Assembly (NCBI GenBank): GCA_965223905.1
Contig: CBDCXV010000009.1
Coordinates: 640,001 to 704,000 of the forward strand
Length of the DNA stretch: 64,000 nt
Source of the DNA: Candidatus Latescibacterota bacterium
GTDB taxonomy: Bacteria; Latescibacterota; UBA2968; UBA8231
Direction: 5' to 3'
This document shows positions 1 to 64,000 of this stretch, piece after piece. Each line of letters begins with the position of its first letter. The first letter of the stretch is position 1. The notes under the pieces are model-generated. The model had not been told where the DNA came from. It ran no database searches and saw nothing but the letters and a program-made list of their open reading frames with translations. A program made the position numbers and the translations under genes.

Positions 1-1
1 C

Positions 2-430
2 GCCGGCGCTGTACTGTGGACCCTTGCCAAGTGGCGGGGTTGGGGCGGATTGAAAACCCAGTCTGAAGAGGGGTTGCGCAGCATCGCCGCGGCCGCCCTC
101 GTCGTCGGCCCCCTGAAGCTTGCCATCCGCCGGAGCCGTCCCGACGGCAGCGGCAGGCTTTCGTTTCCGTCCGGTCACACAGCCACGGCCTTTGCCCTCT
201 CCACGGTGCTCGCCCGCGGCCACGGCCCGCGCATCGGATTGCCGGCGTACGCCTTGGCGGCGTTGGTGCCGGCGGCGCGGATCGGCGGAAAAAAACACCA
301 CTTTTCCGACGCAGTCGCAGGCGCATGCATCGGCACTGCAGCCGGCTTGGCGGTCGGGCTCGCCGGTAGCGATCCGGCTCTGCAGGCTCGGATCAATCCT
401 ACGGGAGGGCAGGTAAGCTGGAGGTTCTGA
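2..430 (+). CDS. PAP2-family phosphatase (5'-truncated by the window edge)
   Basis: Frame is open from position 2; PAP2 motifs K..IRRSRP, SFPSGHT and ARI...KHHFSD. Confidence 0.85.
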   Translation, partial: AGAVLWTLAKWRGWGGLKTQSEEGLRSIAAAALVVGPLKLAIRRSRPDGSGRLSFPSGHTATAFALSTVLARGHGPRIGLPAYALAALVPAARIGGKKHHFSDAVAGACIGTAAGLAVGLAGSDPALQARINPTGGQVSWRF

Positions 431-655
431 CTCCGGGGCCGGCGTTTAGCCCAGATCATATCATGGCGGGTCCGGCTCCTAAACCGAAGGCAACTCAGGG
501 TTTGCAGAAGTTCGCGGGGGAGCCAGGCAGTACAGGGCGCATGCCCCTCAGCCTGACTTTCAGGACTGTGGCAGGATCCTTCCCCCCGGCCTGCCACAAG
601 GGGGCCGTTTTCTGATGATTTCACTGCCGATCGTAGTGGCCGAGAATCGCGATTG

Positions 656-703
656 TCAGTATGATTGTACGTACTCTGTTCAGTATGATTTTACGTATTC
701 TTT
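656..703. promoter_or_regulatory. Imperfect 24-bp tandem repeat upstream of the giant adhesin gene; candidate operator/promoter
   Basis: tcagtatgattgtacgtactctgt / tcagtatgattttacgtattcttt (21/24 identical); each copy has TATGAT and the palindrome TACGTA; AT-rich against the GC-rich background. Confidence 0.45.
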
Positions 704-928
704 CTGAACGCAGGCCGTATCAGGCATGTCTCAACCGGATGGTAGACATGAATGCCTTGCCTCCGAAGCTCGACCTCTCACTTCTCCCTCCAGAAAGAGA
801 ACTCCATGATGAACACGATTGTTGCCGCATTTCTTGAAATCGCTCGGAAGGCAAGATCATCGATCTGCTATCCCAATTTTTTCGCTGCAGAGCATGCCAT
901 ACCATCCGCGACGGAAAGGCGCCGAAAA

Positions 929-3900
929 ATGCTAGTTGACAATAAAACAAATCGCGTGACACCGCTTCGCGTCCGTGGCGGATGCGCGGCCATCGTCTCC
1001 TTGATGGCCCTGCTCGGCACCGCTTCCTCCTGGGCTCAAACTGGCTTGAGTCCGTCATTCGGGGATGGGGACATTCCCGACCAAGTCTGGATCGCAGACT
1101 CGGCGATCGAGCCTGTGCCGCTGCCCGAGGCTTCGGGAGGGGACGGCGAGTTGGAATATACAGTGTCTCCAGAGCTTCCGGAGGGCTTGGTGTTTGAGGA
1201 AGTCACGAGGACTCTGTCGGGTACACCGACGACCCCCCAAGCCGAAGCCGAGTACGCATTGTTTGCTACCGACGCCGACGGCGATGCGGCCACCCTCTTC
1301 TTTTTTATTGAGGTAATCGAAGATTTAATGCCGAGCTTCGCCGAAGAAGTAGGGGATCAGATTTGGACGAAAAACCAGGAGATCGAGCCGTTAGTGCTGC
1401 CGATGGCGGAGGGCGGCAACCGCGAGTTGGAATATACGCTGGAGGGAGAGCTGCCCGAGGGGCTGGAATTCGATGCGGTCACCCGGACGATTTCTGGAAC
1501 CCCTGCGGTTTCCCAGGCCCCAACCGAGTACACTTGGACAGCCACCGACGCTGACGGAGACGCGGTTGAAATACGCTTCTTTGTTTTCGGGTCGGTTTCG
1601 GAGGATCTGGTGCCGAACTTCGCCGAAGGTATCGCAGATCAGATCTACGTCGAAGGTTCGCCGATTGAGCCTCTGTCGTTGCCAGTGGCCACGGGTGGCA
1701 CCGGCGAGTTGGAATATACGCTGGAGGGAGAGCTGCCCGAGGGGCTGGAATTCGATGCAGTCACCCGGACGATTTCCGGCATCCCTGCTGGCCTCCAGGC
1801 CCCAGCCGAGTACACATGGACAGCCACCGACGCCAACGGCGACGCGGTGGATCTGGTTTTCTCCCTGATGGTGGAAGAAGACGTAAATCCCGAGTTCACC
1901 GAAGAGGTGCAGAATCAGACCTGGATCCAGGACTCGGAGATTGCGGTGCTGGATTTGCCGGGTGCGGAGGGGGGTAACGGGCCCTATGTCTATTCGATAT
2001 CTCCTGAGCTTCCGACAGGGCTGACCTTTTGGGCGGGCGACCAGACGATTTTGGGCACGCCCACGGTGGCCCAGGAACGGACCATCTATGTGTACCGGGC
2101 GGTTGACGCCGACGGGGACGCGGTGGAACTGACTTTCTCACTGGCGGTGCTTGAGGACCTTTTGCCGAGCTTCGCCGAAGGTGTGGGGGGGCAGATCTGG
2201 ACGGAAGATTCCGCGGTGGAGACGCTGGTTCTGCCAGAAGGTTCGGGCGGAAACGGCGAGTTGACCTACGAGCTCTCTCCGGAATTGGCACGGGGATTGG
2301 CTTTCGATACGGAGACGCGGACGATTTCGGGAACGCCGGTGGTACCCAAGGAACGGACCCGCTACGTGTACCGGGCGGTTGACGTCGACGGCGACGCCGC
2401 GGAGTTGACCTTCTCGGTGATGGTGCTGAAGGACCTGATGCCGAGTTTCGGCGAAGCGGTGCAGAACCAGACCTGGATCCAGGACTCGGAGATTGCGGCG
2501 TTTGATTTACCGGGTGCGGAAGGGGGTAACGGGGCCATTTCCTATTCGATAACTCCCGAACTTCCGGCGGGCCTGGTCTTTCAGGCGGGCGACCAGACGG
2601 TTTTTGGAACGCCGACGGAGGCCCAGGAACGGACACTCTATGTGTACGGGGCGGTTGACGCCGACGGCGACGCTGTGGAACTGACCTTCTCGCTGGCGGT
2701 GTTGGAAGACCTGATGCCGAGCTTCGCCGAGAGCGTGGAGGCTCAGACCTGGACGGAAGATTCGCTGGTCGAGCCGCTGGAGTTGCCCGCTGCGGAAGGG
2801 GGAAACGGCCCCCTGTCTTACTCGCTGTCTCCGGAGCTTCCGGCTGAGATGGCATTCAATGCGAAGACGCGGACGATTTCAGGGAGGCCGACGGATCCCC
2901 ATGCCGAAACCGAGTACACATTGACGGCCACCGACGCCGACGGCGACCCGGTGGGTTTGGTCTATTCGGTGACGGTGATAGAGGACCTGATGCCGAGTTT
3001 CTCCGAAACGGTGATGAATCAGACCTGGACGCAGGATTCGGCGGTTGAGCTGGTGGTGCCGGAAGCTTCCGGGGGCAACGGCGCGTCGAGGTACACGGTG
3101 ACCCCCGAGTTGCCGACAGGGGTGACATTTGACGAGGGCACCCGGACGATATCGGGCACTCCGTCGACGCCGCAGGATCTGACGCGCTACGTGTTTCGGG
3201 CGATTGACGAGGACGGAGACGTGGCCGGATTTGCGATCTGGCTGAAGGTGCTGGAAGACCTGATGCCGGAATTCCCGGCGAGTGCGGAGGATCAGGTCTG
3301 GACGCAGGATTCGCCGGTTACGCTGGAGCTTCCGGCGGCTGAGGGGGGCAACGGCGCCCTGGTCTACACGCTGTCTCCGGAGCTTCCGGACGGGTTGATG
3401 TTCGAGGGGCCGCGTCAGCGGATCCGGGGCACGCCGACGACACCCCAGGCCGAGACCGAATACACGTTGACGGCGACGGATGAGGACGGCGACCCGGTGG
3501 ATCTGACTTTCTCGCTGACGGTAATAGAGGATCTGATGCCGAGCTTCGCCGAAGGGGTGAGGAATCAGACCTGGACGCAGGGTTCGGAGATCGAGCCGAT
3601 AGTGCTGCCGGAAGCTTCCGGAGGCAACGGCGCGTTGAGGTATACCCTGCTCCCTGAGTTGCCGGAAGGGGTGACGTTGGACGAGGGGTCGCGGACGATA
3701 TCGGGCACCCCTACGAGCCCGCAGGATCTGACGCGCTACGTGTATCGGGCGATCGACGAGGACGGAGACGTGGTGGGGTTCGCTTTTTCCCTGAAGGTGC
3801 TGGAAGACCTGATGCCGGGTTTTTCGGCGAGCGCGGAGGATCAGGTCTGGACGCAGGATTCGTCGATTGGGACGCTGGAGCTTCCGGTGGCGGAAGGGGG

Positions 3901-6900
3901 CAACGGCGCCTTGGTCTACACGCTGTCTCCAGAGCTTCCGGAGGGCCTGACGTTCGAGGGGCCGCGTCAGAGGATCCGGGGCACGCCGACGACACCCCAG
4001 GCCGAGACCGAATACACATTGACGGCGACGGATGAGGACGGCGACGCGGCGGACCTGACCTTCTCGCTGACGGTGATAGAGGACCTGATGGCGAGTTTCG
4101 CGGAAGGGGTGCGTAATCAGACCTGGACGCAGGATTCGGAGATCGAGCCGAAAGTGATGCCGGAGGCATCGGGGGGGAACGGGGCGTTGAGGTATACGCT
4201 GCTCCCTGAGTTGCCGGCGGGGGTTTCGCTGGACGAGGGATCGCGGACGATATCGGGCACCCCGACGGCGCCGCAGGATCTGACGCGCTACGTGTATCGG
4301 GCGATTGACGAGGACGGGGACGTGGTGGGGTTTGCGTTTTCTGTGAAAGTGATAGAGGACCTGATGCCGGGTTTTTCGGCGAGCGTGGAAGACCAGGTCT
4401 GGACGCAGGATTCGTCGATCGGGACGCTGGAGCTTCCGGTGGCGGAAGGAGGCAACGGCGCCCTGGCTTACACCCTGTCACCGGATCTGCCGGAGGGTCT
4501 GACGTTCGAGGGTTCGAGGCAGAGGATCCGGGGGACGCCGACGGTGCCGATGGATCAGACGACCTTCACTTACACTGCTACGGATGCGGACGGCGACGCG
4601 GCGGAGCTGACCTTCTCGCTGACGGTGCTGGAAGACTTGATGCCGAGTTTCGCGGAAGGGGTGCGGGATCAGACCTGGACGCAGGATTCGGAGATCGAGC
4701 CGATTGTGCTGCCGGAGGCATCGGGGGGCAATGGCGCTTTGAGGTACACATTGGAGCCTGAGTTGCCGGCAGGAGTGACCCTGGACGAGGGATCGCGGAC
4801 GATATCGGGCACCCCGACGACGCCGCAGGATCTGACGCGCTACGTGTATCGGGCGATTGACGAGGATGGGGACGTGGTGGGGTTTGCGTTTTCCGTGAAA
4901 GTGATAGAGGACCTGATGCCGGGTTTTTCGGCGAGCGTGGAGGACCGGGTCTGGACGCAGGATTCGTCGAGTGGGACGCTGGAGCTTCCGGTGGCGGAAG
5001 GAGGCAACGGCGCCTTGGCTTACACGCTGTCACCGGAGCTACCGGACGGTCTGATGTTCGAGGGTCCTCGTCAGCGGATCCGGGGGACGCCGACGGTGCC
5101 GATGGATCAGACGACCTTTACCTACACGGCTACGGATGAGGACGGCGACGCGGTGGAGCTGACCTTCGCGCTGACGGTGATCGAGGACCTGATGCCGGGC
5201 TTCGCCGAAGGGGTGAGGGATCAGACCTGGACGCAAAACTCGGAGATCGAGCCGAAAGTGCTTCCGGAGGCATCGGGCGGCAACGGGGAGTTGAGGTACA
5301 CCTTGACCCCCGAGTTGCCGGAAGGGGTGACGTTGGACGAGGGATCGCGGACGATATCTGGTACTCCGGCGAGCCCGCAGGATCTGACGCGCTACGTGTA
5401 TCGGGCGATTGACGAGGACGGAGACGTGGTGGGGTTTGCGTTTTCAGTGAAGGTGCTGGAAGACCTGATGCCGGGTTTTTCGGCGAGCGTGGAGGATCAG
5501 GTCTGGACGCAGGATTCGTCGATCGGGACGCTGGAGCTTCCGGTTGCGGAAGGGGGCAACGGCGTTCTGGTGTATACACTGTCTCCGGAGCTACCGGACG
5601 GTCTGATGTTCGAGGGTCCTCGTCAGCGGATCCGGGGGACGCCGACGGTGCCGATGGATCAGACGACCTTTACCTACACGGCTACGGATGAGGACGGCGA
5701 CGCGGTGGAGCTGACCTTCGCGCTGACGGTGATCGAGGACCTGATGCCGGGCTTCGCCGAAGGGGTGAGGGATCAGACCTGGACGCAGAACTCGGAGATC
5801 GAGCCGATAGTGCTGCCGCAGGCTTCGGGCGGCAACGGGGAGTTGAGGTACACGTTGACGCCTGAGTTGCCGGCAGGGGTATCGCTGGACGAGGGGTCGC
5901 GGACGATATCAGGTACCCCGACGACGCCGCACGAGCGGACCCGCTACGTGTATCGGGCGATTGACGAGGATGGCGACGTCGCCGGGGTTGCCTTCTCGCT
6001 GGCGGTTGCGGAGGACCTGACTCCGGAGTTCACCGAAAGCGTGGAGGACCGGAATTACATCACCGATGTGGCGATTGCCGCGTGGGTGCTGCCGAAGGCC
6101 ACAAGCGGAAACGGCGCCTTGGTGTACACGCTGACGCCTGATTTGCCGGTTGGGCTGTCGTTCGACCCGCCGTCGCGGAAGATAACGGGCACCCCGACCG
6201 TGGCCCAGGAGCGCACGGAATACACCTATACCGCCACTGATGCCGACGGGGACACAGGTTCGTTGACCTTCGGGCTGACCATAACCCTGGCGAAGCCGAC
6301 GGCGCTGAATCTACTGCCTTCTCTCGAGCTGCTGGCAGGCGGAAATGCGGTCAGTGTCGATGTAGACGGGCTGTTCAGCGGTCAGGAACTGGTCTACCAG
6401 TTCGAGTCGAGCGACACCGAGGTCGCCTCCGTGGAGTCCGACGGGGCCTCTGCCGAGGTGACACCGAACCGTGAAGGTTTTACCAGGGTCACGGTAACGG
6501 CGACCAATTCGAGCGGTTCGGCGGATATCAAGTTTTCCGTCACTGTAAGTACCGCCCCGGAAGAGCGCGCCGTGCTCAATGACGTCCTCGCCGGTCTGGC
6601 TCGGGCACGGCTGAGCAGTCTGACTGGGGTGATCGGCCGCCGCTTCGAGGCCGGAGCGGCGTCATCCATGAGCTCTTCCCAGGCCTCCAGGTACGAGGCT
6701 CGCCGCGGGGCTCAGTGGTTCGACAATCTGGACGCGGCCCTGGATGGCTCCGGCGATTTTGGCAGCTTTGGCGGTCCCGGGGATTCCCACCGGAAGCCGA
6801 CCTCCAAACTGTGGGGCCGAACCTTTGCGGTGGCGCTCAACAGCGGAGAGGGTGGAAACAGCGGCGAGTGGACCGGGGCCATGAGTGACCAGTCCATGTC

Positions 6901-8053
6901 CGAGCCGTCATCCAAGATGCGCTGGAGCCTGTGGGGTGCCGGCGATCAGCAGGCCTTCAGTGGCGGCGAGTCCAACTCGTACGAGGGCGATCTGCGCTCG
7001 GTGTACCTGGGCCTGGATGGCGAATTCGGAAAGAGCTGGCTGGGCGGCAGTCGCTGGCTGACCGGTGTCTCGGTGGCCAGCAGCAGCGGAGAGGCGGAGT
7101 ACGATTTCACCGATTCCGACATGAGTGGCAGCGGTATCTTCACGACGAGTCTGACGAGCGTCTATCCGTACATGCGAGGTGCGCTGGCTTCCGGTCTGGA
7201 GCTGTGGTCCATCGCCGGGGTAGGTTCGGGTGAAGTAACAAACGAACGCGCCCATCTGGGCGGCACGACGGACGAGGGAGACCTCACCATGGGGCTGCTG
7301 ATGTTGGGTATGCGCAAACCATTGACTGGCATGGAGACTCGACTGACCCTGTTGGGAGATGCTGCGCAGGAGTGGCTTTCCGCCAACGGCACCGGTTCCC
7401 TGTCCTATAATCCGGTGTCGTCGGTGCAGCGCGCCCGAATGGGCGTGGAGCTGGCGCGTCGTATGGCGGGCGGTCTGGAGCCGTTCGGCGAGCTGAGCGG
7501 CCGTTACGACGGCGGTGACGGGGACGCAGGATCCGGCGTCGAGGTGGCGGCCGGTTCGCGCTACCGCAGCGCCCGCCTCGACATTGAGGCGCGGGGCCGC
7601 ATGCTGGCCATGCACTCGGCTTCGGGCTACAAGGAAACCGGCTTCGGAGCGCGCATCCGGGTGCGGTCGCACGCGGATGGCACCGGGATGTCGATGTCGC
7701 TGTCGCCGCGCTGGGGCAGGGCCGAAGGAAGCGGCTCCTTGTGGAGGGATCAGGCCCTTCAACTGAGGAACGGGGCAGCTGGCGCTTCCAGGCTTCGAGC
7801 TCCGACGCTTGGTGGCGGTATCGGTTATGGCCTCGCTGCAGCGCGGGGTGTAATGACCCCGGCGCTGGAGATGGACCGCAACGAATATGGCCGTACGCGG
7901 CTGCGGCTGGCGCTGGGTTACACTCCAGCTCCGGCTTTGATGCGAGCCTTCGACATGCATGGTGCGATGCTGGACCTCGGCATCAGCCGGGCGGAAGGCC
8001 TCGGCTCCGATCCGGAGCACGAGATCCGCATGAGGGGCCGGCTGCGGTTATGA
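929..8053 (+). CDS. Giant surface adhesin: signal peptide + 19 putative Ig/cadherin-like (He_PIG-like) repeats + Ig-like domain + C-terminal autotransporter-type beta-barrel
   Basis: ORF 752..8053; likely start ATG 929 after GGAAAGG, giving a signal peptide ending ...ASSWA-Q; ~92-aa repeats 'LPxGLxF....RTISGTPT....YTxTATDxDGD'; C-terminal amphipathic strands beginning 'RWSLWGAGD...YEGDLRSVYLGLD'. Confidence 0.85.
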   Translation: MLVDNKTNRVTPLRVRGGCAAIVSLMALLGTASSWAQTGLSPSFGDGDIPDQVWIADSAIEPVPLPEASGGDGELEYTVSPELPEGLVFEEVTRTLSGTPTTPQAEAEYALFATDADGDAATLFFFIEVIEDLMPSFAEEVGDQIWTKNQEIEPLVLPMAEGGNRELEYTLEGELPEGLEFDAVTRTISGTPAVSQAPTEYTWTATDADGDAVEIRFFVFGSVSEDLVPNFAEGIADQIYVEGSPIEPLSLPVATGGTGELEYTLEGELPEGLEFDAVTRTISGIPAGLQAPAEYTWTATDANGDAVDLVFSLMVEEDVNPEFTEEVQNQTWIQDSEIAVLDLPGAEGGNGPYVYSISPELPTGLTFWAGDQTILGTPTVAQERTIYVYRAVDADGDAVELTFSLAVLEDLLPSFAEGVGGQIWTEDSAVETLVLPEGSGGNGELTYELSPELARGLAFDTETRTISGTPVVPKERTRYVYRAVDVDGDAAELTFSVMVLKDLMPSFGEAVQNQTWIQDSEIAAFDLPGAEGGNGAISYSITPELPAGLVFQAGDQTVFGTPTEAQERTLYVYGAVDADGDAVELTFSLAVLEDLMPSFAESVEAQTWTEDSLVEPLELPAAEGGNGPLSYSLSPELPAEMAFNAKTRTISGRPTDPHAETEYTLTATDADGDPVGLVYSVTVIEDLMPSFSETVMNQTWTQDSAVELVVPEASGGNGASRYTVTPELPTGVTFDEGTRTISGTPSTPQDLTRYVFRAIDEDGDVAGFAIWLKVLEDLMPEFPASAEDQVWTQDSPVTLELPAAEGGNGALVYTLSPELPDGLMFEGPRQRIRGTPTTPQAETEYTLTATDEDGDPVDLTFSLTVIEDLMPSFAEGVRNQTWTQGSEIEPIVLPEASGGNGALRYTLLPELPEGVTLDEGSRTISGTPTSPQDLTRYVYRAIDEDGDVVGFAFSLKVLEDLMPGFSASAEDQVWTQDSSIGTLELPVAEGGNGALVYTLSPELPEGLTFEGPRQRIRGTPTTPQAETEYTLTATDEDGDAADLTFSLTVIEDLMASFAEGVRNQTWTQDSEIEPKVMPEASGGNGALRYTLLPELPAGVSLDEGSRTISGTPTAPQDLTRYVYRAIDEDGDVVGFAFSVKVIEDLMPGFSASVEDQVWTQDSSIGTLELPVAEGGNGALAYTLSPDLPEGLTFEGSRQRIRGTPTVPMDQTTFTYTATDADGDAAELTFSLTVLEDLMPSFAEGVRDQTWTQDSEIEPIVLPEASGGNGALRYTLEPELPAGVTLDEGSRTISGTPTTPQDLTRYVYRAIDEDGDVVGFAFSVKVIEDLMPGFSASVEDRVWTQDSSSGTLELPVAEGGNGALAYTLSPELPDGLMFEGPRQRIRGTPTVPMDQTTFTYTATDEDGDAVELTFALTVIEDLMPGFAEGVRDQTWTQNSEIEPKVLPEASGGNGELRYTLTPELPEGVTLDEGSRTISGTPASPQDLTRYVYRAIDEDGDVVGFAFSVKVLEDLMPGFSASVEDQVWTQDSSIGTLELPVAEGGNGVLVYTLSPELPDGLMFEGPRQRIRGTPTVPMDQTTFTYTATDEDGDAVELTFALTVIEDLMPGFAEGVRDQTWTQNSEIEPIVLPQASGGNGELRYTLTPELPAGVSLDEGSRTISGTPTTPHERTRYVYRAIDEDGDVAGVAFSLAVAEDLTPEFTESVEDRNYITDVAIAAWVLPKATSGNGALVYTLTPDLPVGLSFDPPSRKITGTPTVAQERTEYTYTATDADGDTGSLTFGLTITLAKPTALNLLPSLELLAGGNAVSVDVDGLFSGQELVYQFESSDTEVASVESDGASAEVTPNREGFTRVTVTATNSSGSADIKFSVTVSTAPEERAVLNDVLAGLARARLSSLTGVIGRRFEAGAASSMSSSQASRYEARRGAQWFDNLDAALDGSGDFGSFGGPGDSHRKPTSKLWGRTFAVALNSGEGGNSGEWTGAMSDQSMSEPSSKMRWSLWGAGDQQAFSGGESNSYEGDLRSVYLGLDGEFGKSWLGGSRWLTGVSVASSSGEAEYDFTDSDMSGSGIFTTSLTSVYPYMRGALASGLELWSIAGVGSGEVTNERAHLGGTTDEGDLTMGLLMLGMRKPLTGMETRLTLLGDAAQEWLSANGTGSLSYNPVSSVQRARMGVELARRMAGGLEPFGELSGRYDGGDGDAGSGVEVAAGSRYRSARLDIEARGRMLAMHSASGYKETGFGARIRVRSHADGTGMSMSLSPRWGRAEGSGSLWRDQALQLRNGAAGASRLRAPTLGGGIGYGLAAARGVMTPALEMDRNEYGRTRLRLALGYTPAPALMRAFDMHGAMLDLGISRAEGLGSDPEHEIRMRGRLRL
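1046..6289 (+). repeat. Intragenic array of 19 ~276-bp units, with a higher-order A-B period of 552 bp over units ~8-18
   Basis: Like units recur near 3533, 4085, 4637, 5189 and 5741 (552-bp spacing); 5033-5235 is identical to 5585-5787. Confidence 0.9.
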
Positions 8054-8079
8054 GCTGACCGGGCCTTTCAGTCGAATCG

Positions 8080-8113
8080 AAACCCGCGCGGAAGTGATTC
8101 CGCGCGGGTTTTT
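8080..8113 (+). terminator. Rho-independent terminator after the adhesin gene
   Basis: aaacccgcgcggaa-gtga-ttccgcgcgggttttt: 14-bp perfect stem ending in a T-tract. Confidence 0.85.
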
Positions 8114-8311
8114 CAATCTGGTTCCCGATCCTCGGTGAACGCCTTCACTTGGCTCCACTCTTCCAGGAATGGGACCCATCGAGGACCCGTATGCAGCGGT
8201 GGGCCGGGTCTGAAATTTCCCCGGAGATACCTTGGTCGACATAACCTGAGGGCCAGGCAACATTGGGCCACCACCGGTTGCCAGTCACGCGTCCCAGCAA
8301 AGGAGGTTCCA

Positions 8312-8782
8312 TTGATCGATCGGGAGCACACCCTGTCCCGGCCGCGGGCAGCCGGAATTCTCGCCTGCGGCCTGGTTTTCCTCGCAGTCGGCGTCGATGC
8401 CCGCAGCAGTCGGGTTGCCCAGATTCCCAACGGTGGCGAAAACGGCTGCGCCAACTGCCACGTTAACTCGTCCGGCGGGGGAGCCCGCAATTCTTTCGGG
8501 GAGATGATCGATATTGGCTTCCTTACCGAGGCTGGTCCTTCGGGTTCGGTCATCTGGGGTCCCGAGCTCGCCGGGCTCGACGCCGACGAAGACGGCTTCA
8601 CCAACGGCGAAGAGCTCGGAGATCCGGAGGGGACCTGGATCTCCGGCGACGATCCCCCGGGAGACCCGGAAGCGGTAACCAATCCCGCGGATCCAGACAG
8701 CCACCCACCGGAACCGGAAGCGACTGCAGTCGCGGCGTCGACGTGGGGCCGGATCAAGGGCATCCTGCAACTGCGACGGTAA
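8312..8782 (+). CDS. Secreted temptin-like protein with CxxCH (putative c-type heme) motif, DxDxDG repeat and C-terminal TWGRIK tail
   Basis: TTG start after a strong AAGGAGG; signal peptide; 'GCANCHVNSSGGGARNSFG', 'DADEDGFTNGEELGDP..TW', tail 'TAVAASTWGRIK'. Confidence 0.75.
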   Translation: MIDREHTLSRPRAAGILACGLVFLAVGVDARSSRVAQIPNGGENGCANCHVNSSGGGARNSFGEMIDIGFLTEAGPSGSVIWGPELAGLDADEDGFTNGEELGDPEGTWISGDDPPGDPEAVTNPADPDSHPPEPEATAVAASTWGRIKGILQLRR

Positions 8783-8997
8783 GTGTCGCCCGCCTCGAAG
8801 CGGTTGAAAAGCTGCCTGTTGCGAGGGGAGATGGCGACGGCCACCGCCCCGAAACGCCTTGACAGGCGAGATTCCGGCCGTGATTCTCCTGCCTTCCGGC
8901 AGGGCTGAAATAGCGGCGATTCAACGCTGCTTCAATCGGTCCCAGGTCGGTCCTCGCTGATGGTCCATTCCTTCTGCCAGCAACCGGAGAAACGCGG

Positions 8998-10230
8998 ATG
9001 AGCAAGACAATCCTGCTGATAGGAGCATTCGACACCAAGGGAACGGACTACGATTTCGTCCGCTCCGAGATTACCGGACGGGGGCACTCCGTACTGACGG
9101 TGAACTGCGGCGTGCTCGGGAGCACCGATCTGTTCCCCGTCGATGTCGAGGCCTCCGAGGTCGCCAGTGCCGGGGGGGGCAGCCTCGTGGAGCTGCGCGC
9201 AAGCCAGGACCGCGGCGCGGCGATGAAGGTCATGACCGCAGGGGCCGGAGTCATCGCCGCAAGACTGCATGCGGAGGGCCGCTTCGACGGCGTCATCGGG
9301 TTGGGAGGGAGCGGCGGCAGCACGGTGGTCACCTCGGCAATGCGCGCCCTGCCGCTCGGTGTCCCCAAGCTCTGCGTCTCGACCGTGGCTTCGGGGGACA
9401 CGTCGGCGTACGTCGGGCTCAAGGACGTAACCCTGATGCCGTCGGTCGTAGACGTCGCCGGGCTCAACCGCGTCTCGCGGATCATTTATGCGCGCGCCGC
9501 GGGAGCGATCTGCGGTATGGTCGAGGCGGAGCCGGAAACAGGAGGAGGCCGCGACAGGCCGGTGGTCGCCGCGTCGATGTTCGGCAACACCACCGAATGC
9601 GTCGAAGCGTGCGTCGAGGCGCTTTCCGACCACGGCTACGAGGTTCTGGTTTTCCACGCCACGGGAACCGGCGGGAAAACGATGGAAGCTCTCGTCGACG
9701 AGGGGCTCGTCGATGCCGTGCTCGACGTCACGACAACCGAATGGGCCGATACGGTATGCGGCGGGTTTTTCGACGCCGGTGAGGGTCGCCTGTCGGCCCC
9801 GGGCCGCCGCGGCATACCGCATCTGATCGTACCCGGATGTGTCGACATGGCCAACTTCCACGGCATCGAGACGGTGCCCCGACACTACCGGGATGCCGGC
9901 CGGACACTGTACGAGTGGAACCCATCGGTGACCTTGCTGCGCACGAATGTCGAGGAAAACCGGCGCATGGGGGCCGCCTTTGCAGAGAAGGCGAACCAGG
10001 CGCAGGGCCCGGTTGCCTTCCTGTTGCCATTGAAGGGAGTGTCGATTCTGGACGGAGAAGGGCAGCCGTTCTGTGATCGGGAGGCGGATTTCGCCATGTT
10101 CGAGGCGATCAGGTCCGGGCTCAGGGAGGACATCCCCGTTTACGAGATCGATTCAAACATCAACGACCCCGAATTCTCCGCTCGCGCCGTAGAGCTGATG
10201 CTCGAGTTGATATCGCGGAACCGGGATTGA
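8998..10230 (+). CDS. Tm-1-like ATP-binding domain protein (UPF0261)
   Basis: N-terminal 'IGAFDTKG.DY', 'GLGGSGGS', 'LPLGVPKLCVST', 'ASMFGNTT', 'VFHATGTGG..ME', 'PGCVDMANF'. Confidence 0.9.
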   Translation: MSKTILLIGAFDTKGTDYDFVRSEITGRGHSVLTVNCGVLGSTDLFPVDVEASEVASAGGGSLVELRASQDRGAAMKVMTAGAGVIAARLHAEGRFDGVIGLGGSGGSTVVTSAMRALPLGVPKLCVSTVASGDTSAYVGLKDVTLMPSVVDVAGLNRVSRIIYARAAGAICGMVEAEPETGGGRDRPVVAASMFGNTTECVEACVEALSDHGYEVLVFHATGTGGKTMEALVDEGLVDAVLDVTTTEWADTVCGGFFDAGEGRLSAPGRRGIPHLIVPGCVDMANFHGIETVPRHYRDAGRTLYEWNPSVTLLRTNVEENRRMGAAFAEKANQAQGPVAFLLPLKGVSILDGEGQPFCDREADFAMFEAIRSGLREDIPVYEIDSNINDPEFSARAVELMLELISRNRD

Positions 10231-10250
10231 TACAGGGATTGATACAGGGA
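10223..10250. repeat. Exact 12-bp tandem duplication spanning the Tm-1-like stop codon
   Basis: gggattgataca-gggattgataca-ggga. Confidence 0.8.
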
Positions 10251-10489
10251 ACAACGCCGAAACGTTATAAGAGGGCGTATTGCATCCTCCCCGATTTCCC
10301 GAAAGCGCCTGGAGACACCTTACCCGAGCTTTGGATTCTACTTGGCAGGCGGAATCTGGCAGCGCTCGGTTCGGGGTCATGGGACATTCCACGCTTCGCC
10401 ACGTACTAATCATGTTGGGGACGGGGGGATGAAGGAGTCTTTGACTTCGGGAACACCGCCACGGGGATCAGGAAGTCCGGAGAGAATCC

Positions 10490-10912
10490 ATGTCCAGAAA
10501 ACTGACTTTCGTCCAGCCTGACGATGTCGAGACCCAGGTCTTCGACTGGGGCAGGCTATCCTGGCTGTCGGAGCCGAACGTCACCGCTGCCGAACGCTTC
10601 AGTGCCGGCGTCGTCAGGCTCGAGCCCGGCAAGGGGCACGAACGCCACAACCATCCGTACAGCGAGGAGATCCTCTACGTGATTTGCGGCACCGGCCTGC
10701 AGACGGTCGAGCTGCCCGAAGGCAAGGTGGAGGAAGAGATCGGCCCCGGAACCCTGGTCCACATCCCGACGGCGCTGTACCACTCGACCATCAACAGCGG
10801 CGAGGATACCTTGGAGATGATTGCCATCTACGCCCCCTTCGGGCCGGAGGCGGAGCTGCGCCGCCTGGATGGAGTGGCACTGGAACCCTCGCGGCGATTG
10901 CGACAGGAGTAA
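10490..10912 (+). CDS. Cupin domain protein
   Basis: 'H.RHNHP..EEILYVICG' and 'PGTLVHIP..LYHST.N' cupin motifs. Confidence 0.88.
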   Translation: MSRKLTFVQPDDVETQVFDWGRLSWLSEPNVTAAERFSAGVVRLEPGKGHERHNHPYSEEILYVICGTGLQTVELPEGKVEEEIGPGTLVHIPTALYHSTINSGEDTLEMIAIYAPFGPEAELRRLDGVALEPSRRLRQE

Positions 10913-10917
10913 ATGCA

Positions 10918-11745
10918 ATGGCTTTCACGAGAGATAAAGTCCTGGCGCGCCTGCGAAAGCTGATCGATCAGGGGACGCCGATCCTCGGTGCGGGAGCCGG
11001 CACCGGAATCAGCGCCAAGTTCGAAGAGGCAGGCGGCGTCGACCTGATCATCATCTACAACTCCGGCCGCTTTCGCATGGCAGGCCGCGGTTCCCTAGCC
11101 GGCCTGATGCCGTACGGCGACGCCAACGCCATCGTCATGGATATGGCAGGAGAGGTGCTTACGATCGTCGAGGACACTCCGGTGCTTGCCGGGGTCTGCG
11201 GCACCGATCCGTTTCGTCGCATGGAGGTGTTCCTGAAACAGGTCGAGGAGGTCGGTTTCTCGGGGGTGCAGAATTTCCCGACGGTGGGGCTGTTCGACGG
11301 CATGATCCGCCGGAACCTCGAGGAGACCAACATGGGGTACGGTCTCGAGGTCGAGATGATCCGCCTGGCATCAGAGATGGGGATGCTGACCACGCCGTAC
11401 GCCTTCGACCCCGGCGAGGGTGCACGGATGGCCGCGGCCGGGGCGGACATCGTCGTCGCTCACATGGGACTGACCACCAGTGGTTCGATCGGGGCCGAGA
11501 CCTCGCTGAGCCTGGAGGAATCGGCAGAGCGGGTGCAGGCGATATGCGATGCCGCGCGGGAAGTGAATTCCGAGGTGATCGTCCTCTGCCACGGCGGACC
11601 GATCGCGATGCCGGCCGACGCCGAGTACGTCCTCAGCAACACCGACGGCGTCAACGGTTTCTACGGGGCCTCCAGCATGGAGCGGCTGCCGGTGGAAACC
11701 GCCATGGTCGAGCACATCCGCAAGTACAAGCAGATCGAATTCTGA
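10918..11745 (+). CDS. Phosphoenolpyruvate hydrolase-like / TIM-barrel signal transduction protein (homologous to the Tm-1 C-terminal half)
   Basis: 'GAGAGTGISAKFEEAGGVDLIIIYNSGRFRMAGRGSLAGLMPYGDAN', 'LCHGGPI', 'GFYGASSMERLP'; ATG 10918 after AGGAG. Confidence 0.9.
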   Translation: MAFTRDKVLARLRKLIDQGTPILGAGAGTGISAKFEEAGGVDLIIIYNSGRFRMAGRGSLAGLMPYGDANAIVMDMAGEVLTIVEDTPVLAGVCGTDPFRRMEVFLKQVEEVGFSGVQNFPTVGLFDGMIRRNLEETNMGYGLEVEMIRLASEMGMLTTPYAFDPGEGARMAAAGADIVVAHMGLTTSGSIGAETSLSLEESAERVQAICDAAREVNSEVIVLCHGGPIAMPADAEYVLSNTDGVNGFYGASSMERLPVETAMVEHIRKYKQIEF

Positions 11746-11776
11746 GACCGCACCGGTCCGGTAACCGGGCAAAGCG

Positions 11777-12301
11777 ATGCTGCCTCTCCGCAAGGTAGAG
11801 ATCCGCCGGCTCTTCGAGCAGGCCGCTCGCGACTACCCACCCCGGTGCGAGATCTCCTTTCTGCTTCAGAACTTCGATGACCCCCGCAACGTCGGTTCGA
11901 TGTTCCGCATCGCCGACGCGGTCGGGGCCAGCGAAATCGTCTGCACGGGAAAAACCCCCACCCCACCTCACGAAGAGATCGACCGCACCTCGAGGGGACA
12001 CGACCGCCGCGTTCCCTGGCGCCGCATTCCGAGGATCGACGAGGCGACGAAGAAACTCAAGGCGGAGGGGCATCATCTGGTGGCTCTCGAGACGGCGCGG
12101 GAAACCTGTTGCTATCTCGACTATCCGTATGCCGAGCGCACCTGTCTGGTCCTCGGCAACGAAACTAAGGGAGTCCTGCCGGCGACCCTGGGGGACTGCG
12201 ACGGCTCGGTTTTCGTCCCGATGTACGGAAAGGGGCCATCGATGAACGTCCACGTCGCCGCCGCCATCGTCGCCTACCAGGCGCGGATCGGATCCCGCTG
12301 A
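11777..12301 (+). CDS. TrmH/SpoU-family RNA methyltransferase
   Basis: 'DDPRNVGSMFRIADA', 'LVLGNETKG', 'VPMYG..PSMNVHVA' SPOUT motifs. Confidence 0.85.
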   Translation: MLPLRKVEIRRLFEQAARDYPPRCEISFLLQNFDDPRNVGSMFRIADAVGASEIVCTGKTPTPPHEEIDRTSRGHDRRVPWRRIPRIDEATKKLKAEGHHLVALETARETCCYLDYPYAERTCLVLGNETKGVLPATLGDCDGSVFVPMYGKGPSMNVHVAAAIVAYQARIGSR

Positions 12302-12418
12302 TCAGCGGGCCGGACGAATCGGTTGGAGAGTGCTTGGGTTGACGGGCAGCTGCGAAGACCGGGTGAGGTTACAGCGGCATCCGGATTAGAAGAAGCACCC
12401 CAGGCCGGGGTTGATAGG

Positions 12419-13987
12419 TCATCCCGAGTACTGGTTCTCCAGGCGGCGGTACTCCTCGACCAGATCGTCGTAGACGGCCCGGGCAGCAGCGTCAGGCAGC
12501 AGCGTCGAACCAGGGACCGGTTTTGCAAACGGAGCGATTGTTCCCGGCCAGCTGCGCTCCGTCCCCACCTGCTTGAAGTGACCGTGAGCGGCGCGCAGCG
12601 CCGCCCCGAGAGCGGCGGAGTTGGTCGTCCGGAAGCGATGCACGGGGGCTCCGTGCACGTTGGAGAAGATGCGCAGGATTTCGGTGTTTGCCGATGCCCC
12701 TCCGGTCACCGAAAGCGAACGTACCGGCACCTTCATCCACTCGCAGTGAATCCGCGAGGATAGGGCCTGCGCCTCGATTACCGCCCTGACGTTTGCGTCG
12801 GCATCGGCGGGGTCGAGTCCCTTGCGAACCACCCCTGGCACGGTGACGCGGGGAACGATCTCGGAGTCGAAGTAGGGAAGCATGAAGGCGCCTCCGTTCC
12901 CCGCTCCGGTGCGCCGCAGGGCGGCGGTGAACATCTCCCAGTCGAGGCCGTGCTCGTCCCTGACGGCCTCCCTTGCCAGGCTGCCGTTCATGAAACAGAC
13001 GAGGGCCATGTAGTTGCGCCCGTCGGGAGATGCGAAGACCGCCCCCTCTCCCGAAGTGGAAACCCGCGGTTCCCCCATGCAGGCAAACAGCGTGTCCGAG
13101 GTGCCGAGACTCAGCGCCACCTGCCCCGGCTCGACCAGCCCCAGGCCGATCAGACTGCTGGGGTTGTCCCCCGAAAAAGGCAGCACCTGGCATCCGGGAG
13201 CGAAGCCGTAGCGGCCGGCGAACCGGGGACTGATGGCGCCGGCAGGGCGGTCGGAGGGGGCGACTGGCAGGAGCTTGGCAGACAACCCGGGTGCGGTCGC
13301 GGCCATCGCCTCGGGGCTCCACCTGCGCGTTCGGATCTCCATGAGGTTGGTGCCGCTGCCGTCGCCGGGATCGACTCCGATCAGCCGTCCCGCAAGGAGA
13401 CTGGCGATGAACGAGCTGACCAGGCAGACCGTTGCGGTTGCCCTGTAGCCTTCGGGGTCGGTCTGGAAGAACTTGCGAATCTGGGGGCCGCTGAAGCGCT
13501 CGAATGCGGCGTTGCCGGTCAGCTCCAGGAGCCATTCCCGGCCTCCCACGCCAGCCTCGATCTCCCGGCACTGAGCCGCGGTCGACGAGTCCATCCAGAT
13601 AGGTGCGGTGGCGCGCGAGAAGATGCCGGAAAGCGCCTCGGCAGGGGTTTCCCCGGGGCCGAGCCGCGCCAGGGCGGAGCCGGCGGCTGCGTTCAGGTAG
13701 ACGGTGCCGTGTTGTTGGCCGCAGCCGGAGACCGCGGCTATGGAAGCGAGATCGCACCTGTCTCTCAGCCTTTCGAGCAGGAGGTCGAGGGCCTCGACCC
13801 ACATCAGGGGAGGGGCGTGCACTTCTCCCGGAGCGAGCTCGAGAGCCCCGTTCTCGACCCCGTAGCGGTCGCCGAAGTGCTCGTCGAACAGAACGGATTC
13901 CTCGGCCACGATGGCTTCCGTCGCGAAGTCGATGACCAGTCCGGTCATCGATTGGGTGCTGGCGTCGATGCCGAGAAACTTGCTCAT
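12419..13987 (-). CDS. xylB: FGGY carbohydrate kinase, xylulokinase-like (eukaryote-type XK motifs)
   Basis: 'FLGIDASTQS', 'SGCGQQHGTVY', 'PIWMDSST', 'FERFSGPQIRK', 'GDNPSSL', 'SLGTSDT', 'TGGAS.N'. Confidence 0.75.
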   Translation of the reverse strand: MSKFLGIDASTQSMTGLVIDFATEAIVAEESVLFDEHFGDRYGVENGALELAPGEVHAPPLMWVEALDLLLERLRDRCDLASIAAVSGCGQQHGTVYLNAAAGSALARLGPGETPAEALSGIFSRATAPIWMDSSTAAQCREIEAGVGGREWLLELTGNAAFERFSGPQIRKFFQTDPEGYRATATVCLVSSFIASLLAGRLIGVDPGDGSGTNLMEIRTRRWSPEAMAATAPGLSAKLLPVAPSDRPAGAISPRFAGRYGFAPGCQVLPFSGDNPSSLIGLGLVEPGQVALSLGTSDTLFACMGEPRVSTSGEGAVFASPDGRNYMALVCFMNGSLAREAVRDEHGLDWEMFTAALRRTGAGNGGAFMLPYFDSEIVPRVTVPGVVRKGLDPADADANVRAVIEAQALSSRIHCEWMKVPVRSLSVTGGASANTEILRIFSNVHGAPVHRFRTTNSAALGAALRAAHGHFKQVGTERSWPGTIAPFAKPVPGSTLLPDAAARAVYDDLVEEYRRLENQYSG

Positions 13988-14061
13988 GAAAATGGCCTTG
14001 GTTAGGTTGACTCGCCCCCCCGAAAACGTCCAGCAGCGAATACTCGCACAGATCAGGCTGC

Positions 14062-15408
14062 ATGCCAAGCCTCAGAGAGACCGATCCGGATGTCGCCGGC
14101 ATCCTCGACGCCGAGAACCGCCGCCAGCATCAGAAAATCCGCCTGATTCCGTCGGAGAACTACAGCAGCCGCGCGGTGCTCCAGGCGACCGGCTCAATCC
14201 TGGCCAACAAGTACTCCGAAGGGTACGCCGGGGACCGCTACTACGAGGGGCAGCAGCAGATAGACCGCCTCGAGGAGCTGTGCGTGCAGCGGGCGAAGGA
14301 GCTGTTTGGAGCAGGGCACGTCAACGTCCAGCCGTACTCGGGATCCCCGGCGAACCAGGCGGTCTACGTCGCCTTCGCAGAGCCGGGGGACAAGGTCATG
14401 GGCATGTCGCTGGCCCATGGCGGCCACCTGACTCACGGGGCCGAGGTCAGCGTCTCGGGCAGGTTTTACGAACCGGTGTCGTACGGCGTAGACCCGCGGA
14501 GTGGGCGGCTCGATTTCGGTGAAATCGCCGACCTGGCGCAGCGCCACCGGCCGAAGCTCCTCTTCTGCGGCGCCACCGCCTATCCGCGCGTCATTGACTT
14601 CGAGCGCTTCGCCGAGATCGGACGCAATGCCGGCGCTATCGTGGTTGCCGACATCGCCCACATTTCCGGCCTCGTCGCCGCCGGCGTCCACCCCAGCCCG
14701 GTGCCGCACGTCGACATCGTGACGACGACGACCCACAAGACCCTGCGGGGTCCGAGGGGGGGCATGATCATGTGCCGCGCCGAATACGCGGAAGCGGTGG
14801 ACAAGGCGGTGTTTCCCGGGTTGCAGGGCGGTCCGCACAACCACGTGACCGCGGCGATCGCGGTGGCGTTGAGGGAAGCGGCGTCCGGGGCATTTAAGGA
14901 GTACGCGGCCCGGATCGTCAGCAATGCCAGGACCCTTGCGGCATCGCTGAGCGCGCGCGGCTTCGACCTGGTGTCCGGGGGAACCGACAATCACCTGCTG
15001 CTGATAGACGTGTCAAACAAGGGGCTCACCGGCCACCAGATGGCCAAGGCCCTCGACGCAGCGGGCATCGTCTGCAATCGCAACTTGGTTCCGGGAGATC
15101 CGCGGCCGGCGCGCCGGCCCAGCGGCATCCGCATCGGCACGCCTGCGATCACCAGCCGGGGCTTCGGTGACGAGGAAATGTTTCAGCTGGCGGACTGGAT
15201 GGAGCAGGTGGCGGCCGCCAGGGCTGGCGGCACCCTCGACCTGGAGGGACGCCGGGCGCTATACAGGGAGATTGCCGGGCAGGTGAGGGAACTGTGCGAC
15301 CGCTTCCCGGCCCCCGGTCTGGACTACCCGGCGGGCGGAGCGGGTGAGAACCGCGGTTGCACGGATACCCAGGGAAGTGCGGATCCCAGGAGGCGGCACA
15401 GTCGATGA
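14062..15408 (+). CDS. glyA: Serine hydroxymethyltransferase
   Basis: 'LIPSENY', 'NKYSEGY', 'GGHLTHG', 'TTTTHKTLRGPRGG', 'GGTDNHL', 'SGIRIGTPA'. Confidence 0.97.
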   Translation: MPSLRETDPDVAGILDAENRRQHQKIRLIPSENYSSRAVLQATGSILANKYSEGYAGDRYYEGQQQIDRLEELCVQRAKELFGAGHVNVQPYSGSPANQAVYVAFAEPGDKVMGMSLAHGGHLTHGAEVSVSGRFYEPVSYGVDPRSGRLDFGEIADLAQRHRPKLLFCGATAYPRVIDFERFAEIGRNAGAIVVADIAHISGLVAAGVHPSPVPHVDIVTTTTHKTLRGPRGGMIMCRAEYAEAVDKAVFPGLQGGPHNHVTAAIAVALREAASGAFKEYAARIVSNARTLAASLSARGFDLVSGGTDNHLLLIDVSNKGLTGHQMAKALDAAGIVCNRNLVPGDPRPARRPSGIRIGTPAITSRGFGDEEMFQLADWMEQVAAARAGGTLDLEGRRALYREIAGQVRELCDRFPAPGLDYPAGGAGENRGCTDTQGSADPRRRHSR

Positions 15409-16619
15409 GCAACGTGCGAGGAAACGTGTACTCCCGGCTCGGAGTGCGCACCATCATCAATGCCGCGGGTCCGTCGACGCGCCTCAGTGGTTCGATCATG
15501 CCTCCGGAAGTGGCGGCGGCGATGAGCGAGGCATCGCAGTTCTGCGTAGATATCGCCGAGCTGCAGGGGAGGGCCTGCGAGAGGATCGCCGAGATCACCG
15601 GGGCGGAGGCGGGCTACGTGACCAGCGGCGCCGCCGCGGGGCTGCTGCTCGGAACCGCCGCCTGCGTCACCGGTCTCGACCCGGACAGGATGAACCGGCT
15701 TCCCGACACAACCGGCATGCGCAACGAAGTGATCATGGCGCGCAGCCATCGCAACTTCTACGACCACGCGATTCGCACGGCCGGAATCCGGTTGGTGGAG
15801 GTGGGCATTTCCGACCGCTTCAGCGGCGCCGGGGTCCGGGACGCCGAACCCTGGGAAATCCAGGCGGCTATCAACGACCAGACCGCGGCGATCTGCTACG
15901 TAGCGTACAGCCATACGCAACCGCCACTGCCCGAGGTCGCCGCTGTCGCGCGCGCCGCAGGGGTCCCGGTCATCGTCGACGCCGCCGGTCAGCTGCCGCC
16001 GGCGGGTAACCTGAAGCGCTTCATCGTCGAGGGGGCGGACCTCGTGGCTTTCAGCGGCGGCAAGGCGATACGCGGTCCGCAGAGTTCTGGCATACTGTGC
16101 GGACGACGCGACCTCATCCAGGCCGCGGCCCTGCAGCACCTCGATCTCGATATCTACTGGGAGCAGTGGAATCCCCCGGCGGTCCTTATCGACAAGGAGC
16201 GCCTGCCCGGCGCGCCGCATCACGGCATCGGACGTCCCTGCAAGGTGGGCAAGGAGGAGATCGTCGGACTGCTGACGGCGTTGGAGCTGTTCGTCGAGGA
16301 GGATGGGGTGGCGCGCCGGAGGCGCTGGTTAGACCTGATGCAATCGCTGCAGGAATCGCTCGCCGGCCTGCGGTGGAGCGAAGCGCTGCTGGTCGACGAT
16401 CCGAAGCGCTCGGAGATCCCGGTGGTACACCTGAAACTGGACGAAGCCGGCCTGGGAAAGACGGCGATGCAGGTCGTCTGCGAGCTGCAGGACGGGGCCC
16501 CGGCCATTCACGCCAACCCATCGCATGTGCGCGACGGCATCGTCGCCTTCGGGCCGCTCTGCCTGAAGGAGGAGGAGTTGGGCCAGATCACCGCCCAGCT
16601 GGCCCGGATAATCGGCTAG
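15405..16619 (+). CDS. SelA-like PLP-dependent enzyme (DgaE / D-glucosaminate-6-phosphate ammonia-lyase-like)
   Basis: 'INAAGPSTRLSG', 'VTSGAAAGL', 'VDAAG', 'FSGGKAIRGPQSSG', 'GRPCKVGKEEI'; ATGA overlap with the glyA stop. Confidence 0.85.
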   Translation: MSNVRGNVYSRLGVRTIINAAGPSTRLSGSIMPPEVAAAMSEASQFCVDIAELQGRACERIAEITGAEAGYVTSGAAAGLLLGTAACVTGLDPDRMNRLPDTTGMRNEVIMARSHRNFYDHAIRTAGIRLVEVGISDRFSGAGVRDAEPWEIQAAINDQTAAICYVAYSHTQPPLPEVAAVARAAGVPVIVDAAGQLPPAGNLKRFIVEGADLVAFSGGKAIRGPQSSGILCGRRDLIQAAALQHLDLDIYWEQWNPPAVLIDKERLPGAPHHGIGRPCKVGKEEIVGLLTALELFVEEDGVARRRRWLDLMQSLQESLAGLRWSEALLVDDPKRSEIPVVHLKLDEAGLGKTAMQVVCELQDGAPAIHANPSHVRDGIVAFGPLCLKEEELGQITAQLARIIG

Positions 16620-16665
16620 CCACCCCCGGCGAGGCCGGGAATCAGGGCCCCCGCAAGGGCTGCGT

Positions 16666-17205
16666 TTACCCGGCCCCGTATTTTGCCAGCACCTCCCGCC
16701 ACGTCCCCTGAGCCTTCATCACCAGCTCTATTACCTCCCTGATCGCCCCGCTGCCCCCCGGCGTGGTCGTTACGTAGTCGGCCCGTTCCTTGACCTCCGG
16801 ACGGGCGTTGGCCACGGCGACGCCGAGGCCCACCCTGTCGATGAGAGGAATGTCGGGAAGGTCGTCTCCGAGGTAGGCGACCTCCGCGTCACCCACACCG
16901 GCGGCGGCGCAGATCTCCTCGTAGGGAGGTATTTTCTCCAGGAATCCCTGGCGGATGTAGGTGATGCCGAGCATCTGCGCGCGATGGGTAACCCCCGGGG
17001 AGTCGCGCCCGCTGATCAGACCGCTGGACAGTCCCGACGCGTGCGCCCAGCGCAGCGCCATGCCGTCCTGCGCGTGCGACTGCTTGACCTCGACCATGCC
17101 TCCGTCCGGTCCGGGAACGTAGAACAGGTTCCCGTCGGTCCAGACCCCGTCGACGTCCATGAGCAGCAGGCGGATTCCGGCTGCCTTTCGTTCCGCGTCG
17201 TTCAT
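16666..17205 (-). CDS. kdsC: 3-deoxy-D-manno-octulosonate 8-phosphate phosphatase (HAD family)
   Basis: 'MDVDGVWTDG', 'ISGRDS', 'YLGDDLPD', 'GGSGAIRE'. Confidence 0.85.
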   Translation of the reverse strand: MNDAERKAAGIRLLLMDVDGVWTDGNLFYVPGPDGGMVEVKQSHAQDGMALRWAHASGLSSGLISGRDSPGVTHRAQMLGITYIRQGFLEKIPPYEEICAAAGVGDAEVAYLGDDLPDIPLIDRVGLGVAVANARPEVKERADYVTTTPGGSGAIREVIELVMKAQGTWREVLAKYGAG

Positions 17206-17224
17206 GTCGCCGGTCCGCCGGGGC

Positions 17225-18358
17225 TCAGGCCCGGAGCGGGACTGCTTCGCTCTGCGACTCGATGGCAGCGAGAAGCTTGTCGAACGGCTCGACGAACAGC
17301 TGCACCGCGTCCACCTGGAGTTGGTCGGTCACCTCCCTCATCGAGATACCCAGTTCCTCGATCCGGTCCATGATTCGCCGCGCCTCGTCGAGGTTCTCTT
17401 CCAGGGAATGCCGCACCTCCCCGTGGTCCCTGAATGCCTTCAGCGTCGCCTCGGGCATGGTGTTCACCGTCTCCGCTCCGATCAGCTCCTCGACGTACAT
17501 CACGTCGCGATATTCGGGATTCTTGGTGCTGGTGCTTGCCCACAGCAACCGCTGCGGCCTGGCCCCCTGCGCCGCCAGGGTGCGCCAGCGCCCTTCGGCG
17601 AACAGCTCGCCGTACCGGCGGTACGCCAGCTTGGCGTTGGCGACCGCGGCCTTGCCCAGCAGGCTGCGCAGCTCCTCCCCTTCGGAGGCGGACGCTCCTT
17701 CCATGCGCTTCTCGATGAGCCCATCGACCATGGTGTCGATGCGGCTGACGAAGAAGCTCGCGACGCTTGCCACCGCGCCCGGGTCGCCGCCGCGGCTAAT
17801 GAGCTTTTCCAGGCCGGCCATGTAGGCCTCGACGACCTCGACGTAGTTCCGGCGCGAGAACAGCAGGGTGATGTTGATGTTCAGTCCTTCACCGATCAGG
17901 TGCTCGACAGCCGGCACTCCCTCGGGGGTACCCGGGACTTTTATCATCAGGTTGGGGCGACCCACCGCGGTGGCCAGCCTGAGGGCTTCGTCGATGGAGG
18001 CCTGTGTGTCCCTGGCCAGGTGTGGCGAAACCTCGAGAGATATGAAACCGTCCCTGCCTCCGGTCTCTTCAAATACGGGCAGCAGCAAGTCGGCTCCCCA
18101 CTGGATATCCTCGACAGCGATCGTCTCGTAGATCTCCACCGGCGACCGGCCCGACCCCGCCAGGTGTCCCAGGGCTCCTTTGTAGTCACTCGATCCCGCG
18201 ATGGCTTTCTCGAAGATGGCCGGGTTCGAGGTCACTCCGCGCACGCCGTCAGCGGCGATCAACCGCTGCAGCTCGCCGGAAGTGATCATGCCGCGGCTGA
18301 TGGTGTCGTACCAGACGCTCTGGCCGCGACTTTGGAGGTCCAGCAGTGGGTTCGACAT
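17225..18358 (-). CDS. tal: Transaldolase (type 2)
   Basis: 'GQSVWYD', 'GVTSNPAIFEKA', 'SLEVSP', 'NLMIKVP', 'NINITLLFS', 'ASFFVSRID', 'LLWASTSTKNP'. Confidence 0.93.
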   Translation of the reverse strand: MSNPLLDLQSRGQSVWYDTISRGMITSGELQRLIAADGVRGVTSNPAIFEKAIAGSSDYKGALGHLAGSGRSPVEIYETIAVEDIQWGADLLLPVFEETGGRDGFISLEVSPHLARDTQASIDEALRLATAVGRPNLMIKVPGTPEGVPAVEHLIGEGLNINITLLFSRRNYVEVVEAYMAGLEKLISRGGDPGAVASVASFFVSRIDTMVDGLIEKRMEGASASEGEELRSLLGKAAVANAKLAYRRYGELFAEGRWRTLAAQGARPQRLLWASTSTKNPEYRDVMYVEELIGAETVNTMPEATLKAFRDHGEVRHSLEENLDEARRIMDRIEELGISMREVTDQLQVDAVQLFVEPFDKLLAAIESQSEAVPLRA

Positions 18359-18668
18359 TTCGACTTTCTCCGGGTCCCCGTCAGGGCGCGGCCCCGGGCG
18401 ACCGGGGCCGCGAACGAGGGGGACGTGTGTTGTTCGGGTTCGAAAATATCCCGCTTGCAGCCCTCCCTCGCAAACGCCTGAGGACCCCTGCGGCAGTCCT
18501 TGCAGGAGCGGATTTCCCGCTCCGCAATCAGGCGCCAAGCCGGGCCGCCAGCATCCGGGTCGAGCATGGAACGCTTCTTGCCCGGCCCGCCGAAGTCGAT
18601 GTATACTTACCACAAACAACAACATATGAATATTTGACTCGGCAGTTTCTCGCGATTCGCGCGGCGGT

Positions 18669-19902
18669 ATGGCGACTATAATCGACGGCAAGAGGCGCAT
18701 TCCCTTCATGCGGGGAATGCTCGTGCATCACCTGATTCAGCTCGGCTTCGATTACGATCAGGCTTATGAGCTGGCGGATGATGTGCGCGCCGCCCTGCGC
18801 GAGAAAACGGATGTCGACAAGAAGGAGATCACCCGCGTCATCCGGCAGCTGCTCGCCACCCATCACAAGGACCAGCTGGTTGGCGACCTCGTTTTCTGGG
18901 AACCGCGGCCCATGAACGTTACCGTCGGCAGCAGGCCCTTCTCCAGGGAAATGTTGTCCAACTCGATCCAGGCTTCCGGCCTGCCGGCGGACCAGTCGTT
19001 CGAAATCGCCTGGGACATCGAGACCCAGCTGATAGACAGCCGGCGCGGTAACATACCGGACGGGGAATTGCAGGTGCTCGTCGCCGGCCTGCTCGGGGAA
19101 CGGCACGGCGTGGACTATGCGCAGCGCTACCAGGTCTGGCGGGCGTGGGGAGACCTCGACAAGCCGCTGGTTCTCATCGGGGGGGCGAGCGGGGTCGGCA
19201 AGACATCGCTGGCGATCGACCTTGCCCACCTGCTGAACATACCCCGCGTGGTGGCCACCGACGATATCCGGCAGATCATGCGTCTGACACTGGCGCCCGA
19301 GTTCATGCCGGCGATTCACACCTCCTCCTATTCAGCGTGGTCCTCCCTTCGGGATTCAGGCACATCCGATGCCGTCATCGAGGGATATAACGAACAGGCC
19401 CGGGTCGTCGCCGTCGGCGTTCAGGCCATCCTCGCCCGTTTGCACCGAGGAGAACAGCAGCGTCATCATCGACGGCGTGCACGTCCTATCCCCGTACATA
19501 GATCTCTCCCCGACCCGGGACGCGGTGTTCGTGGCTCCTCTCTGCCTGGCCGTGAGCGACCGCGCTTCCTACGCAGCGCGTTTCGCCAAGCGCGCTCGCG
19601 AAGCCCCCAAACGGCGGCCCAATCGATACCTCGACAACCTCGATCAAATCATGCACATCCAGGAATACCTCGTCGGCCGCTACGTGCAGGAGGACATTCC
19701 GGTGATCGACGCCGATGCGGTCGAGGATGAGACGAGCGCCGCGGTCATGGTAGTGGTAGAGCGGCTGCAGGAGCAGGAGGAGGTGCGCGCAAGGTTGGCG
19801 GTAAACGGGAAAAACGGCAAACCCGTGGGCAAGAAGAAGAAGAGGCGCAGGCAAAACGCAGACCGGTCGTCAAGGCCGCAACATGGGAAAGTGAGGGCGT
19901 AA
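18669..19902 (+). pseudogene. ATP-cone / 2-phosphoglycerate kinase-like P-loop protein split by a +1 frameshift (pseudogene or sequencing error)
   Basis: Frame 1: 'PFMRGML', 'PFSREMLSNSI', 'GGASGVGKTS', 'TDDIRQIMR', 'IHTSSY'; after an extra T at ~19440 homology continues in the next frame as 'CTEENSSVIIDGVH...YLDNLDQIMHIQEYL'. Confidence 0.75.
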
Positions 19903-19903
19903 A

Positions 19904-20320
19904 ATGCTTGGAAGGAAAGAGAACGGCACCGCTAACGGAAGCGGACAACCCCTCAACACGATCATCGGCAACGGCACCCTGTTCGAGGGCACCATGAAGG
20001 TTGACAACAGCGTCCGCATCGACGGCATCTTCAAGGGTGAGCTATCCTGTTCCGGAGCCCTGACCATCAGCCAGTCGGGGGAAGCGTACGCCCAGATCGA
20101 AGGGGTGGACATCTACATAAACGGCATAGTCAGGGGTACCGTGCGCGCCGAAAAGGTCCGCCTCGACAGCCAGGCGCGCTTCATCGGCGATGTCCATACC
20201 AGCTCCCTGTCGGTCTCCGAAGGAGCCGTCTTCCACGGCAACAGCGTCATGGAGACGGCCGGCGAAGTCGAAGAGCCGGAAAACCTGGAGTCCGCAAAGC
20301 TGCTGCCGATGGAGGGGTAG
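19904..20320 (+). CDS. Bactofilin (polymer-forming cytoskeletal protein)
   Basis: 'TIIGNGTLFEGTM....VRIDG.FKG', 'INGIVRGTV.A', 'FIGDV....LSVSEGAVFHG' beta-helix repeats. Confidence 0.9.
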   Translation: MLGRKENGTANGSGQPLNTIIGNGTLFEGTMKVDNSVRIDGIFKGELSCSGALTISQSGEAYAQIEGVDIYINGIVRGTVRAEKVRLDSQARFIGDVHTSSLSVSEGAVFHGNSVMETAGEVEEPENLESAKLLPMEG

Positions 20321-20417
20321 TATCCCGGCGGCCGGCTGCCATCCCCAGAGCACGCCGGCCAGACGATCCGTCCGCAAGGGAGAATCCGCAGCTCCCGCGG
20401 TCGTTGATCGCCTCAAC

Positions 20418-21440
20418 CTACCTGCGCATCAGGTAGAACCTGAGGTCGGGATATAACCGGATCGCAGGAGCGGGCAGGTGGATCCAGTTGAGTTGGGATT
20501 TCAGCGGCTTCCACCAGGCAGCATCACCAGGCATAAATCGGGCATCGAAGTCGAAGGCGATCAGGACCTCCGGTCGCCCGTCGGGAAGATCTTCGTACTC
20601 CCGAAAAGGCCCCTTGCTTTTGACGTTGCTCCCGTGGAGACCGATGGCGCTGTATCCCAGCGCCAGTCCGAGAAAATCAGGCCAGATGCGAGCCCCCCGT
20701 TCCGGAAGAAGCTGCTCGAGGGCCACTGTCATCCAGAACGTCATGCCCTGGTAGTCGTCGATCAGGTGATCGGTGTGAGGCCGCTCCTCTCGCGAGCGCT
20801 GGACGCGCTCCCGATAGAGGGGGGACGGCCAGTAGCTGAATTTGAAGCCGAAGGCGCGGCTCGGTGGACAGGTGGCGTAAACCAGCGGCACCGCCGCTCC
20901 CAGGGTGTTGAAGAAGAAATCCGGAATGCTGAACCCCCAGTGCACGAAATAGGCGTCGCGCATTTCGATTTCGAACAGCGCCCCCCAGCTCGTGAGGGTC
21001 CCCAGGGAGGTTGCCGACATGGTGCCGAACCCCGCCCATGAATAAGCACTCGAGAACAGGCTCGAGAGAAACAGGCCGCCCATGAAGTGGCCGCCCTTGT
21101 CGAGGTTCAGGTAGGTATCTCCCGACCAGTCGTTGATCCAGCGGATCGAGTTGCGCTTTTCCCCCTGGTACCAGGCGCGGTCGAAATAGCGGAACCCGAG
21201 ATAATGGATGGCGGCCCCGGCACCGCACAGGGCGAGCAACCGTTCGAGGCGGACGCGACGGTTTTCCGCCGGTTCGTACTCCTGGCCCGCAATATGGGAC
21301 GCCTTCGCATCGCTGGTGTCAGCCTCGGTTGCAGCGGGGCAGGTGGCGGCGACGGCCAGGAACAGGGCCGGAGAACAACGCAAACAGGCCGCCAGCTTGT
21401 ATCGCAATCGTCGGAACCGCTTTACCTTACAGGTGTTCAA
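20418..21440 (-). CDS. DUF2279/YfiM-like membrane protein (start uncertain)
   Basis: 'DKGGHF', 'WGFS..D..FN.LG', 'FKFSY', 'DDY.G.TFW'. Confidence 0.7.
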   Translation of the reverse strand: MNTCKVKRFRRLRYKLAACLRCSPALFLAVAATCPAATEADTSDAKASHIAGQEYEPAENRRVRLERLLALCGAGAAIHYLGFRYFDRAWYQGEKRNSIRWINDWSGDTYLNLDKGGHFMGGLFLSSLFSSAYSWAGFGTMSATSLGTLTSWGALFEIEMRDAYFVHWGFSIPDFFFNTLGAAVPLVYATCPPSRAFGFKFSYWPSPLYRERVQRSREERPHTDHLIDDYQGMTFWMTVALEQLLPERGARIWPDFLGLALGYSAIGLHGSNVKSKGPFREYEDLPDGRPEVLIAFDFDARFMPGDAAWWKPLKSQLNWIHLPAPAIRLYPDLRFYLMRR

Positions 21441-21510
21441 GTTGTTGTAGTTTATGTATTAAGGGGCAACGGCAATCGAAAACGCCGCCGACAGACGGGC
21501 CGCAGGGTAG

Positions 21511-23298
21511 ATGGCTGGCAGCGAGGGCATCAGCTCCCCAGGTTCCCGGCAGCGCGACCGGGGGCCGGGGAGCGGCGCACCGGTTCCAAGGCGCCGGCGC
21601 CCCGGCAGCAGGAGCGGCGCACCGTCGCCGGTTGGAGCCCAAGAGGCCACGCCGGGCTCTCGAGCGCGCCGGTGGCTCTCGAAGATCGTCTCTTCATGGG
21701 GGCCGTCACCGACCTTCCGCATTTTCCTCTTCCTCGGCGGCATCCTCTCCATCATGGCGTTTTTACTCTACAATGAGTACGTCATCGACCAGCTGAGGCG
21801 GCAGGAGAGAAACAGGGTTGCCCTCTACGCCAACCTCTACGGTCTGGCCTCGTCCCACCATCTGCACGAGGATGTCTCGGAACAGATCTGGAACACCGTA
21901 ATCTTCAACCCAGAGATCGACTTCCCCATAATAGTCACAGACCACCGGGGAGAGGTCGTGCTTGTAAAAGGTGACGGCCTCCCCGCGGCGGGCGACACGT
22001 CCGCAGCGGCCGCGGCGCGCCTGCGGCGGATCGTCGAGCAGATGGACGCACGGTATAAACCGGTGCGTTTTTTCGAGTCTCCCCTGGCTCGCGGCTTGGT
22101 CTACTTCGACGGCAGCAATCTCGTTCTCACCGATCTGTCAGGCCGGATAGTCACCTGGGCGCGCAAGGATCTTCCCGCCGGCGGTGATTCCACAGAGGTA
22201 GCTGCTGCGGAGGCGGCCGCGATGCTGCGGGTCCTTCGTGCTACGGTGACTCCGGATTCGCTGGCTGTCCCCGCAGACGGACGCAGCACTCTGTACCTGG
22301 ACGAGAACCGCTTCCTCGTCATCGATGCTTCCGGAAAGGCAGCGGTCTGGGGCGGCAGCCGCCTGCCCGCCGATCGCTCTTCCGCTGCCCTGGAGGAGGT
22401 ACAGCGCGCCGCCGCGGCATGGCCAGCCGGGTCCCCGCCGGTTTCGTTCCGCATACGCACGGAAAAGTTCATCCACTTCGGTCAGTCCGACATGATCGGG
22501 CAGATATCTTTCGCCCCCCTGGTCTCACTGGCAGTCCTGGCGATCTTCAGCCTTGTCGGCTACATCGGTTTCCGCAACATCCGCCGCAGCGAACAGCGCT
22601 CGATATGGGTCGGCATGGCGAAGGAGACGGCGCATCAGCTCGGCACCCCCCTGTCGTCGCTGGCGGGGTGGCTGGAGTTGATGGCGGGAGGCCGTGGGGA
22701 GATGCGGGAGCAAAGGGATGGCATCGTTCAGGAGATGCAGAAGGACATGCGGCGGCTGAACCAGATCGCATCCCGTTTCAGCCAGATCGGCTCCGTGCCG
22801 GAGCTGCGCCCTTCCGACCTCGGCTCGGTGCTCTCGGAAACCATCGGTTATTTCCGCGGACGCGGCCCCCAGTTCGGGCGCCATGTCTTCGAAGTCGACC
22901 TCGGCGATCTGCCGCCGGTTCCACTGAACGCGGAGCTGATGGGCTGGGCATTCGAGAATCTGTTCAAGAATGCCATGGATGCCATCGGGGGGAACGACGG
23001 AACCATCGCCGTGCGCGCCCGCCTGCGCGACCCGGACACCGTGAGCATCACTGTCCGCGACAACGGGCGCGGCATCGATGCCGACAGCATCGCCCGTGTT
23101 TTCGAACCGGGATTCAGCACCCGCAAGCGGGGTTGGGGACTGGGGTTGGCATTCGTGAAACGAATCGTGGAGGAGTACCACGGAGGCCGCATCCAGATCG
23201 CCCACAGCGCCGCGGGCTGGGGGACGACCTTCGAGATAGAGCTGCCGGTCCGGGGTGAGGGCACTTGCGCCGACGAACCGCGGTCAAGGGGAAAATGA
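21511..23298 (+). CDS. Membrane sensor histidine kinase with a triplicated extracytoplasmic module
   Basis: Two TM helices; H-box 'GMAKETAHQLGTPLSSL'; N-box 'ENLFKNAMDA'; 'DNGRGI', 'FEPGFSTRKRGWGLGL'. Confidence 0.93.
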   Translation: MAGSEGISSPGSRQRDRGPGSGAPVPRRRRPGSRSGAPSPVGAQEATPGSRARRWLSKIVSSWGPSPTFRIFLFLGGILSIMAFLLYNEYVIDQLRRQERNRVALYANLYGLASSHHLHEDVSEQIWNTVIFNPEIDFPIIVTDHRGEVVLVKGDGLPAAGDTSAAAAARLRRIVEQMDARYKPVRFFESPLARGLVYFDGSNLVLTDLSGRIVTWARKDLPAGGDSTEVAAAEAAAMLRVLRATVTPDSLAVPADGRSTLYLDENRFLVIDASGKAAVWGGSRLPADRSSAALEEVQRAAAAWPAGSPPVSFRIRTEKFIHFGQSDMIGQISFAPLVSLAVLAIFSLVGYIGFRNIRRSEQRSIWVGMAKETAHQLGTPLSSLAGWLELMAGGRGEMREQRDGIVQEMQKDMRRLNQIASRFSQIGSVPELRPSDLGSVLSETIGYFRGRGPQFGRHVFEVDLGDLPPVPLNAELMGWAFENLFKNAMDAIGGNDGTIAVRARLRDPDTVSITVRDNGRGIDADSIARVFEPGFSTRKRGWGLGLAFVKRIVEEYHGGRIQIAHSAAGWGTTFEIELPVRGEGTCADEPRSRGK

Positions 23299-24860
23299 TG
23301 GAGTCGAATCGGCGCAAGGTGTTGTGGGCTGACGACGAGATCGACATGCTCCGCTCACACTGCCTGTTCCTCAACGAGCGCGGCTACGAGGTAACCCCGG
23401 TCAGCAACGGCGAGGACGCGATAGCACTGATGCGCCGCGAGCATTTCGACATCGTGCTGCTCGACGAAATGATGCCCGGGCTCGACGGCCTCGCTACCGT
23501 CGAGGAAGTGAAAAACCAGGATCCCAACGTCCCTGTGATCATGATAACCAAAAACGAGGAAGAGCACCTGATGGACGAGGCCATCGGCCGCCGCCTCGAC
23601 GACTACCTGACCAAGCCGGTCAACCCGAGCCAGATCTTCATGGCCTGCCGGAAAATCCTCGACTCCAGGCAGATTCGCCAGAGCCAGGCCGGTCCGGCGT
23701 ACGTGTCGCAGGCCAACCAGATCCGCGAATGGCTTTCGGGAGCCCAGACGTGGCACACTTGGATCGACATCCACCGTCTGCTGTGCGAGTGGGACATCGA
23801 GATCTCGCGGATCGGCGACCGCGGACTGATGCGGATGATTGAGGACCAGCGACGCGAGTGCAACCAGGAGTTCGCCCGTTTTGTCGAGCGGGAATACCCG
23901 ACCTGGGTGAGGAGCGAGGAGGACTCGCCGCCGCTGTCGGTCGATGTCGTATCCGAGAACGTCGCGCCGCATCTGCAAGCCGGGAAACAGGTCTTCTTCA
24001 TCGTCATCGATTGCCTGCGGCTCGATCACTGGATGACGGTGGAACCGCTGATTTCGGAGTTTTTCAACGTGCGGCGGTCGCACTACTACTCGATCCTCCC
24101 CACGGCGACGCCCTACGCCCGCAACGCCCTGTTCAGCGGCCTCTTTCCAAGCGAAATAGCGTCGAAATACGAAGAGCTGTGGTCGGCGGGAAACGACGAC
24201 GAACAGAGCCTGAACCGCCACGAGCACCGCTTTCTTGACGACCTGATCGCTGCCGCGGGGATCGAACTCGCCGGGCCCACGCGCTACACCAAGATCCTCG
24301 AGGCGGGAGAGGGGCGGGATACGGCGCGCAGGGTGGATTCGATGGCGAATTCCCCGCTGGTAGCGCTGGTCTACAACTTTCTCGACATGCTGGTCCACGG
24401 CCGTTCCAACTCCGAGCTCCTGCGGGAGATAGCCCCTGAGGAGAGTGCCTTCCGCTCCCTGGTGCAGTCGTGGTTCGAGCACTCCTCGCTGTTCGAGCTG
24501 CTGAAGAAGGTTGCGCGTATGGATGCCGTCGTCGTCCTGACGACGGATCACGGAGCCGTGCGCGGCAGGCGTGCGACCATGGTCCACGCCGACCGTCAGA
24601 CATCCCCGAGCCTGCGCTACAAAAAGGGGCGGAACCTGCGCTGCGATTCGAAGGACGCCCTGCTGATTGCGGAACCGCTCGCGTACGGACTCCCCAACGC
24701 CGGGTTGGGGGGCAACTACCTGATCGCAAAGGAAGATTTCTACTTCGTGTATCCCAGGAAATTCAATGAGTATCAGCGCCACTACAAAGACAGCTTCCAG
24801 CACGGCGGCATCTCCTTGGAGGAGATGATCCTGCCAGTGGTCACCCTGGAGCCGCGATGA
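23295..24860 (+). CDS. porX: PorX-like response regulator (REC + PglZ/alkaline-phosphatase-superfamily domain)
   Basis: REC 'LWADDE...LLDEMMPG.DG..ITKNEEE...YLTKPVNP'; PglZ 'IDCLRLD', 'SILPTATPYARNALFSG', 'NFLDMLVH', 'TTDHG', 'FQHGGISLEEM'; upstream of tsaE. Confidence 0.85.
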   Translation: MMESNRRKVLWADDEIDMLRSHCLFLNERGYEVTPVSNGEDAIALMRREHFDIVLLDEMMPGLDGLATVEEVKNQDPNVPVIMITKNEEEHLMDEAIGRRLDDYLTKPVNPSQIFMACRKILDSRQIRQSQAGPAYVSQANQIREWLSGAQTWHTWIDIHRLLCEWDIEISRIGDRGLMRMIEDQRRECNQEFARFVEREYPTWVRSEEDSPPLSVDVVSENVAPHLQAGKQVFFIVIDCLRLDHWMTVEPLISEFFNVRRSHYYSILPTATPYARNALFSGLFPSEIASKYEELWSAGNDDEQSLNRHEHRFLDDLIAAAGIELAGPTRYTKILEAGEGRDTARRVDSMANSPLVALVYNFLDMLVHGRSNSELLREIAPEESAFRSLVQSWFEHSSLFELLKKVARMDAVVVLTTDHGAVRGRRATMVHADRQTSPSLRYKKGRNLRCDSKDALLIAEPLAYGLPNAGLGGNYLIAKEDFYFVYPRKFNEYQRHYKDSFQHGGISLEEMILPVVTLEPR

Positions 24861-25360
24861 CGAGGGAAGCCTTCGTGGAGGTACCTTCCTCCTGGCCGGA
24901 TCCGGATTTCACCGGTGGTGCGGCAACGACCCATTCGGCCGCGGAGACGCGGGCTCTGGGGGCTCGTTTCGCCGCTCTGCTGGGTCCCGGAGAGCTGGTC
25001 GCCCTCACAGGAGAGCTGGGGGCCGGCAAGACCTGCTTCATACAGGGCATCTGCGCCGGACTCGGGGTCTCAGAGACCGTTAACAGCCCGACATTCGTCC
25101 TGATAAACCAGTACTCCGGACTTCGCAAGGACATTGCGATTTCCATCTATCACTTCGATTTTTACCGCCTCTCGGGTGCCGGCGAGCTCGACAGCTTCGG
25201 GGCGGAAGAATTCTTCGACGGAGACGGCATATGCCTGGTAGAGTGGGCGGAGCGGGCTGCGGAGCGGCTGCCGCCGCGGCGCTGGCAGGTCGAAATGGAG
25301 TACGTCGGGGCCGGGTCGCGGTCGTTGCGCTTCTGCAAGCTCGGCATCGGCACAAGCTGA
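24857..25360 (+). CDS. tsaE: tRNA threonylcarbamoyladenosine biosynthesis ATPase
   Basis: 'GELGAGKT', 'NSPTF', 'YHFDFYRL', 'LVEWA'. Confidence 0.93.
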   Translation: MTREAFVEVPSSWPDPDFTGGAATTHSAAETRALGARFAALLGPGELVALTGELGAGKTCFIQGICAGLGVSETVNSPTFVLINQYSGLRKDIAISIYHFDFYRLSGAGELDSFGAEEFFDGDGICLVEWAERAAERLPPRRWQVEMEYVGAGSRSLRFCKLGIGTS

Positions 25361-25407
25361 CTACGGAGAGAGCCAGATTGCCGCACCTGCCAGGAAATCC
25401 GACCAGC

Positions 25408-26172
25408 ATGATCTTCACCGTGTTGTTGCTCTGCGCGAGCGCCTGGGCGCAAGAGGCGGAGCCGGTACGGCTGGTCGACAGCCCGACCGCCGGACTGACC
25501 TCCAAGGGGCGCTTCGGCGTGGACCTGCGGCTGTTCTCGAACGGCGGTGTAATCGGCGAGGTGAACGCCGGGATCCTGAAGCGCATTGCGATCGGCCTTT
25601 CCTTCGGCGGCACGGAGATCATCGGCGACGACGCGGTTTCCTGGTATCCCCGAGTAGAGGCCGCGGCTCGCTATCGCGTGATCGAGGAGAGTTCGGCAAT
25701 GCCGGGGGTAGCCATCGGATACGAAACCCAGGGGTACGGGGCCTACGAAGAGAACCGCTACCAGATAAAATCGAAGGGACTGTTCGCGGCGTTCAGCAAG
25801 AACTACTCCTCCGCCGTGGGCCAGTTCGGCCTTCATGCCGGAATCAACCTGACCCGCGAAGACGAGGACGACGGGGATCTGTCCGGGTGGCTGGGCGTCG
25901 ACAAGAGCATCGGCAGGCAGCTGTCGATCGTCGGCGAGTACGACCTGGCCATCAACGACAACGGAGATGACTCGCTGGGATCGGGAAAGGGCTACCTCAA
26001 CGTCGGCGCATACTGGTCTGCGGTACCGAACATCGGTATCGGCATTCTGCTGAAAAACGTTCTCAGAAATCGGGACGCGCCGGAATCCGGAGTCCCGGTA
26101 ATTTATCGGCAACTATCGGCGGATCCCGATATCAGCAGAGAGATATCCATCCGCTATACCGAGGAGTTCTGA
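25408..26172 (+). CDS. Secreted outer-membrane beta-barrel protein (YjbH-like)
   Basis: Signal peptide ending ...ASAWA-Q; 'LVDSPTAG'; alternating amphipathic strands; C-terminal Phe. Confidence 0.65.
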   Translation: MIFTVLLLCASAWAQEAEPVRLVDSPTAGLTSKGRFGVDLRLFSNGGVIGEVNAGILKRIAIGLSFGGTEIIGDDAVSWYPRVEAAARYRVIEESSAMPGVAIGYETQGYGAYEENRYQIKSKGLFAAFSKNYSSAVGQFGLHAGINLTREDEDDGDLSGWLGVDKSIGRQLSIVGEYDLAINDNGDDSLGSGKGYLNVGAYWSAVPNIGIGILLKNVLRNRDAPESGVPVIYRQLSADPDISREISIRYTEEF

Positions 26173-26174
26173 AA

Positions 26175-27479
26175 ATGCTGACATCCCGGGCGATTATGGC
26201 ATTGACTTCGTTGGTGCTGGCGATTCCGGCGTTCCCCCAGGAGGAGCGCGCTGTGGACCACTTCGCCGGGGTAGGGGTGCGGGCGATGGGGATGGGGGGA
26301 GCCTACGCAGGAGTAGCGGATGATTTCACCGCAACTTTTTGGAATCCGGCCGGACTGGTGCAGGTGCAGGGCCGGGAAGTCCATGTCGCCTTCCTGCGCA
26401 ACGGGGTCACCAACGACTCTGAGCTGAAAGGCACCGGTTCGAGTTCCGAGCTCAGCAACACGCGCTTCGGTTCGCTCGGGTTCGTCTATCCCTACCCGGT
26501 GTACAGGGGCAATCTCGTGTTCGCCGCCGGCTTCAATCGCGTCAAGGATTTCGACTGGAGCCTGCGGGAGCAGGCTTTCATTAACAGTCTGTCGCATGAC
26601 AACCACTTCAGCCATGAAGGGGAGCTCGCCATGACCACGGTGGCGGCCGCGGTTGACGTCTCCCCTTCGATCTCCCTCGGGGTCGCCGCCAGCCTGATTT
26701 CCGGGGAGGACGAGGCGGTCAACGAATACGAAGCGCTGGATGACGAGGACCACTTTCTCGAAAGGCGGTTCACGGCGAGAGAGGTCTTTGTCGACGACTA
26801 CCAGACGACCTACCAGGTCACCCTGGGCGCCATGGTCCGGTCGCCGGTGGTGCGGTTCGGGGCGACGGTCGGGACCGGACCGACGCACAAAGTCCGCTAC
26901 ACCTTCAAGGCACCTCCTAACGAAGGCTGGAATTCGATCGAATACGACGACGGCTCGGTGGTGGAAACCCCGAACGATCAGATAAGGGATTCCTACGAGA
27001 TCTCGTTGCCGCTCGAGTTCGGGGTGGGCGCGTCGCTGCGTCCCGTTCCCGGGCTGCTGCTCGCCGCCGGTGTCCACGTGGCCGAGTGGACGCAGACCGA
27101 GTATCGCGGCAAGGACGAAAGCGAAGTACGGGCAAACACCTCCTTCGAGTCTCAGTACCGGGACGGGACCCGCTACCACTTCGGGGTTGAGTGGCAGGTG
27201 CCGGTGGTGGCGCTCGACCTGCGCGCGGGGTACTACACCGACCCGCTTCCCTTCATCGGTCCGCGCGATCCGAATCTGGAGGAGGACGACGAGACGAATC
27301 CCCGCATAACAGCCAAGCGGGACCGCGCCTTCCTGACCTTTGGCGCCGGCCTGGAAATGGAGGAGGCCGTTGAAGTGAATCTCGCCTGGAACCACGGAAC
27401 CTTCGAACGGTTGGAGCGTCCCTTGCAGGAGGAGGTCACTGTCGACCGGGTCTTCATAGGGTTGTCATATCACTTCTGA
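26175..27479 (+). CDS. OmpP1/FadL/PorV-superfamily outer-membrane protein
   Basis: Signal peptide; 'GVRAMGMGGAYAGVADDFTATFWNPAGL' signature; ends 'GLSYHF'. Confidence 0.85.
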   Translation: MLTSRAIMALTSLVLAIPAFPQEERAVDHFAGVGVRAMGMGGAYAGVADDFTATFWNPAGLVQVQGREVHVAFLRNGVTNDSELKGTGSSSELSNTRFGSLGFVYPYPVYRGNLVFAAGFNRVKDFDWSLREQAFINSLSHDNHFSHEGELAMTTVAAAVDVSPSISLGVAASLISGEDEAVNEYEALDDEDHFLERRFTAREVFVDDYQTTYQVTLGAMVRSPVVRFGATVGTGPTHKVRYTFKAPPNEGWNSIEYDDGSVVETPNDQIRDSYEISLPLEFGVGASLRPVPGLLLAAGVHVAEWTQTEYRGKDESEVRANTSFESQYRDGTRYHFGVEWQVPVVALDLRAGYYTDPLPFIGPRDPNLEEDDETNPRITAKRDRAFLTFGAGLEMEEAVEVNLAWNHGTFERLERPLQEEVTVDRVFIGLSYHF

Positions 27480-27606
27480 CCTCGGCGCGAGGCTTGGATC
27501 GAATCGATACCGGGTGTATATTGAAGAGAAGGCTGCATGTGAAGGGTCGGGCCGCGGGTGCCAAAAAAAGACACAACAAGCTGAAAAACAGGAGGTTGTG
27601 TTCATC

Positions 27607-28323
27607 ATGAACAAAGACAAAGGAATCGTGGTCGTCGCTCTGGTCGTCGTCGCCTTGTCGTTGGGCGGATGTTACACGGTGCTGAAATCGCCGTACGCCG
27701 CCGATGATGCCAGGGAGGATGCCCGCTACGCCCGCTGGGAAGAGGAGAACCTCAGGGACAAATACGCACCTACCATCGGGCGTTTCGACGACGGCGACCG
27801 ATGGGATAGCCCGTACGACTATGGCCGCCAGGGTTTCCCGGTCTTCGGGTATCACTCCCAGTACGGCGCCTACGGTATGGGGGCCTATGGCAGCCCCTAC
27901 GGTGGGTATGGCGGCTACGGGGTGCCTTACGGCTACGGCAACGATCCGTACTACAACAACGGCTACGGTCCCTACGGCTACGGCTATGATCCATATTACG
28001 GGGACCCCAACGGGGTCTACGTACCTCCAGGATACGCGCTGGTGACCACGTCGGAGCTCGAGCAGGAGCAGCTGAGGGATATCCAGGTCCTCACCAATAC
28101 CACCCAGGATCACCTGCCGACGATCGATGAAGAGGCCGTGCGGCTGCAGAGGATCGAAACCGACAAGGAGAACTGGCAGCGTCGCAACACTCCCCGCGCT
28201 ACCAGAACCGCACCGACGACCAAGCGGGAGACAACCTCAACATCCTCCACCCCGGCCGCCAAGCAGGCGACGGAAAAATCTTCGGGCGAGTCGAATGCCG
28301 GGAGCAGGCGGGGCCGCCGTTAG
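27607..28323 (+). CDS. Lipoprotein with a Tyr/Gly-rich low-complexity domain and basic Ser/Thr-rich tail
   Basis: AGGAGG RBS; lipobox 'LSLGG-C'; 'YGAYGMGAYGSPYGGYGGYGVPYGYG...'. Confidence 0.75.
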   Translation: MNKDKGIVVVALVVVALSLGGCYTVLKSPYAADDAREDARYARWEEENLRDKYAPTIGRFDDGDRWDSPYDYGRQGFPVFGYHSQYGAYGMGAYGSPYGGYGGYGVPYGYGNDPYYNNGYGPYGYGYDPYYGDPNGVYVPPGYALVTTSELEQEQLRDIQVLTNTTQDHLPTIDEEAVRLQRIETDKENWQRRNTPRATRTAPTTKRETTSTSSTPAAKQATEKSSGESNAGSRRGRR

Positions 28324-28354
28324 CTTCAGGTTCAGCTAGCGAAAATCGCACGAC

Positions 28355-28395
28355 AAGAAGGCGGATGACCCGTTTCGGGCCATCCGCCTTCTTTT
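28355..28395. terminator. Intrinsic (probably bidirectional) terminator between convergent operons
   Basis: aagaaggcggatg...catccgccttctttt long stem. Confidence 0.85.
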
Positions 28396-28427
28396 GTGTC
28401 CTTTGAGGCGCCTGCGGTCAGTTCGGC

Positions 28428-29147
28428 TCACTCTCCCGAGAGGTCAAAATGCCGGCCCTCCAGCGTCGGCGGAGGTGCCACGCGCACCAGGAACTGCCTC
28501 AGCGGCCTCGCCAGGGCGGACAGCAACTGGCGCTCCCCGCCGTCCCCGCCCCCCAGCAGGTTGACCTGCATCGGCTGCCAGTTGCTGCTGCGCTGGCGTT
28601 GCTGGGTCCAGGACCTCCCGGTCCTCAGGTTGATAAGCGAAAGTTCCAGGTCGACGGAGATGTTCATTCCCGGCGTGTGAACCATTCCGTAAGGGCTCGG
28701 CGATACTGGCGTCATCTGCGCCTGGAAGCCTTCGAGGACGACGTAGATCACCGCGTCGATCTCCAGCTCATCTCGCAGGGCGGTGCGATTCTCCTCGGCG
28801 GCAAGCCAGGTGGAGTCGAAGAATACCTCCTTGAAATGCCAGCGGATCTCGTCCTGGGTGATCACGCTGCTCTCCGGGAGGTTGCGGCCGAGCGACTTGG
28901 AGGTCGCATCGGTCAGGCGGCCCATCACCTTCTCTATGTCCACGCCCCGAACCGCCTCGATGGTTGTCCCGGACAGGACGCCGATAGTCTCCACGCCCTC
29001 GAGCAGTGGGGAGAGCTCCGGGTCGGGCAGGGCCGGCGCCCGGAATTCGACCTGCTTGAACGAGCCCCCGCCGGAGCGGCCGGCGCAACCGGCCAGACCA
29101 ACGGCGAACGCGGCGCCTATCAGAGCGACACTAAAAGCTTTTGCCAA
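28428..29147 (-). CDS. Hypothetical lipoprotein (possibly TolB_N/CsgG-like alpha/beta fold)
   Basis: Lipobox 'GLAG-C'; 'LEIDAVIYVVL' pattern; overlaps the Omp85 gene end. Confidence 0.6.
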   Translation of the reverse strand: MAKAFSVALIGAAFAVGLAGCAGRSGGGSFKQVEFRAPALPDPELSPLLEGVETIGVLSGTTIEAVRGVDIEKVMGRLTDATSKSLGRNLPESSVITQDEIRWHFKEVFFDSTWLAAEENRTALRDELEIDAVIYVVLEGFQAQMTPVSPSPYGMVHTPGMNISVDLELSLINLRTGRSWTQQRQRSSNWQPMQVNLLGGGDGGERQLLSALARPLRQFLVRVAPPPTLEGRHFDLSGE

Positions 29148-32100
29148 AGCTGAAGTGCATGCGCCAGTCGGAGAAGTCCTTCATATCCGTCTGGCGGGCG
29201 AACTCGAAGTTCATGGGAGCGAGGAAGTAGACGAGCAGGCCGAACCCCACTCCGGCGCGCAGCTTGCGCGGCTCTCCCTCTTCTTCGCGAGGGGCATCCG
29301 GCGGCATCAGCGGCCACGGGTCGAGCGTGTCTCCGTCGTTCCAGGTTCCGCCGAGATCGAAAAAGAAGCTGCCGTCGACCGCGGGGATGGCGAAAGTTCC
29401 GGGCCAGCCGAAGGTAATGTTGCGTATGAAGGGAACGCGGACCTCGCTGTTGACCAGGAGGACGCGGCTCCCGGTGAACTGGGAGAACGGGTACCCCCGC
29501 AGCGGTCCGACGTTGAGGTTGTAGCCCGGAAAGAAGGGCAGGACCCAGGAAGGTCCGCCGAGATTGTAGGTAAGCCCGTCCCTTCCCAGCGAGCCGACGC
29601 CGACGCCGCGCAATCCCAACACCGACCACCTGCCCAGGCGGATATAGTGGCGGTAGTCCGCTTCGATATGGGAGAATGAGCGGTCGCCGCCGGTGAGAAC
29701 CAGGGTGCGCCCGACCGAGAGGTAGTACTTGCGGCCCGACGTCGGCCCGAGCAGGCCGTTGTTGAGGGAATCGTGGATGTAGGCGGTTTTGAACAGGTGG
29801 GTGCTGAAGCTCTCGATAGTCTCCGTATCCGGCCAAACCAGCTCCCGCCGCTCGTCGACGAAGGAGTAGCTCAACTCGACGCGGCGGTATATGTCGAGGG
29901 GATAGGTCGCGTCGGTCAACAGCCCCCCCTGACGGCTTCGTACCAATCCGCGTACCAGGCGGCCGCGAAAGAAGAACAGGCGGTTCTCGGGGTCGTTGAA
30001 ATACTGATTCCAGTTGAAGATGGTGGCGCTGTATGTCGGGCGGCGTCCAAAGTAGCTGTAGCCGACGGCAAAGGTGAAGTCGTTGTTGATCTCCCGCGAG
30101 CCGATGTAGTCGGTGAACATCACCAGCGAGTGGTTGCCGAGGAGGTCGCTCATACTCAACTGGGCGATGCCGGACAGGAAGCCGTTAAAATACCCCATCT
30201 GAAAAGAAACGCCGTCGAACTCCAGCCTGGGTGTATAGCGCCGGCGCGGCAGTTCATCCAGGGCGAGGGTCCCATCCCCGGAGAGACTGGAATCGAGCTG
30301 AATACCAACGGAGGCCGGAGCCGGTGAGACCGCCTCCTCCGGGGAGTCGGGGGTTTCGGGAATCCCGGCAACGACGTCCAGCGGCTGAGAAACCTCCGCA
30401 AGCTTGACCGCCTTCCCCTGACCGGAGGCCGCCTGCTCCAGGAGAGGGGGAGCCGCATCGGCGAGGCCGTCCAGCGGCGCATCACGAAGGACCGCCGCCA
30501 ACGTGGACGTGTCCGCGGCTGCGGGGGCCTCGGGCGACGCAGCCTGAGGGGAGGCGGCAACAGCCCGGCCCGGCCCGGATACCCGGGCAGCGAACTGGGC
30601 ATTCCTGCTCTTGATTTCCGGCCAGCTCGGCATGTCGAGTCGGTACAATTCCTGGCGGCCGTGATAATAGGTTCCCAGCACGATCTGCTTGCCGTCGGGG
30701 GACAGCGCCGGCGACATGACGCCGCTGATGGTGCGCGTTATGCGGAACTCCCTCCCCGTCTCGAGGTGATAGACGAAGAGGTCGTTTATGCGCTCGCGCG
30801 TCGAGACGAAAAGCATCTTGTTGCCCTCGGGCAGCCACTGGGGCCACAAGTCGTCGGTCGGGCTGGAAATCAGGCCCCGAGTGCGGCCGGTCGTGACGTC
30901 GTACTCGCGGATGTCGAACTGGCCGTTGCGCTTGGCGCTGAACGCGATCCTGGCGCCATCCGGGGACCATGCCGGGTAATCTTCGCGGGTCGGAGTGCCT
31001 GTTACCTGGGTCAGCTGGCGGGTGTCGACGTCTACGAAATAGATGTCGCTCTGGCCGTACCCCGTGCCGACGAACGCCAAGCGCCGGCTTTCGGGAGCCC
31101 AATCGAGGCCCCGGATGACCTCGAGGTCTTCGAAGACGATGGTTCCGGTTACTTCCTTGTTGTAGAGGTCCCACAGAAGCAGCAGGTCCTTGGGCCCTTT
31201 CTTGGCGACGAAGGCGATGGTGCGGCCGTCGGGAGCCCAGGCGACCGAGCCCTGACCGAAAGTCAGGTCGTCGAAGATCGCCGTGCGCATCCCGGCGGTG
31301 ACGCGCTGTACCACGGTGCCGTTGCGCAGCCTGATGATGTCGACGTGCTGCTCGACGCCGTCGGTAGAGAGCACGGCGAGCATATCGCCACTGAGCGACC
31401 AGCGCGGTGCCGCGTAGAGCGAATGGATGTCGTCATCCTGCACGATCCGAGTGGCGAACTCCGAGACGTAGTCGCGGTTTTGAAGCAGCGGCCAGTACTT
31501 CTTGCGCATGTGCGCCTGCCAGCGCTCGTCGAGGGTCTTCATGTCGACGTCGAGCAGCCTTTCGAGGAGCTTGTCGGTGTCCGTCCGGCTGTCCCAGACG
31601 CGCAGGATGCGGCTGATCTTCTCCGGGCCGTAGTTCGCCGCCATGTACTCCATAAGGCTGTGGCCCTGCTTGTAAGCGAGGAACGTATTCGGCAGGTAGT
31701 CCCAGGAGGAGTCCATGACCTCCAGGGGAATCAGCTCGTCGGTGAGGACGGCGTCGCGCAGCACCATTTCGTCGATGGTGCCCATTCCGGCCTCCCCTTC
31801 GGCGAACTGCGCCATCCCCTCCATGATCCACGTGGGTGGGCGGGCGATCGGGTTGGTGATCCGTTTGACGGGTCCGCGGTTGACGATGTCGTACTGGAAG
31901 ATGTGCATCAGCTCGTGCACGAGTACGTTGCGGAAATTGTCGAGGTCGCCGTCGAAGGGGATGACCATGCGGTAGCGCAGCGGCTCGGCGAAGCCGGCCA
32001 CCCCTGGGGGAAGGAAGGCCTGGATGATGTTGGTCTGCTGGAACTCGTAGTGCGACTTGAAGATGACGATCGGCGGTTTCGTCGACAGCTCGTGGCGCAT

Positions 32101-32373
32101 CAGGGCGCTGATGTGATCGTAGGCCTCCTCGAGAAAGAGGATGGCGCGGTCGGCGAGATCCTCGAACTCCGGCTCGTAGAGCAGCCGCAGGTGCTCACTT
32201 TCGACCTCGTGCCAGTCGAAGTCCTTGTAGCGCACCTTGTTCTTGCCGAACCCCTGGCGCAATTGGGAGGACACGACGTCCTGGGCGGCCACCTCGCCCA
32301 CGCCCAGGAGGAGACTCACCAAGAGTGCTCCGAGGGGGCCGATGTTTTGAATGCCGGGTTTCAAAACTTTCAC
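29131..32373 (-). CDS. Peptidase-MA-like + PD40/TolB beta-propeller + Omp85/BamA-type barrel protein
   Basis: 'FGKNKVRY.DFDW'; 'VHELMHIFQY...WIMEGMAQ'; PD40 repeats 'PAWSPDG', 'PALSPDG'; Omp85 'LRGY' motif; ends 'FSFGKSF'. Confidence 0.85.
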   Translation of the reverse strand: MKVLKPGIQNIGPLGALLVSLLLGVGEVAAQDVVSSQLRQGFGKNKVRYKDFDWHEVESEHLRLLYEPEFEDLADRAILFLEEAYDHISALMRHELSTKPPIVIFKSHYEFQQTNIIQAFLPPGVAGFAEPLRYRMVIPFDGDLDNFRNVLVHELMHIFQYDIVNRGPVKRITNPIARPPTWIMEGMAQFAEGEAGMGTIDEMVLRDAVLTDELIPLEVMDSSWDYLPNTFLAYKQGHSLMEYMAANYGPEKISRILRVWDSRTDTDKLLERLLDVDMKTLDERWQAHMRKKYWPLLQNRDYVSEFATRIVQDDDIHSLYAAPRWSLSGDMLAVLSTDGVEQHVDIIRLRNGTVVQRVTAGMRTAIFDDLTFGQGSVAWAPDGRTIAFVAKKGPKDLLLLWDLYNKEVTGTIVFEDLEVIRGLDWAPESRRLAFVGTGYGQSDIYFVDVDTRQLTQVTGTPTREDYPAWSPDGARIAFSAKRNGQFDIREYDVTTGRTRGLISSPTDDLWPQWLPEGNKMLFVSTRERINDLFVYHLETGREFRITRTISGVMSPALSPDGKQIVLGTYYHGRQELYRLDMPSWPEIKSRNAQFAARVSGPGRAVAASPQAASPEAPAAADTSTLAAVLRDAPLDGLADAAPPLLEQAASGQGKAVKLAEVSQPLDVVAGIPETPDSPEEAVSPAPASVGIQLDSSLSGDGTLALDELPRRRYTPRLEFDGVSFQMGYFNGFLSGIAQLSMSDLLGNHSLVMFTDYIGSREINNDFTFAVGYSYFGRRPTYSATIFNWNQYFNDPENRLFFFRGRLVRGLVRSRQGGLLTDATYPLDIYRRVELSYSFVDERRELVWPDTETIESFSTHLFKTAYIHDSLNNGLLGPTSGRKYYLSVGRTLVLTGGDRSFSHIEADYRHYIRLGRWSVLGLRGVGVGSLGRDGLTYNLGGPSWVLPFFPGYNLNVGPLRGYPFSQFTGSRVLLVNSEVRVPFIRNITFGWPGTFAIPAVDGSFFFDLGGTWNDGDTLDPWPLMPPDAPREEEGEPRKLRAGVGFGLLVYFLAPMNFEFARQTDMKDFSDWRMHFSFGKSF

Positions 32374-33275
32374 CTGCTTTCCGGTTCACTTCCGGGAATT
32401 TGCCCGTCCGGGTCGCCACTCTCGCCAGCGTCGTCGCCGGACCCGACGGGGGCATCGGGAGCATCCAGTCCGAGATCCTCCAGCTCCGTTGCCAGCGAAT
32501 CGACCTGTTCCCCGTCTTTCAGAATCTCTCTCGACTTGCGTCCCTGCAGCCGCCGCAGGTTGGTCCTGTACGCCTCTCGCCTGGGATTGAGAGCCCGTGC
32601 CCGCTGATAGGCCAGCTCGGCTTTCTCCCGCTCTCCAAGGCGCTCGTACACGACGCCGAGATTGTTGGACAGGCTCGCCGATACGCTGTCCGCGGCGAGC
32701 GCCTTCTCGAGGTGGAACCGCGCTTCCTTCCACATTCCGTTCTCGATGCACCAGAGCGCGTATTCGTTTACTCGCTCGACGTTCTCCTTCTGTCTGCGGC
32801 CGCGCGCGGCGTGAAGCGATTTCAGCTCGCGATCCCGCTCCGGGCCCCAGTGGCCGGAGATCTCACTTCCCCCTGTGGCACCCCCGGGACCGCGACTTGG
32901 CGGTTCCTCCGCAGTTGAGGCGGGTCCGTCCATCCCGGCTGCGAAGGCCGGTTCCGTTGCCGCAGGATTCACCGGTAGCGAGTCTCCGGAACTGGCAACG
33001 GCGCTCGTAGCACCACCGCCGTCCACGGGAGAACCTGGGGCGACTCCACGGGCCGTATCTTCTTGGACAATCTCACCTTGCGGCCGGTTCCCCGGGTTCT
33101 CCCACCAAGGTTTCTCGGCATCGGGGCGGCGCTTGACCACCTCGAAACAGCCGCTCCAAACCAGGCATGCCCCGACAACCAGCGCGGCGCAAGGGGGCAG
33201 GGCGAGGCGCGTGCCCGGCCGGCAAGCGTCGATTCTTCCCGATTCTGAAGCGACCTTGCAAAAATTGGTTGCCAT
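32370..33275 (-). CDS. Tetratricopeptide-repeat (lipo)protein
   Basis: Possible lipobox 'VWSG-C'; TPR 'NNLGVVYERLGEREKAELAYQRARALNP'. Confidence 0.7.
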   Translation of the reverse strand: MATNFCKVASESGRIDACRPGTRLALPPCAALVVGACLVWSGCFEVVKRRPDAEKPWWENPGNRPQGEIVQEDTARGVAPGSPVDGGGATSAVASSGDSLPVNPAATEPAFAAGMDGPASTAEEPPSRGPGGATGGSEISGHWGPERDRELKSLHAARGRRQKENVERVNEYALWCIENGMWKEARFHLEKALAADSVSASLSNNLGVVYERLGEREKAELAYQRARALNPRREAYRTNLRRLQGRKSREILKDGEQVDSLATELEDLGLDAPDAPVGSGDDAGESGDPDGQIPGSEPESR

Positions 33276-33720
33276 GGGCTGTCTGCAATGCCGGAGACGG
33301 CGGGCTGAAATCCGCCTTCGGAACGGGGACGGGTATGCGACCGCACTGCTCTCCGATTCGGCCCGGAGTTCCAGCCGGCCCCGGTGCCGGCAAGTACGGT
33401 GCGACTACTGGTCGCTCTGCTGCACTTGCCGGCAGTTTTTCCAGCCGCGCTTCAAGGGGGCAGCGAAATCGACTTCGAGAATATAAGCAGTGACCTGCAG
33501 GACCCCATATGATCCGCATGAAAGTCGCTCCTGCGGGGGGGGATCGACGCAAAGCCCAAGGCTCGCAATGGAGGCCGGAGGATGGATCCAGAGGTGAAGA
33601 CGGTTCATTCGCAAGGGACCGCAGTTCAGAAGGGGATCAACAGGCTCCGCGGATATTCGCGATTTGCCTGCCGCGGCGGCCTGTCTGGGCAGCGGGGAAG
33701 TTATCTGGGCTCTGCCCGTT

Positions 33721-35094
33721 TCATTCGCCATCCGCGGTGGCATACCACCGGAAAGAAGGAAGCCGTCCGCGCAGGATTGGGACCGCGGCGAGTAGGAGGT
33801 AGAAGGGGGCGAACTCGACCCACTTGACCCACGCCTGCTCTTCCCAGACGCCCAGTTCGACGTAGCGTTCCAGTACCTCGTAGGAAAAAACCACCAGCCC
33901 CGAGAGGCAGAGCCAGGCGGGACTGGGGAAAAACGGCAGGAAGGGGAGAATCCAGAGCAGGTACCAGGGGTGCAGAGTCGGGGAGAACAGAATGAAGACG
34001 GCCAGAACCGCGAAAAGCACACGCAGCGGATTGGCGATGAGCACGGGAGCCGCAACGCAGGCGAACGCGACCCCACCGGCGCAGATCAGGCGGGCGGCTG
34101 CATGGGCCCCATCGGTCTCGACCCCGGCAAGCTGCAACCCTTCGAATACGACAGGGAAAACCGAGTCGTTGAAGCGCCATCTCGCCGCGTACGCCGACAG
34201 GCCGTCGAAAAGACCGGTACCTGCACCGGCGTAGGGAGCGTACCCGGCCAGGACCCCGAGAGGCAGAAGCAGAAACGGCAGGCGGCCCCCGGGGCGGAGC
34301 CAGGCGCGCAGGTCCTTCCCATCATGCTTCCCGAACTCGCGCCAGAAGAGCGGTGCCGCCAGCAGCGGGAACAGCTTGCCGAGCACGGCCGCAGCCAGCG
34401 TCAGGGCCGCGGCGGCCCGGCGGCCGTCCAGCATCAGGGCGGCGGCCGCCATCAGCAGCGCACTGCCGAGGGCGTCGATATGGCCGCTGCCGGCGATCTC
34501 GAGCACGGCGAGCGGGTTCCAGAGGTAGAGGAGGACCCATCTGGGGTCGCGCCCGATGCGCCGCAGCAGGAGGATCAGGGTTGCGGCCAGCAGCGCCTCG
34601 CAGCAGAGAAGGGCGATCTTCATCGCCGGCACGGTATGGCTGGCCGCGGAAACACCGAGAAAGAACAGCTGCGCCAGGGGCGGGTAGATCGTCGGCACGC
34701 TCTTGTGGTTGATGTGGGGGTAGTGGGCGTCTCGCAGCCCCTCCACGGCGGCATCCCCGGGGGCGTGCAGATAGGGATTGATTGCGGCGAGCTGGACGCG
34801 GCCGTCCCACAGGTAGCGGTAGATGTCGTCCGACAGACTGGGAGCCGCCGGCAGCAGGGTGAGGCGGAAAACCGCGGCGCCGATCAGGATTGCGGCCAGT
34901 GAGCCGCGCTGCCGCGCAACTGATGCCGCCCCCAGGAGATAACCGGCGAAGGCGATGGCGAACAGCATCCAGAACCGGGGCACGACAGGGCGCAGGTCTC
35001 CCTGTGCGGCGAGAACCAGCCAGGCTCCCTCGACAACGGCGGTGCCTATCCAGAGCGGGCCCTCTCTTCTCGAGCGCTGCAGCAGGGCGCGCAT
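33721..35094 (-). CDS. GT-C superfamily membrane glycosyltransferase (GT87/DUF2029-like)
   Basis: 'LSDDIYRYLWDG', 'TIYPPLAQ', 'LWNPL..LE..GSGH.D', 'HPWY'; many TM helices. Confidence 0.8.
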   Translation of the reverse strand: MRALLQRSRREGPLWIGTAVVEGAWLVLAAQGDLRPVVPRFWMLFAIAFAGYLLGAASVARQRGSLAAILIGAAVFRLTLLPAAPSLSDDIYRYLWDGRVQLAAINPYLHAPGDAAVEGLRDAHYPHINHKSVPTIYPPLAQLFFLGVSAASHTVPAMKIALLCCEALLAATLILLLRRIGRDPRWVLLYLWNPLAVLEIAGSGHIDALGSALLMAAAALMLDGRRAAAALTLAAAVLGKLFPLLAAPLFWREFGKHDGKDLRAWLRPGGRLPFLLLPLGVLAGYAPYAGAGTGLFDGLSAYAARWRFNDSVFPVVFEGLQLAGVETDGAHAAARLICAGGVAFACVAAPVLIANPLRVLFAVLAVFILFSPTLHPWYLLWILPFLPFFPSPAWLCLSGLVVFSYEVLERYVELGVWEEQAWVKWVEFAPFYLLLAAVPILRGRLPSFRWYATADGE

Positions 35095-35108
35095 TTGTGC
35101 GGGGGAAA

Positions 35109-35633
35109 TCAGTGGGTCAGCCGGCGGGCGCCCGCGTAGCGGCTGCCGAAATATGGCTGGTTGAGACTGTCGATCACACCGCCCCGGCTCAGGCTGGCGT
35201 GGATGAAGCGGTCATCCCCGACGTAGATGCCGACATGCGAAATGCCCGGGCCGGAGGCGGCAATGCGAAAAAAGAGGAGGTCTCCCGGCCGCAGGTCGTC
35301 ACGGCTGTTGATCGGGGCGCCGACGACGAACATCTGCTTCGAGGTTCTGGGGAGCTCGATTCCGTAAGCCTCGCGCACGATGGCCCGAGCCATGGCGGAG
35401 CAATCCATCCCCCTGCGGGTCGTTCCTCCCCATTTGTAGGGTATTCCGAGGTACCCGTTAGTCACCTGGAGCAACCGCCGGGGACTGCTGTTGCGCAGGG
35501 CGCGCTGGCGGGCCCGCAGCTCCTCCACGACCGCACGGCCACCGGTGGGCTCGCTCGTGTAGCGCGGTGCCGGTGCGCAGGCGGCCAGCAGGGAGAGCAG
35601 CGCGAAGACCGGCAACAGACGGCGTGCAATCAC
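35109..35633 (-). CDS. NlpC/P60 (C40) peptidoglycan peptidase lipoprotein
   Basis: Lipobox 'LAA-C'; 'GIPYKWGG...GMDCS', 'PGDLLFF', 'HVGIYVG..RFIHAS'. Confidence 0.92.
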   Translation of the reverse strand: MIARRLLPVFALLSLLAACAPAPRYTSEPTGGRAVVEELRARQRALRNSSPRRLLQVTNGYLGIPYKWGGTTRRGMDCSAMARAIVREAYGIELPRTSKQMFVVGAPINSRDDLRPGDLLFFRIAASGPGISHVGIYVGDDRFIHASLSRGGVIDSLNQPYFGSRYAGARRLTH

Positions 35634-36595
35634 GCCTGCCTCCGCAACAGCTCCAAGACCCTCTCCATATCCTCCGACAGCGGCGAGGAAAAGCCCGCGG
35701 TCTTTCCGGTGGAAGGGTGTTCGAAAACGAGCCTGCTCGCATGCAGGCCCTGGCGCCCGATCAGCTCGAGCGCCTGCCGCGCGAGGGAGCGGTGCTCCGC
35801 GGCGATTCCGCGCAGTCGGGAGCGTCCCCCGTAGACGGGATCGCCGAAAACGGGATGACCCGCGTGCTGCATGTGGACGCGAATCTGGTGGGTTCTGCCG
35901 GTTTCCAGCTCGACGCGGATCAGGCTCAGGAACGCGAACCGTTCACAGGTCCGGAAATGGGTGACTGCGCGGCGTCCCTTGTCGCGAACCGCCATCTTCA
36001 CCCGGTCGCGGGGGTTGCGGGCGATGGCGGCTTCGATCCGCCCGGCGCCCGGATCTCCCCAGACGACGGCGGTGTAGACACGGCTGAGGGTCCGCGCCTC
36101 GAGCTGGGCGGCGAGGTGGCGGTGGGCGCGGTCGTTCTTTGCGACGACCATCAGGCCGGTGGTGTCGCGGTCGAGACGGTGGACGATGCCGGGCCGCAGG
36201 GCCCCGTTGATGCCGGAAAGATCCTGGCAGCGGTGGAGGAGGGCGTTTACCAGCGTTCCCGTCCGGCATCCGGGAGCCGGGTGAACGGTCATCCCGGCGG
36301 CCTTGTCGACAACCAGAAGATCCTCGTCTTCGTACGGGACCGAGAGGGGGATCTCCTCTGGAAGAAGGTCGAGCCTGCCGGGGGCGGGGATCGTCATGTC
36401 GACGCGGTCTCCGGCCTTGACCCTGTAGCTGGCGCGCCGCGGTTCCCCCCCGACGCGAACGACTCCTTCGTCGATCAGCGTCTGAATACGGCTGCGCGAA
36501 AGGGAGCCGCAACGTTCGGCGAGGAAGCGGTCAAGACGCTCTCCTTCCTCCTCGTCGGTAATGACAACTCGAACCTGGGCGCCGGGGTGGGACAT
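35630..36595 (-). CDS. rluD: RluA-family 23S rRNA pseudouridine synthase (S4 domain)
   Basis: 'GERLDRFL', 'GIVHRLDRDTTG', 'ETGRTHQIRVH', 'GDPVYG'. Confidence 0.92.
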   Translation of the reverse strand: MSHPGAQVRVVITDEEEGERLDRFLAERCGSLSRSRIQTLIDEGVVRVGGEPRRASYRVKAGDRVDMTIPAPGRLDLLPEEIPLSVPYEDEDLLVVDKAAGMTVHPAPGCRTGTLVNALLHRCQDLSGINGALRPGIVHRLDRDTTGLMVVAKNDRAHRHLAAQLEARTLSRVYTAVVWGDPGAGRIEAAIARNPRDRVKMAVRDKGRRAVTHFRTCERFAFLSLIRVELETGRTHQIRVHMQHAGHPVFGDPVYGGRSRLRGIAAEHRSLARQALELIGRQGLHASRLVFEHPSTGKTAGFSSPLSEDMERVLELLRRQA

Positions 36596-36655
36596 GCGCA
36601 GCGGAGTTTGCAGCGTCCCGACGGGAGAACCGTGCGGGGGGTGAAGTGGGTGGCG

Positions 36656-37228
36656 TCAGCTCCCGGAGACGCGCTCGGACTCCGCGACGCCCGGCTCGCC
36701 CTCACCCGGCCGCGGCTCGGGATCCTTTCGACGGCTGTAGCCGATGGCGAGGATGACGATGCCGACGGTCACGAACGAGTCGGCGACGTTGAAGACCGGC
36801 CAGCGCCAGTCCGGCCCGATGCCGAAGTCGAAGAAGTCTATCACCTCCCCCAGGCGAATGCGGTCGATGATGTTGCCGAGCGCCCCGCCGAGAACCATGG
36901 TCACCGCCGCCCGCAACAGCCTTGAATCGGAGGGCAGGGTGCGGAACAGGTAGGCGAGAATGACGAGAGCCACTACCGACACGAAAGTGTGGATCTCGGG
37001 GCCGCCGAAGCTGAGACCGAAGGCGGCGCCGCGGTTGTGGATGTAGGTCAGGCGAAAGAAACCGCCGAGAATCTCTATCGAGTCGTTCCGCGCCATCGCG
37101 GTGGCGACCAGGAGCTTGGTCGCCTGGTCGAGCGCAAGAATCAGGGGAATGAGAAGGAGGGGGAGGGAAAGCCGCTGCCACGGGGATCTTCCGTCGCCGC
37201 CCGGGTTACCAGCCGCTGACCTTGTCAT
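36656..37228 (-). CDS. lspA: Lipoprotein signal peptidase II (start uncertain)
   Basis: 'DQATK', 'NRGAAFG', 'GGALGNIIDR', 'VIDF', 'FNVADS'. Confidence 0.92.
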   Translation of the reverse strand: MTRSAAGNPGGDGRSPWQRLSLPLLLIPLILALDQATKLLVATAMARNDSIEILGGFFRLTYIHNRGAAFGLSFGGPEIHTFVSVVALVILAYLFRTLPSDSRLLRAAVTMVLGGALGNIIDRIRLGEVIDFFDFGIGPDWRWPVFNVADSFVTVGIVILAIGYSRRKDPEPRPGEGEPGVAESERVSGS

Positions 37229-37586
37229 CCTTCGATTTGCAGGCGATGCACTGCGTTGCCGTCGGCACCGCCTCCAGCCTGGCGCGGCCGATCTCGCCGC
37301 CACAGACGCGGCAGACGCCGAAGGTTCCGTCCTCGATCCGCTGCAGGGCCTCGTCGAGGTAATCGATGTAGTTCCCCTCGCGCTGGGCGAGCAGCAGGTT
37401 CTTCTCCCGCTCCATGGCGTCGGTGCCGCGGTCGGCCATGTGCAGGGAGTACGCGGAGCGGTCTTCCGACGACTCCTGGGCGTCGTCGCTGCGAGAGACT
37501 CTTTCCAACTCTTCGAGGTCGGCATTCGCCTGAACCCGTTTTTCGGTCAGCAGGTTTTTGAAATACCCCAGATCTACGGCATCCAT
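37206..37586 (-). CDS. TraR/DksA C4-type zinc-finger protein
   Basis: 'ALQRIEDGTFGVCRVCG.EI..ARLEAVP....CIACK'. Confidence 0.9.
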   Translation of the reverse strand: MDAVDLGYFKNLLTEKRVQANADLEELERVSRSDDAQESSEDRSAYSLHMADRGTDAMEREKNLLLAQREGNYIDYLDEALQRIEDGTFGVCRVCGGEIGRARLEAVPTATQCIACKSKDDKVSGW

Positions 37587-37630
37587 CGGTTTTCAGCTTT
37601 CTGTGGTGATCATCTGAAAGTCTCGAAGGC

Positions 37631-40600
37631 TCAGGCGCGGTCGATGGCGAAGGTGACGGTCTCGCCGTCGATGTCGCTCTCCTTGCGAAGCAGGACCTCT
37701 CCGGGAAGTTCGTCAAGCCGAATCTCGGTTGCCAACGTCTCGGCGGCAATGTAGTTGCGGTGGTGCCGGGAGGCGGACACAACCGGACGGGAACCCGCGA
37801 TCCACAGGCGGATTCGATCCGAAACCTCGAGCCCGGCAGTCTTGCGCAGGTTCTGCACGCGGTTCACCACTTCGCGCGCCGTCCCCTCACGGATCAGCTC
37901 TTTGTCGAGATTTACGTCGAGGCCGACGCACAGGTTGCCGTCGACGGCGACCACCACCCCTTCTTTCTCGCGGCGCGTCAGCTGCACGTCATCGGAGCCG
38001 ATGGTACCTCCGGCGACGGGCATGCGTTCCCCCGTTTCCAGGCGCGCCACCTCGGCGCGTGTCAGCTTCTCGATGAAAGCCGCAACCTCCTTCACGCGCT
38101 TGCCGAAACGGGGTCCGAGCGCCCGGTAGTTGGCCTTGCAGGAAACCTCGCTGATCTCCGCCTCGTCCTCGACGAAAACGACCTCCTTGACGTTGAGCTC
38201 GTCGGCGACGAGGTCGGCGAGGTCGGCGAGCTTTTCGGCACCGCTTTCGTCAGGGGGTAGCAGCAGCACGCGGCCGAGGGGCTGGCGGATTCTGATTTCG
38301 TGCCTGCTGCGCAAGGAGCGTCCCAGGGTCACCGCCCGCGCTGCCAGCGCCATCTGCTGCTCGAGCCCGGAATCGCGCATCTCCTCGTCTGCTTCGGGCA
38401 TGTCGCACAGGTGTACGCTCAGGGGGGCCTCGGGGTCCCACGAGCGCACCAGGTTTTGGTAGATCTTCTCGGTCGCGAAGGGCAGCACCGGCGCCAGGCT
38501 TTTTACGAAGGTCACCAGCACGCGGTAAAGAGTCGCGTACGCCGACGCCTTGTCGTCGTCGTCCTCCGATTTCCAGAAGCGGCGGCGGCTGCGGCGGATG
38601 TACCAGTTGGTGAGCTTCTCGACGAAGGCGACCATGGCCGGCACCGTCCGGTAGAGCCGGTAGGCTTCCATCTCGGCGTTGATGTCGTGGACGAGGGTCT
38701 GCAGCTCCGAGAGGATCCAGCGGTCGAGCAGGTTTGCCGCCCCGGGGTCGCGCGGTTCGGCCGGCGACCAGCGGTCGACACCGGCGTAGGTGACGAAGAA
38801 GCTGTAGGCGTTCCACAGCGGGATGATGACGTCGCGCAGACTCTGCCTGATGCCGGTTTCGGTGAGGCGCATCTCCTCGGCCTTCAGGGCCGGAGAGTTC
38901 AACAAGTAGAGGCGCAGCGCGTCGGCCCCGTAGAGGTCGAGCATCTCCGTCGGCTCGGGGTAGTTCTTCAGCCGCTTGCTCATCTTGCGACCGTCTTCGG
39001 CGAGCAGCATGCCCGTGACGATGCAGTTGCGGTACGCTGGCTTGTCGAACAGGGCCGCGGCGAGGATAGTCAGGGTGTAGAACCACCCCCGCGTCTGATC
39101 GAGGGACTCGGTGATGAAGTCGGCTGGGAAATTCTGCTCGAAGTACTCCCGGTTTTCGAACGGATAGTGGTTCTGCGCGTACGGCATCGACCCGGATTCG
39201 AACCAGCAGTCGAGAACCGCGGGGACTCTCTTCAGCACCCCGTTGCCCGACGGCGCCGGGATCTCGATGCCGTCGACGAACTGCTTGTGCAGGTCGGTGA
39301 CCGTCCGTCCGCTGAGCCGTTCGAGCTCCTCGACGCTGCCGACGCAGACGGCCTCACCTGTTTCGTCGTTGCGCCAGACCGGCAGGGGCGTTCCCCAGTA
39401 GCGGTCGCGGCTGATGCACCAGTCGCGGGCTCCCTGCAGCCACTTTCCGAAGCGCCCGCCTCGGATGTGCTCCGGGATCCACCAGATCTGCTCGTTGGCT
39501 CCCAGCATCGAATCCTTGATGCCCTCGACCCCGACGAACCAGCTCGAAATGGCCCGGTAGATCAGGGGGGATTCACAGCGCCAGCAGAACGGATACGAGT
39601 GCACCAGGGAGCTTTCGCTGAACAACTGGCCCCGGCGCCGCAGCAGGCGGATGATGTCGGTGTCGGCGTCCTTGACGAAGCGGTCTGCGTAGTCGGGGAT
39701 GGCGCCGGTAAAGCGGCAGTCCTCGTCGATCGGGCAGACCGCGGGCAGTCCCTCCCGGAGGCCGAGCTGATAGTCGTCCTCGCCGAAACCAGGTGCGATG
39801 TGGACGATGCCGGTGCCGTCGTCGGTCGACACGAAGTCCGCGGCGACGACGCGGAAAGCGCCCTCGTTCGCGAGCCCTGCGAAACAGTCGAACAGCGGCT
39901 CGTAGCGGAGGCCGAGCAGAGCTTCCGCAGGCTGCTCCTCGACCGCGGCGATCTCGTCCTCGCGCTGACGCAAGACCGGATCGAGCCGCTCGCGGGCCAG
40001 GATCAGCCGTTCGCCGTCGCGCAGCTGCACGCGGACGTACTCGCAGTCCGTGGCGATCGCCAGGGCCATGTTGGCGGGAAGCGTCCACGGCGTCGTGGTC
40101 CAGGCGAGGATCGAGGTGTTTTCCGCCTCCTTCACCCGGAAGCGGATCGTGATCGAAGGGTCCTGGGTATCGCGGTACCCCTGGTTGACCTCGAAGTTCG
40201 ACAACGCCGTGGCGCAGCGCGGGCAGTAGGCCAACGACTTGTAGCCCTCGTAGACGAGGCCGAGGTCCCAGAGGCGCTTGAACACCCACCAGACCGACTC
40301 CATGAACTCCGGGTCCATGGTGAGGTACTGGTTGTCCCAGTCGACCCAGCGCCCGACGCGGCGGACCAGCTGCTCCCACTCGGCCGTGTAGCGAAGCACG
40401 AGCGAGCGGCAGTAGTCGTTGAAGTGCGGCACCCCGTACTCGAGGATGTCCTTGCGCGATCGGAGGCCGAGCTGTTGTTCCGCCTCGTTCTCCACCGGCA
40501 GGCCGTGGCAGTCCCAACCGAAGCGGCGCTCGACCCGGTATCCGCGCATCGTCCAGTAGCGGGCCACCACGTCCTTGACGATGGAAACCAACAGGTGCCC

Positions 40601-40804
40601 GTAGTGGGGCAGGCCGCTCGCGAATGGCGGGCCGTCGTAGAAAATGAAAGGGTTGGCCTCCGGTCTCGACTGCACGGACAGCTCGTAGGCGGAGGTCTGC
40701 TCCCACAGCTCCAGGGTTTTCCGCTCCTGGGCCGGGAAGTCGACCTGGGAGGGCACCGGATCGAAGATTGGGGGCGGACTCTGTTTGCGGGCGGATTCCA
40801 CCAT
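37631..40804 (-). CDS. ileS: Isoleucine--tRNA ligase (type 2)
   Basis: 'DGPPFASGLPHYGH', 'GWDCHGLP', 'WTTTPWTLP', 'DQTRGWFY', 'KMSKRLKNY'. Confidence 0.97.
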   Translation of the reverse strand: MVESARKQSPPPIFDPVPSQVDFPAQERKTLELWEQTSAYELSVQSRPEANPFIFYDGPPFASGLPHYGHLLVSIVKDVVARYWTMRGYRVERRFGWDCHGLPVENEAEQQLGLRSRKDILEYGVPHFNDYCRSLVLRYTAEWEQLVRRVGRWVDWDNQYLTMDPEFMESVWWVFKRLWDLGLVYEGYKSLAYCPRCATALSNFEVNQGYRDTQDPSITIRFRVKEAENTSILAWTTTPWTLPANMALAIATDCEYVRVQLRDGERLILARERLDPVLRQREDEIAAVEEQPAEALLGLRYEPLFDCFAGLANEGAFRVVAADFVSTDDGTGIVHIAPGFGEDDYQLGLREGLPAVCPIDEDCRFTGAIPDYADRFVKDADTDIIRLLRRRGQLFSESSLVHSYPFCWRCESPLIYRAISSWFVGVEGIKDSMLGANEQIWWIPEHIRGGRFGKWLQGARDWCISRDRYWGTPLPVWRNDETGEAVCVGSVEELERLSGRTVTDLHKQFVDGIEIPAPSGNGVLKRVPAVLDCWFESGSMPYAQNHYPFENREYFEQNFPADFITESLDQTRGWFYTLTILAAALFDKPAYRNCIVTGMLLAEDGRKMSKRLKNYPEPTEMLDLYGADALRLYLLNSPALKAEEMRLTETGIRQSLRDVIIPLWNAYSFFVTYAGVDRWSPAEPRDPGAANLLDRWILSELQTLVHDINAEMEAYRLYRTVPAMVAFVEKLTNWYIRRSRRRFWKSEDDDDKASAYATLYRVLVTFVKSLAPVLPFATEKIYQNLVRSWDPEAPLSVHLCDMPEADEEMRDSGLEQQMALAARAVTLGRSLRSRHEIRIRQPLGRVLLLPPDESGAEKLADLADLVADELNVKEVVFVEDEAEISEVSCKANYRALGPRFGKRVKEVAAFIEKLTRAEVARLETGERMPVAGGTIGSDDVQLTRREKEGVVVAVDGNLCVGLDVNLDKELIREGTAREVVNRVQNLRKTAGLEVSDRIRLWIAGSRPVVSASRHHRNYIAAETLATEIRLDELPGEVLLRKESDIDGETVTFAIDRA

Positions 40805-40886
40805 GGCGCTGGTTGCCGGTCTGTCGCCGGCCGCTTGGTTTACTCTGCGTGCCGGGAGCTGAAGGTCGGCTCGCTGTATTCGGTCC

Positions 40887-41171
40887 CTACAGATGGATGC
40901 TGCGCAGAAACCAGATGACGATCTGCAGCAGCAGGATCAGGAACAGAGGGGTGAAATCCAGTCCGGTCGACCACAGGACATTCGGCACGTAAGGGCGCAA
41001 CCTGGCGAGCGCAGGCTCGGTCACGGCGCGCAGAAACCGGACGATCGGGTTGTAAGGGTCGGGATTTATCCAGGAGATCACCACCGCGACGATCACCACA
41101 TACATGTAACCAGTCAACAACGAGACGATGATCCCGATGACCCCCATCAGGAAATAACTGTGATCGAACAA
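40887..41171 (-). CDS. yggT: YggT family membrane protein
   Basis: 'SWINPDPYNPIVRFLRAVTEP.L', 'LDFTP'. Confidence 0.9.
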   Translation of the reverse strand: MFDHSYFLMGVIGIIVSLLTGYMYVVIVAVVISWINPDPYNPIVRFLRAVTEPALARLRPYVPNVLWSTGLDFTPLFLILLLQIVIWFLRSIHL

Positions 41172-41213
41172 AGGAAACTCCTAATAACTGTGATCGAACA
41201 AAGGAAACTCCTA
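41154..41213. repeat. Exact 30-bp tandem duplication of the yggS stop / RBS / yggT start junction
   Basis: ataactgtgatcgaacaaaggaaactccta x2. Confidence 0.9.
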
Positions 41214-41906
41214 TGGTGACGAACGCGGTCCGAAAATCGCCGTCCCTACCCGCACCATGCTGGCCCCCTCTTCGATGGCGATTTCGAAATCGCCGCTCAT
41301 GCCCATGGACAGGACGGAGGAATCGACGCCTTCGAAAGCGGCCTTGGCAAGGTCCTCGGACAGGGAGCGCACGCGCCCGAAACAGGAGCGCAGGCGAGTC
41401 TCGTCCGAGGTGAACTCGGCGATCGTCATCAGGCCGAGAACCCGCAAGTGGGACATCCCGGCGACCTGCTCCGCCAGGGGCAGGGTCTCCTCCGGGGGGA
41501 CTCCTCCTTGCCCGGCCGCCCCGGAGCTGTTGACCTGAAGCAGCACATCGAGTGAGCGCCCCGCCTGGACGGCGCGCCGTTGCAGGGTGGCCGCCAGGCG
41601 GGGGCTGTCCACAGATTGCACGACGTCGAAGAGTTCCACGGCCCTGCCCGCCTTGTTCGACTGCAGGAGGCCAACCAGGTGCCAGGTGGCGGCGGATTGC
41701 ACGCGCCGCCGCTTCGATTCCGCTTCTTGGACGCGGTTTTCGCCCAGGTGGGTCACCCCCGCGGCGATCGCCGCCTCGATCTCGTCGGCCGACCGGGATT
41801 TGCTGACGGCTACCAGCGTTACGGCGTCCGGCTGCCTTCCGGAGCGGGCCGCCGCGCGCGCGATTCGCTCCTCGACGGCCTGCAGTTTGCGGGCAATCTC
41901 ATTCAC
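41211..41906 (-). CDS. yggS: PLP homeostasis protein (YggS family)
   Basis: 'LVAVSK', 'GENRVQE', 'WHLVG.LQSNK', 'LSMGMSGDFEIAIEEGASMVRVGTAIFG'; GTG start inferred. Confidence 0.92.
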   Translation of the reverse strand: MNEIARKLQAVEERIARAAARSGRQPDAVTLVAVSKSRSADEIEAAIAAGVTHLGENRVQEAESKRRRVQSAATWHLVGLLQSNKAGRAVELFDVVQSVDSPRLAATLQRRAVQAGRSLDVLLQVNSSGAAGQGGVPPEETLPLAEQVAGMSHLRVLGLMTIAEFTSDETRLRSCFGRVRSLSEDLAKAAFEGVDSSVLSMGMSGDFEIAIEEGASMVRVGTAIFGPRSSP

Positions 41907-42082
41907 GAAGGGCTGTTTCGTCGAAAAAACCGCAAACACCTGAATGTACGGCTGCCTCCCTCGGCGGCACAATTTGAACGCGGCCGGTCCCGGGGGAGCC
42001 CGGTCCGTCGAAGCCGGATTTCAGCTCTACGCTGGTTGTCTGCTTCTCCGAGAAAGCGCAGGGCCTCGGCGGCCGAAGCGTT

Positions 42083-43438
42083 TCAGCGAGCAGCGCTCTC
42101 GGTAGATTCGGCCGCGGCTCCCAAGGGGAGTTCGGCTGGCTTTTCCGGCTCGAAGAAGACCAAATCTTCGGGTGGCATGAACAGCCGCGCGAGCGCCGGC
42201 AGCAGGACCGCGTACAGCAGCAGGTCGGCTACCGCGATCTGGCGTACCAGCTGGGAAAGGGGGGGCGCAAACAGGGCAGCCACGCCTTCGGGCCGGCAGG
42301 CGATCTCGTACAGCAGGGCTCCCGCCGGCAACAGCAGCAGGCCGTGGCGACGGGAAAAAACGTCGGGGGCCAGTGGCAGCGGGTGCCAGGCCGAGGGTGC
42401 GAGAACGCGCGCCGCGACGACCACGAGAAGCTGCAGGACCAGAAGCTCGTACAGACCCGGAGCCGGGGAGGTCACCAGCTGGACAGGATCGAGGGAGGCG
42501 CCGGCGAGGGCAAAGAAAACCAGCCCCGCCGGGGAGCGGCCCGGTTCCAGCATCTGCCGCAGGCGGCCGGATCCGTCCATGGCAGCGAGAACGACCCCGG
42601 CGCCCAGCCCGGCGATCAGGGCAAACAGGTAAGCGTCTCGGACGAGAAGAGCCAGCAGCAGAAAGCCGGCGCCAAGCCCGACAACCGACGCCGTCGGAGT
42701 ACCCAGAAGCCGGAGCCGCCACAGCAGCAGGGCAAGGGCGGGGCCGAGTGCCGCCGAGGTCCACAGCCGCAACAGGACTGGCCCGGCGCCGCTGGCGAAC
42801 GAATCCCGCTGTGCCGCGACAAGCAGGACGGCACTCAGCAGTGTCAGGCTGAACCCGGCGCCGAGGGCAGCGGCCAGCACCGGTTCGTTTTTCCGGGTCA
42901 GCGTCGAAACGACGATCGGTCCCCAGAAGGTCGCCAGGGCTCCGAGGGCCAATGCGAATTCAACGGAGAGCCCGGCGAGCAGGATCGCCCCGCCCCCGAA
43001 AACGGCGGCCGTCCCCGCGGTCGACAGGAAGATCGCCAGAGGAAGGGGAGGTCGGCGCCGTTCCCAGCGCAGGTCCAGGCCGAGGCCGACCAAGCAACCC
43101 AGCCACAACGCCGCCACAGCGTAGACGAGATCGACGCTGCCGGAGGCAGCCGGCAGAACCACCCGCATCCCCCCTTGTCCGAGGATCAGTCCGGCGGCCA
43201 TCCAGCCGACGACGTCGGGGACGGAGATGCTGCGGACCATCTGTTGAGCGACGAAGGCGAGCGCCAGGAGCAACCCGATAGACCACGCAGAGTCGATACC
43301 CGGTCGCGGCTCCGGCGTCACCATCGCCATGAAGAGCAGCAGGCAGCATACCGCCCAGCGGGAGTTATGGGGTAATTGCGAAGGAATTCCCAGGGAGGAC
43401 CTCGCCCTTCGCAGTCCTCCGACTCCGACCTTTTTCAT
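42083..43438 (-). CDS. Polytopic membrane protein resembling CPA-family cation:proton antiporters (start uncertain)
   Basis: About 12 hydrophobic segments; 'VPDVVGWMAAGLILG', 'LVGLGLDL', 'LVFFALAGASLD' patterns. Confidence 0.55.
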   Translation of the reverse strand: MKKVGVGGLRRARSSLGIPSQLPHNSRWAVCCLLLFMAMVTPEPRPGIDSAWSIGLLLALAFVAQQMVRSISVPDVVGWMAAGLILGQGGMRVVLPAASGSVDLVYAVAALWLGCLVGLGLDLRWERRRPPLPLAIFLSTAGTAAVFGGGAILLAGLSVEFALALGALATFWGPIVVSTLTRKNEPVLAAALGAGFSLTLLSAVLLVAAQRDSFASGAGPVLLRLWTSAALGPALALLLWRLRLLGTPTASVVGLGAGFLLLALLVRDAYLFALIAGLGAGVVLAAMDGSGRLRQMLEPGRSPAGLVFFALAGASLDPVQLVTSPAPGLYELLVLQLLVVVAARVLAPSAWHPLPLAPDVFSRRHGLLLLPAGALLYEIACRPEGVAALFAPPLSQLVRQIAVADLLLYAVLLPALARLFMPPEDLVFFEPEKPAELPLGAAAESTESAAR

Positions 43439-43536
43439 CCGCAGGGCCTTGGCAGGTGCGAAGGAATTCCCAGGGAGGACCTCGCCCTTCGCAGTCCTCC
43501 GACTCCGACCTTTTTCATCCGCAGGGCCTTGGCAGG
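43377..43536. repeat. Exact 80-bp tandem duplication with internal pseudoknot-compatible inverted repeats
   Basis: 43377-43456 = 43457-43536; each unit contains the pairs tgcgaagg/ccttcgca and ggaggac/gtcctcc. Confidence 0.9.
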
Positions 43537-43572
43537 CAGGTATACGCTCCGCGCATCCGGCGGGGAGCCAGC

Positions 43573-46242
43573 CTACCTGCCGCCGCGCTGCTGCCGCCGC
43601 GCCCGCTCCTGTCGCCGCTGCGAACGTTCGTGTCCGGCCAGCAGCACGGGGCTGGCGACGAACACGGAGGAGTAGGTCCCCACCAGGATACCCACGGCGA
43701 GGGTGAGGGTGAAGTCGCGAATCACCTCCCCGCCCCAGATCATCAGCACCGCGACGGCGATCAGGGTCGTCAGCGACGTTATCACGGTGCGGCTCAGGCA
43801 CTCGTTGATGCTGATGTTGAGGGTATCTGCGAACCCCCCGGTTTGGAGGCCGCTACGCAGGTTTTCGCGGATGCGGTCGAATACGACGATGGTGTCGTTC
43901 AGGGAATAGCCGACGATGGCGAGGATCGCCGCGACCACCGCAAGCGTGATCTCGATGTCGAGAATCGAGAGCAGGCCGAGGGTTATGAGGACGTCGTGAG
44001 CGAGGGCGGCGACCGCGGCGATACCGAACAGGAACTGCTTGAAGCGCCATGCCATGTAGACGAGGATCAGCGCCAGCGACACGATCACTGCGCGGAGCGC
44101 GGCGCCGGTCAGCTCTTCGCCGATCTTGGGACCTACTTTCTCCTGGCGTCGCACCCAGTCTGCACCTTCGGCGATGTTGGCGCCCAGGCCCGACCTGAGC
44201 ACCTGCTTGATTCCGTCGGCGACATCGGTGCCTACCTCCGATTCGGTGACGCGAATCAGTATGTTCTCCGGCGCCCCGAACTGCTTGATCTCGCTCGAGC
44301 TGTAGTCGCGCGTGCCGTCCCCGACCGGGACCGAGCCGAGATTGGACCGGATTTCCTCGACCGGAACCGCGGGTTCGAAATGCAGCTCGAGCAGGGTGCC
44401 CCCTGCAAAATCGATGCCGGGAGTCAGCTTGTTGACCGCGGCAACGGAGACCAGGCCGAGGGCGAGCACCGCGGCGGAAACGAGCATGGCGGTTTTTCGG
44501 AAGTGGATGAAGGGAATGCTCAGGTTCGCGAGCACCCCGACCGGGCCGATGCTCAAAGACTCGACCCGCTCCCTCGCGGTGTACAGCTCGAAAAGGCTGC
44601 GAGTGACGATGAGGGCGGTGAACAGACTCGAGGCGATCCCGACGCACAGGGTGAGGGCGAAGCCGCGGATGGGACCGGTGCCGAACTCGTAGAGCACGAT
44701 GCCGACGATGAAGGTGGTCAGGTTTGCGTCGATGATGGCGGAGAGCGCGTTGCCGTAGCCGCTGTCGATCGCGGATCGCACCGTCTTGCCGGAGCGCAGT
44801 TCCTCGCGGATGCGTTCGAAGATCAGGACGTTGGCGTCGACCGCCATTCCTATGGTCAGGATGATTCCGGCGATTCCCGGCAGGGTCAGCGTGGCATCGA
44901 AACCGGCGAGAACCGCGAACACGAAGAGGATGTTCAAGGCCAGGGCGACGTTGGCGACGAGGCCGGCGAAGCGGTAGTAGAGGAGCATGAATACCGCGAC
45001 GATGGCCATGCTGATCACCGCGGCCACCCGCCCCTGGGCAATCGAATCCCTTCCGAGAGAGGGGCCCACGGTCCGGTCCTCGATTACTTCGACCTTGGCC
45101 GGCAGGGCTCCGGCGCGCAGCACGATGGCGAGGTCCTTGGCTTCTTCCTCGTTGCTGAGACCGGTGATTTCCGCGCGCCCGGTCATGATCTTGGTCTGCA
45201 ACACGGGCGCCATGTAGACGGCGCCGTCGAGGACGATGGCGAGCCGCTCCCCGATGTGGGCGCCTGTGATCTGACGGAAAAGGCGGACGCCGTCGTCCGT
45301 CGTCGACAAGCCGACGACCGGCTGCCCCAGGTTCTCGATCTGTTGGCTGATCTGGACCTGGGCATCCTCGATCATGTTGCCGGTCATCTCCGGTTTCTTG
45401 CGCACGAGAAACAGTTTGTGGAACCGCTGCCCCGGGACCCCCTCGGACTTGCTGCTGAACAGGAACTCGACGTCCTCTGGAATGAGGGCTTCGGCGCGGG
45501 GGTCTTCGAGGTGGGCCTTGACCGCGGGGACGTCCTCGACCCGGATGACGACGTCGTCGCCAAGGCCCTGCAGGAGGGACGACAGTTCTCGGACCTCGGA
45601 AGCTGTCTCCTCCGGCTCCTCGAACAGTCCCTCGGCATCCCCGGTCCCGGTTTCGAACAGGCTCACCGGCTCATCCCCGCCTGCCGAGTCCGCAATGGCC
45701 GCCGCCTCCCCTTCGACTTCCGGTTCAGCGTCCCTCGCCGCGGCCGCGCTGTCTTCGCTGCCCGCGGCAAGCAGGCCGCTTATGCGCTGCAGCAGGCGGT
45801 TGCGGTCCTCGACCGGCTCGACGAGCTGGAACTCGAGCAGGGCGGTCTGTCCGATCAGGTTCTTGGCGCGCTCGACATCCTGCAGGCCCGGAAGCTCGAC
45901 GATGATGCGGTTGACTCCCTGGCGCTGAATGGTCGGCTCTGCGACCCCGAACTGATCGACGCGATTGCGGATGACCTCCTGCGCCCGCGCCACCGCATCC
46001 TGGGCCTCGTCGCCCGTCATCTCCTCTATATCCACTTCCATCACGAGGTGAATTCCCCCCTGCAGGTCGAGCCCGAGTGTGATGGCGCGTCCGTGGAGGT
46101 CGAAGTACTCGCCGGGGGAATTGAGCTTCATCGTCTCTCGTTCCGCGCTCGACATCCCGTAGAAGTCGAGCGACGGATACAGGTAGAAAGCGGCGACGGC
46201 GATCAACGCCAGACTCAGGAGAACCTTCCAGTTCTTTCTCAT
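43573..46242 (-). CDS. secDF: Fused protein translocase subunit SecDF
   Basis: 'LGLDLQGG', 'RVDQFGVAEP', 'LRAGALP', 'GMAVDANVLIFERIREE', 'GIDFAGG', 'GYSLNDTIVVFDRIRE'. Confidence 0.96.
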   Translation of the reverse strand: MRKNWKVLLSLALIAVAAFYLYPSLDFYGMSSAERETMKLNSPGEYFDLHGRAITLGLDLQGGIHLVMEVDIEEMTGDEAQDAVARAQEVIRNRVDQFGVAEPTIQRQGVNRIIVELPGLQDVERAKNLIGQTALLEFQLVEPVEDRNRLLQRISGLLAAGSEDSAAAARDAEPEVEGEAAAIADSAGGDEPVSLFETGTGDAEGLFEEPEETASEVRELSSLLQGLGDDVVIRVEDVPAVKAHLEDPRAEALIPEDVEFLFSSKSEGVPGQRFHKLFLVRKKPEMTGNMIEDAQVQISQQIENLGQPVVGLSTTDDGVRLFRQITGAHIGERLAIVLDGAVYMAPVLQTKIMTGRAEITGLSNEEEAKDLAIVLRAGALPAKVEVIEDRTVGPSLGRDSIAQGRVAAVISMAIVAVFMLLYYRFAGLVANVALALNILFVFAVLAGFDATLTLPGIAGIILTIGMAVDANVLIFERIREELRSGKTVRSAIDSGYGNALSAIIDANLTTFIVGIVLYEFGTGPIRGFALTLCVGIASSLFTALIVTRSLFELYTARERVESLSIGPVGVLANLSIPFIHFRKTAMLVSAAVLALGLVSVAAVNKLTPGIDFAGGTLLELHFEPAVPVEEIRSNLGSVPVGDGTRDYSSSEIKQFGAPENILIRVTESEVGTDVADGIKQVLRSGLGANIAEGADWVRRQEKVGPKIGEELTGAALRAVIVSLALILVYMAWRFKQFLFGIAAVAALAHDVLITLGLLSILDIEITLAVVAAILAIVGYSLNDTIVVFDRIRENLRSGLQTGGFADTLNISINECLSRTVITSLTTLIAVAVLMIWGGEVIRDFTLTLAVGILVGTYSSVFVASPVLLAGHERSQRRQERARRQQRGGR

Positions 46243-46288
46243 CTTCTCACGTATCCCATAGTTGCTTGTCCGCGAAATTGCCGGGACA

Positions 46289-47314
46289 CTACTCCAGCGG
46301 ATTCAGCGGAAGTTTCATTTCCTCAAGGCGGCCGTCGAGGCCGGACGATACCCGGTGGAGAGCCGCCCCGTCCTCGATGTAGAAAATCACCGCCTCGACC
46401 CTGGGGAGCGTCTCGACGAACTCGATACCGTCCACCGGTCCCATCACGAAGGCCGCGGTCGCCAGGATATCGGCGTCGAGGGCCGTTTCCGTCCATACCG
46501 AGGCGCTGATCGCCCTTGCGGCGGGATACCCGGTGGCCGGGTCGAGCAGGTGGTGGTAGCGTCTGCCCTCGAACTCGAACGCCTGCTCGTAGTCTCCCGA
46601 AGTCGCAAGGGCCGGAAGTCCCACCTCCTCAGCTACCAGGAAGCGCTCGCGCTCCCTGGGATGCAGCAGGCCCAACCGCCAGTCGCTGCCGTCCGGCTTG
46701 TCCCCCCAGTAGCGGATGTCGCCGCCGGCCTCGACGAGCCCCGCCTCGACACCGGCCTCGCGCAGCGCCTCGACGGCGCGGTCGACGGCGTATCCCTTGG
46801 CCGATCCGCCGAGGTCGACGCGCATCTCCGGCGCCGCCAAGGCGATCCCGGAGGGGCCGACCTGCAACCGGCGGAAGTCGACCAGGGCACGCGCCGAGTC
46901 GACCCGTGCCGAATCCGGCGGGACCGCGGCTTCGGGAAAGTTCCACAGCACCGTCAAAGGCCCGACGGTGGGGTCGTATGCCCCGCCGGTTCGGCGCGAC
47001 CAGTAGAGACCCCGTTCCACCACGAACCGCAATCCGGGCGCCTGGTCGTCGAGGCCGACACTGCCGGCGCTGTTGAGGCGACCGACGGCGCTGTTCGTCC
47101 GGTACCGGCTCAGCGACGAGTCGATGGCGTCGATCTCCCCTGCTGCCAGGGTGAAAAGCTCACCGGCTTCCTTCTCCGCGGCGTACATCGAGATGCGCAC
47201 GACCGTGCCCATGGCGACGTGGTGCTTCTCCACGGGAGGCGCGACTTCCGCGGGCGGCAGCAGTAGAAACAGGAGAAGCAGTCCCGCGCCGCCCAGAAGG
47301 ATGCGCGCCCTCAA
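46289..47314 (-). CDS. apbE: FAD:protein FMN transferase
   Basis: 'AMGT', 'DPTVGPL..LW', 'DLGG.AKGYAVD', 'ATSGDYE', 'HHLLDP.TG', 'ADILATA'. Confidence 0.92.
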   Translation of the reverse strand: MRARILLGGAGLLLLFLLLPPAEVAPPVEKHHVAMGTVVRISMYAAEKEAGELFTLAAGEIDAIDSSLSRYRTNSAVGRLNSAGSVGLDDQAPGLRFVVERGLYWSRRTGGAYDPTVGPLTVLWNFPEAAVPPDSARVDSARALVDFRRLQVGPSGIALAAPEMRVDLGGSAKGYAVDRAVEALREAGVEAGLVEAGGDIRYWGDKPDGSDWRLGLLHPRERERFLVAEEVGLPALATSGDYEQAFEFEGRRYHHLLDPATGYPAARAISASVWTETALDADILATAAFVMGPVDGIEFVETLPRVEAVIFYIEDGAALHRVSSGLDGRLEEMKLPLNPLE

Positions 47315-47317
47315 AAC

Positions 47318-48286
47318 TCAATTTTCGCGTTCGACCACGAGGCGCGCGGCAGTTTCGAGGATTGCCAGCGGCACCGAGGGCTCCAGGCCTTTCAGGCACT
47401 CCCGCGCCATGCCGGCGTAACGGCGGGCCTCCTCTGCGGCCGAACCGATCCCGCCCTGCGTTTCGACGAAATGCACGACTTCCTCCCAGTCGGATTCCGC
47501 CTGATCCTCGCGCCGGAGAATCCCCTCGATCCGCTGGCCCTCGCCGTCGCGGGCGGCGGCGAGGGCGCGAATCAGCGGCAGAGTGATCTTGCCCTCCCGC
47601 AGATCGGAGCCGACCGGCTTGCCCATGGTGTCGGCGTCTCCGGTGAAATCGAGCATGTCGTCGGCGATCTGGAAGGCGAGCCCGAGGTACTCGCCGTACT
47701 TGCCAAGGGCCTCCGCCGTCCGCGCAGGCGCCCCGGCGATCAGGGGACCGATCTTGCAGGAGGCTGAGATCAGCGAGGCGGTCTTGTCCCCCACCATGGC
47801 GAAATAGGAGGACTCCCTCGTATCGCGCTGCAACGAGATCTGGGACTCGTGGATCTCTCCCTGAATGAGACGTTCCGTTGCCCCGGAAACCGCGGCCAGG
47901 GCATCGCGGTTGCCGAGGTCGACGAGCAGGGAGAGCGCCCGGGCGAACAGAAAGTCGCCGATCATCACCGCGGTGTGGTCGTTCCACTTGGAGTTGACCG
48001 ACGGCTTGCCCCGCCGCGTCTCGGCGCGGTCGACGACATCGTCGTGGATCATGGTGGCGGCGTGGATCATCTCGACCGCGACTCCGGCGTCGATGACGCG
48101 ATCGTCCCACGAGCCGGTCGCCTTGGTGCAGACCACGGCGAGAGCCGGCCGCAGCCTCTTCCCCTTGAGGGTGGCCATGTAGCGGGCCACCTGATTCACC
48201 ATTTCGACATCCGACCGCAACATCTCGTCGAGGCGGCGCTCGAAGATGTCGATCTCTTTCTGGATGGGGCCGAGCAGCTGGTCCAT
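47318..48286 (-). CDS. Polyprenyl diphosphate synthase (IspB/HepT-like)
   Basis: 'GKRLRP', 'HDDVVD...RRG', 'GDFLF', 'KTASL', 'AFQIADDMLD', 'GK..GSDL.EGK.TLP'. Confidence 0.92.
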   Translation of the reverse strand: MDQLLGPIQKEIDIFERRLDEMLRSDVEMVNQVARYMATLKGKRLRPALAVVCTKATGSWDDRVIDAGVAVEMIHAATMIHDDVVDRAETRRGKPSVNSKWNDHTAVMIGDFLFARALSLLVDLGNRDALAAVSGATERLIQGEIHESQISLQRDTRESSYFAMVGDKTASLISASCKIGPLIAGAPARTAEALGKYGEYLGLAFQIADDMLDFTGDADTMGKPVGSDLREGKITLPLIRALAAARDGEGQRIEGILRREDQAESDWEEVVHFVETQGGIGSAAEEARRYAGMARECLKGLEPSVPLAILETAARLVVEREN

Positions 48287-48441
48287 GTGGGGTCGGGAAT
48301 GCCGGGAAACGGGGGCCGGCAATCGGCGCCGGCATCGCGAAAACAGCGTCTAAATTGCGGATAATTTGGTAATTAAAAGAAAGACAGATAGGTGGAGTGT
48401 CAAAAGGGCGCGTGCGGCCGTCCTCCGCCCTCGGCCCGGTG

Positions 48442-49608
48442 TCACAGGTCGGGGTACATGCGCCCGCGGTTGAGGATCGAGCGGGGATCGAGGGCTTTCT
48501 TCAGCGCCCTGTTGGCCGCCATCAGCGGCGGCGGAAGGGGTGTGAACGCCAGGCTGTTGTCGTCCTGGGGGCCGGTGGAGAACCGCCACGCCCCGCCGCC
48601 GCAGTCGAGAGCGCTGGCGTGCAGGGCGGCCCGGTCGCAGCCGGCACGCATCAAGGCCCACACGGTGGCGCCGGCCTGGTCGAGGCCGCAGCGCACCAAT
48701 CCCTGCGGCCGCAGCCGTTCGACCAGGGAAACCGCTGCGCTCGGGGGAACCGAAAAGCGCCACAGTTCCTCGCCGGCCCCCGGTTGCATTGCCGCGAGCT
48801 CGCGGATATCCCGCCAAGTCCGACGGGACTGGCCGGCATCCAGTATCCCGGCGGCGCTTCCGGCCTCCCGCGCCAGTGTTTCGGCCTGCTCCACCACCGC
48901 TTCCTCCAGTCCCTCGACGCGGGCGAAGGTGCGGTTGTCCGTACCGCCTGCCGGGAACCAGGCCAGACCGCTGATTTCGCAGGGAAGACGGGCCCACGAA
49001 ATCAGTTTTTCGGCCGCCGCGCCGACGCCGAGCCCTTCGATGAGTACGGTGCGCTCGCTCTGCGGCCGCGGCCACAACTTCAGGCAGATCTCGGTCAGCA
49101 CCCCGAGAGTCCCGAAGGATCCTGTAAGGGCGCGGGGCAGGTCGTAGCCGGTGACGTTCTTGACCACCTTGCCGCCGGCGCGCACGAGCTCCCCCCGGCC
49201 CTCGACAAACTCGATCCCGAGGACGAAATCGCGGGCGGCCCCGGCCTTGAAACGCCGCGGTCCGGAAAGGCCGCAGGCGATCGTGCCGCCGAGGGTTGCC
49301 GAGGGGGACCAGTGCGGCGGCTCGAAGGCAAGGTGCTGGCCGCGCTCGGCGAGGAGCTGCTCCAGCGCGGCCAGTCTCATTCCGGGACGCGCGACGACTA
49401 TCAGCTCGTCCGGCTCGTAGCTGACGAGGCCGTCCAGCCCGGACAGCTCCAGCCGGTCCCCCTGCAGTCCGCCGCGGCCGAGAAAGGAGCGCGTGCCGTT
49501 GCCGGCGACCACCAGGCTGCGCCCGCGGTCGGCAGCCTGGTGCACCGTCTCGGCCAGCTCGCCCGGGTCGCCGGGCAGTGGTGTCTGTGCGCGAGTCGCC
49601 TGGGTCAT
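48442..49608 (-). CDS. glcE: Glycolate oxidase FAD-binding subunit
   Basis: 'YEPDELIV', 'ATLGG.IACGLSGPRR', 'GGKVVKNVTGYDL', 'DP..ILNRGR'. Confidence 0.88.
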   Translation of the reverse strand: MTQATRAQTPLPGDPGELAETVHQAADRGRSLVVAGNGTRSFLGRGGLQGDRLELSGLDGLVSYEPDELIVVARPGMRLAALEQLLAERGQHLAFEPPHWSPSATLGGTIACGLSGPRRFKAGAARDFVLGIEFVEGRGELVRAGGKVVKNVTGYDLPRALTGSFGTLGVLTEICLKLWPRPQSERTVLIEGLGVGAAAEKLISWARLPCEISGLAWFPAGGTDNRTFARVEGLEEAVVEQAETLAREAGSAAGILDAGQSRRTWRDIRELAAMQPGAGEELWRFSVPPSAAVSLVERLRPQGLVRCGLDQAGATVWALMRAGCDRAALHASALDCGGGAWRFSTGPQDDNSLAFTPLPPPLMAANRALKKALDPRSILNRGRMYPDL

Positions 49609-49611
49609 CGC

Positions 49612-51096
49612 TCAGAAACGCTCGAGCCCGGGAAAGGAGAGTTTCCCCCCTTGCACGTGCATGCGCCCTTCCGCGCAGCGCCGGAGCACGGGATACACCT
49701 TTCCCGGATTCAACAGGTTGCGGGGATCGAACGCCGCCTTGACGCGCTCCTGGGCGTCGAGGTCGGCGTCCCCGAACATGCAGGGCATGAGGTCCCGCTT
49801 CTCGATGCCGACGCCGTGCTCTCCCGTCAGCACGCCCCCGGCGGCGACGCAGAGCTTGAGGATCTCGGCGCCGAACTCCTCGGCTGTCTCCAGCTGCCCG
49901 GGCTGGTTGCCGTCGTAGAGGACGAGCGGATGCAGGTTGCCGTCCCCGGCGTGAAAGACGTTGGCAACGGCGAGACCGTACGATTCGGAAAGCTCCTGGA
50001 TGCGGCTCAGGACCTCCGGCAGGCGCCCCCTCGGAATGGTGCCGTCCATGCAGTAGTAATCCGGAGTGATCCTTCCCATCGCGGGAAACGCCGCCTTGCG
50101 GCCTGCCCACAGCTGCAGCCGCTCCGCCTCGTTCGCCGATTTCTTCATCTGTCCCGCCCCTGCGGCCAGCAGCAGCTCTTCGAGCCGCGGAAACTGGGCC
50201 TCGACCTCGGCGCGGGGACCGTCGAGCTCCACGAGCAGCAGCGACTCGACCCCGCGCGGGTACCCGCACCCGAGAAAGTCCTCGACCGCTTCGATCGCCA
50301 GCCGGTCCATGATCTCCATGCCCGCGGGAACCATCCCGGCGGCAATGATGTCGGCGACCGCGCGCCCGGCGGCCTGCACGCTGTCGAAGACCGCCATGAG
50401 GGCGCGCGCCGTCTCCGGCTTCGGCAGGATGCGCAGGGTCGCCTCGGTGATGAGGCCGAGGAGGCCCTCCGACCCCGTCATCAGGGCCAGCAGGTCGTAG
50501 CCGTTGCACTCCAGTCCCTTGCCGCCGATCTCGACGACCTCGCCGTCCGCCAGCACGATCTGCAGTCCGAGGACGTTGTTGGTCGTCGTGCCGTACTTGA
50601 GGCAGTGCACGCCGCCGGAGTTCTCGGCGATGTTGCCCCCGATGGTGCAGGCGAGCTGGCTCGAAGGATCCGGGGCGTAGTAGAACCCCCGGTGCTGGAC
50701 CGCATGGGTTACCCCGAGGTTGGTGACCCCCGGCTCGACGGTGACTGTGCGGTTGTCGTAGTCGATGTCGAGGATGCGGTTCATCGCCGCCATGCTGACG
50801 ACGACGCCGTCCTGCAGCGGCAGGGCGCCTCCGGACAGCCCGGTTCCCGCCCCCCAGGGAACGATCGGGATGCCGAGGTCGCAGCAGGTTTTCATCAGGC
50901 CGGACACCTGTTCCGTCGAGCGGGGCAGGACGACCGCCATGGGAACCTGGCGGTACGCCGACAGGGCGTCGCATTCGTACGCCACCAGGTCCTCCTGTCG
51001 GTGGACGACCTGGCTTTCGTCGAGGAGCCGTCGGAGTCTGCGCACCAACTCGTCGCGGCGCTGCAGGCGGGCGGGATCGGGTTGTGGAAGCTGCAT
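49612..51096 (-). CDS. glcD: Glycolate oxidase subunit (FAD-linked oxidase)
   Basis: 'YECDAL', 'GAGTGLSGG', 'YAPDPSSQ.ACTIGGN', 'FHAGDGNLHP', 'GEHGVG.EK'. Confidence 0.92.
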   Translation of the reverse strand: MQLPQPDPARLQRRDELVRRLRRLLDESQVVHRQEDLVAYECDALSAYRQVPMAVVLPRSTEQVSGLMKTCCDLGIPIVPWGAGTGLSGGALPLQDGVVVSMAAMNRILDIDYDNRTVTVEPGVTNLGVTHAVQHRGFYYAPDPSSQLACTIGGNIAENSGGVHCLKYGTTTNNVLGLQIVLADGEVVEIGGKGLECNGYDLLALMTGSEGLLGLITEATLRILPKPETARALMAVFDSVQAAGRAVADIIAAGMVPAGMEIMDRLAIEAVEDFLGCGYPRGVESLLLVELDGPRAEVEAQFPRLEELLLAAGAGQMKKSANEAERLQLWAGRKAAFPAMGRITPDYYCMDGTIPRGRLPEVLSRIQELSESYGLAVANVFHAGDGNLHPLVLYDGNQPGQLETAEEFGAEILKLCVAAGGVLTGEHGVGIEKRDLMPCMFGDADLDAQERVKAAFDPRNLLNPGKVYPVLRRCAEGRMHVQGGKLSFPGLERF

Positions 51097-51112
51097 GGGG
51101 AAACCCCCTGGT

Positions 51113-52126
51113 TCAGCCGGAGCCGTCGAGTCCGAGCTCTTCGGAGTAGGCGAACAGGGCGGGGGTGCCGCCGGTGTGCACGAACACCAGGGTGTGTTCG
51201 CGGGACCACCAGCCGCGTCCGATGTGGGCGATCAGCCCGGCCATGGTCTTTCCGGTGTACGAGGGGTCGAGGAGAAGCCCCTCGGCGCGGGCGACCTGTC
51301 TGATGGCGTCGCGGGCTTCTTCGGTGACGACGCCGTAGTCCGGTCCGACGAACTCGGCGTAGCTCTCGAACTCGGCCGGCTCGAACTCGAGGTCGAGGTC
51401 GAGAATGCGCGCCTGCTCTGCGGCCAGGGCGGCCATGCGCCGCGCCGCCTCGGCGTCGTCGCGCGGGGCGGAACTGATTCCGACGATGCGCAGGCCGAGT
51501 CCCAGCGCCTTGCTGGCGACCACCATGCCGGTATGGGTGTGGGCGCCGGAGCATACGTAGATGGCGTCGGGCCGGACCTCCCTGCTCTGCAGCTGCTCCC
51601 ACAGCTCGAGGAAGCCGTCGACGTAGGCGATGCCGCGGTATGTGTAGCCGTCCGTGCTGGTGTTGAAGGGACGGTTGCCCGAGGCGCGCAGCTCTTCCAT
51701 GCGCGCCGCGATCGCCGCGGTCTGGGAGTCCGGCGGTTCCAGGAAAACCTCGGCCCCGAAGAGACGCGAAAGCAGCAGATTGCCCTGGCTGTGGGCATGG
51801 GCGTCCCGGCGGCCGACGACGACGGAACGCATTCCGAGCCTGGCGGCGACGGCGGCGGTCTGGCGCGACTGGTTCGACTGCGCCGCGGCCCCGTGGAGCA
51901 GCACGTCGCAGCCCTGCTCCACCGCCTGCGCCAGCGAGTACTCGAACTCCCTGATCTTGTTCCCCCCCATGGCCAGGCCGGTGAGGTCCTCCCGCTTGAC
52001 GAACAGGCGGGGCCCAAGCTCGGCGCTCAGCCGCGGCAACGGCTCGAGCGGGGTAGGGAGAACCGCGAGGTTCAAGCGGGGCAGGCGCCCCAGGCGCTCG
52101 CGGATTTCTGTCGCCGTGAAGATCAT
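51113..52126 (-). CDS. D-cysteine desulfhydrase / ACC deaminase family PLP enzyme
   Basis: 'PTPL', 'KREDLTG..MGGNKIR', 'QSNQ.RQTAA', 'LLDPSYTGK', 'HTGG'. Confidence 0.88.
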   Translation of the reverse strand: MIFTATEIRERLGRLPRLNLAVLPTPLEPLPRLSAELGPRLFVKREDLTGLAMGGNKIREFEYSLAQAVEQGCDVLLHGAAAQSNQSRQTAAVAARLGMRSVVVGRRDAHAHSQGNLLLSRLFGAEVFLEPPDSQTAAIAARMEELRASGNRPFNTSTDGYTYRGIAYVDGFLELWEQLQSREVRPDAIYVCSGAHTHTGMVVASKALGLGLRIVGISSAPRDDAEAARRMAALAAEQARILDLDLEFEPAEFESYAEFVGPDYGVVTEEARDAIRQVARAEGLLLDPSYTGKTMAGLIAHIGRGWWSREHTLVFVHTGGTPALFAYSEELGLDGSG

Positions 52127-52237
52127 GGGGATCGGTCCCAGGCTGCGAGGAAGGGGTTAGAAGATAGGTTCGGGCCGGGCAGGGAGCCACCGCCGCCCGC
52201 CCGCACGACAGCAGATAAGTTCAATGCAGCAAACAAG

Positions 52238-52266
52238 TTGTCGAATTCAGGAGGCGTCCTTAGTTT
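52238..52266 (+). promoter_or_regulatory. Putative sigma70 promoter for the ABC/DUF1854 operon
   Basis: TTGTCG-17 nt-TAGTTT in an AT-rich intergenic region. Confidence 0.4.
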
Positions 52267-52374
52267 TAACGGATGTAACATTTCCCGCCGTTAGCTTTAC
52301 AGTTCGGCCCCTTCTCGCTGCCTTCCTCCCCCCGCGAGACCCAGGTGCCGCGCTGATACCGACTCCCCGGCGAT

Positions 52375-54663
52375 ATGGACCTGGTAGAGCCGATTCCGCC
52401 CGAACTCGAGGGACACCTGCGCCGGAAGCTGCGGCCCGGCGAGCTGCTGATGGTGTTGCTGTCGTCGGACATCTCGCAGAAGGGACGCTTCGACGAGTCC
52501 TGGCTGGCGATGACGGACGAGCGCCTTATGGTGCTGCGCTCGAACGGCGGCGGCATGGAAGAGCTGGAGGAGATTCCGCTCGCCGACATCGAGAAGGTTC
52601 GCACCAGGAGCTACGTCGGCAACGGCACTCTGGTCGTCGACCTGCCGGGGGGCAGCCGCGAGATCGTGCGTTTCTCCCAGGGAGCGTTCTACAAGTTCTC
52701 GGCGGTTCCCCAGGTCGTCGAAGCCGCCCTCGTGCATCCGGCCGCTGAGGAAGCCGCCAGCGACGCCCCTCTCATGCGCCGCGTCGAGTACTGCCGGACC
52801 TGCGGCCGCGCCCTGCGTTCGGGCTCGACGGTATGTCCGAACTGCATCCGCAAGACGGAGACCTTCTGGCGGCTGCTCTCCTACATTCGCCCGTACAAAC
52901 TGATCGCCGCCGCCGGTTTCCTGCTGACCGTAACCGTCACCGCCATCACTCTGCTGCCGCCGTTGCTGAACGAGAAGTTGATAGACGACGTCCTCACCCC
53001 TGTCATCTACGAGTACACCAGCCTCGAGGAAAGCGGCGCCTCGCTCGAGCACTGGAGCCCTCCCGCGGAAGCGGTGACCCTGCTGTCCTGGATCGTCCTC
53101 GGCCTGCTGGGAATCCACCTCGGCCGTACCCTTCTCAACAGCCTGCGCAGCTACAGCCTCGGCTGGCTCGGGCAGCGCGTGGTGTACGACCTGCAGACGG
53201 AGATCTTCGAGTACCTGCAGTTCATGTCGCTGAGCTTTTACAGCCGCATGAGCACCGGCCGGGTGATGAACCGCGTCACCGGGGACACCGACCGCATGCG
53301 CCAGTTCATCACGCGCGGCTTTCAGGACATGGTGATCTCCGGCCTCACCGTCGTCGGGATCGGCGCCGTACTGCTCTACAAGAACTGGCAGCTGGCCCTG
53401 CTCGCCTTGGTGCCGACCTCGATGATCGCCGTGGGGACGATCTTCTACACCCGGCGCGTGCACTGGGTCTACCACACGATCTGGCGGCGTGTCGCCACGC
53501 TCAACGCCCACCTCGCCGACACCATCCCCGGCGTCAAGGTGGTCAAGGCGTTCGCCCAGGAAGACAGGGAGCGCAGGCGCTTCGACCGGCGCAACGACCA
53601 GCTCGTCGAAGCGCGCATGGCGTCGGTCAGGATGCGCTCCCTTTTCCTGCCCGGCATCGCCTTCTTCACATCGGTGGGATCGGTGGTTCTCTGGTGGTTC
53701 GGCGGCCATCGCGTCCTCAACGCGACGCTGACTCTCGGGGAGCTGCAGGCGTTCATCTCCTACATGATGATGTTCTACACCCCGGTGGGGACCCTCTGCA
53801 CCCTTTCCGACGACCTCGAGTCGGCCGCCACCTCGGCGGAACGGGTATTCGAGATCCTCGACATCGAACCGGATATCGTCGATGCCCCCGGCGCCATCGA
53901 TCCGGGGGTCATCGCGGGCGGCGTCGAGTTTCGCGACGTCAGCTTCACCTACGACGGCTTCGCGCGCATCCTCGACCGCGTCTCCTTCGCAGCCGAGCCC
54001 GGAGAGATGATCGGCATCGTGGGACCGAGCGGTGCCGGCAAATCGACGCTGGTGAACCTCGTCTCCCGGTTCTACGACGCCACCGACGGCGCCGTCCTCA
54101 TCGACGGTATCCCGGTCACCGAGCTGAAGCAGCAGAAGCTGCGTGCCCAGGTCGGCGTCGTCCTGCAGGAGCCGCTGCTGTTCCAGGGCACCATCGCCGA
54201 CAACATCGCCTACGGCCGCCCGCAAGCGGAGCCCGAGGAGGTGATCGCCGCGGCGAGAGCGGCGAACGCCCACCAGTTCATCATGAATTTTCCCGACGGC
54301 TACAACACCGAGGTGGGGGAGCGCGGGGGGCGGCTGTCGGGGGGCGAGCGCCAGCGGATCTCCATCGCCCGGGCCCTGATCGGCGACCCGCGCATCCTGA
54401 TCCTCGACGAGGCGACCAGCTCGGTGGACACCGAAACGGAGTACGAGATCCAGGAGGCGCTGGAGAGACTGATCGCCGACCGCACCACCTTTGCGATCGC
54501 CCACCGCCTGTCGACCCTAAAGAATGCCGACCGCCTGCTTGTGCTGGAGCGCGGCAGGGTCGCCGAGGTCGGCACCCACGCCGAGTTGCTCGAGCGCGAG
54601 GAAGGGGTATACCGGCGCCTCGTCGAAATGCAGTCGGAGCTCGCCAGGGTGCGGGCACTGTAG
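52375..54663 (+). CDS. ABC exporter (TMD+NBD) with N-terminal PH-like and zinc-ribbon extension
   Basis: 'CRTCG...CPNC'; TMD; Walker A 'GPSGAGKS'; 'LSGGERQR'; 'DEATSS'; 'AHRLST'. Confidence 0.92.
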   Translation: MDLVEPIPPELEGHLRRKLRPGELLMVLLSSDISQKGRFDESWLAMTDERLMVLRSNGGGMEELEEIPLADIEKVRTRSYVGNGTLVVDLPGGSREIVRFSQGAFYKFSAVPQVVEAALVHPAAEEAASDAPLMRRVEYCRTCGRALRSGSTVCPNCIRKTETFWRLLSYIRPYKLIAAAGFLLTVTVTAITLLPPLLNEKLIDDVLTPVIYEYTSLEESGASLEHWSPPAEAVTLLSWIVLGLLGIHLGRTLLNSLRSYSLGWLGQRVVYDLQTEIFEYLQFMSLSFYSRMSTGRVMNRVTGDTDRMRQFITRGFQDMVISGLTVVGIGAVLLYKNWQLALLALVPTSMIAVGTIFYTRRVHWVYHTIWRRVATLNAHLADTIPGVKVVKAFAQEDRERRRFDRRNDQLVEARMASVRMRSLFLPGIAFFTSVGSVVLWWFGGHRVLNATLTLGELQAFISYMMMFYTPVGTLCTLSDDLESAATSAERVFEILDIEPDIVDAPGAIDPGVIAGGVEFRDVSFTYDGFARILDRVSFAAEPGEMIGIVGPSGAGKSTLVNLVSRFYDATDGAVLIDGIPVTELKQQKLRAQVGVVLQEPLLFQGTIADNIAYGRPQAEPEEVIAAARAANAHQFIMNFPDGYNTEVGERGGRLSGGERQRISIARALIGDPRILILDEATSSVDTETEYEIQEALERLIADRTTFAIAHRLSTLKNADRLLVLERGRVAEVGTHAELLEREEGVYRRLVEMQSELARVRAL

Positions 54664-54672
54664 GAGGATGGA

Positions 54673-55167
54673 ATGACCGGACGGAAAACGGACGGCGGAA
54701 TGCTGGACGAGAGAGAGGTGAAGCTGGTGGGCAACGCCGCGGGTCAGCTCTGCCTGTCGGCCGCGGGAGAATCGTTCGCCGAGGTCAGCGTGCGGCGCGC
54801 CTTTCCACTGGAATTCCCTTTCCGCTACATCTCGTTCCTCGACGGCGAGGGGACGGAAATCGGGATGATCGGCGATCTCGAGTTGCTGGAGCTGGCCAGC
54901 CGGGAGTTGCTGAGAGAGGCGCTGCACCGCACCTATTTCCTCCCGGTTGTCGAGGGGATCCCCCATATCCGGGAGGAGTACGGGGTCATCCAGGCCGACC
55001 TGGAAACCTCCAGCGGCCCGCGGCGGATCGAGGTCCGCGGCTACCGGCGGAACGTCCGGCCCCTGTCGCGCGGCCGCGCCCTCATCGAGGACGTCGACGG
55101 CAACCGCTACGAGCTGCGCGACCGGTCGCGGCTGCCGAAACGGACCCGCGAGATACTTGGTCTGTAG
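54673..55167 (+). CDS. DUF1854-like protein
   Basis: 'RAFPL....YISF.D..G.EIG', 'RTYFLP', 'D.DGNRY'; directly after the ABC gene. Confidence 0.75.
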   Translation: MTGRKTDGGMLDEREVKLVGNAAGQLCLSAAGESFAEVSVRRAFPLEFPFRYISFLDGEGTEIGMIGDLELLELASRELLREALHRTYFLPVVEGIPHIREEYGVIQADLETSSGPRRIEVRGYRRNVRPLSRGRALIEDVDGNRYELRDRSRLPKRTREILGL

Positions 55168-55225
55168 ATGAACCTCCGGCCCGCGGCCGGCGTCTGAGGT
55201 TCTTCCTGGAAGGGCAGGCCCCGAC

Positions 55226-56044
55226 TCAACCCGCGTCGCCGAAGAAGCGGCGCATCTTCTCCATGCCGATGTGCACCGTTTCCGCGGGGTCCCGCTCCCA
55301 CCACTCGCGGTTGAACAGCTCGAGCGAGACGTACCCCGCGTAGCCGCTGGCGACGGCCTGCCGTTCGATTTCCCGCAGCCGCCCGGCGCCGTCTCCGGGC
55401 ATGACGCGGTCGGCGTCCCCCTGCTGCGGCAGCGGCGGCGCCGGGGGGACGTCGTTCCAGTGCCAGATGGCGACGCGGTCCCCCGGGACTTGGGCGATCT
55501 CCGCCACCGAGCCGCCACCGCGCAGGATATGGAAGGGGTCCATCACCACCCGGGCTTCGGGATGGTCGGCGCCGCGGGCGATCTCCCAGGCCTGGGAGAT
55601 GGTGTGGACCGAGCCTGCGAACCCGAGGAACTCCATCGCCGGCCATACCCCGAACCCGCTTCCGAGCTCGATCAGCTCTCGGTACTGCTCAGCGGCCCCG
55701 TCGAGGTCGCACCGTTCCAGCGGCGGCGAGGCGACGATGCGCCGGGAACCGATGGCCGCGGCCTGCTCCATGCGCCTCCCTGCTTCGGTCAGGGCCGCGG
55801 CGTGCTCCTTTCCGCGGGAGCCGAGCCAGCCGTGCACGGCGATGACCCCGGGGACCTCGAGGCCGCGGTCCTCCAGCGCCCTGCGAATATCTGCGAGCGC
55901 ACCTCCGGCCTGCAGGCAGGCGTCGATATCGTCGCTCCACAGCTCGAGGGCGCGGAAGCCGGCCTCGGAAGCCAGGCGAATCTTGTCGAGCAGGGGAACG
56001 GGCTGGATCGTGCTGCTGTTGAGGCAGTACTGGAAACGCGGCAT
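55226..56044 (-). CDS. Sugar phosphate isomerase/epimerase (AP-endonuclease-2 TIM barrel)
   Basis: 'AGF.ALELW', 'MEFLG', 'DPFH', 'HWND', 'R.MPGDG', 'GY.GYVSLELF'. Confidence 0.85.
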   Translation of the reverse strand: MPRFQYCLNSSTIQPVPLLDKIRLASEAGFRALELWSDDIDACLQAGGALADIRRALEDRGLEVPGVIAVHGWLGSRGKEHAAALTEAGRRMEQAAAIGSRRIVASPPLERCDLDGAAEQYRELIELGSGFGVWPAMEFLGFAGSVHTISQAWEIARGADHPEARVVMDPFHILRGGGSVAEIAQVPGDRVAIWHWNDVPPAPPLPQQGDADRVMPGDGAGRLREIERQAVASGYAGYVSLELFNREWWERDPAETVHIGMEKMRRFFGDAG

Positions 56045-56080
56045 GTGGGATCTCCGGCGGATGAAACCGACTTCGAGCTG

Positions 56081-57103
56081 TCAGGCGACGTGCAGGTAGT
56101 CGCGGCCCTCGGCAAGGGCCATGCGCTGCAGCTCGCGGCCAATCTCGGCCCGGGCACCCCGCGAGGCAACCGCGGACAGCAGCATCGGGTTGCGGCAGCG
56201 GCGCCAGCGTTCGGCGAACTCCGCGGCCGAGACGATGGCGACCCGGCGCAGGGTGCGGCCGATCCTTGCAGGGTCGATGTCGATGAAAGCGGCGGGGGTG
56301 CATCCTCCCCTGGCCAGGTGCTTCGACAGGCGCCTCCCGGTCTTTCCCGCGCCCCAGACGAAGACGGCGTCGCGCCCCCGCAGCGGACCGGCGAGCAGGT
56401 AGTGGGCTTTTGCCCGGAGGAAGTTCTCCACCGAATAACGGCTGTCGGTGCGGGTCAGTCGGCCCGGGTGCTCGCGCCAGCGCAGCAGCACCTCGGGGAC
56501 CTTGGCGAAGCGCACCCCCGCGGCGGCGAGCCGCAGCCACAGATCGTAGTCCTCGGCCCAGCCGCGGTCCTCGTATCCCCCGGCCTCCTCCAGGACGTTC
56601 CGGCGAACGCAGGCGCTCGGATGGGTGATCGGGCTTTCGACGAAGATCTCCCTGACGATCTCCTCGTGGGTCCGAAGCCGGTTCTGCCACCCGAGGTACA
56701 CGCGCATGCCCTCGCCGACCTGCGCCCGGGGGAACCCCTCGACGAGACAGCCGACGACCCCGAGCCCGGGGTCGCGTTCCAGCATTTCCACCTGCCTCTC
56801 CAGGCGTTCCGGGAGGGAGTGGTCGTCGGCATCCATGCGGGCGACACAGGGAGCGCGGCAGTGCCTCAGGCCGGCGTTGAGTGCGGCGATCAGGCCGGCG
56901 CGGCCCAGGGTCACGGGGCGGATGCGAGGGTCGCTGGCAGCAGCCTCCCGCAAGATGCGGCTGCTGCCGTCCCCGGAGCCGTCGTCGACGGCGACGACCT
57001 CGAGATCGCGCAGGGTCTGCCCGCAGATGCTCCGCAGGGCTTCGGCAAGGGTCTCCTCGGCGTTGTATACCGGCAGCAGGACGGAAACCCTGGGCAGGGA
57101 CAT
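56081..57103 (-). CDS. Glycosyltransferase family 2
   Basis: 'VSVLLPVYNA', 'VDDGS.D', 'ARMDADD', 'AEDYDLWLR'. Confidence 0.9.
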   Translation of the reverse strand: MSLPRVSVLLPVYNAEETLAEALRSICGQTLRDLEVVAVDDGSGDGSSRILREAAASDPRIRPVTLGRAGLIAALNAGLRHCRAPCVARMDADDHSLPERLERQVEMLERDPGLGVVGCLVEGFPRAQVGEGMRVYLGWQNRLRTHEEIVREIFVESPITHPSACVRRNVLEEAGGYEDRGWAEDYDLWLRLAAAGVRFAKVPEVLLRWREHPGRLTRTDSRYSVENFLRAKAHYLLAGPLRGRDAVFVWGAGKTGRRLSKHLARGGCTPAAFIDIDPARIGRTLRRVAIVSAAEFAERWRRCRNPMLLSAVASRGARAEIGRELQRMALAEGRDYLHVA

Positions 57104-57332
57104 GGTTGGTTTTCCGGTCATGGAAGGCCAGGCATCAGGGGGCCAGGGAGACTATTGCCCGTGAGGTTGGGCCGGGAAGGCGACGAGAGCGGCAGACCGG
57201 GATCAAGCGGGAAATCGCAGGGATGATCCGGTCGATTCATCCCCATGGGTCCCCATTGAATGCGCCGCCAACCCCTATATTGAAAAGCCCGGAACGAGCG
57301 TTGGAAAGCCGGCTGAATGAGCGAGGCCCTGC

Positions 57333-58094
57333 GTGATCCACCTGAAATCCGCCAGCGAAATCGAGAAGATACGCGCCAGCTGCCGAATCGCCGCGGAGGC
57401 GATGATGCAGGTCGGGGAGACGATCGCTCCCGGCGTCACCACCGCCAGGCTCGACGCCGTAGCCGACTCCTACATCCGCAGCCAGGGGGCCGTAGCCAGC
57501 GCCAAGGGGTACCGCGGCTACCCGGCCAGTATCTGCGTTTCCATCAACGAGGTCATCGTTCACGGGATTCCCGGCCGGCGCCGGCTCGCCGAGGGGGATA
57601 TCGTCGCCGTCGACATCGCGGTCAAAAAGAACGGCTTCCACGGCGACATGAACGTCTCCTTTGCGGTCGGCGAAACCACCGGCGAGGCGCGCGACCTGCT
57701 GGCGGCGACCCGGGAAGGAATGGAGATCGGCCTGCGCGCCTGCGTTGCCGGCAACAGGCTGGGGGACGTCGGCCACGCGATACAGGAGTTCGTCGAAGGC
57801 AGGGGGTACTCGATCGTGCGCGAATACTGCGGCCACGGCATCGGGCGGGAGTTCCACGAGGAGCCGCAGTTGCTGCATTTCGGCACCCCGGACACCGGGC
57901 GGCGGCTGCAGCCCGGCGTCGTATTCACAGTGGAGCCGATGGTGAACGTCGGCGGGCCGGAGGTGCGCCTCCTCGACGACGACTGGACCGCCGTTACCAG
58001 CGACGGCAGCCTCTCCGCCCAGTTCGAGCACACCGTTGCGGTGACCGCGGACGGTCCCGACGTGCTGTCGCGATTCGACGGCCTGCCGTTCTGA
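57333..58094 (+). CDS. map: Methionine aminopeptidase type I
   Basis: 'C.SINE...HGIP', 'GFHGD', 'GHGIG..FHEEP', 'TVEPMVN', 'SAQFEHT'. Confidence 0.96.
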   Translation: MIHLKSASEIEKIRASCRIAAEAMMQVGETIAPGVTTARLDAVADSYIRSQGAVASAKGYRGYPASICVSINEVIVHGIPGRRRLAEGDIVAVDIAVKKNGFHGDMNVSFAVGETTGEARDLLAATREGMEIGLRACVAGNRLGDVGHAIQEFVEGRGYSIVREYCGHGIGREFHEEPQLLHFGTPDTGRRLQPGVVFTVEPMVNVGGPEVRLLDDDWTAVTSDGSLSAQFEHTVAVTADGPDVLSRFDGLPF

Positions 58095-58254
58095 GCGGCG
58101 TTTGCCGAATCCCGGGCAGCTCCTAGATTTTGTAAATCCGTAACGGAATGCCCGGGCCCTTCTGCCGCGTTCACCCCGGGCGAAGGCCCCGCCGGGCGGC
58201 AGGGGCGATACCGACCGGGTCCCGGGGCGGCACACAAGAGAAAAGGAAAGCGAT

Positions 58255-58533
58255 ATGGCGCAGAATTTACGGTCCCGCAACGAAGAGGAAGCGACCGATT
58301 TTTCGACCATCGATTCGGGGAGCACCCGCGAGCTGGAAGTCGAGGATATCTGCTGCATCACCGGCGAGGAGGTGCCGGCCAGCTTCTGCCGGTTTCCCGA
58401 TTACCGGCGGGGAACGATGATGGTGATGTCGAAGAAGCACGCGATCGAGCACCTGCGAAAAGGGACCACTATCGAGAAGTTCAAGGAGGTCCTGGTCGAA
58501 CGCCACGGAGAAGAGGTCCTCGCGGACTACTGA
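58255..58533 (+). CDS. Small hypothetical protein (92 aa)
   Basis: Purine-rich RBS (AAAGGAAAG), typical codon usage, no overlap with neighbouring genes; putative promoter TTGCCG..TAGATT at ~58102-58129. Confidence 0.65.
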   Translation: MAQNLRSRNEEEATDFSTIDSGSTRELEVEDICCITGEEVPASFCRFPDYRRGTMMVMSKKHAIEHLRKGTTIEKFKEVLVERHGEEVLADY

Positions 58534-58637
58534 ACCGAGGCTTTTCGGGAATGGCACCCCGGTGCCTTCCTCCGGCGCGACCGGCCACGGCTGCGCTTCC
58601 CGCCTTCCCACCTGATTCGCCGCCGCCCCCGGCGGTT

Positions 58638-59258
58638 TCAGACCCTGTCCAGCAACATCTGAATCTCCTCCCCCAGCGCCGAGAAGGGGGAGAGGCGCCC
58701 CGATCTGTCACGCGGAACGCCGCGGTGCACGGCTCGGGTCTCCCCGTCCTGGTCGATGACGACCGTCAGGGGAATGGCGACCATCGGGGAGGAGTCGTAG
58801 TTGCGCATCCAGCGCATTTCGGCGTCGTAGTAGATCGGGTAGTTGATTCCGTACTCCGCCATGAAGCGGCGCAGCTTGACATCGATCTGTTCAGGGGTGC
58901 CGTGTTCGCTCACCGCGATACCGACGATGGCGACGTCGTCGCCGGGGAAACCCTGGCGCAGCTTGACGAGGTCCGGGATTTCGATGCGGCAGGGCCCGCA
59001 CCAGGTCGCCCAGAAATTGATGACGAGGACCTTGCCCTTGTGGGCTTCGGGCCTGAAGTCTGCGGCGTCCCCGACGGAGCCGGTCTCGTTGGCAGGGGCC
59101 TGCTCGGAGGTGTCGGCGTCGCTGCAGCCCAATACGCCCAGGAGGGCGGCCAGAAGGGGCGGGAGGAGGTGGTTCAGGTTGATTCGACGTGCTGGTCGCT
59201 GCATGGAAGCGAATATAGAGGCGGCCAATAGGGTCGGCCACTGTCTGAGGGGCGGCAA
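58638..59258 (-). CDS. TlpA/ResA-family thiol-disulfide oxidoreductase lipoprotein (start uncertain)
   Basis: 'INFWATWCGPCRIEIP', 'IPLTVVID'; lipobox 'VLG-C'. Confidence 0.88.
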   Translation of the reverse strand: MPPLRQWPTLLAASIFASMQRPARRINLNHLLPPLLAALLGVLGCSDADTSEQAPANETGSVGDAADFRPEAHKGKVLVINFWATWCGPCRIEIPDLVKLRQGFPGDDVAIVGIAVSEHGTPEQIDVKLRRFMAEYGINYPIYYDAEMRWMRNYDSSPMVAIPLTVVIDQDGETRAVHRGVPRDRSGRLSPFSALGEEIQMLLDRV

Positions 59259-59297
59259 TCGGAGGGCAAGTCAATCCCCTGTGGGGGAAGTCAATGA

Positions 59298-59402
59298 CCT
59301 CAGGCGGATCCGGGAATCCTGCTGGGCGCAGGCCGCCGTACCGATGGCACGGCGGTGGAAAGCGCCACCTGGGGCCGCATCAAGGCCAGCCTCTCTGAAT
59401 AA
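59298..59402 (+). pseudogene. Orphan 3'-end remnant encoding a TWGRIK C-terminal tail
   Basis: Open frame PQADPGILLGAGRRTDGTAVESATWGRIKASLSE* with an in-frame TGA just upstream (59295) and no ATG. Confidence 0.6.
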
Positions 59403-59418
59403 GCCAGCCTGGCAACCC

Positions 59419-62400
59419 TCAGGCGCCCGGGGCAGCCCCCTTGGCGTTCGGCGCTTCCGTGAGCCAGGGCTTCTCCGGCTCGATCAGCGTTCCCACCGCC
59501 TTCAGCAGCTCGTCCGACGGATCGACCCGCAGCGACCGCGAGCGCACCACCGCGTCCTTGCCCCCCCCGTTCCTCAGGTGAATGAGCAGCTCACAGTTCC
59601 CGGTGTGCTGGTCGACCAGCCGGCGCAGGCGCTGCAGCAGGTCCGAGCTGCTTTCGTCGTCGAGCTTGAGGACGAAGTTCACCGCCTTCGTCAGTTTCTG
59701 CCGCGCCTCGCCGAGGGGGATCAGCGACTCGGCCTGGAGGCCGATGTTGCCGTTGCGGCGCGACACGCGGCCTTCGGCGAGGACCGCCTGTCCCTGCTCG
59801 ATCAGGGAGCGGAACCGGGTGTAGGCGTCGGAGAAGAAGACGGCGTCGGTCTTGCCGCCCTGGTCCTCGATGGTGGCGAAGGCGATGCTCTGGCCGCGGC
59901 GGTCCGTCGAGGTGCTGACGCGGGTGATGAGGCCTCCGATGCGCACGGAAGCGCCGTCCGCGTAGCGTTCGAGCTCCCCGATCGGGGTGGCGAAATAACG
60001 AAGGTCCCCGGCGTGCTGGTTGAGCGGGTGGCTGGAGACGTAGAACCCCAGCAGCTCCCGCTCCCGTTCGAGGCGTTCCGACTGGCTCCACGGCGCGGTT
60101 TCCGGCAGCGACGGTTTGTCGACCTGTGCCACCACCTCTTCGGCCTCGTCGAAGAGACTTCGCTGGCCGCGCAGCCTCTGCTCGTTGGCGATCTGGGCGT
60201 TCCTCAGCACCAGGTCCAGGCCCTCCAGCATCCGGGCGCGGTGCGTTCCCGGGCGGTCGACGGCGCCGGCGGCGATCAGGCTCTCGATCACCCGCCTGTT
60301 GACCGCCTTGAGGTCGAGGCGCTGACAGAGATCGAACAGGTCTGCGAAGGCCCCCCCGTCGGCCCGAGCCTCGACGATCGCCTGCGCCGCCCCTTCGCCG
60401 ACGTTCTTGACCGCGGCGAGACCGAAGCGGATACCCTCCGGGGTCGGTGTGAAGTTGACGGCGCTCTTGTCGACGTCGGGGGCCAGCACCGGCAGGTCCA
60501 TGTTACGGCACTCCTCCAGCAGCACGGTCAGCCGATCGGTGTTGGTGCGGTCCGTGGTCAGGCTGGCGGCCATGTACTCCCTCGGATGGTGGGCCTTGAG
60601 GTAGGCGTTCTTGCAGGCCACCTCGGAATAGCAGGCCGAGTGCGACTTGTTGAACCCGTACCCGGAAAACACCTCGATATCGTCCCACACCTTCCCGGCG
60701 ACCTTCTGCGGCACGCCGTTGCCCTGCGCCCCTTCGAGGAAGTCGTGGCGGTATTTCTCCATGACGTCGGCGAGCTTCTTGCCCATCGCCTTGCGGATGC
60801 CGTCGGCCTGGCCGAGGGTGAAGCCGGCCATGTCGCGGGCGATGCGCTGCACCTGCTCCTGGTAGGTGATGACCCCGTAGGTCTCCTCGAGGATCGGCTC
60901 GAGCAGCGCGTGGTCGTACTCGACCGCCTGCTTCCCCTGCTTGCGGGCGATGAAGTCCGGGATGCGCTGCATCGGTCCGGGGCGGTAGAGCGCGTTCATG
61001 GCGATCACGTCCTCGATCTTGTCCGGCTTGAGCTGCACGAGGTACTCGCGCATGCCGGCGCTCTCGAACTGGAACACCCCGATGGTGTCTCCCCTGCTGA
61101 ACAGGTCGAAGGTCTCCGCGTCGTCCCAGGGGATCGCCGAGAGGTCGAAGCCGGGCTGGTGCAGGCGGATCAGGCGCACCGCCTCGTCCATCAGCGACAG
61201 CTCCTTGAGTCCGAGGATGTCCATCTTGAGGAGGCCGACGGACATGCAGGTCTCGCCGTCGAACTGGGTGGTGACGGTGCCGTCCTTGGGAGCGCGGTAG
61301 AGGGGCACGAAATCGGTCAGCTCCGAGGGGGCGATGATGACGGCGCAGGCGTGGACGGAGGCGTGGCGAGCCATGCCCTCGAGCTTGCGGGAATACTCGA
61401 TCAGCCTGCCCTCCTCGCCCGGCGCCCCGGCGAGCTGCTGCAGCTCCGGGACCCGTTCGATGGCGCTGTCGAGGGTGATCTTGAGCTCGTTCGGGATCAG
61501 CTTGGCGATGCCGTCGACCTCCCCGAAGGGCATACCGAGAACGCGGCCGACGTCGCGCACCACCGCCTTGGCCCCCATCGTTCCGAAGGTGATCACCTGA
61601 GAGACGTTGGCCTCGCCGTACTTCTCGACGATGTAGCGGACGACCCTGTCGCGGCCCGTATCGGCGAAGTCGATGTCGATGTCGGGCGGTTCGATGCGCT
61701 CGGGATTGAGGAAGCGCTCGAACAGCAGGCCGAACTTCATCGGATCGGTGTCGGTGATCTCCAGGCAGTAGGAGACCAGGGAGCCGGAGGCGGAGCCGCG
61801 GCCGGGGCCGACGGAGATCCCGCTCCTGCGGGCGAAATTGACGATGTCCCAGACGATGAGGAAGTAGCCGGCGAACCCCTCCTTGGTCAGCAGGTCGAGC
61901 TCGTAGTCGAGCCGTTTCTCCAGGCCGGGATCGGGTTTGCCGTAGCGTTTCTCGAGCCCTTCCCGGGCGAGCCGGGTCAGGTAATCCCCGCTGCTCTCGT
62001 ATCCTTCGGGAATCGGGAAGTCCGGCATGTGGGATTCCCCGAAATCGAGCTCGAGGTCGCATTTGTCGGCGATCTCGACCGTCTTCTCCAGGGCGTCCGG
62101 CAGGTCGTTGAACAGCTCCTGCATCTGCGCTGGGCTTTTCATGAACAGCCCGTCGGCGTAGCAGAGGCGGTTGTCGTCGTCGACGGTCTTGCCGGTCTGG
62201 ATGCAGATCAGGGCGTCGTGGGCATCGTGGTCGTCGGCGCGGAGGAAGTGGAAGTCGTTGGTCGCGACCAGGGGCACCCCCAGCTTCCGGTGCAGCTCGA
62301 GCAGGCCCTCGTTGACCTTGGCCTCGGCGGGGATGCCATGGCGCTGGATCTCGAGGTAGTAGTCGTCACCGAAGTGGTCGGCGAACCAGCGCGCCGACTT

Positions 62401-62880
62401 TTCGGCCGCGGCGAGGCCATCGTTCTGCAGCAGGTGCGGGATCTCGCCGCTGACGCAGCCGGAAAGGCAGATCAGGCCTTCGCAATGTCCGGCGAGCAGC
62501 TCCCGGTCGATGCGCGGGAAGTAGTAGAAGCCCTCGAGATACGCTTTCGATACCAGCTTGACGAGGTTGCGGTAGCCGCTGCGGTTCCTGGCGAGGAGGA
62601 CGAGGTGGTTGGAGGCGTGGCTCAGCCCTTTCGCCGCCTTGCGGTCGTGGCGGCTGCCGAGGGCGACGTACACCTCGCAGCCGATGATCGGCTTGACGCC
62701 GATCTCCCGGCAGGCCCGGTAATGCTCGATGGCGCCGAACAGGTTGCCGTGGTCGGTGACCGCCAGCGCCGGCATCTCCAGCTCGGCGGCCAGGGCGGCC
62801 ATGTCGCCGATGCGGCAGCCGCCGTCGAGAAGGCTGTACTCGCTGTGGCCGTGAAGGTGGACGAATTCAGCTTGGGCCAT
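59419..62880 (-). CDS. dnaE: DNA polymerase III alpha subunit
   Basis: 'HLHGHSEYSLLDG', 'GPGRGSASGS', 'FERFLNPER..PPDIDIDF', 'GLLKMD.LG', 'YGFNKSH'; no intein seen. Confidence 0.97.
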   Translation of the reverse strand: MAQAEFVHLHGHSEYSLLDGGCRIGDMAALAAELEMPALAVTDHGNLFGAIEHYRACREIGVKPIIGCEVYVALGSRHDRKAAKGLSHASNHLVLLARNRSGYRNLVKLVSKAYLEGFYYFPRIDRELLAGHCEGLICLSGCVSGEIPHLLQNDGLAAAEKSARWFADHFGDDYYLEIQRHGIPAEAKVNEGLLELHRKLGVPLVATNDFHFLRADDHDAHDALICIQTGKTVDDDNRLCYADGLFMKSPAQMQELFNDLPDALEKTVEIADKCDLELDFGESHMPDFPIPEGYESSGDYLTRLAREGLEKRYGKPDPGLEKRLDYELDLLTKEGFAGYFLIVWDIVNFARRSGISVGPGRGSASGSLVSYCLEITDTDPMKFGLLFERFLNPERIEPPDIDIDFADTGRDRVVRYIVEKYGEANVSQVITFGTMGAKAVVRDVGRVLGMPFGEVDGIAKLIPNELKITLDSAIERVPELQQLAGAPGEEGRLIEYSRKLEGMARHASVHACAVIIAPSELTDFVPLYRAPKDGTVTTQFDGETCMSVGLLKMDILGLKELSLMDEAVRLIRLHQPGFDLSAIPWDDAETFDLFSRGDTIGVFQFESAGMREYLVQLKPDKIEDVIAMNALYRPGPMQRIPDFIARKQGKQAVEYDHALLEPILEETYGVITYQEQVQRIARDMAGFTLGQADGIRKAMGKKLADVMEKYRHDFLEGAQGNGVPQKVAGKVWDDIEVFSGYGFNKSHSACYSEVACKNAYLKAHHPREYMAASLTTDRTNTDRLTVLLEECRNMDLPVLAPDVDKSAVNFTPTPEGIRFGLAAVKNVGEGAAQAIVEARADGGAFADLFDLCQRLDLKAVNRRVIESLIAAGAVDRPGTHRARMLEGLDLVLRNAQIANEQRLRGQRSLFDEAEEVVAQVDKPSLPETAPWSQSERLERERELLGFYVSSHPLNQHAGDLRYFATPIGELERYADGASVRIGGLITRVSTSTDRRGQSIAFATIEDQGGKTDAVFFSDAYTRFRSLIEQGQAVLAEGRVSRRNGNIGLQAESLIPLGEARQKLTKAVNFVLKLDDESSSDLLQRLRRLVDQHTGNCELLIHLRNGGGKDAVVRSRSLRVDPSDELLKAVGTLIEPEKPWLTEAPNAKGAAPGA

Positions 62881-63094
62881 GAAGAAACTACCTCCGGACG
62901 GGGAGCCGCGGTGAGAGAAGGCCGGCGGACAAGGAACCCGGCACCAGCTGCCGGACCGCCGGGGAAACCGGAAGAACCGGAGAGGGAATCGCAACGGCGG
63001 TCGCGGAAAGGGAGGGCTGCTGCCGGTCCTGGGGGCGCCTGGAGGGAAACCGCGGAAACGCGGAATCCTGCGCCTGCAAGGCCTTCGAGGCGCT

Positions 63095-63123
63095 AACGTA
63101 TCAAGGCCCTTCCGGTGCGTCAA
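63095..63123 (-). promoter_or_regulatory. Putative sigma70 promoter for dnaE, implying a ~200-nt 5' leader
   Basis: Minus strand TTGACG-17 nt-TACGTT. Confidence 0.5.
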
Positions 63124-63291
63124 TCAGGCCGTTTCCCCAAGCGGGGAATCGCCCTGACCGGGGTGCCCAAAACCGGTTCCTGGCCGTATCATCTATAAAT
63201 GGTTCTGAACGTATCCCTCTGATAATTTTGCCGCCGAGGGCCGTCTGGGGCTCCCGCCCAGCCCCTGGCCCGGACAACGATTGGCAAACCC

Positions 63292-64000
63292 TTGAAGCCC
63301 GTACTCGTCGCCGGGACGCGACCCAATTTCGTCAAGATCGCGCCCCTGGCAGCGGCCCTGCGCCGCTACCCGCAAGAATTCACTCCCGTCGTCGTGCACA
63401 CGGGCCAGCACTACGACTACAACATGTCCGAGGTTTTCTTCAGCGACCTCGAGATGCCGCGGCCGGACCATTTCCTGCAGGCGCGGACCGGCTCCGGGGC
63501 CTCGCGGGTAGCGGACATCATCGCCAGGTTCGACCAGGTCCTGCAACGGGAACAACCGGATCTCGTGATCGTCGTAGGTGACGTCGCCGGCACCCTGGCA
63601 TGCGCCATGGCGGCCGCGGTCAGCGACATCCCGCTCGCCCACGTCGAGGCGGGGCTGCGCTGCGGAGACCGGCGCCTGCCGGAGGAGATCCACCGCGTGG
63701 CGACTGACGCCGCCGCGGACCTGCACTACACCTACTCCGAGGATGCCGACGCCAACCTGCTCGCCGAGAACGTTCCGGCGCGCTGCATTCACCGGGTCGG
63801 CAACCTGATGATCGACACCCTGCGCAGGCTGCAGCCCAGGGCGGCGCAGTCGAGCATCCTTTCCGACCTGGGGGTTGCCCCGGGGGAGTACGGGGTGGTC
63901 ACCCTGCACCGCCAGGCCAACGTCGACGCGGCCGCCCCCCTGGAAGGGATCCTGGGCGCCCTGGTCGAGATCCAGCGGCGTCTCCCCCTGGTGTTTCCCG
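63292..64000 (+). CDS. wecB: UDP-N-acetylglucosamine 2-epimerase (3'-truncated by the window edge; absent from the ORF track)
   Basis: Own translation: 'VAGTRPNFVKIAP', 'HTGQHYD', 'VVGD', 'HVEAGLR', 'PEEI.R', 'VGNLMID', 'TLHR'. Confidence 0.92.
   Translation, partial: MKPVLVAGTRPNFVKIAPLAAALRRYPQEFTPVVVHTGQHYDYNMSEVFFSDLEMPRPDHFLQARTGSGASRVADIIARFDQVLQREQPDLVIVVGDVAGTLACAMAAAVSDIPLAHVEAGLRCGDRRLPEEIHRVATDAAADLHYTYSEDADANLLAENVPARCIHRVGNLMIDTLRRLQPRAAQSSILSDLGVAPGEYGVVTLHRQANVDAAAPLEGILGALVEIQRRLPLVFP

Follow-up and report, generated by a model that had tools for sequence, protein, structure and literature searches.

A short C-terminal tag, borne by many unrelated exported proteins of a Candidatus Latescibacterota bacterium, is probably a detached terminal element of the fold of two paralogous lipoproteins, A and B, and docks its bearers on B, at or beside the type IX attachment module. 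The window, the 64,000-nucleotide stretch of DNA analysed here (assembly GCA_965223905.1, contig CBDCXV010000009.1, positions 640,001 to 704,000 of the forward strand), holds one tagged gene and the remnant of another. It belongs to a genome, G000, of 7.9 Mb that is 93.6% complete.

A tagged temptin-domain protein and a gene remnant

The tagged gene, located at 8312..8782 (+), encodes an exported temptin-domain protein of 156 amino acids. The first-pass annotation, which was made from the letters of the window, had described its product as secreted. A TTG start lies behind an AAGGAGG motif, and residues 1-30 (8312..8401 (+)) read as a signal-peptide-like start ending in V-D-A, with a helix at residues 15-24 in the structural model. 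The Temptin C-terminal domain (8399..8686 (+)) has a conserved CxxCH motif and a DxDxDG loop, and matches Temptin_C (PF24784) over residues 30-125 with 48.9 bits. A Pro/Glu linker (8687..8722 (+), residues 126-137) leads to the tag and lies outside the predicted interface described below, in which the contacts begin at residue 138. The first half of the tag, T-A-V-x-x-S (8723..8740 (+)), resembles the PorU cleavage consensus. The second half (8741..8782 (+)) reads [ST]-W-G-x-I-K-x-x-L up to the stop codon and forms a helix at residues 144-155 in the model. It is this half that is kept across all lineages and that is common to the last helix of lipoprotein A. No solved fold was matched by the alignment-based model of the protein, its single-sequence fold has a pLDDT of 39, and the Atlas holds no entry for it.

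Just upstream of the tagged gene, 752-8053 (+) encodes a repeat protein of 2300-2400 residues with weak T1SS-143-like matches; an inverted repeat at ~8077-8114, 3' of this gene, looks like a terminator. A second temptin-tag gene is found on a 21-kb contig (G000:C7:4809-5306 (-)), and 129 of its 156 residues are identical to those of the window protein. This gene is either a paralogue or the result of strain mixture (the contamination estimate of the genome is 5.1%).

The motif had been reported twice in the window, and both peptides were confirmed at their positions: 8723-8782 reads TAVAASTWGRIKGILQLRR and 59349-59402 reads TAVESATWGRIKASLSE, each followed by the stop. The second copy had been taken for the end of an unrelated passenger, which it is not. 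Its frame spans 34 codons from stop to stop, and the sole start codon falls inside the motif. The region 59313..59406 (+), which holds this copy, is an orphan 3' remnant of a tag-bearing gene with no passenger, and over 94 bases it shares 84% DNA identity with another short tail frame on contig C1. The GILL...TAVE...WGRIKASL end that it shares suggests that it derives from the 3' part of a gene of the large CBM9-like family of tail proteins.

The tag is a terminal feature of many exported proteins

The regular expression proposed in the first-pass annotation gave 45 matches in a six-frame scan of the genome, 41 of which lie at most 15 residues from a stop. The core [ST]WG.[IVL]K gave 101 matches, 89 of them within the same distance, far above the 5, 11 and 14 matches of control motifs (reversed and scrambled cores) in the same genome. 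A profile of the tag found 123 matches at 21 bits; 118 of these are no further than 20 residues from the stop, against a background of 8.4% for Trp windows in long frames. Removal of three matches that lie more than 25 residues from the stop, and of one without the Lys, leaves 119 tail frames, while three more core-regex tails on contig C2 score below 21 bits and are outside this set. The 119 frames fall into 40 BLAST clusters, which bears out the idea of a short C-terminal tag on many unrelated proteins; 61 frames make up a single CBM9-like family. WD40, Kelch, LVIVD, BNR, PD40, lamin-tail, FGE-sulfatase and temptin proteins are among the other tagged passengers (Pfam scan of 18 representatives and the two window copies). 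Frames of fewer than 150 codons number 24 of the 119, the second copy of the window among them.

Signal peptides, called by a rule of our own, are enriched as had been expected: they were found in 69 of 95 long tail frames, in 121 of 600 other genes and in 96 of 145 proteins with a type IX secretion system (T9SS) CTD. Many of the 25 tail frames that miss a signal peptide look like frameshift fragments. Only one of the 95 long tail frames encodes a lipoprotein, and two have a hydrophobic 19-mer after residue 40. Tail proteins are small, with a frame median of 309 and a maximum of 557 residues, compared to a median of 736 for CTD proteins. Their genes are not enriched within 3 kb of type A CTD genes (6/95 versus 64/652). 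Within 3 kb of B-like CTD cassettes the counts are 14/95 versus 8/652; this enrichment is real, but it may stem from the one expanded CBM9-like family and was not used for naming a receptor.

In 45 frames of the genome the last two residues are V-Y or A-Y. They form a second class of CTD-like ends, similar to type B signals, and CBM9-like tail genes often adjoin them. One gene, G000:C2:632022-634232 (+), encodes a CBM9-like domain and a decayed internal copy of the tag, followed by WD40-like repeats and a type A CTD. It looks like a tagged gene that was lengthened by fusion.

Form and variants of the tag

The tag is 16-19 residues long and helical in the model, with the Lys and polar residues in the middle of the helix. 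On passengers, the helix follows the consensus [ST]-W-G-x-I-K-x-x-F/Y. As the first-pass annotation had stated, it fits none of the catalogued signals. NCBIfam searches at E up to 10, run with the remnant and 10 tail proteins, gave no match on the tag, whereas a CTD homologue does match; a Pfam search with 20 proteins likewise left the tag unmatched and gave no dockerin match either. The tag is a single helix, in which neither a D-x-N/D-x-D-G calcium loop nor a duplicated repeat was found. A literature search that covered few subscription journals retrieved no paper with TWGRIK, and none of the titles and abstracts listed dealt with a tag of this kind.

In GTDB genomes, a DNA pattern without stop requirement matched at least 107 stretches in at least 109 matches, two of which are duplicated by overlapping loci. 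Among the 109 matches listed, 106 reach a stop 2-11 residues past the Lys and three run off the locus. The 80 titles listed name Latescibacterota, Handelsmanbacteria, 'Gemmatimonadetes', Eisenbacteria and one Planctomycetota bin. Variant tags keep the helix and differ in the front part: x-A-V-E-P in Eisenbacteria-type genomes, a longer spacer in family f8 (the families of the phylum are numbered f1 to f14 here, with G000 in f1), and no T-A-V-like motif in several tags of f10 and of the Eisenbacteria type. A long-spacer form, V-E-P-x-G-K-L-x-T-T-W, which we take to be that of Poribacteria, has 123 metagenome matches, 119 of them with a stop at most 7 residues on; before the V, 25 of the 123 have Pro and 11 have Asp.

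The tag swaps with known surface-sorting signals

The tag forms the end of 81 among the best 120 of 163 homologues of the window protein; a T9SS CTD takes its place in 24, and 15 have neither. One of these 15 passes the MYXO-CTERM model, and PF00404 was found on one temptin homologue. In the tail-negative families f2-f4, the temptin homologue ends in what reads as a dockerin-like repeat in all seven genomes searched. Within G000, a tailed LVIVD protein and a CTD-bearing one are 66% identical over 383 residues and diverge at T-A-V. For CBM9 proteins, five genomes drawn from f2, f3, f8 and f10 allowed no clean comparison of orthologues. In the temptin homologues P0104 and P0110, the slot of the tag is filled by a tail that is shorter still, S-[SV]-V-x-x-W-x-x-Y-stop, which no NCBIfam model matches and which is possibly another undescribed tag from a different lineage.

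Lipoproteins A and B as candidate receptor family

The lead to a receptor came from f10, where one 'tail' belonged to a lipoprotein adjoining an M50 peptidase gene. In G000, the genes for lipoprotein A (contig C1 534939-535706 (-)) and lipoprotein B (contig C1 534238-534939 (-)) lie in tandem outside the window. Their operon also encodes a PorZ-like beta-propeller with a FlgD-type tail, two PorV/PorQ-family barrels and an M50-like peptidase, and this linkage of A/B to PorZ-like and PorV/PorQ genes has been kept in different families. A and B are paralogous to each other (hhalign 99.2%). Neither has a Pfam match at E up to 1, their NCBIfam match covers the signal peptide only, and by sequence the family has no solved relative. 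The nearest named Atlas clusters are Cds6_C, SnoaL_3 and DUF4440 at 0.79-0.82 (TM 0.60/0.78), which we treat as a lead toward an NTF2-like fold.

A-type proteins end in a last strand, W-x-[IVLM]-x-x-W-x-D, a spacer of 8-9 residues and a helix, [ST]-W-G-E-L-R-A-x-F (66 of 73); by a looser pattern, the helix is present in 122 of the best 150 clusters. The wider A family comprises 1417 clusters at E 0.001 and reaches Ignavibacteria. Two tandem-domain proteins have a helix of their own after each domain, and one of these helices reads like a passenger tag. A profile-profile comparison of the tail with the end of A gave a probability of 18.5% and an E of 0.0013, a likeness that is weak on its own. 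The first pass had raised the possibility that the motif belongs to the structure of a single domain family, and this is half borne out: it is the last helix of a putatively NTF2-like lipoprotein, yet on the passengers it stands detached.

In 19 of 20 genomes read, a set that stems from the more distant matches and is not random, the chain of B finishes with the last strand and has no helix. In f1, including G000, most B proteins keep a tail (78/120 by regular expression; its W and K at least 90%). There, as in many paralogues outside the phylum, the tail is borne on a long variable linker. In genomes outside the phylum, as many as five paralogues stand in tandem, the majority of them with a linker-borne tag, and the named relatives of B are labelled Latescibacterota or Gemmatimonadota. 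We propose that the groove of B is free where the helix is lacking, or only loosely filled where the helix sits on a linker. A second B domain of G000 is part of a fusion: in the protein of G000:C1:770612-771988 (-) (locus L166), a signal peptide, a CarboxypepD_reg domain, a FlgD/CTD-like domain, a B-type domain and the tag are fused; P0259 has the same three Pfam domains. This fusion protein is a possible carrier.

Modelled complex of B with the tag

Residues 38-206 of B, with its own tail cut off, were modelled together with residues 125-156 of the window protein. The complex scored 0.84 (0.84, 0.85 and 0.81 in the single runs), and the best of three controls scored 0.04. The runs agree in at least 93% of contacts, and the partner has a pLDDT of at least 65. 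Among solved pairs 116 of 157 reached the mark for such models, and among mismatched pairs 2 of 215, a rough calibration since our own alignments were used, and one that close cousins of the true partner pass too.

The predicted interface is confined to tag residues 138-150 and 152-153, and is the motif itself. In the model, W145 packs on V161, I163, V175, Q177 and M179 of B, G146 packs on F82 and E84, and tag residues 141-143 run along the B strand 173-175. The Trp pocket is conserved in the 19 helix-less B proteins, with V/I at 161 and 175 in 19/19 and Q177 in 18/19. The passing model shows that the tag fits the A/B fold rather than that B binds it in the cell, because A-type sequences may have taught the program how this helix packs in cis.

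Gene profile across the phylum

The tail, A/B and PorU share one profile, being present in 11 families of the phylum and not found in three. Across 120 genomes, the tail HMM found 44/44 in f1 and full sets in f5-f7, f9 and f11-f14, as opposed to 0/29 in f2, 0/17 in f3 and 0/2 in f4. This HMM is TAVE-biased and gave 0/4 in f8 and a weak 4/11 in f10, both of which carry variant tags by other reading (4/4 and 6/11 genomes, respectively); in f2, three matches to the tag pattern were found, none of them terminal. Using B as a single query, we detected it in 43/44 genomes of f1, 10/11 of f10 and all of f5-f7, f9 and f11-f13, with no match in the 48 genomes of f2-f4 or in f8 and f14. The A profile matched in 4/4 genomes of f8, 1/1 of f14 and 9/9 from outside the phylum, and in 0/14 of f2-f4. 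Canonical PorU is present in 43/44 genomes of f1, 27/27 of f5-f14 and 0/48 of f2-f4.

Families f2-f4 belong to one class and may reflect a single joint loss of PorU, A/B and the tail, so that the profile cannot rank PorU and A/B as partners. In f10, A/B and PorU are present, yet there are only 1-2 tails per genome (clear in 6/11). One genome, G088 (86% complete), has tails and gave no A/B match with either the B query or the A profile. A tail search in 41 genomes around G125 found 6/41 at 1e-6, a threshold that was too strict.

Two further candidates failed to discriminate between the groups. SprA occurs in 119/121 genomes regardless of the tail, and Peptidase_C25 in 118/121; only the canonical PorU model separates tailed from tail-negative genomes. 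We also sought a tail-specific PorV paralogue, and found 6-26 PorV matches per genome in both groups. G000 itself has 123 TIGR04183 matches, SprA, a canonical PorU (616.9 bits, cut-off 420) adjoining PorV, and 14 PorV-family matches.

The machinery that had been suggested from within the window fared less well. The FadL/BamG-like barrel at 26253-27479, which is below the cut-offs for BamG (64 of 250) and PorV (45 of 90), occurs in 10/15 tail-negative genomes and, with this query, not in the tail-rich G125. Relatives of the peptidase-bearing Omp85 protein at 29131-32319 are present in 14/15 tail-negative genomes. The PorX-like regulator is a real PorX (667 bits, cut-off 300), but nothing ties it to the tail. 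The broader suggestion of a dedicated secretion or anchoring system is upheld insofar as the tail is tied to type IX envelope machinery, though the machinery in the window is not tail-specific.

Several loci around this machinery are worth recording. The stretch 19904-28323 (+) of the window encodes a histidine-kinase-like protein, PorX, a TsaE-like protein (by eye), an unannotated exported protein, the FadL/BamG-like barrel and a lipoprotein. At G000:C2:227875-239304 (+) (locus L170), a conserved operon contains, in this order, porU, porV, an M6-like peptidase gene with a CTD and a gene for a peptidase/propeller/Omp85-type protein; it was seen in f1, f6, f8 and f10. Families f2-f4 (L203-L213) keep SprA and many PorV paralogues, while canonical PorU and A/B were not found. 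They have only a long (~1900 aa) C25 protein, and their temptin passenger ends in the dockerin-like repeat, an apparent switch of the surface-display system within one class. Peptidase_C25 matches number 21-36 per genome in G123, G125 and G166, and 1-5 in the phylum of G000.

A docking model and its alternatives

We propose that the tag is a loose copy of the C-terminal helix and short strand that complete an NTF2-like lipoprotein fold. A would carry this helix close behind its last strand, and the groove of B would be left free or loosely filled. Signal peptides indicate that the passengers cross the inner membrane by Sec. The tag of a passenger would then fill the groove of B non-covalently, as modelled, and B would hold the tagged protein at the type IX attachment module, or hand it over to this module, a connection suggested by the operon and the shared profile. 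The proposal builds on the computed C-terminal position, export signals, signal swap, helix likeness to A, shared gene profile and passing model. In the cell, binding could take place on either side of the outer membrane, and PorU may cut before the tag; docking on B and cleavage by PorU are not mutually exclusive. Since most B proteins of f1 keep a tail of their own, B could itself be a client or be self-filled. With one or two B genes for about 95 long clients, a shuttle fits better than a fixed anchor.

In a variant that we regard as unlikely, donor-helix exchange joins members of the A/B family into a scaffold or a short filament at the surface, and tagged proteins cap its end. Here, the empty groove of a lipid-anchored subunit would take the linker-borne tail of the next B, and so on. 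The tandem paralogue arrays, the proteins with one helix per domain and the up to 36 C25 matches fit such an arrangement.

The tag could instead be a miniature type IX signal, to which we assign a smallish chance. PorU would cut at T/AV, the passenger would be linked to LPS, a PorV/PorQ barrel would read the helix, and A and B would be clients or bystanders. Of the 109 distinct core matches in G000, 70 begin with T/S-[AGS]-V/I, a front that fits X/(GSA)(VLI), the published rule for PorU cleavage sites (PMC4560394). T[AGS][VI] also occurs in 23/85 CTD linkers compared to 5/85 control windows, the tail was not found in the 48 PorU-less genomes, and tag and CTD replace each other on the same passengers. 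Short CTDs of 43-55 residues exist in Prevotella intermedia (PMC11969387). However, known CTDs are folded beta structures of ~43-100 residues (PMC11969387, PMC11285876), whereas the tag is a helix of 16-19 residues. Moreover, 36 of the 123 long-spacer tags have Pro or Asp before the V, several tags of f10 and of the Eisenbacteria type do without the motif, and the strand pairing in the B model explains the front of the tag.

It is distinctly unlikely, in our estimate, that the A/B module works in the periplasm apart from secretion, with the tag tethering enzymes and binding proteins to an envelope lipoprotein or sending them to a chaperone or protease, and with gene neighbourhood as the sole tie to type IX secretion. 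This would draw on the same binding evidence as docking by the type IX module. Tail proteins are indeed small and not enriched near type A CTD genes, SprA is present whether genomes are tailed or not, and GldM and GldN were not found in G000, although their models had no positive control and gave no match in the control genomes either. Against this, orthologous passengers elsewhere bear surface signals (CTD, MYXO-CTERM and dockerin-like ends), and the operon with the PorZ-like and PorV/PorQ genes recurs from family to family. A receptor-free amphipathic helix in direct contact with membrane lipid is highly improbable: the helical model, the conserved Trp and Lys and a net charge of ~+1.6 over the last 11 residues would suit it, but the mean hydrophobic moment is 0.35 compared to 0.33 for shuffles of the same residues, a specific site is indicated by the near-invariant W and K and by the tightly kept spacing from the stop, and the model with a protein partner passes and is matched by the gene profile. 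That the tails are functionless debris of a mobile or duplicated DNA end in one genome is barely credible and already largely refuted. The short frames and the expanded family noted above (24/119 and 61) are what debris would leave, but several phyla preserve the motif as protein sequence, on unrelated passengers and with spacers that differ, and the tag is found in 44/44 relatives of family f1.

Relation to known systems and implications

Docking on B would share several features with type IX secretion. T9SS CTDs (TIGR04183/PF18962) are, like the tag, C-terminal signals on Sec-exported proteins, in the same slot of the same passengers; the host of the tag has SprA, PorU and PorV-family barrels, and the A/B genes adjoin PorZ-like and PorV/PorQ genes. 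Unlike the tag, a CTD is a beta-sheet domain of at least 43 residues, and no CTD model matches the 16-19-residue helix. In addition, the predicted partner of the tag is a lipoprotein and not a barrel, and its cleavage motif is not strict.

In the cohesin-dockerin system, a C-terminal plug on many unrelated exported proteins is held non-covalently by a socket protein. The likeness extends to the slot of the tag, which dockerin-like repeats fill in the tail-negative families. In contrast to a dockerin, the tag is one helix, with neither calcium-binding loop nor duplication, and in contrast to cohesin, its candidate socket is a putatively NTF2-like lipoprotein whose plug would be a piece of its own fold. 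Chaperone-usher pili and the type V pili of Bacteroidota offer another parallel: one subunit contributes a terminal element that completes, in trans, the fold of a paralogue, and the type V pilins, which are lipoproteins, have their genes in arrays of paralogues. The tag differs from these donor strands in that the donor would be a helix with a short strand, the fold NTF2-like, and the element grafted on dozens of unrelated proteins. Tripartite signals (LPXTG, PEP-CTERM, GlyGly-CTERM and MYXO-CTERM) are, like the tag, short, borne by many passengers and matched by a gene profile, and MYXO-CTERM fills the slot of the tag on a temptin homologue. Unlike them, the tag has no transmembrane helix or basic cluster, and no cognate membrane protease was found for it.

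Taken together, the modelled docking suggests a new principle, in which the tag is a detached piece of the receptor's own fold, coarsely similar to plug-and-socket display. Proteins would thereby be retained at the cell envelope, next to type IX secretion, in a manner not described before. If this is true, several uncultured phyla common in marine, sponge, sediment and soil samples would address up to at least 100 exported proteins per genome by a tag of fewer than 20 residues that is outside all catalogues and is read by an unnamed lipoprotein family. Next to type IX secretion and its folded-CTD rule there would be a further cargo route, and two conserved but unannotated genes of the PorZ/PorQ operon, a pair whose range extends at least to Ignavibacteria, would be accounted for. 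The tag would then serve as a marker for annotating tagged proteins, and the pair of A/B and tag would be usable as a compact, non-covalent protein tag.
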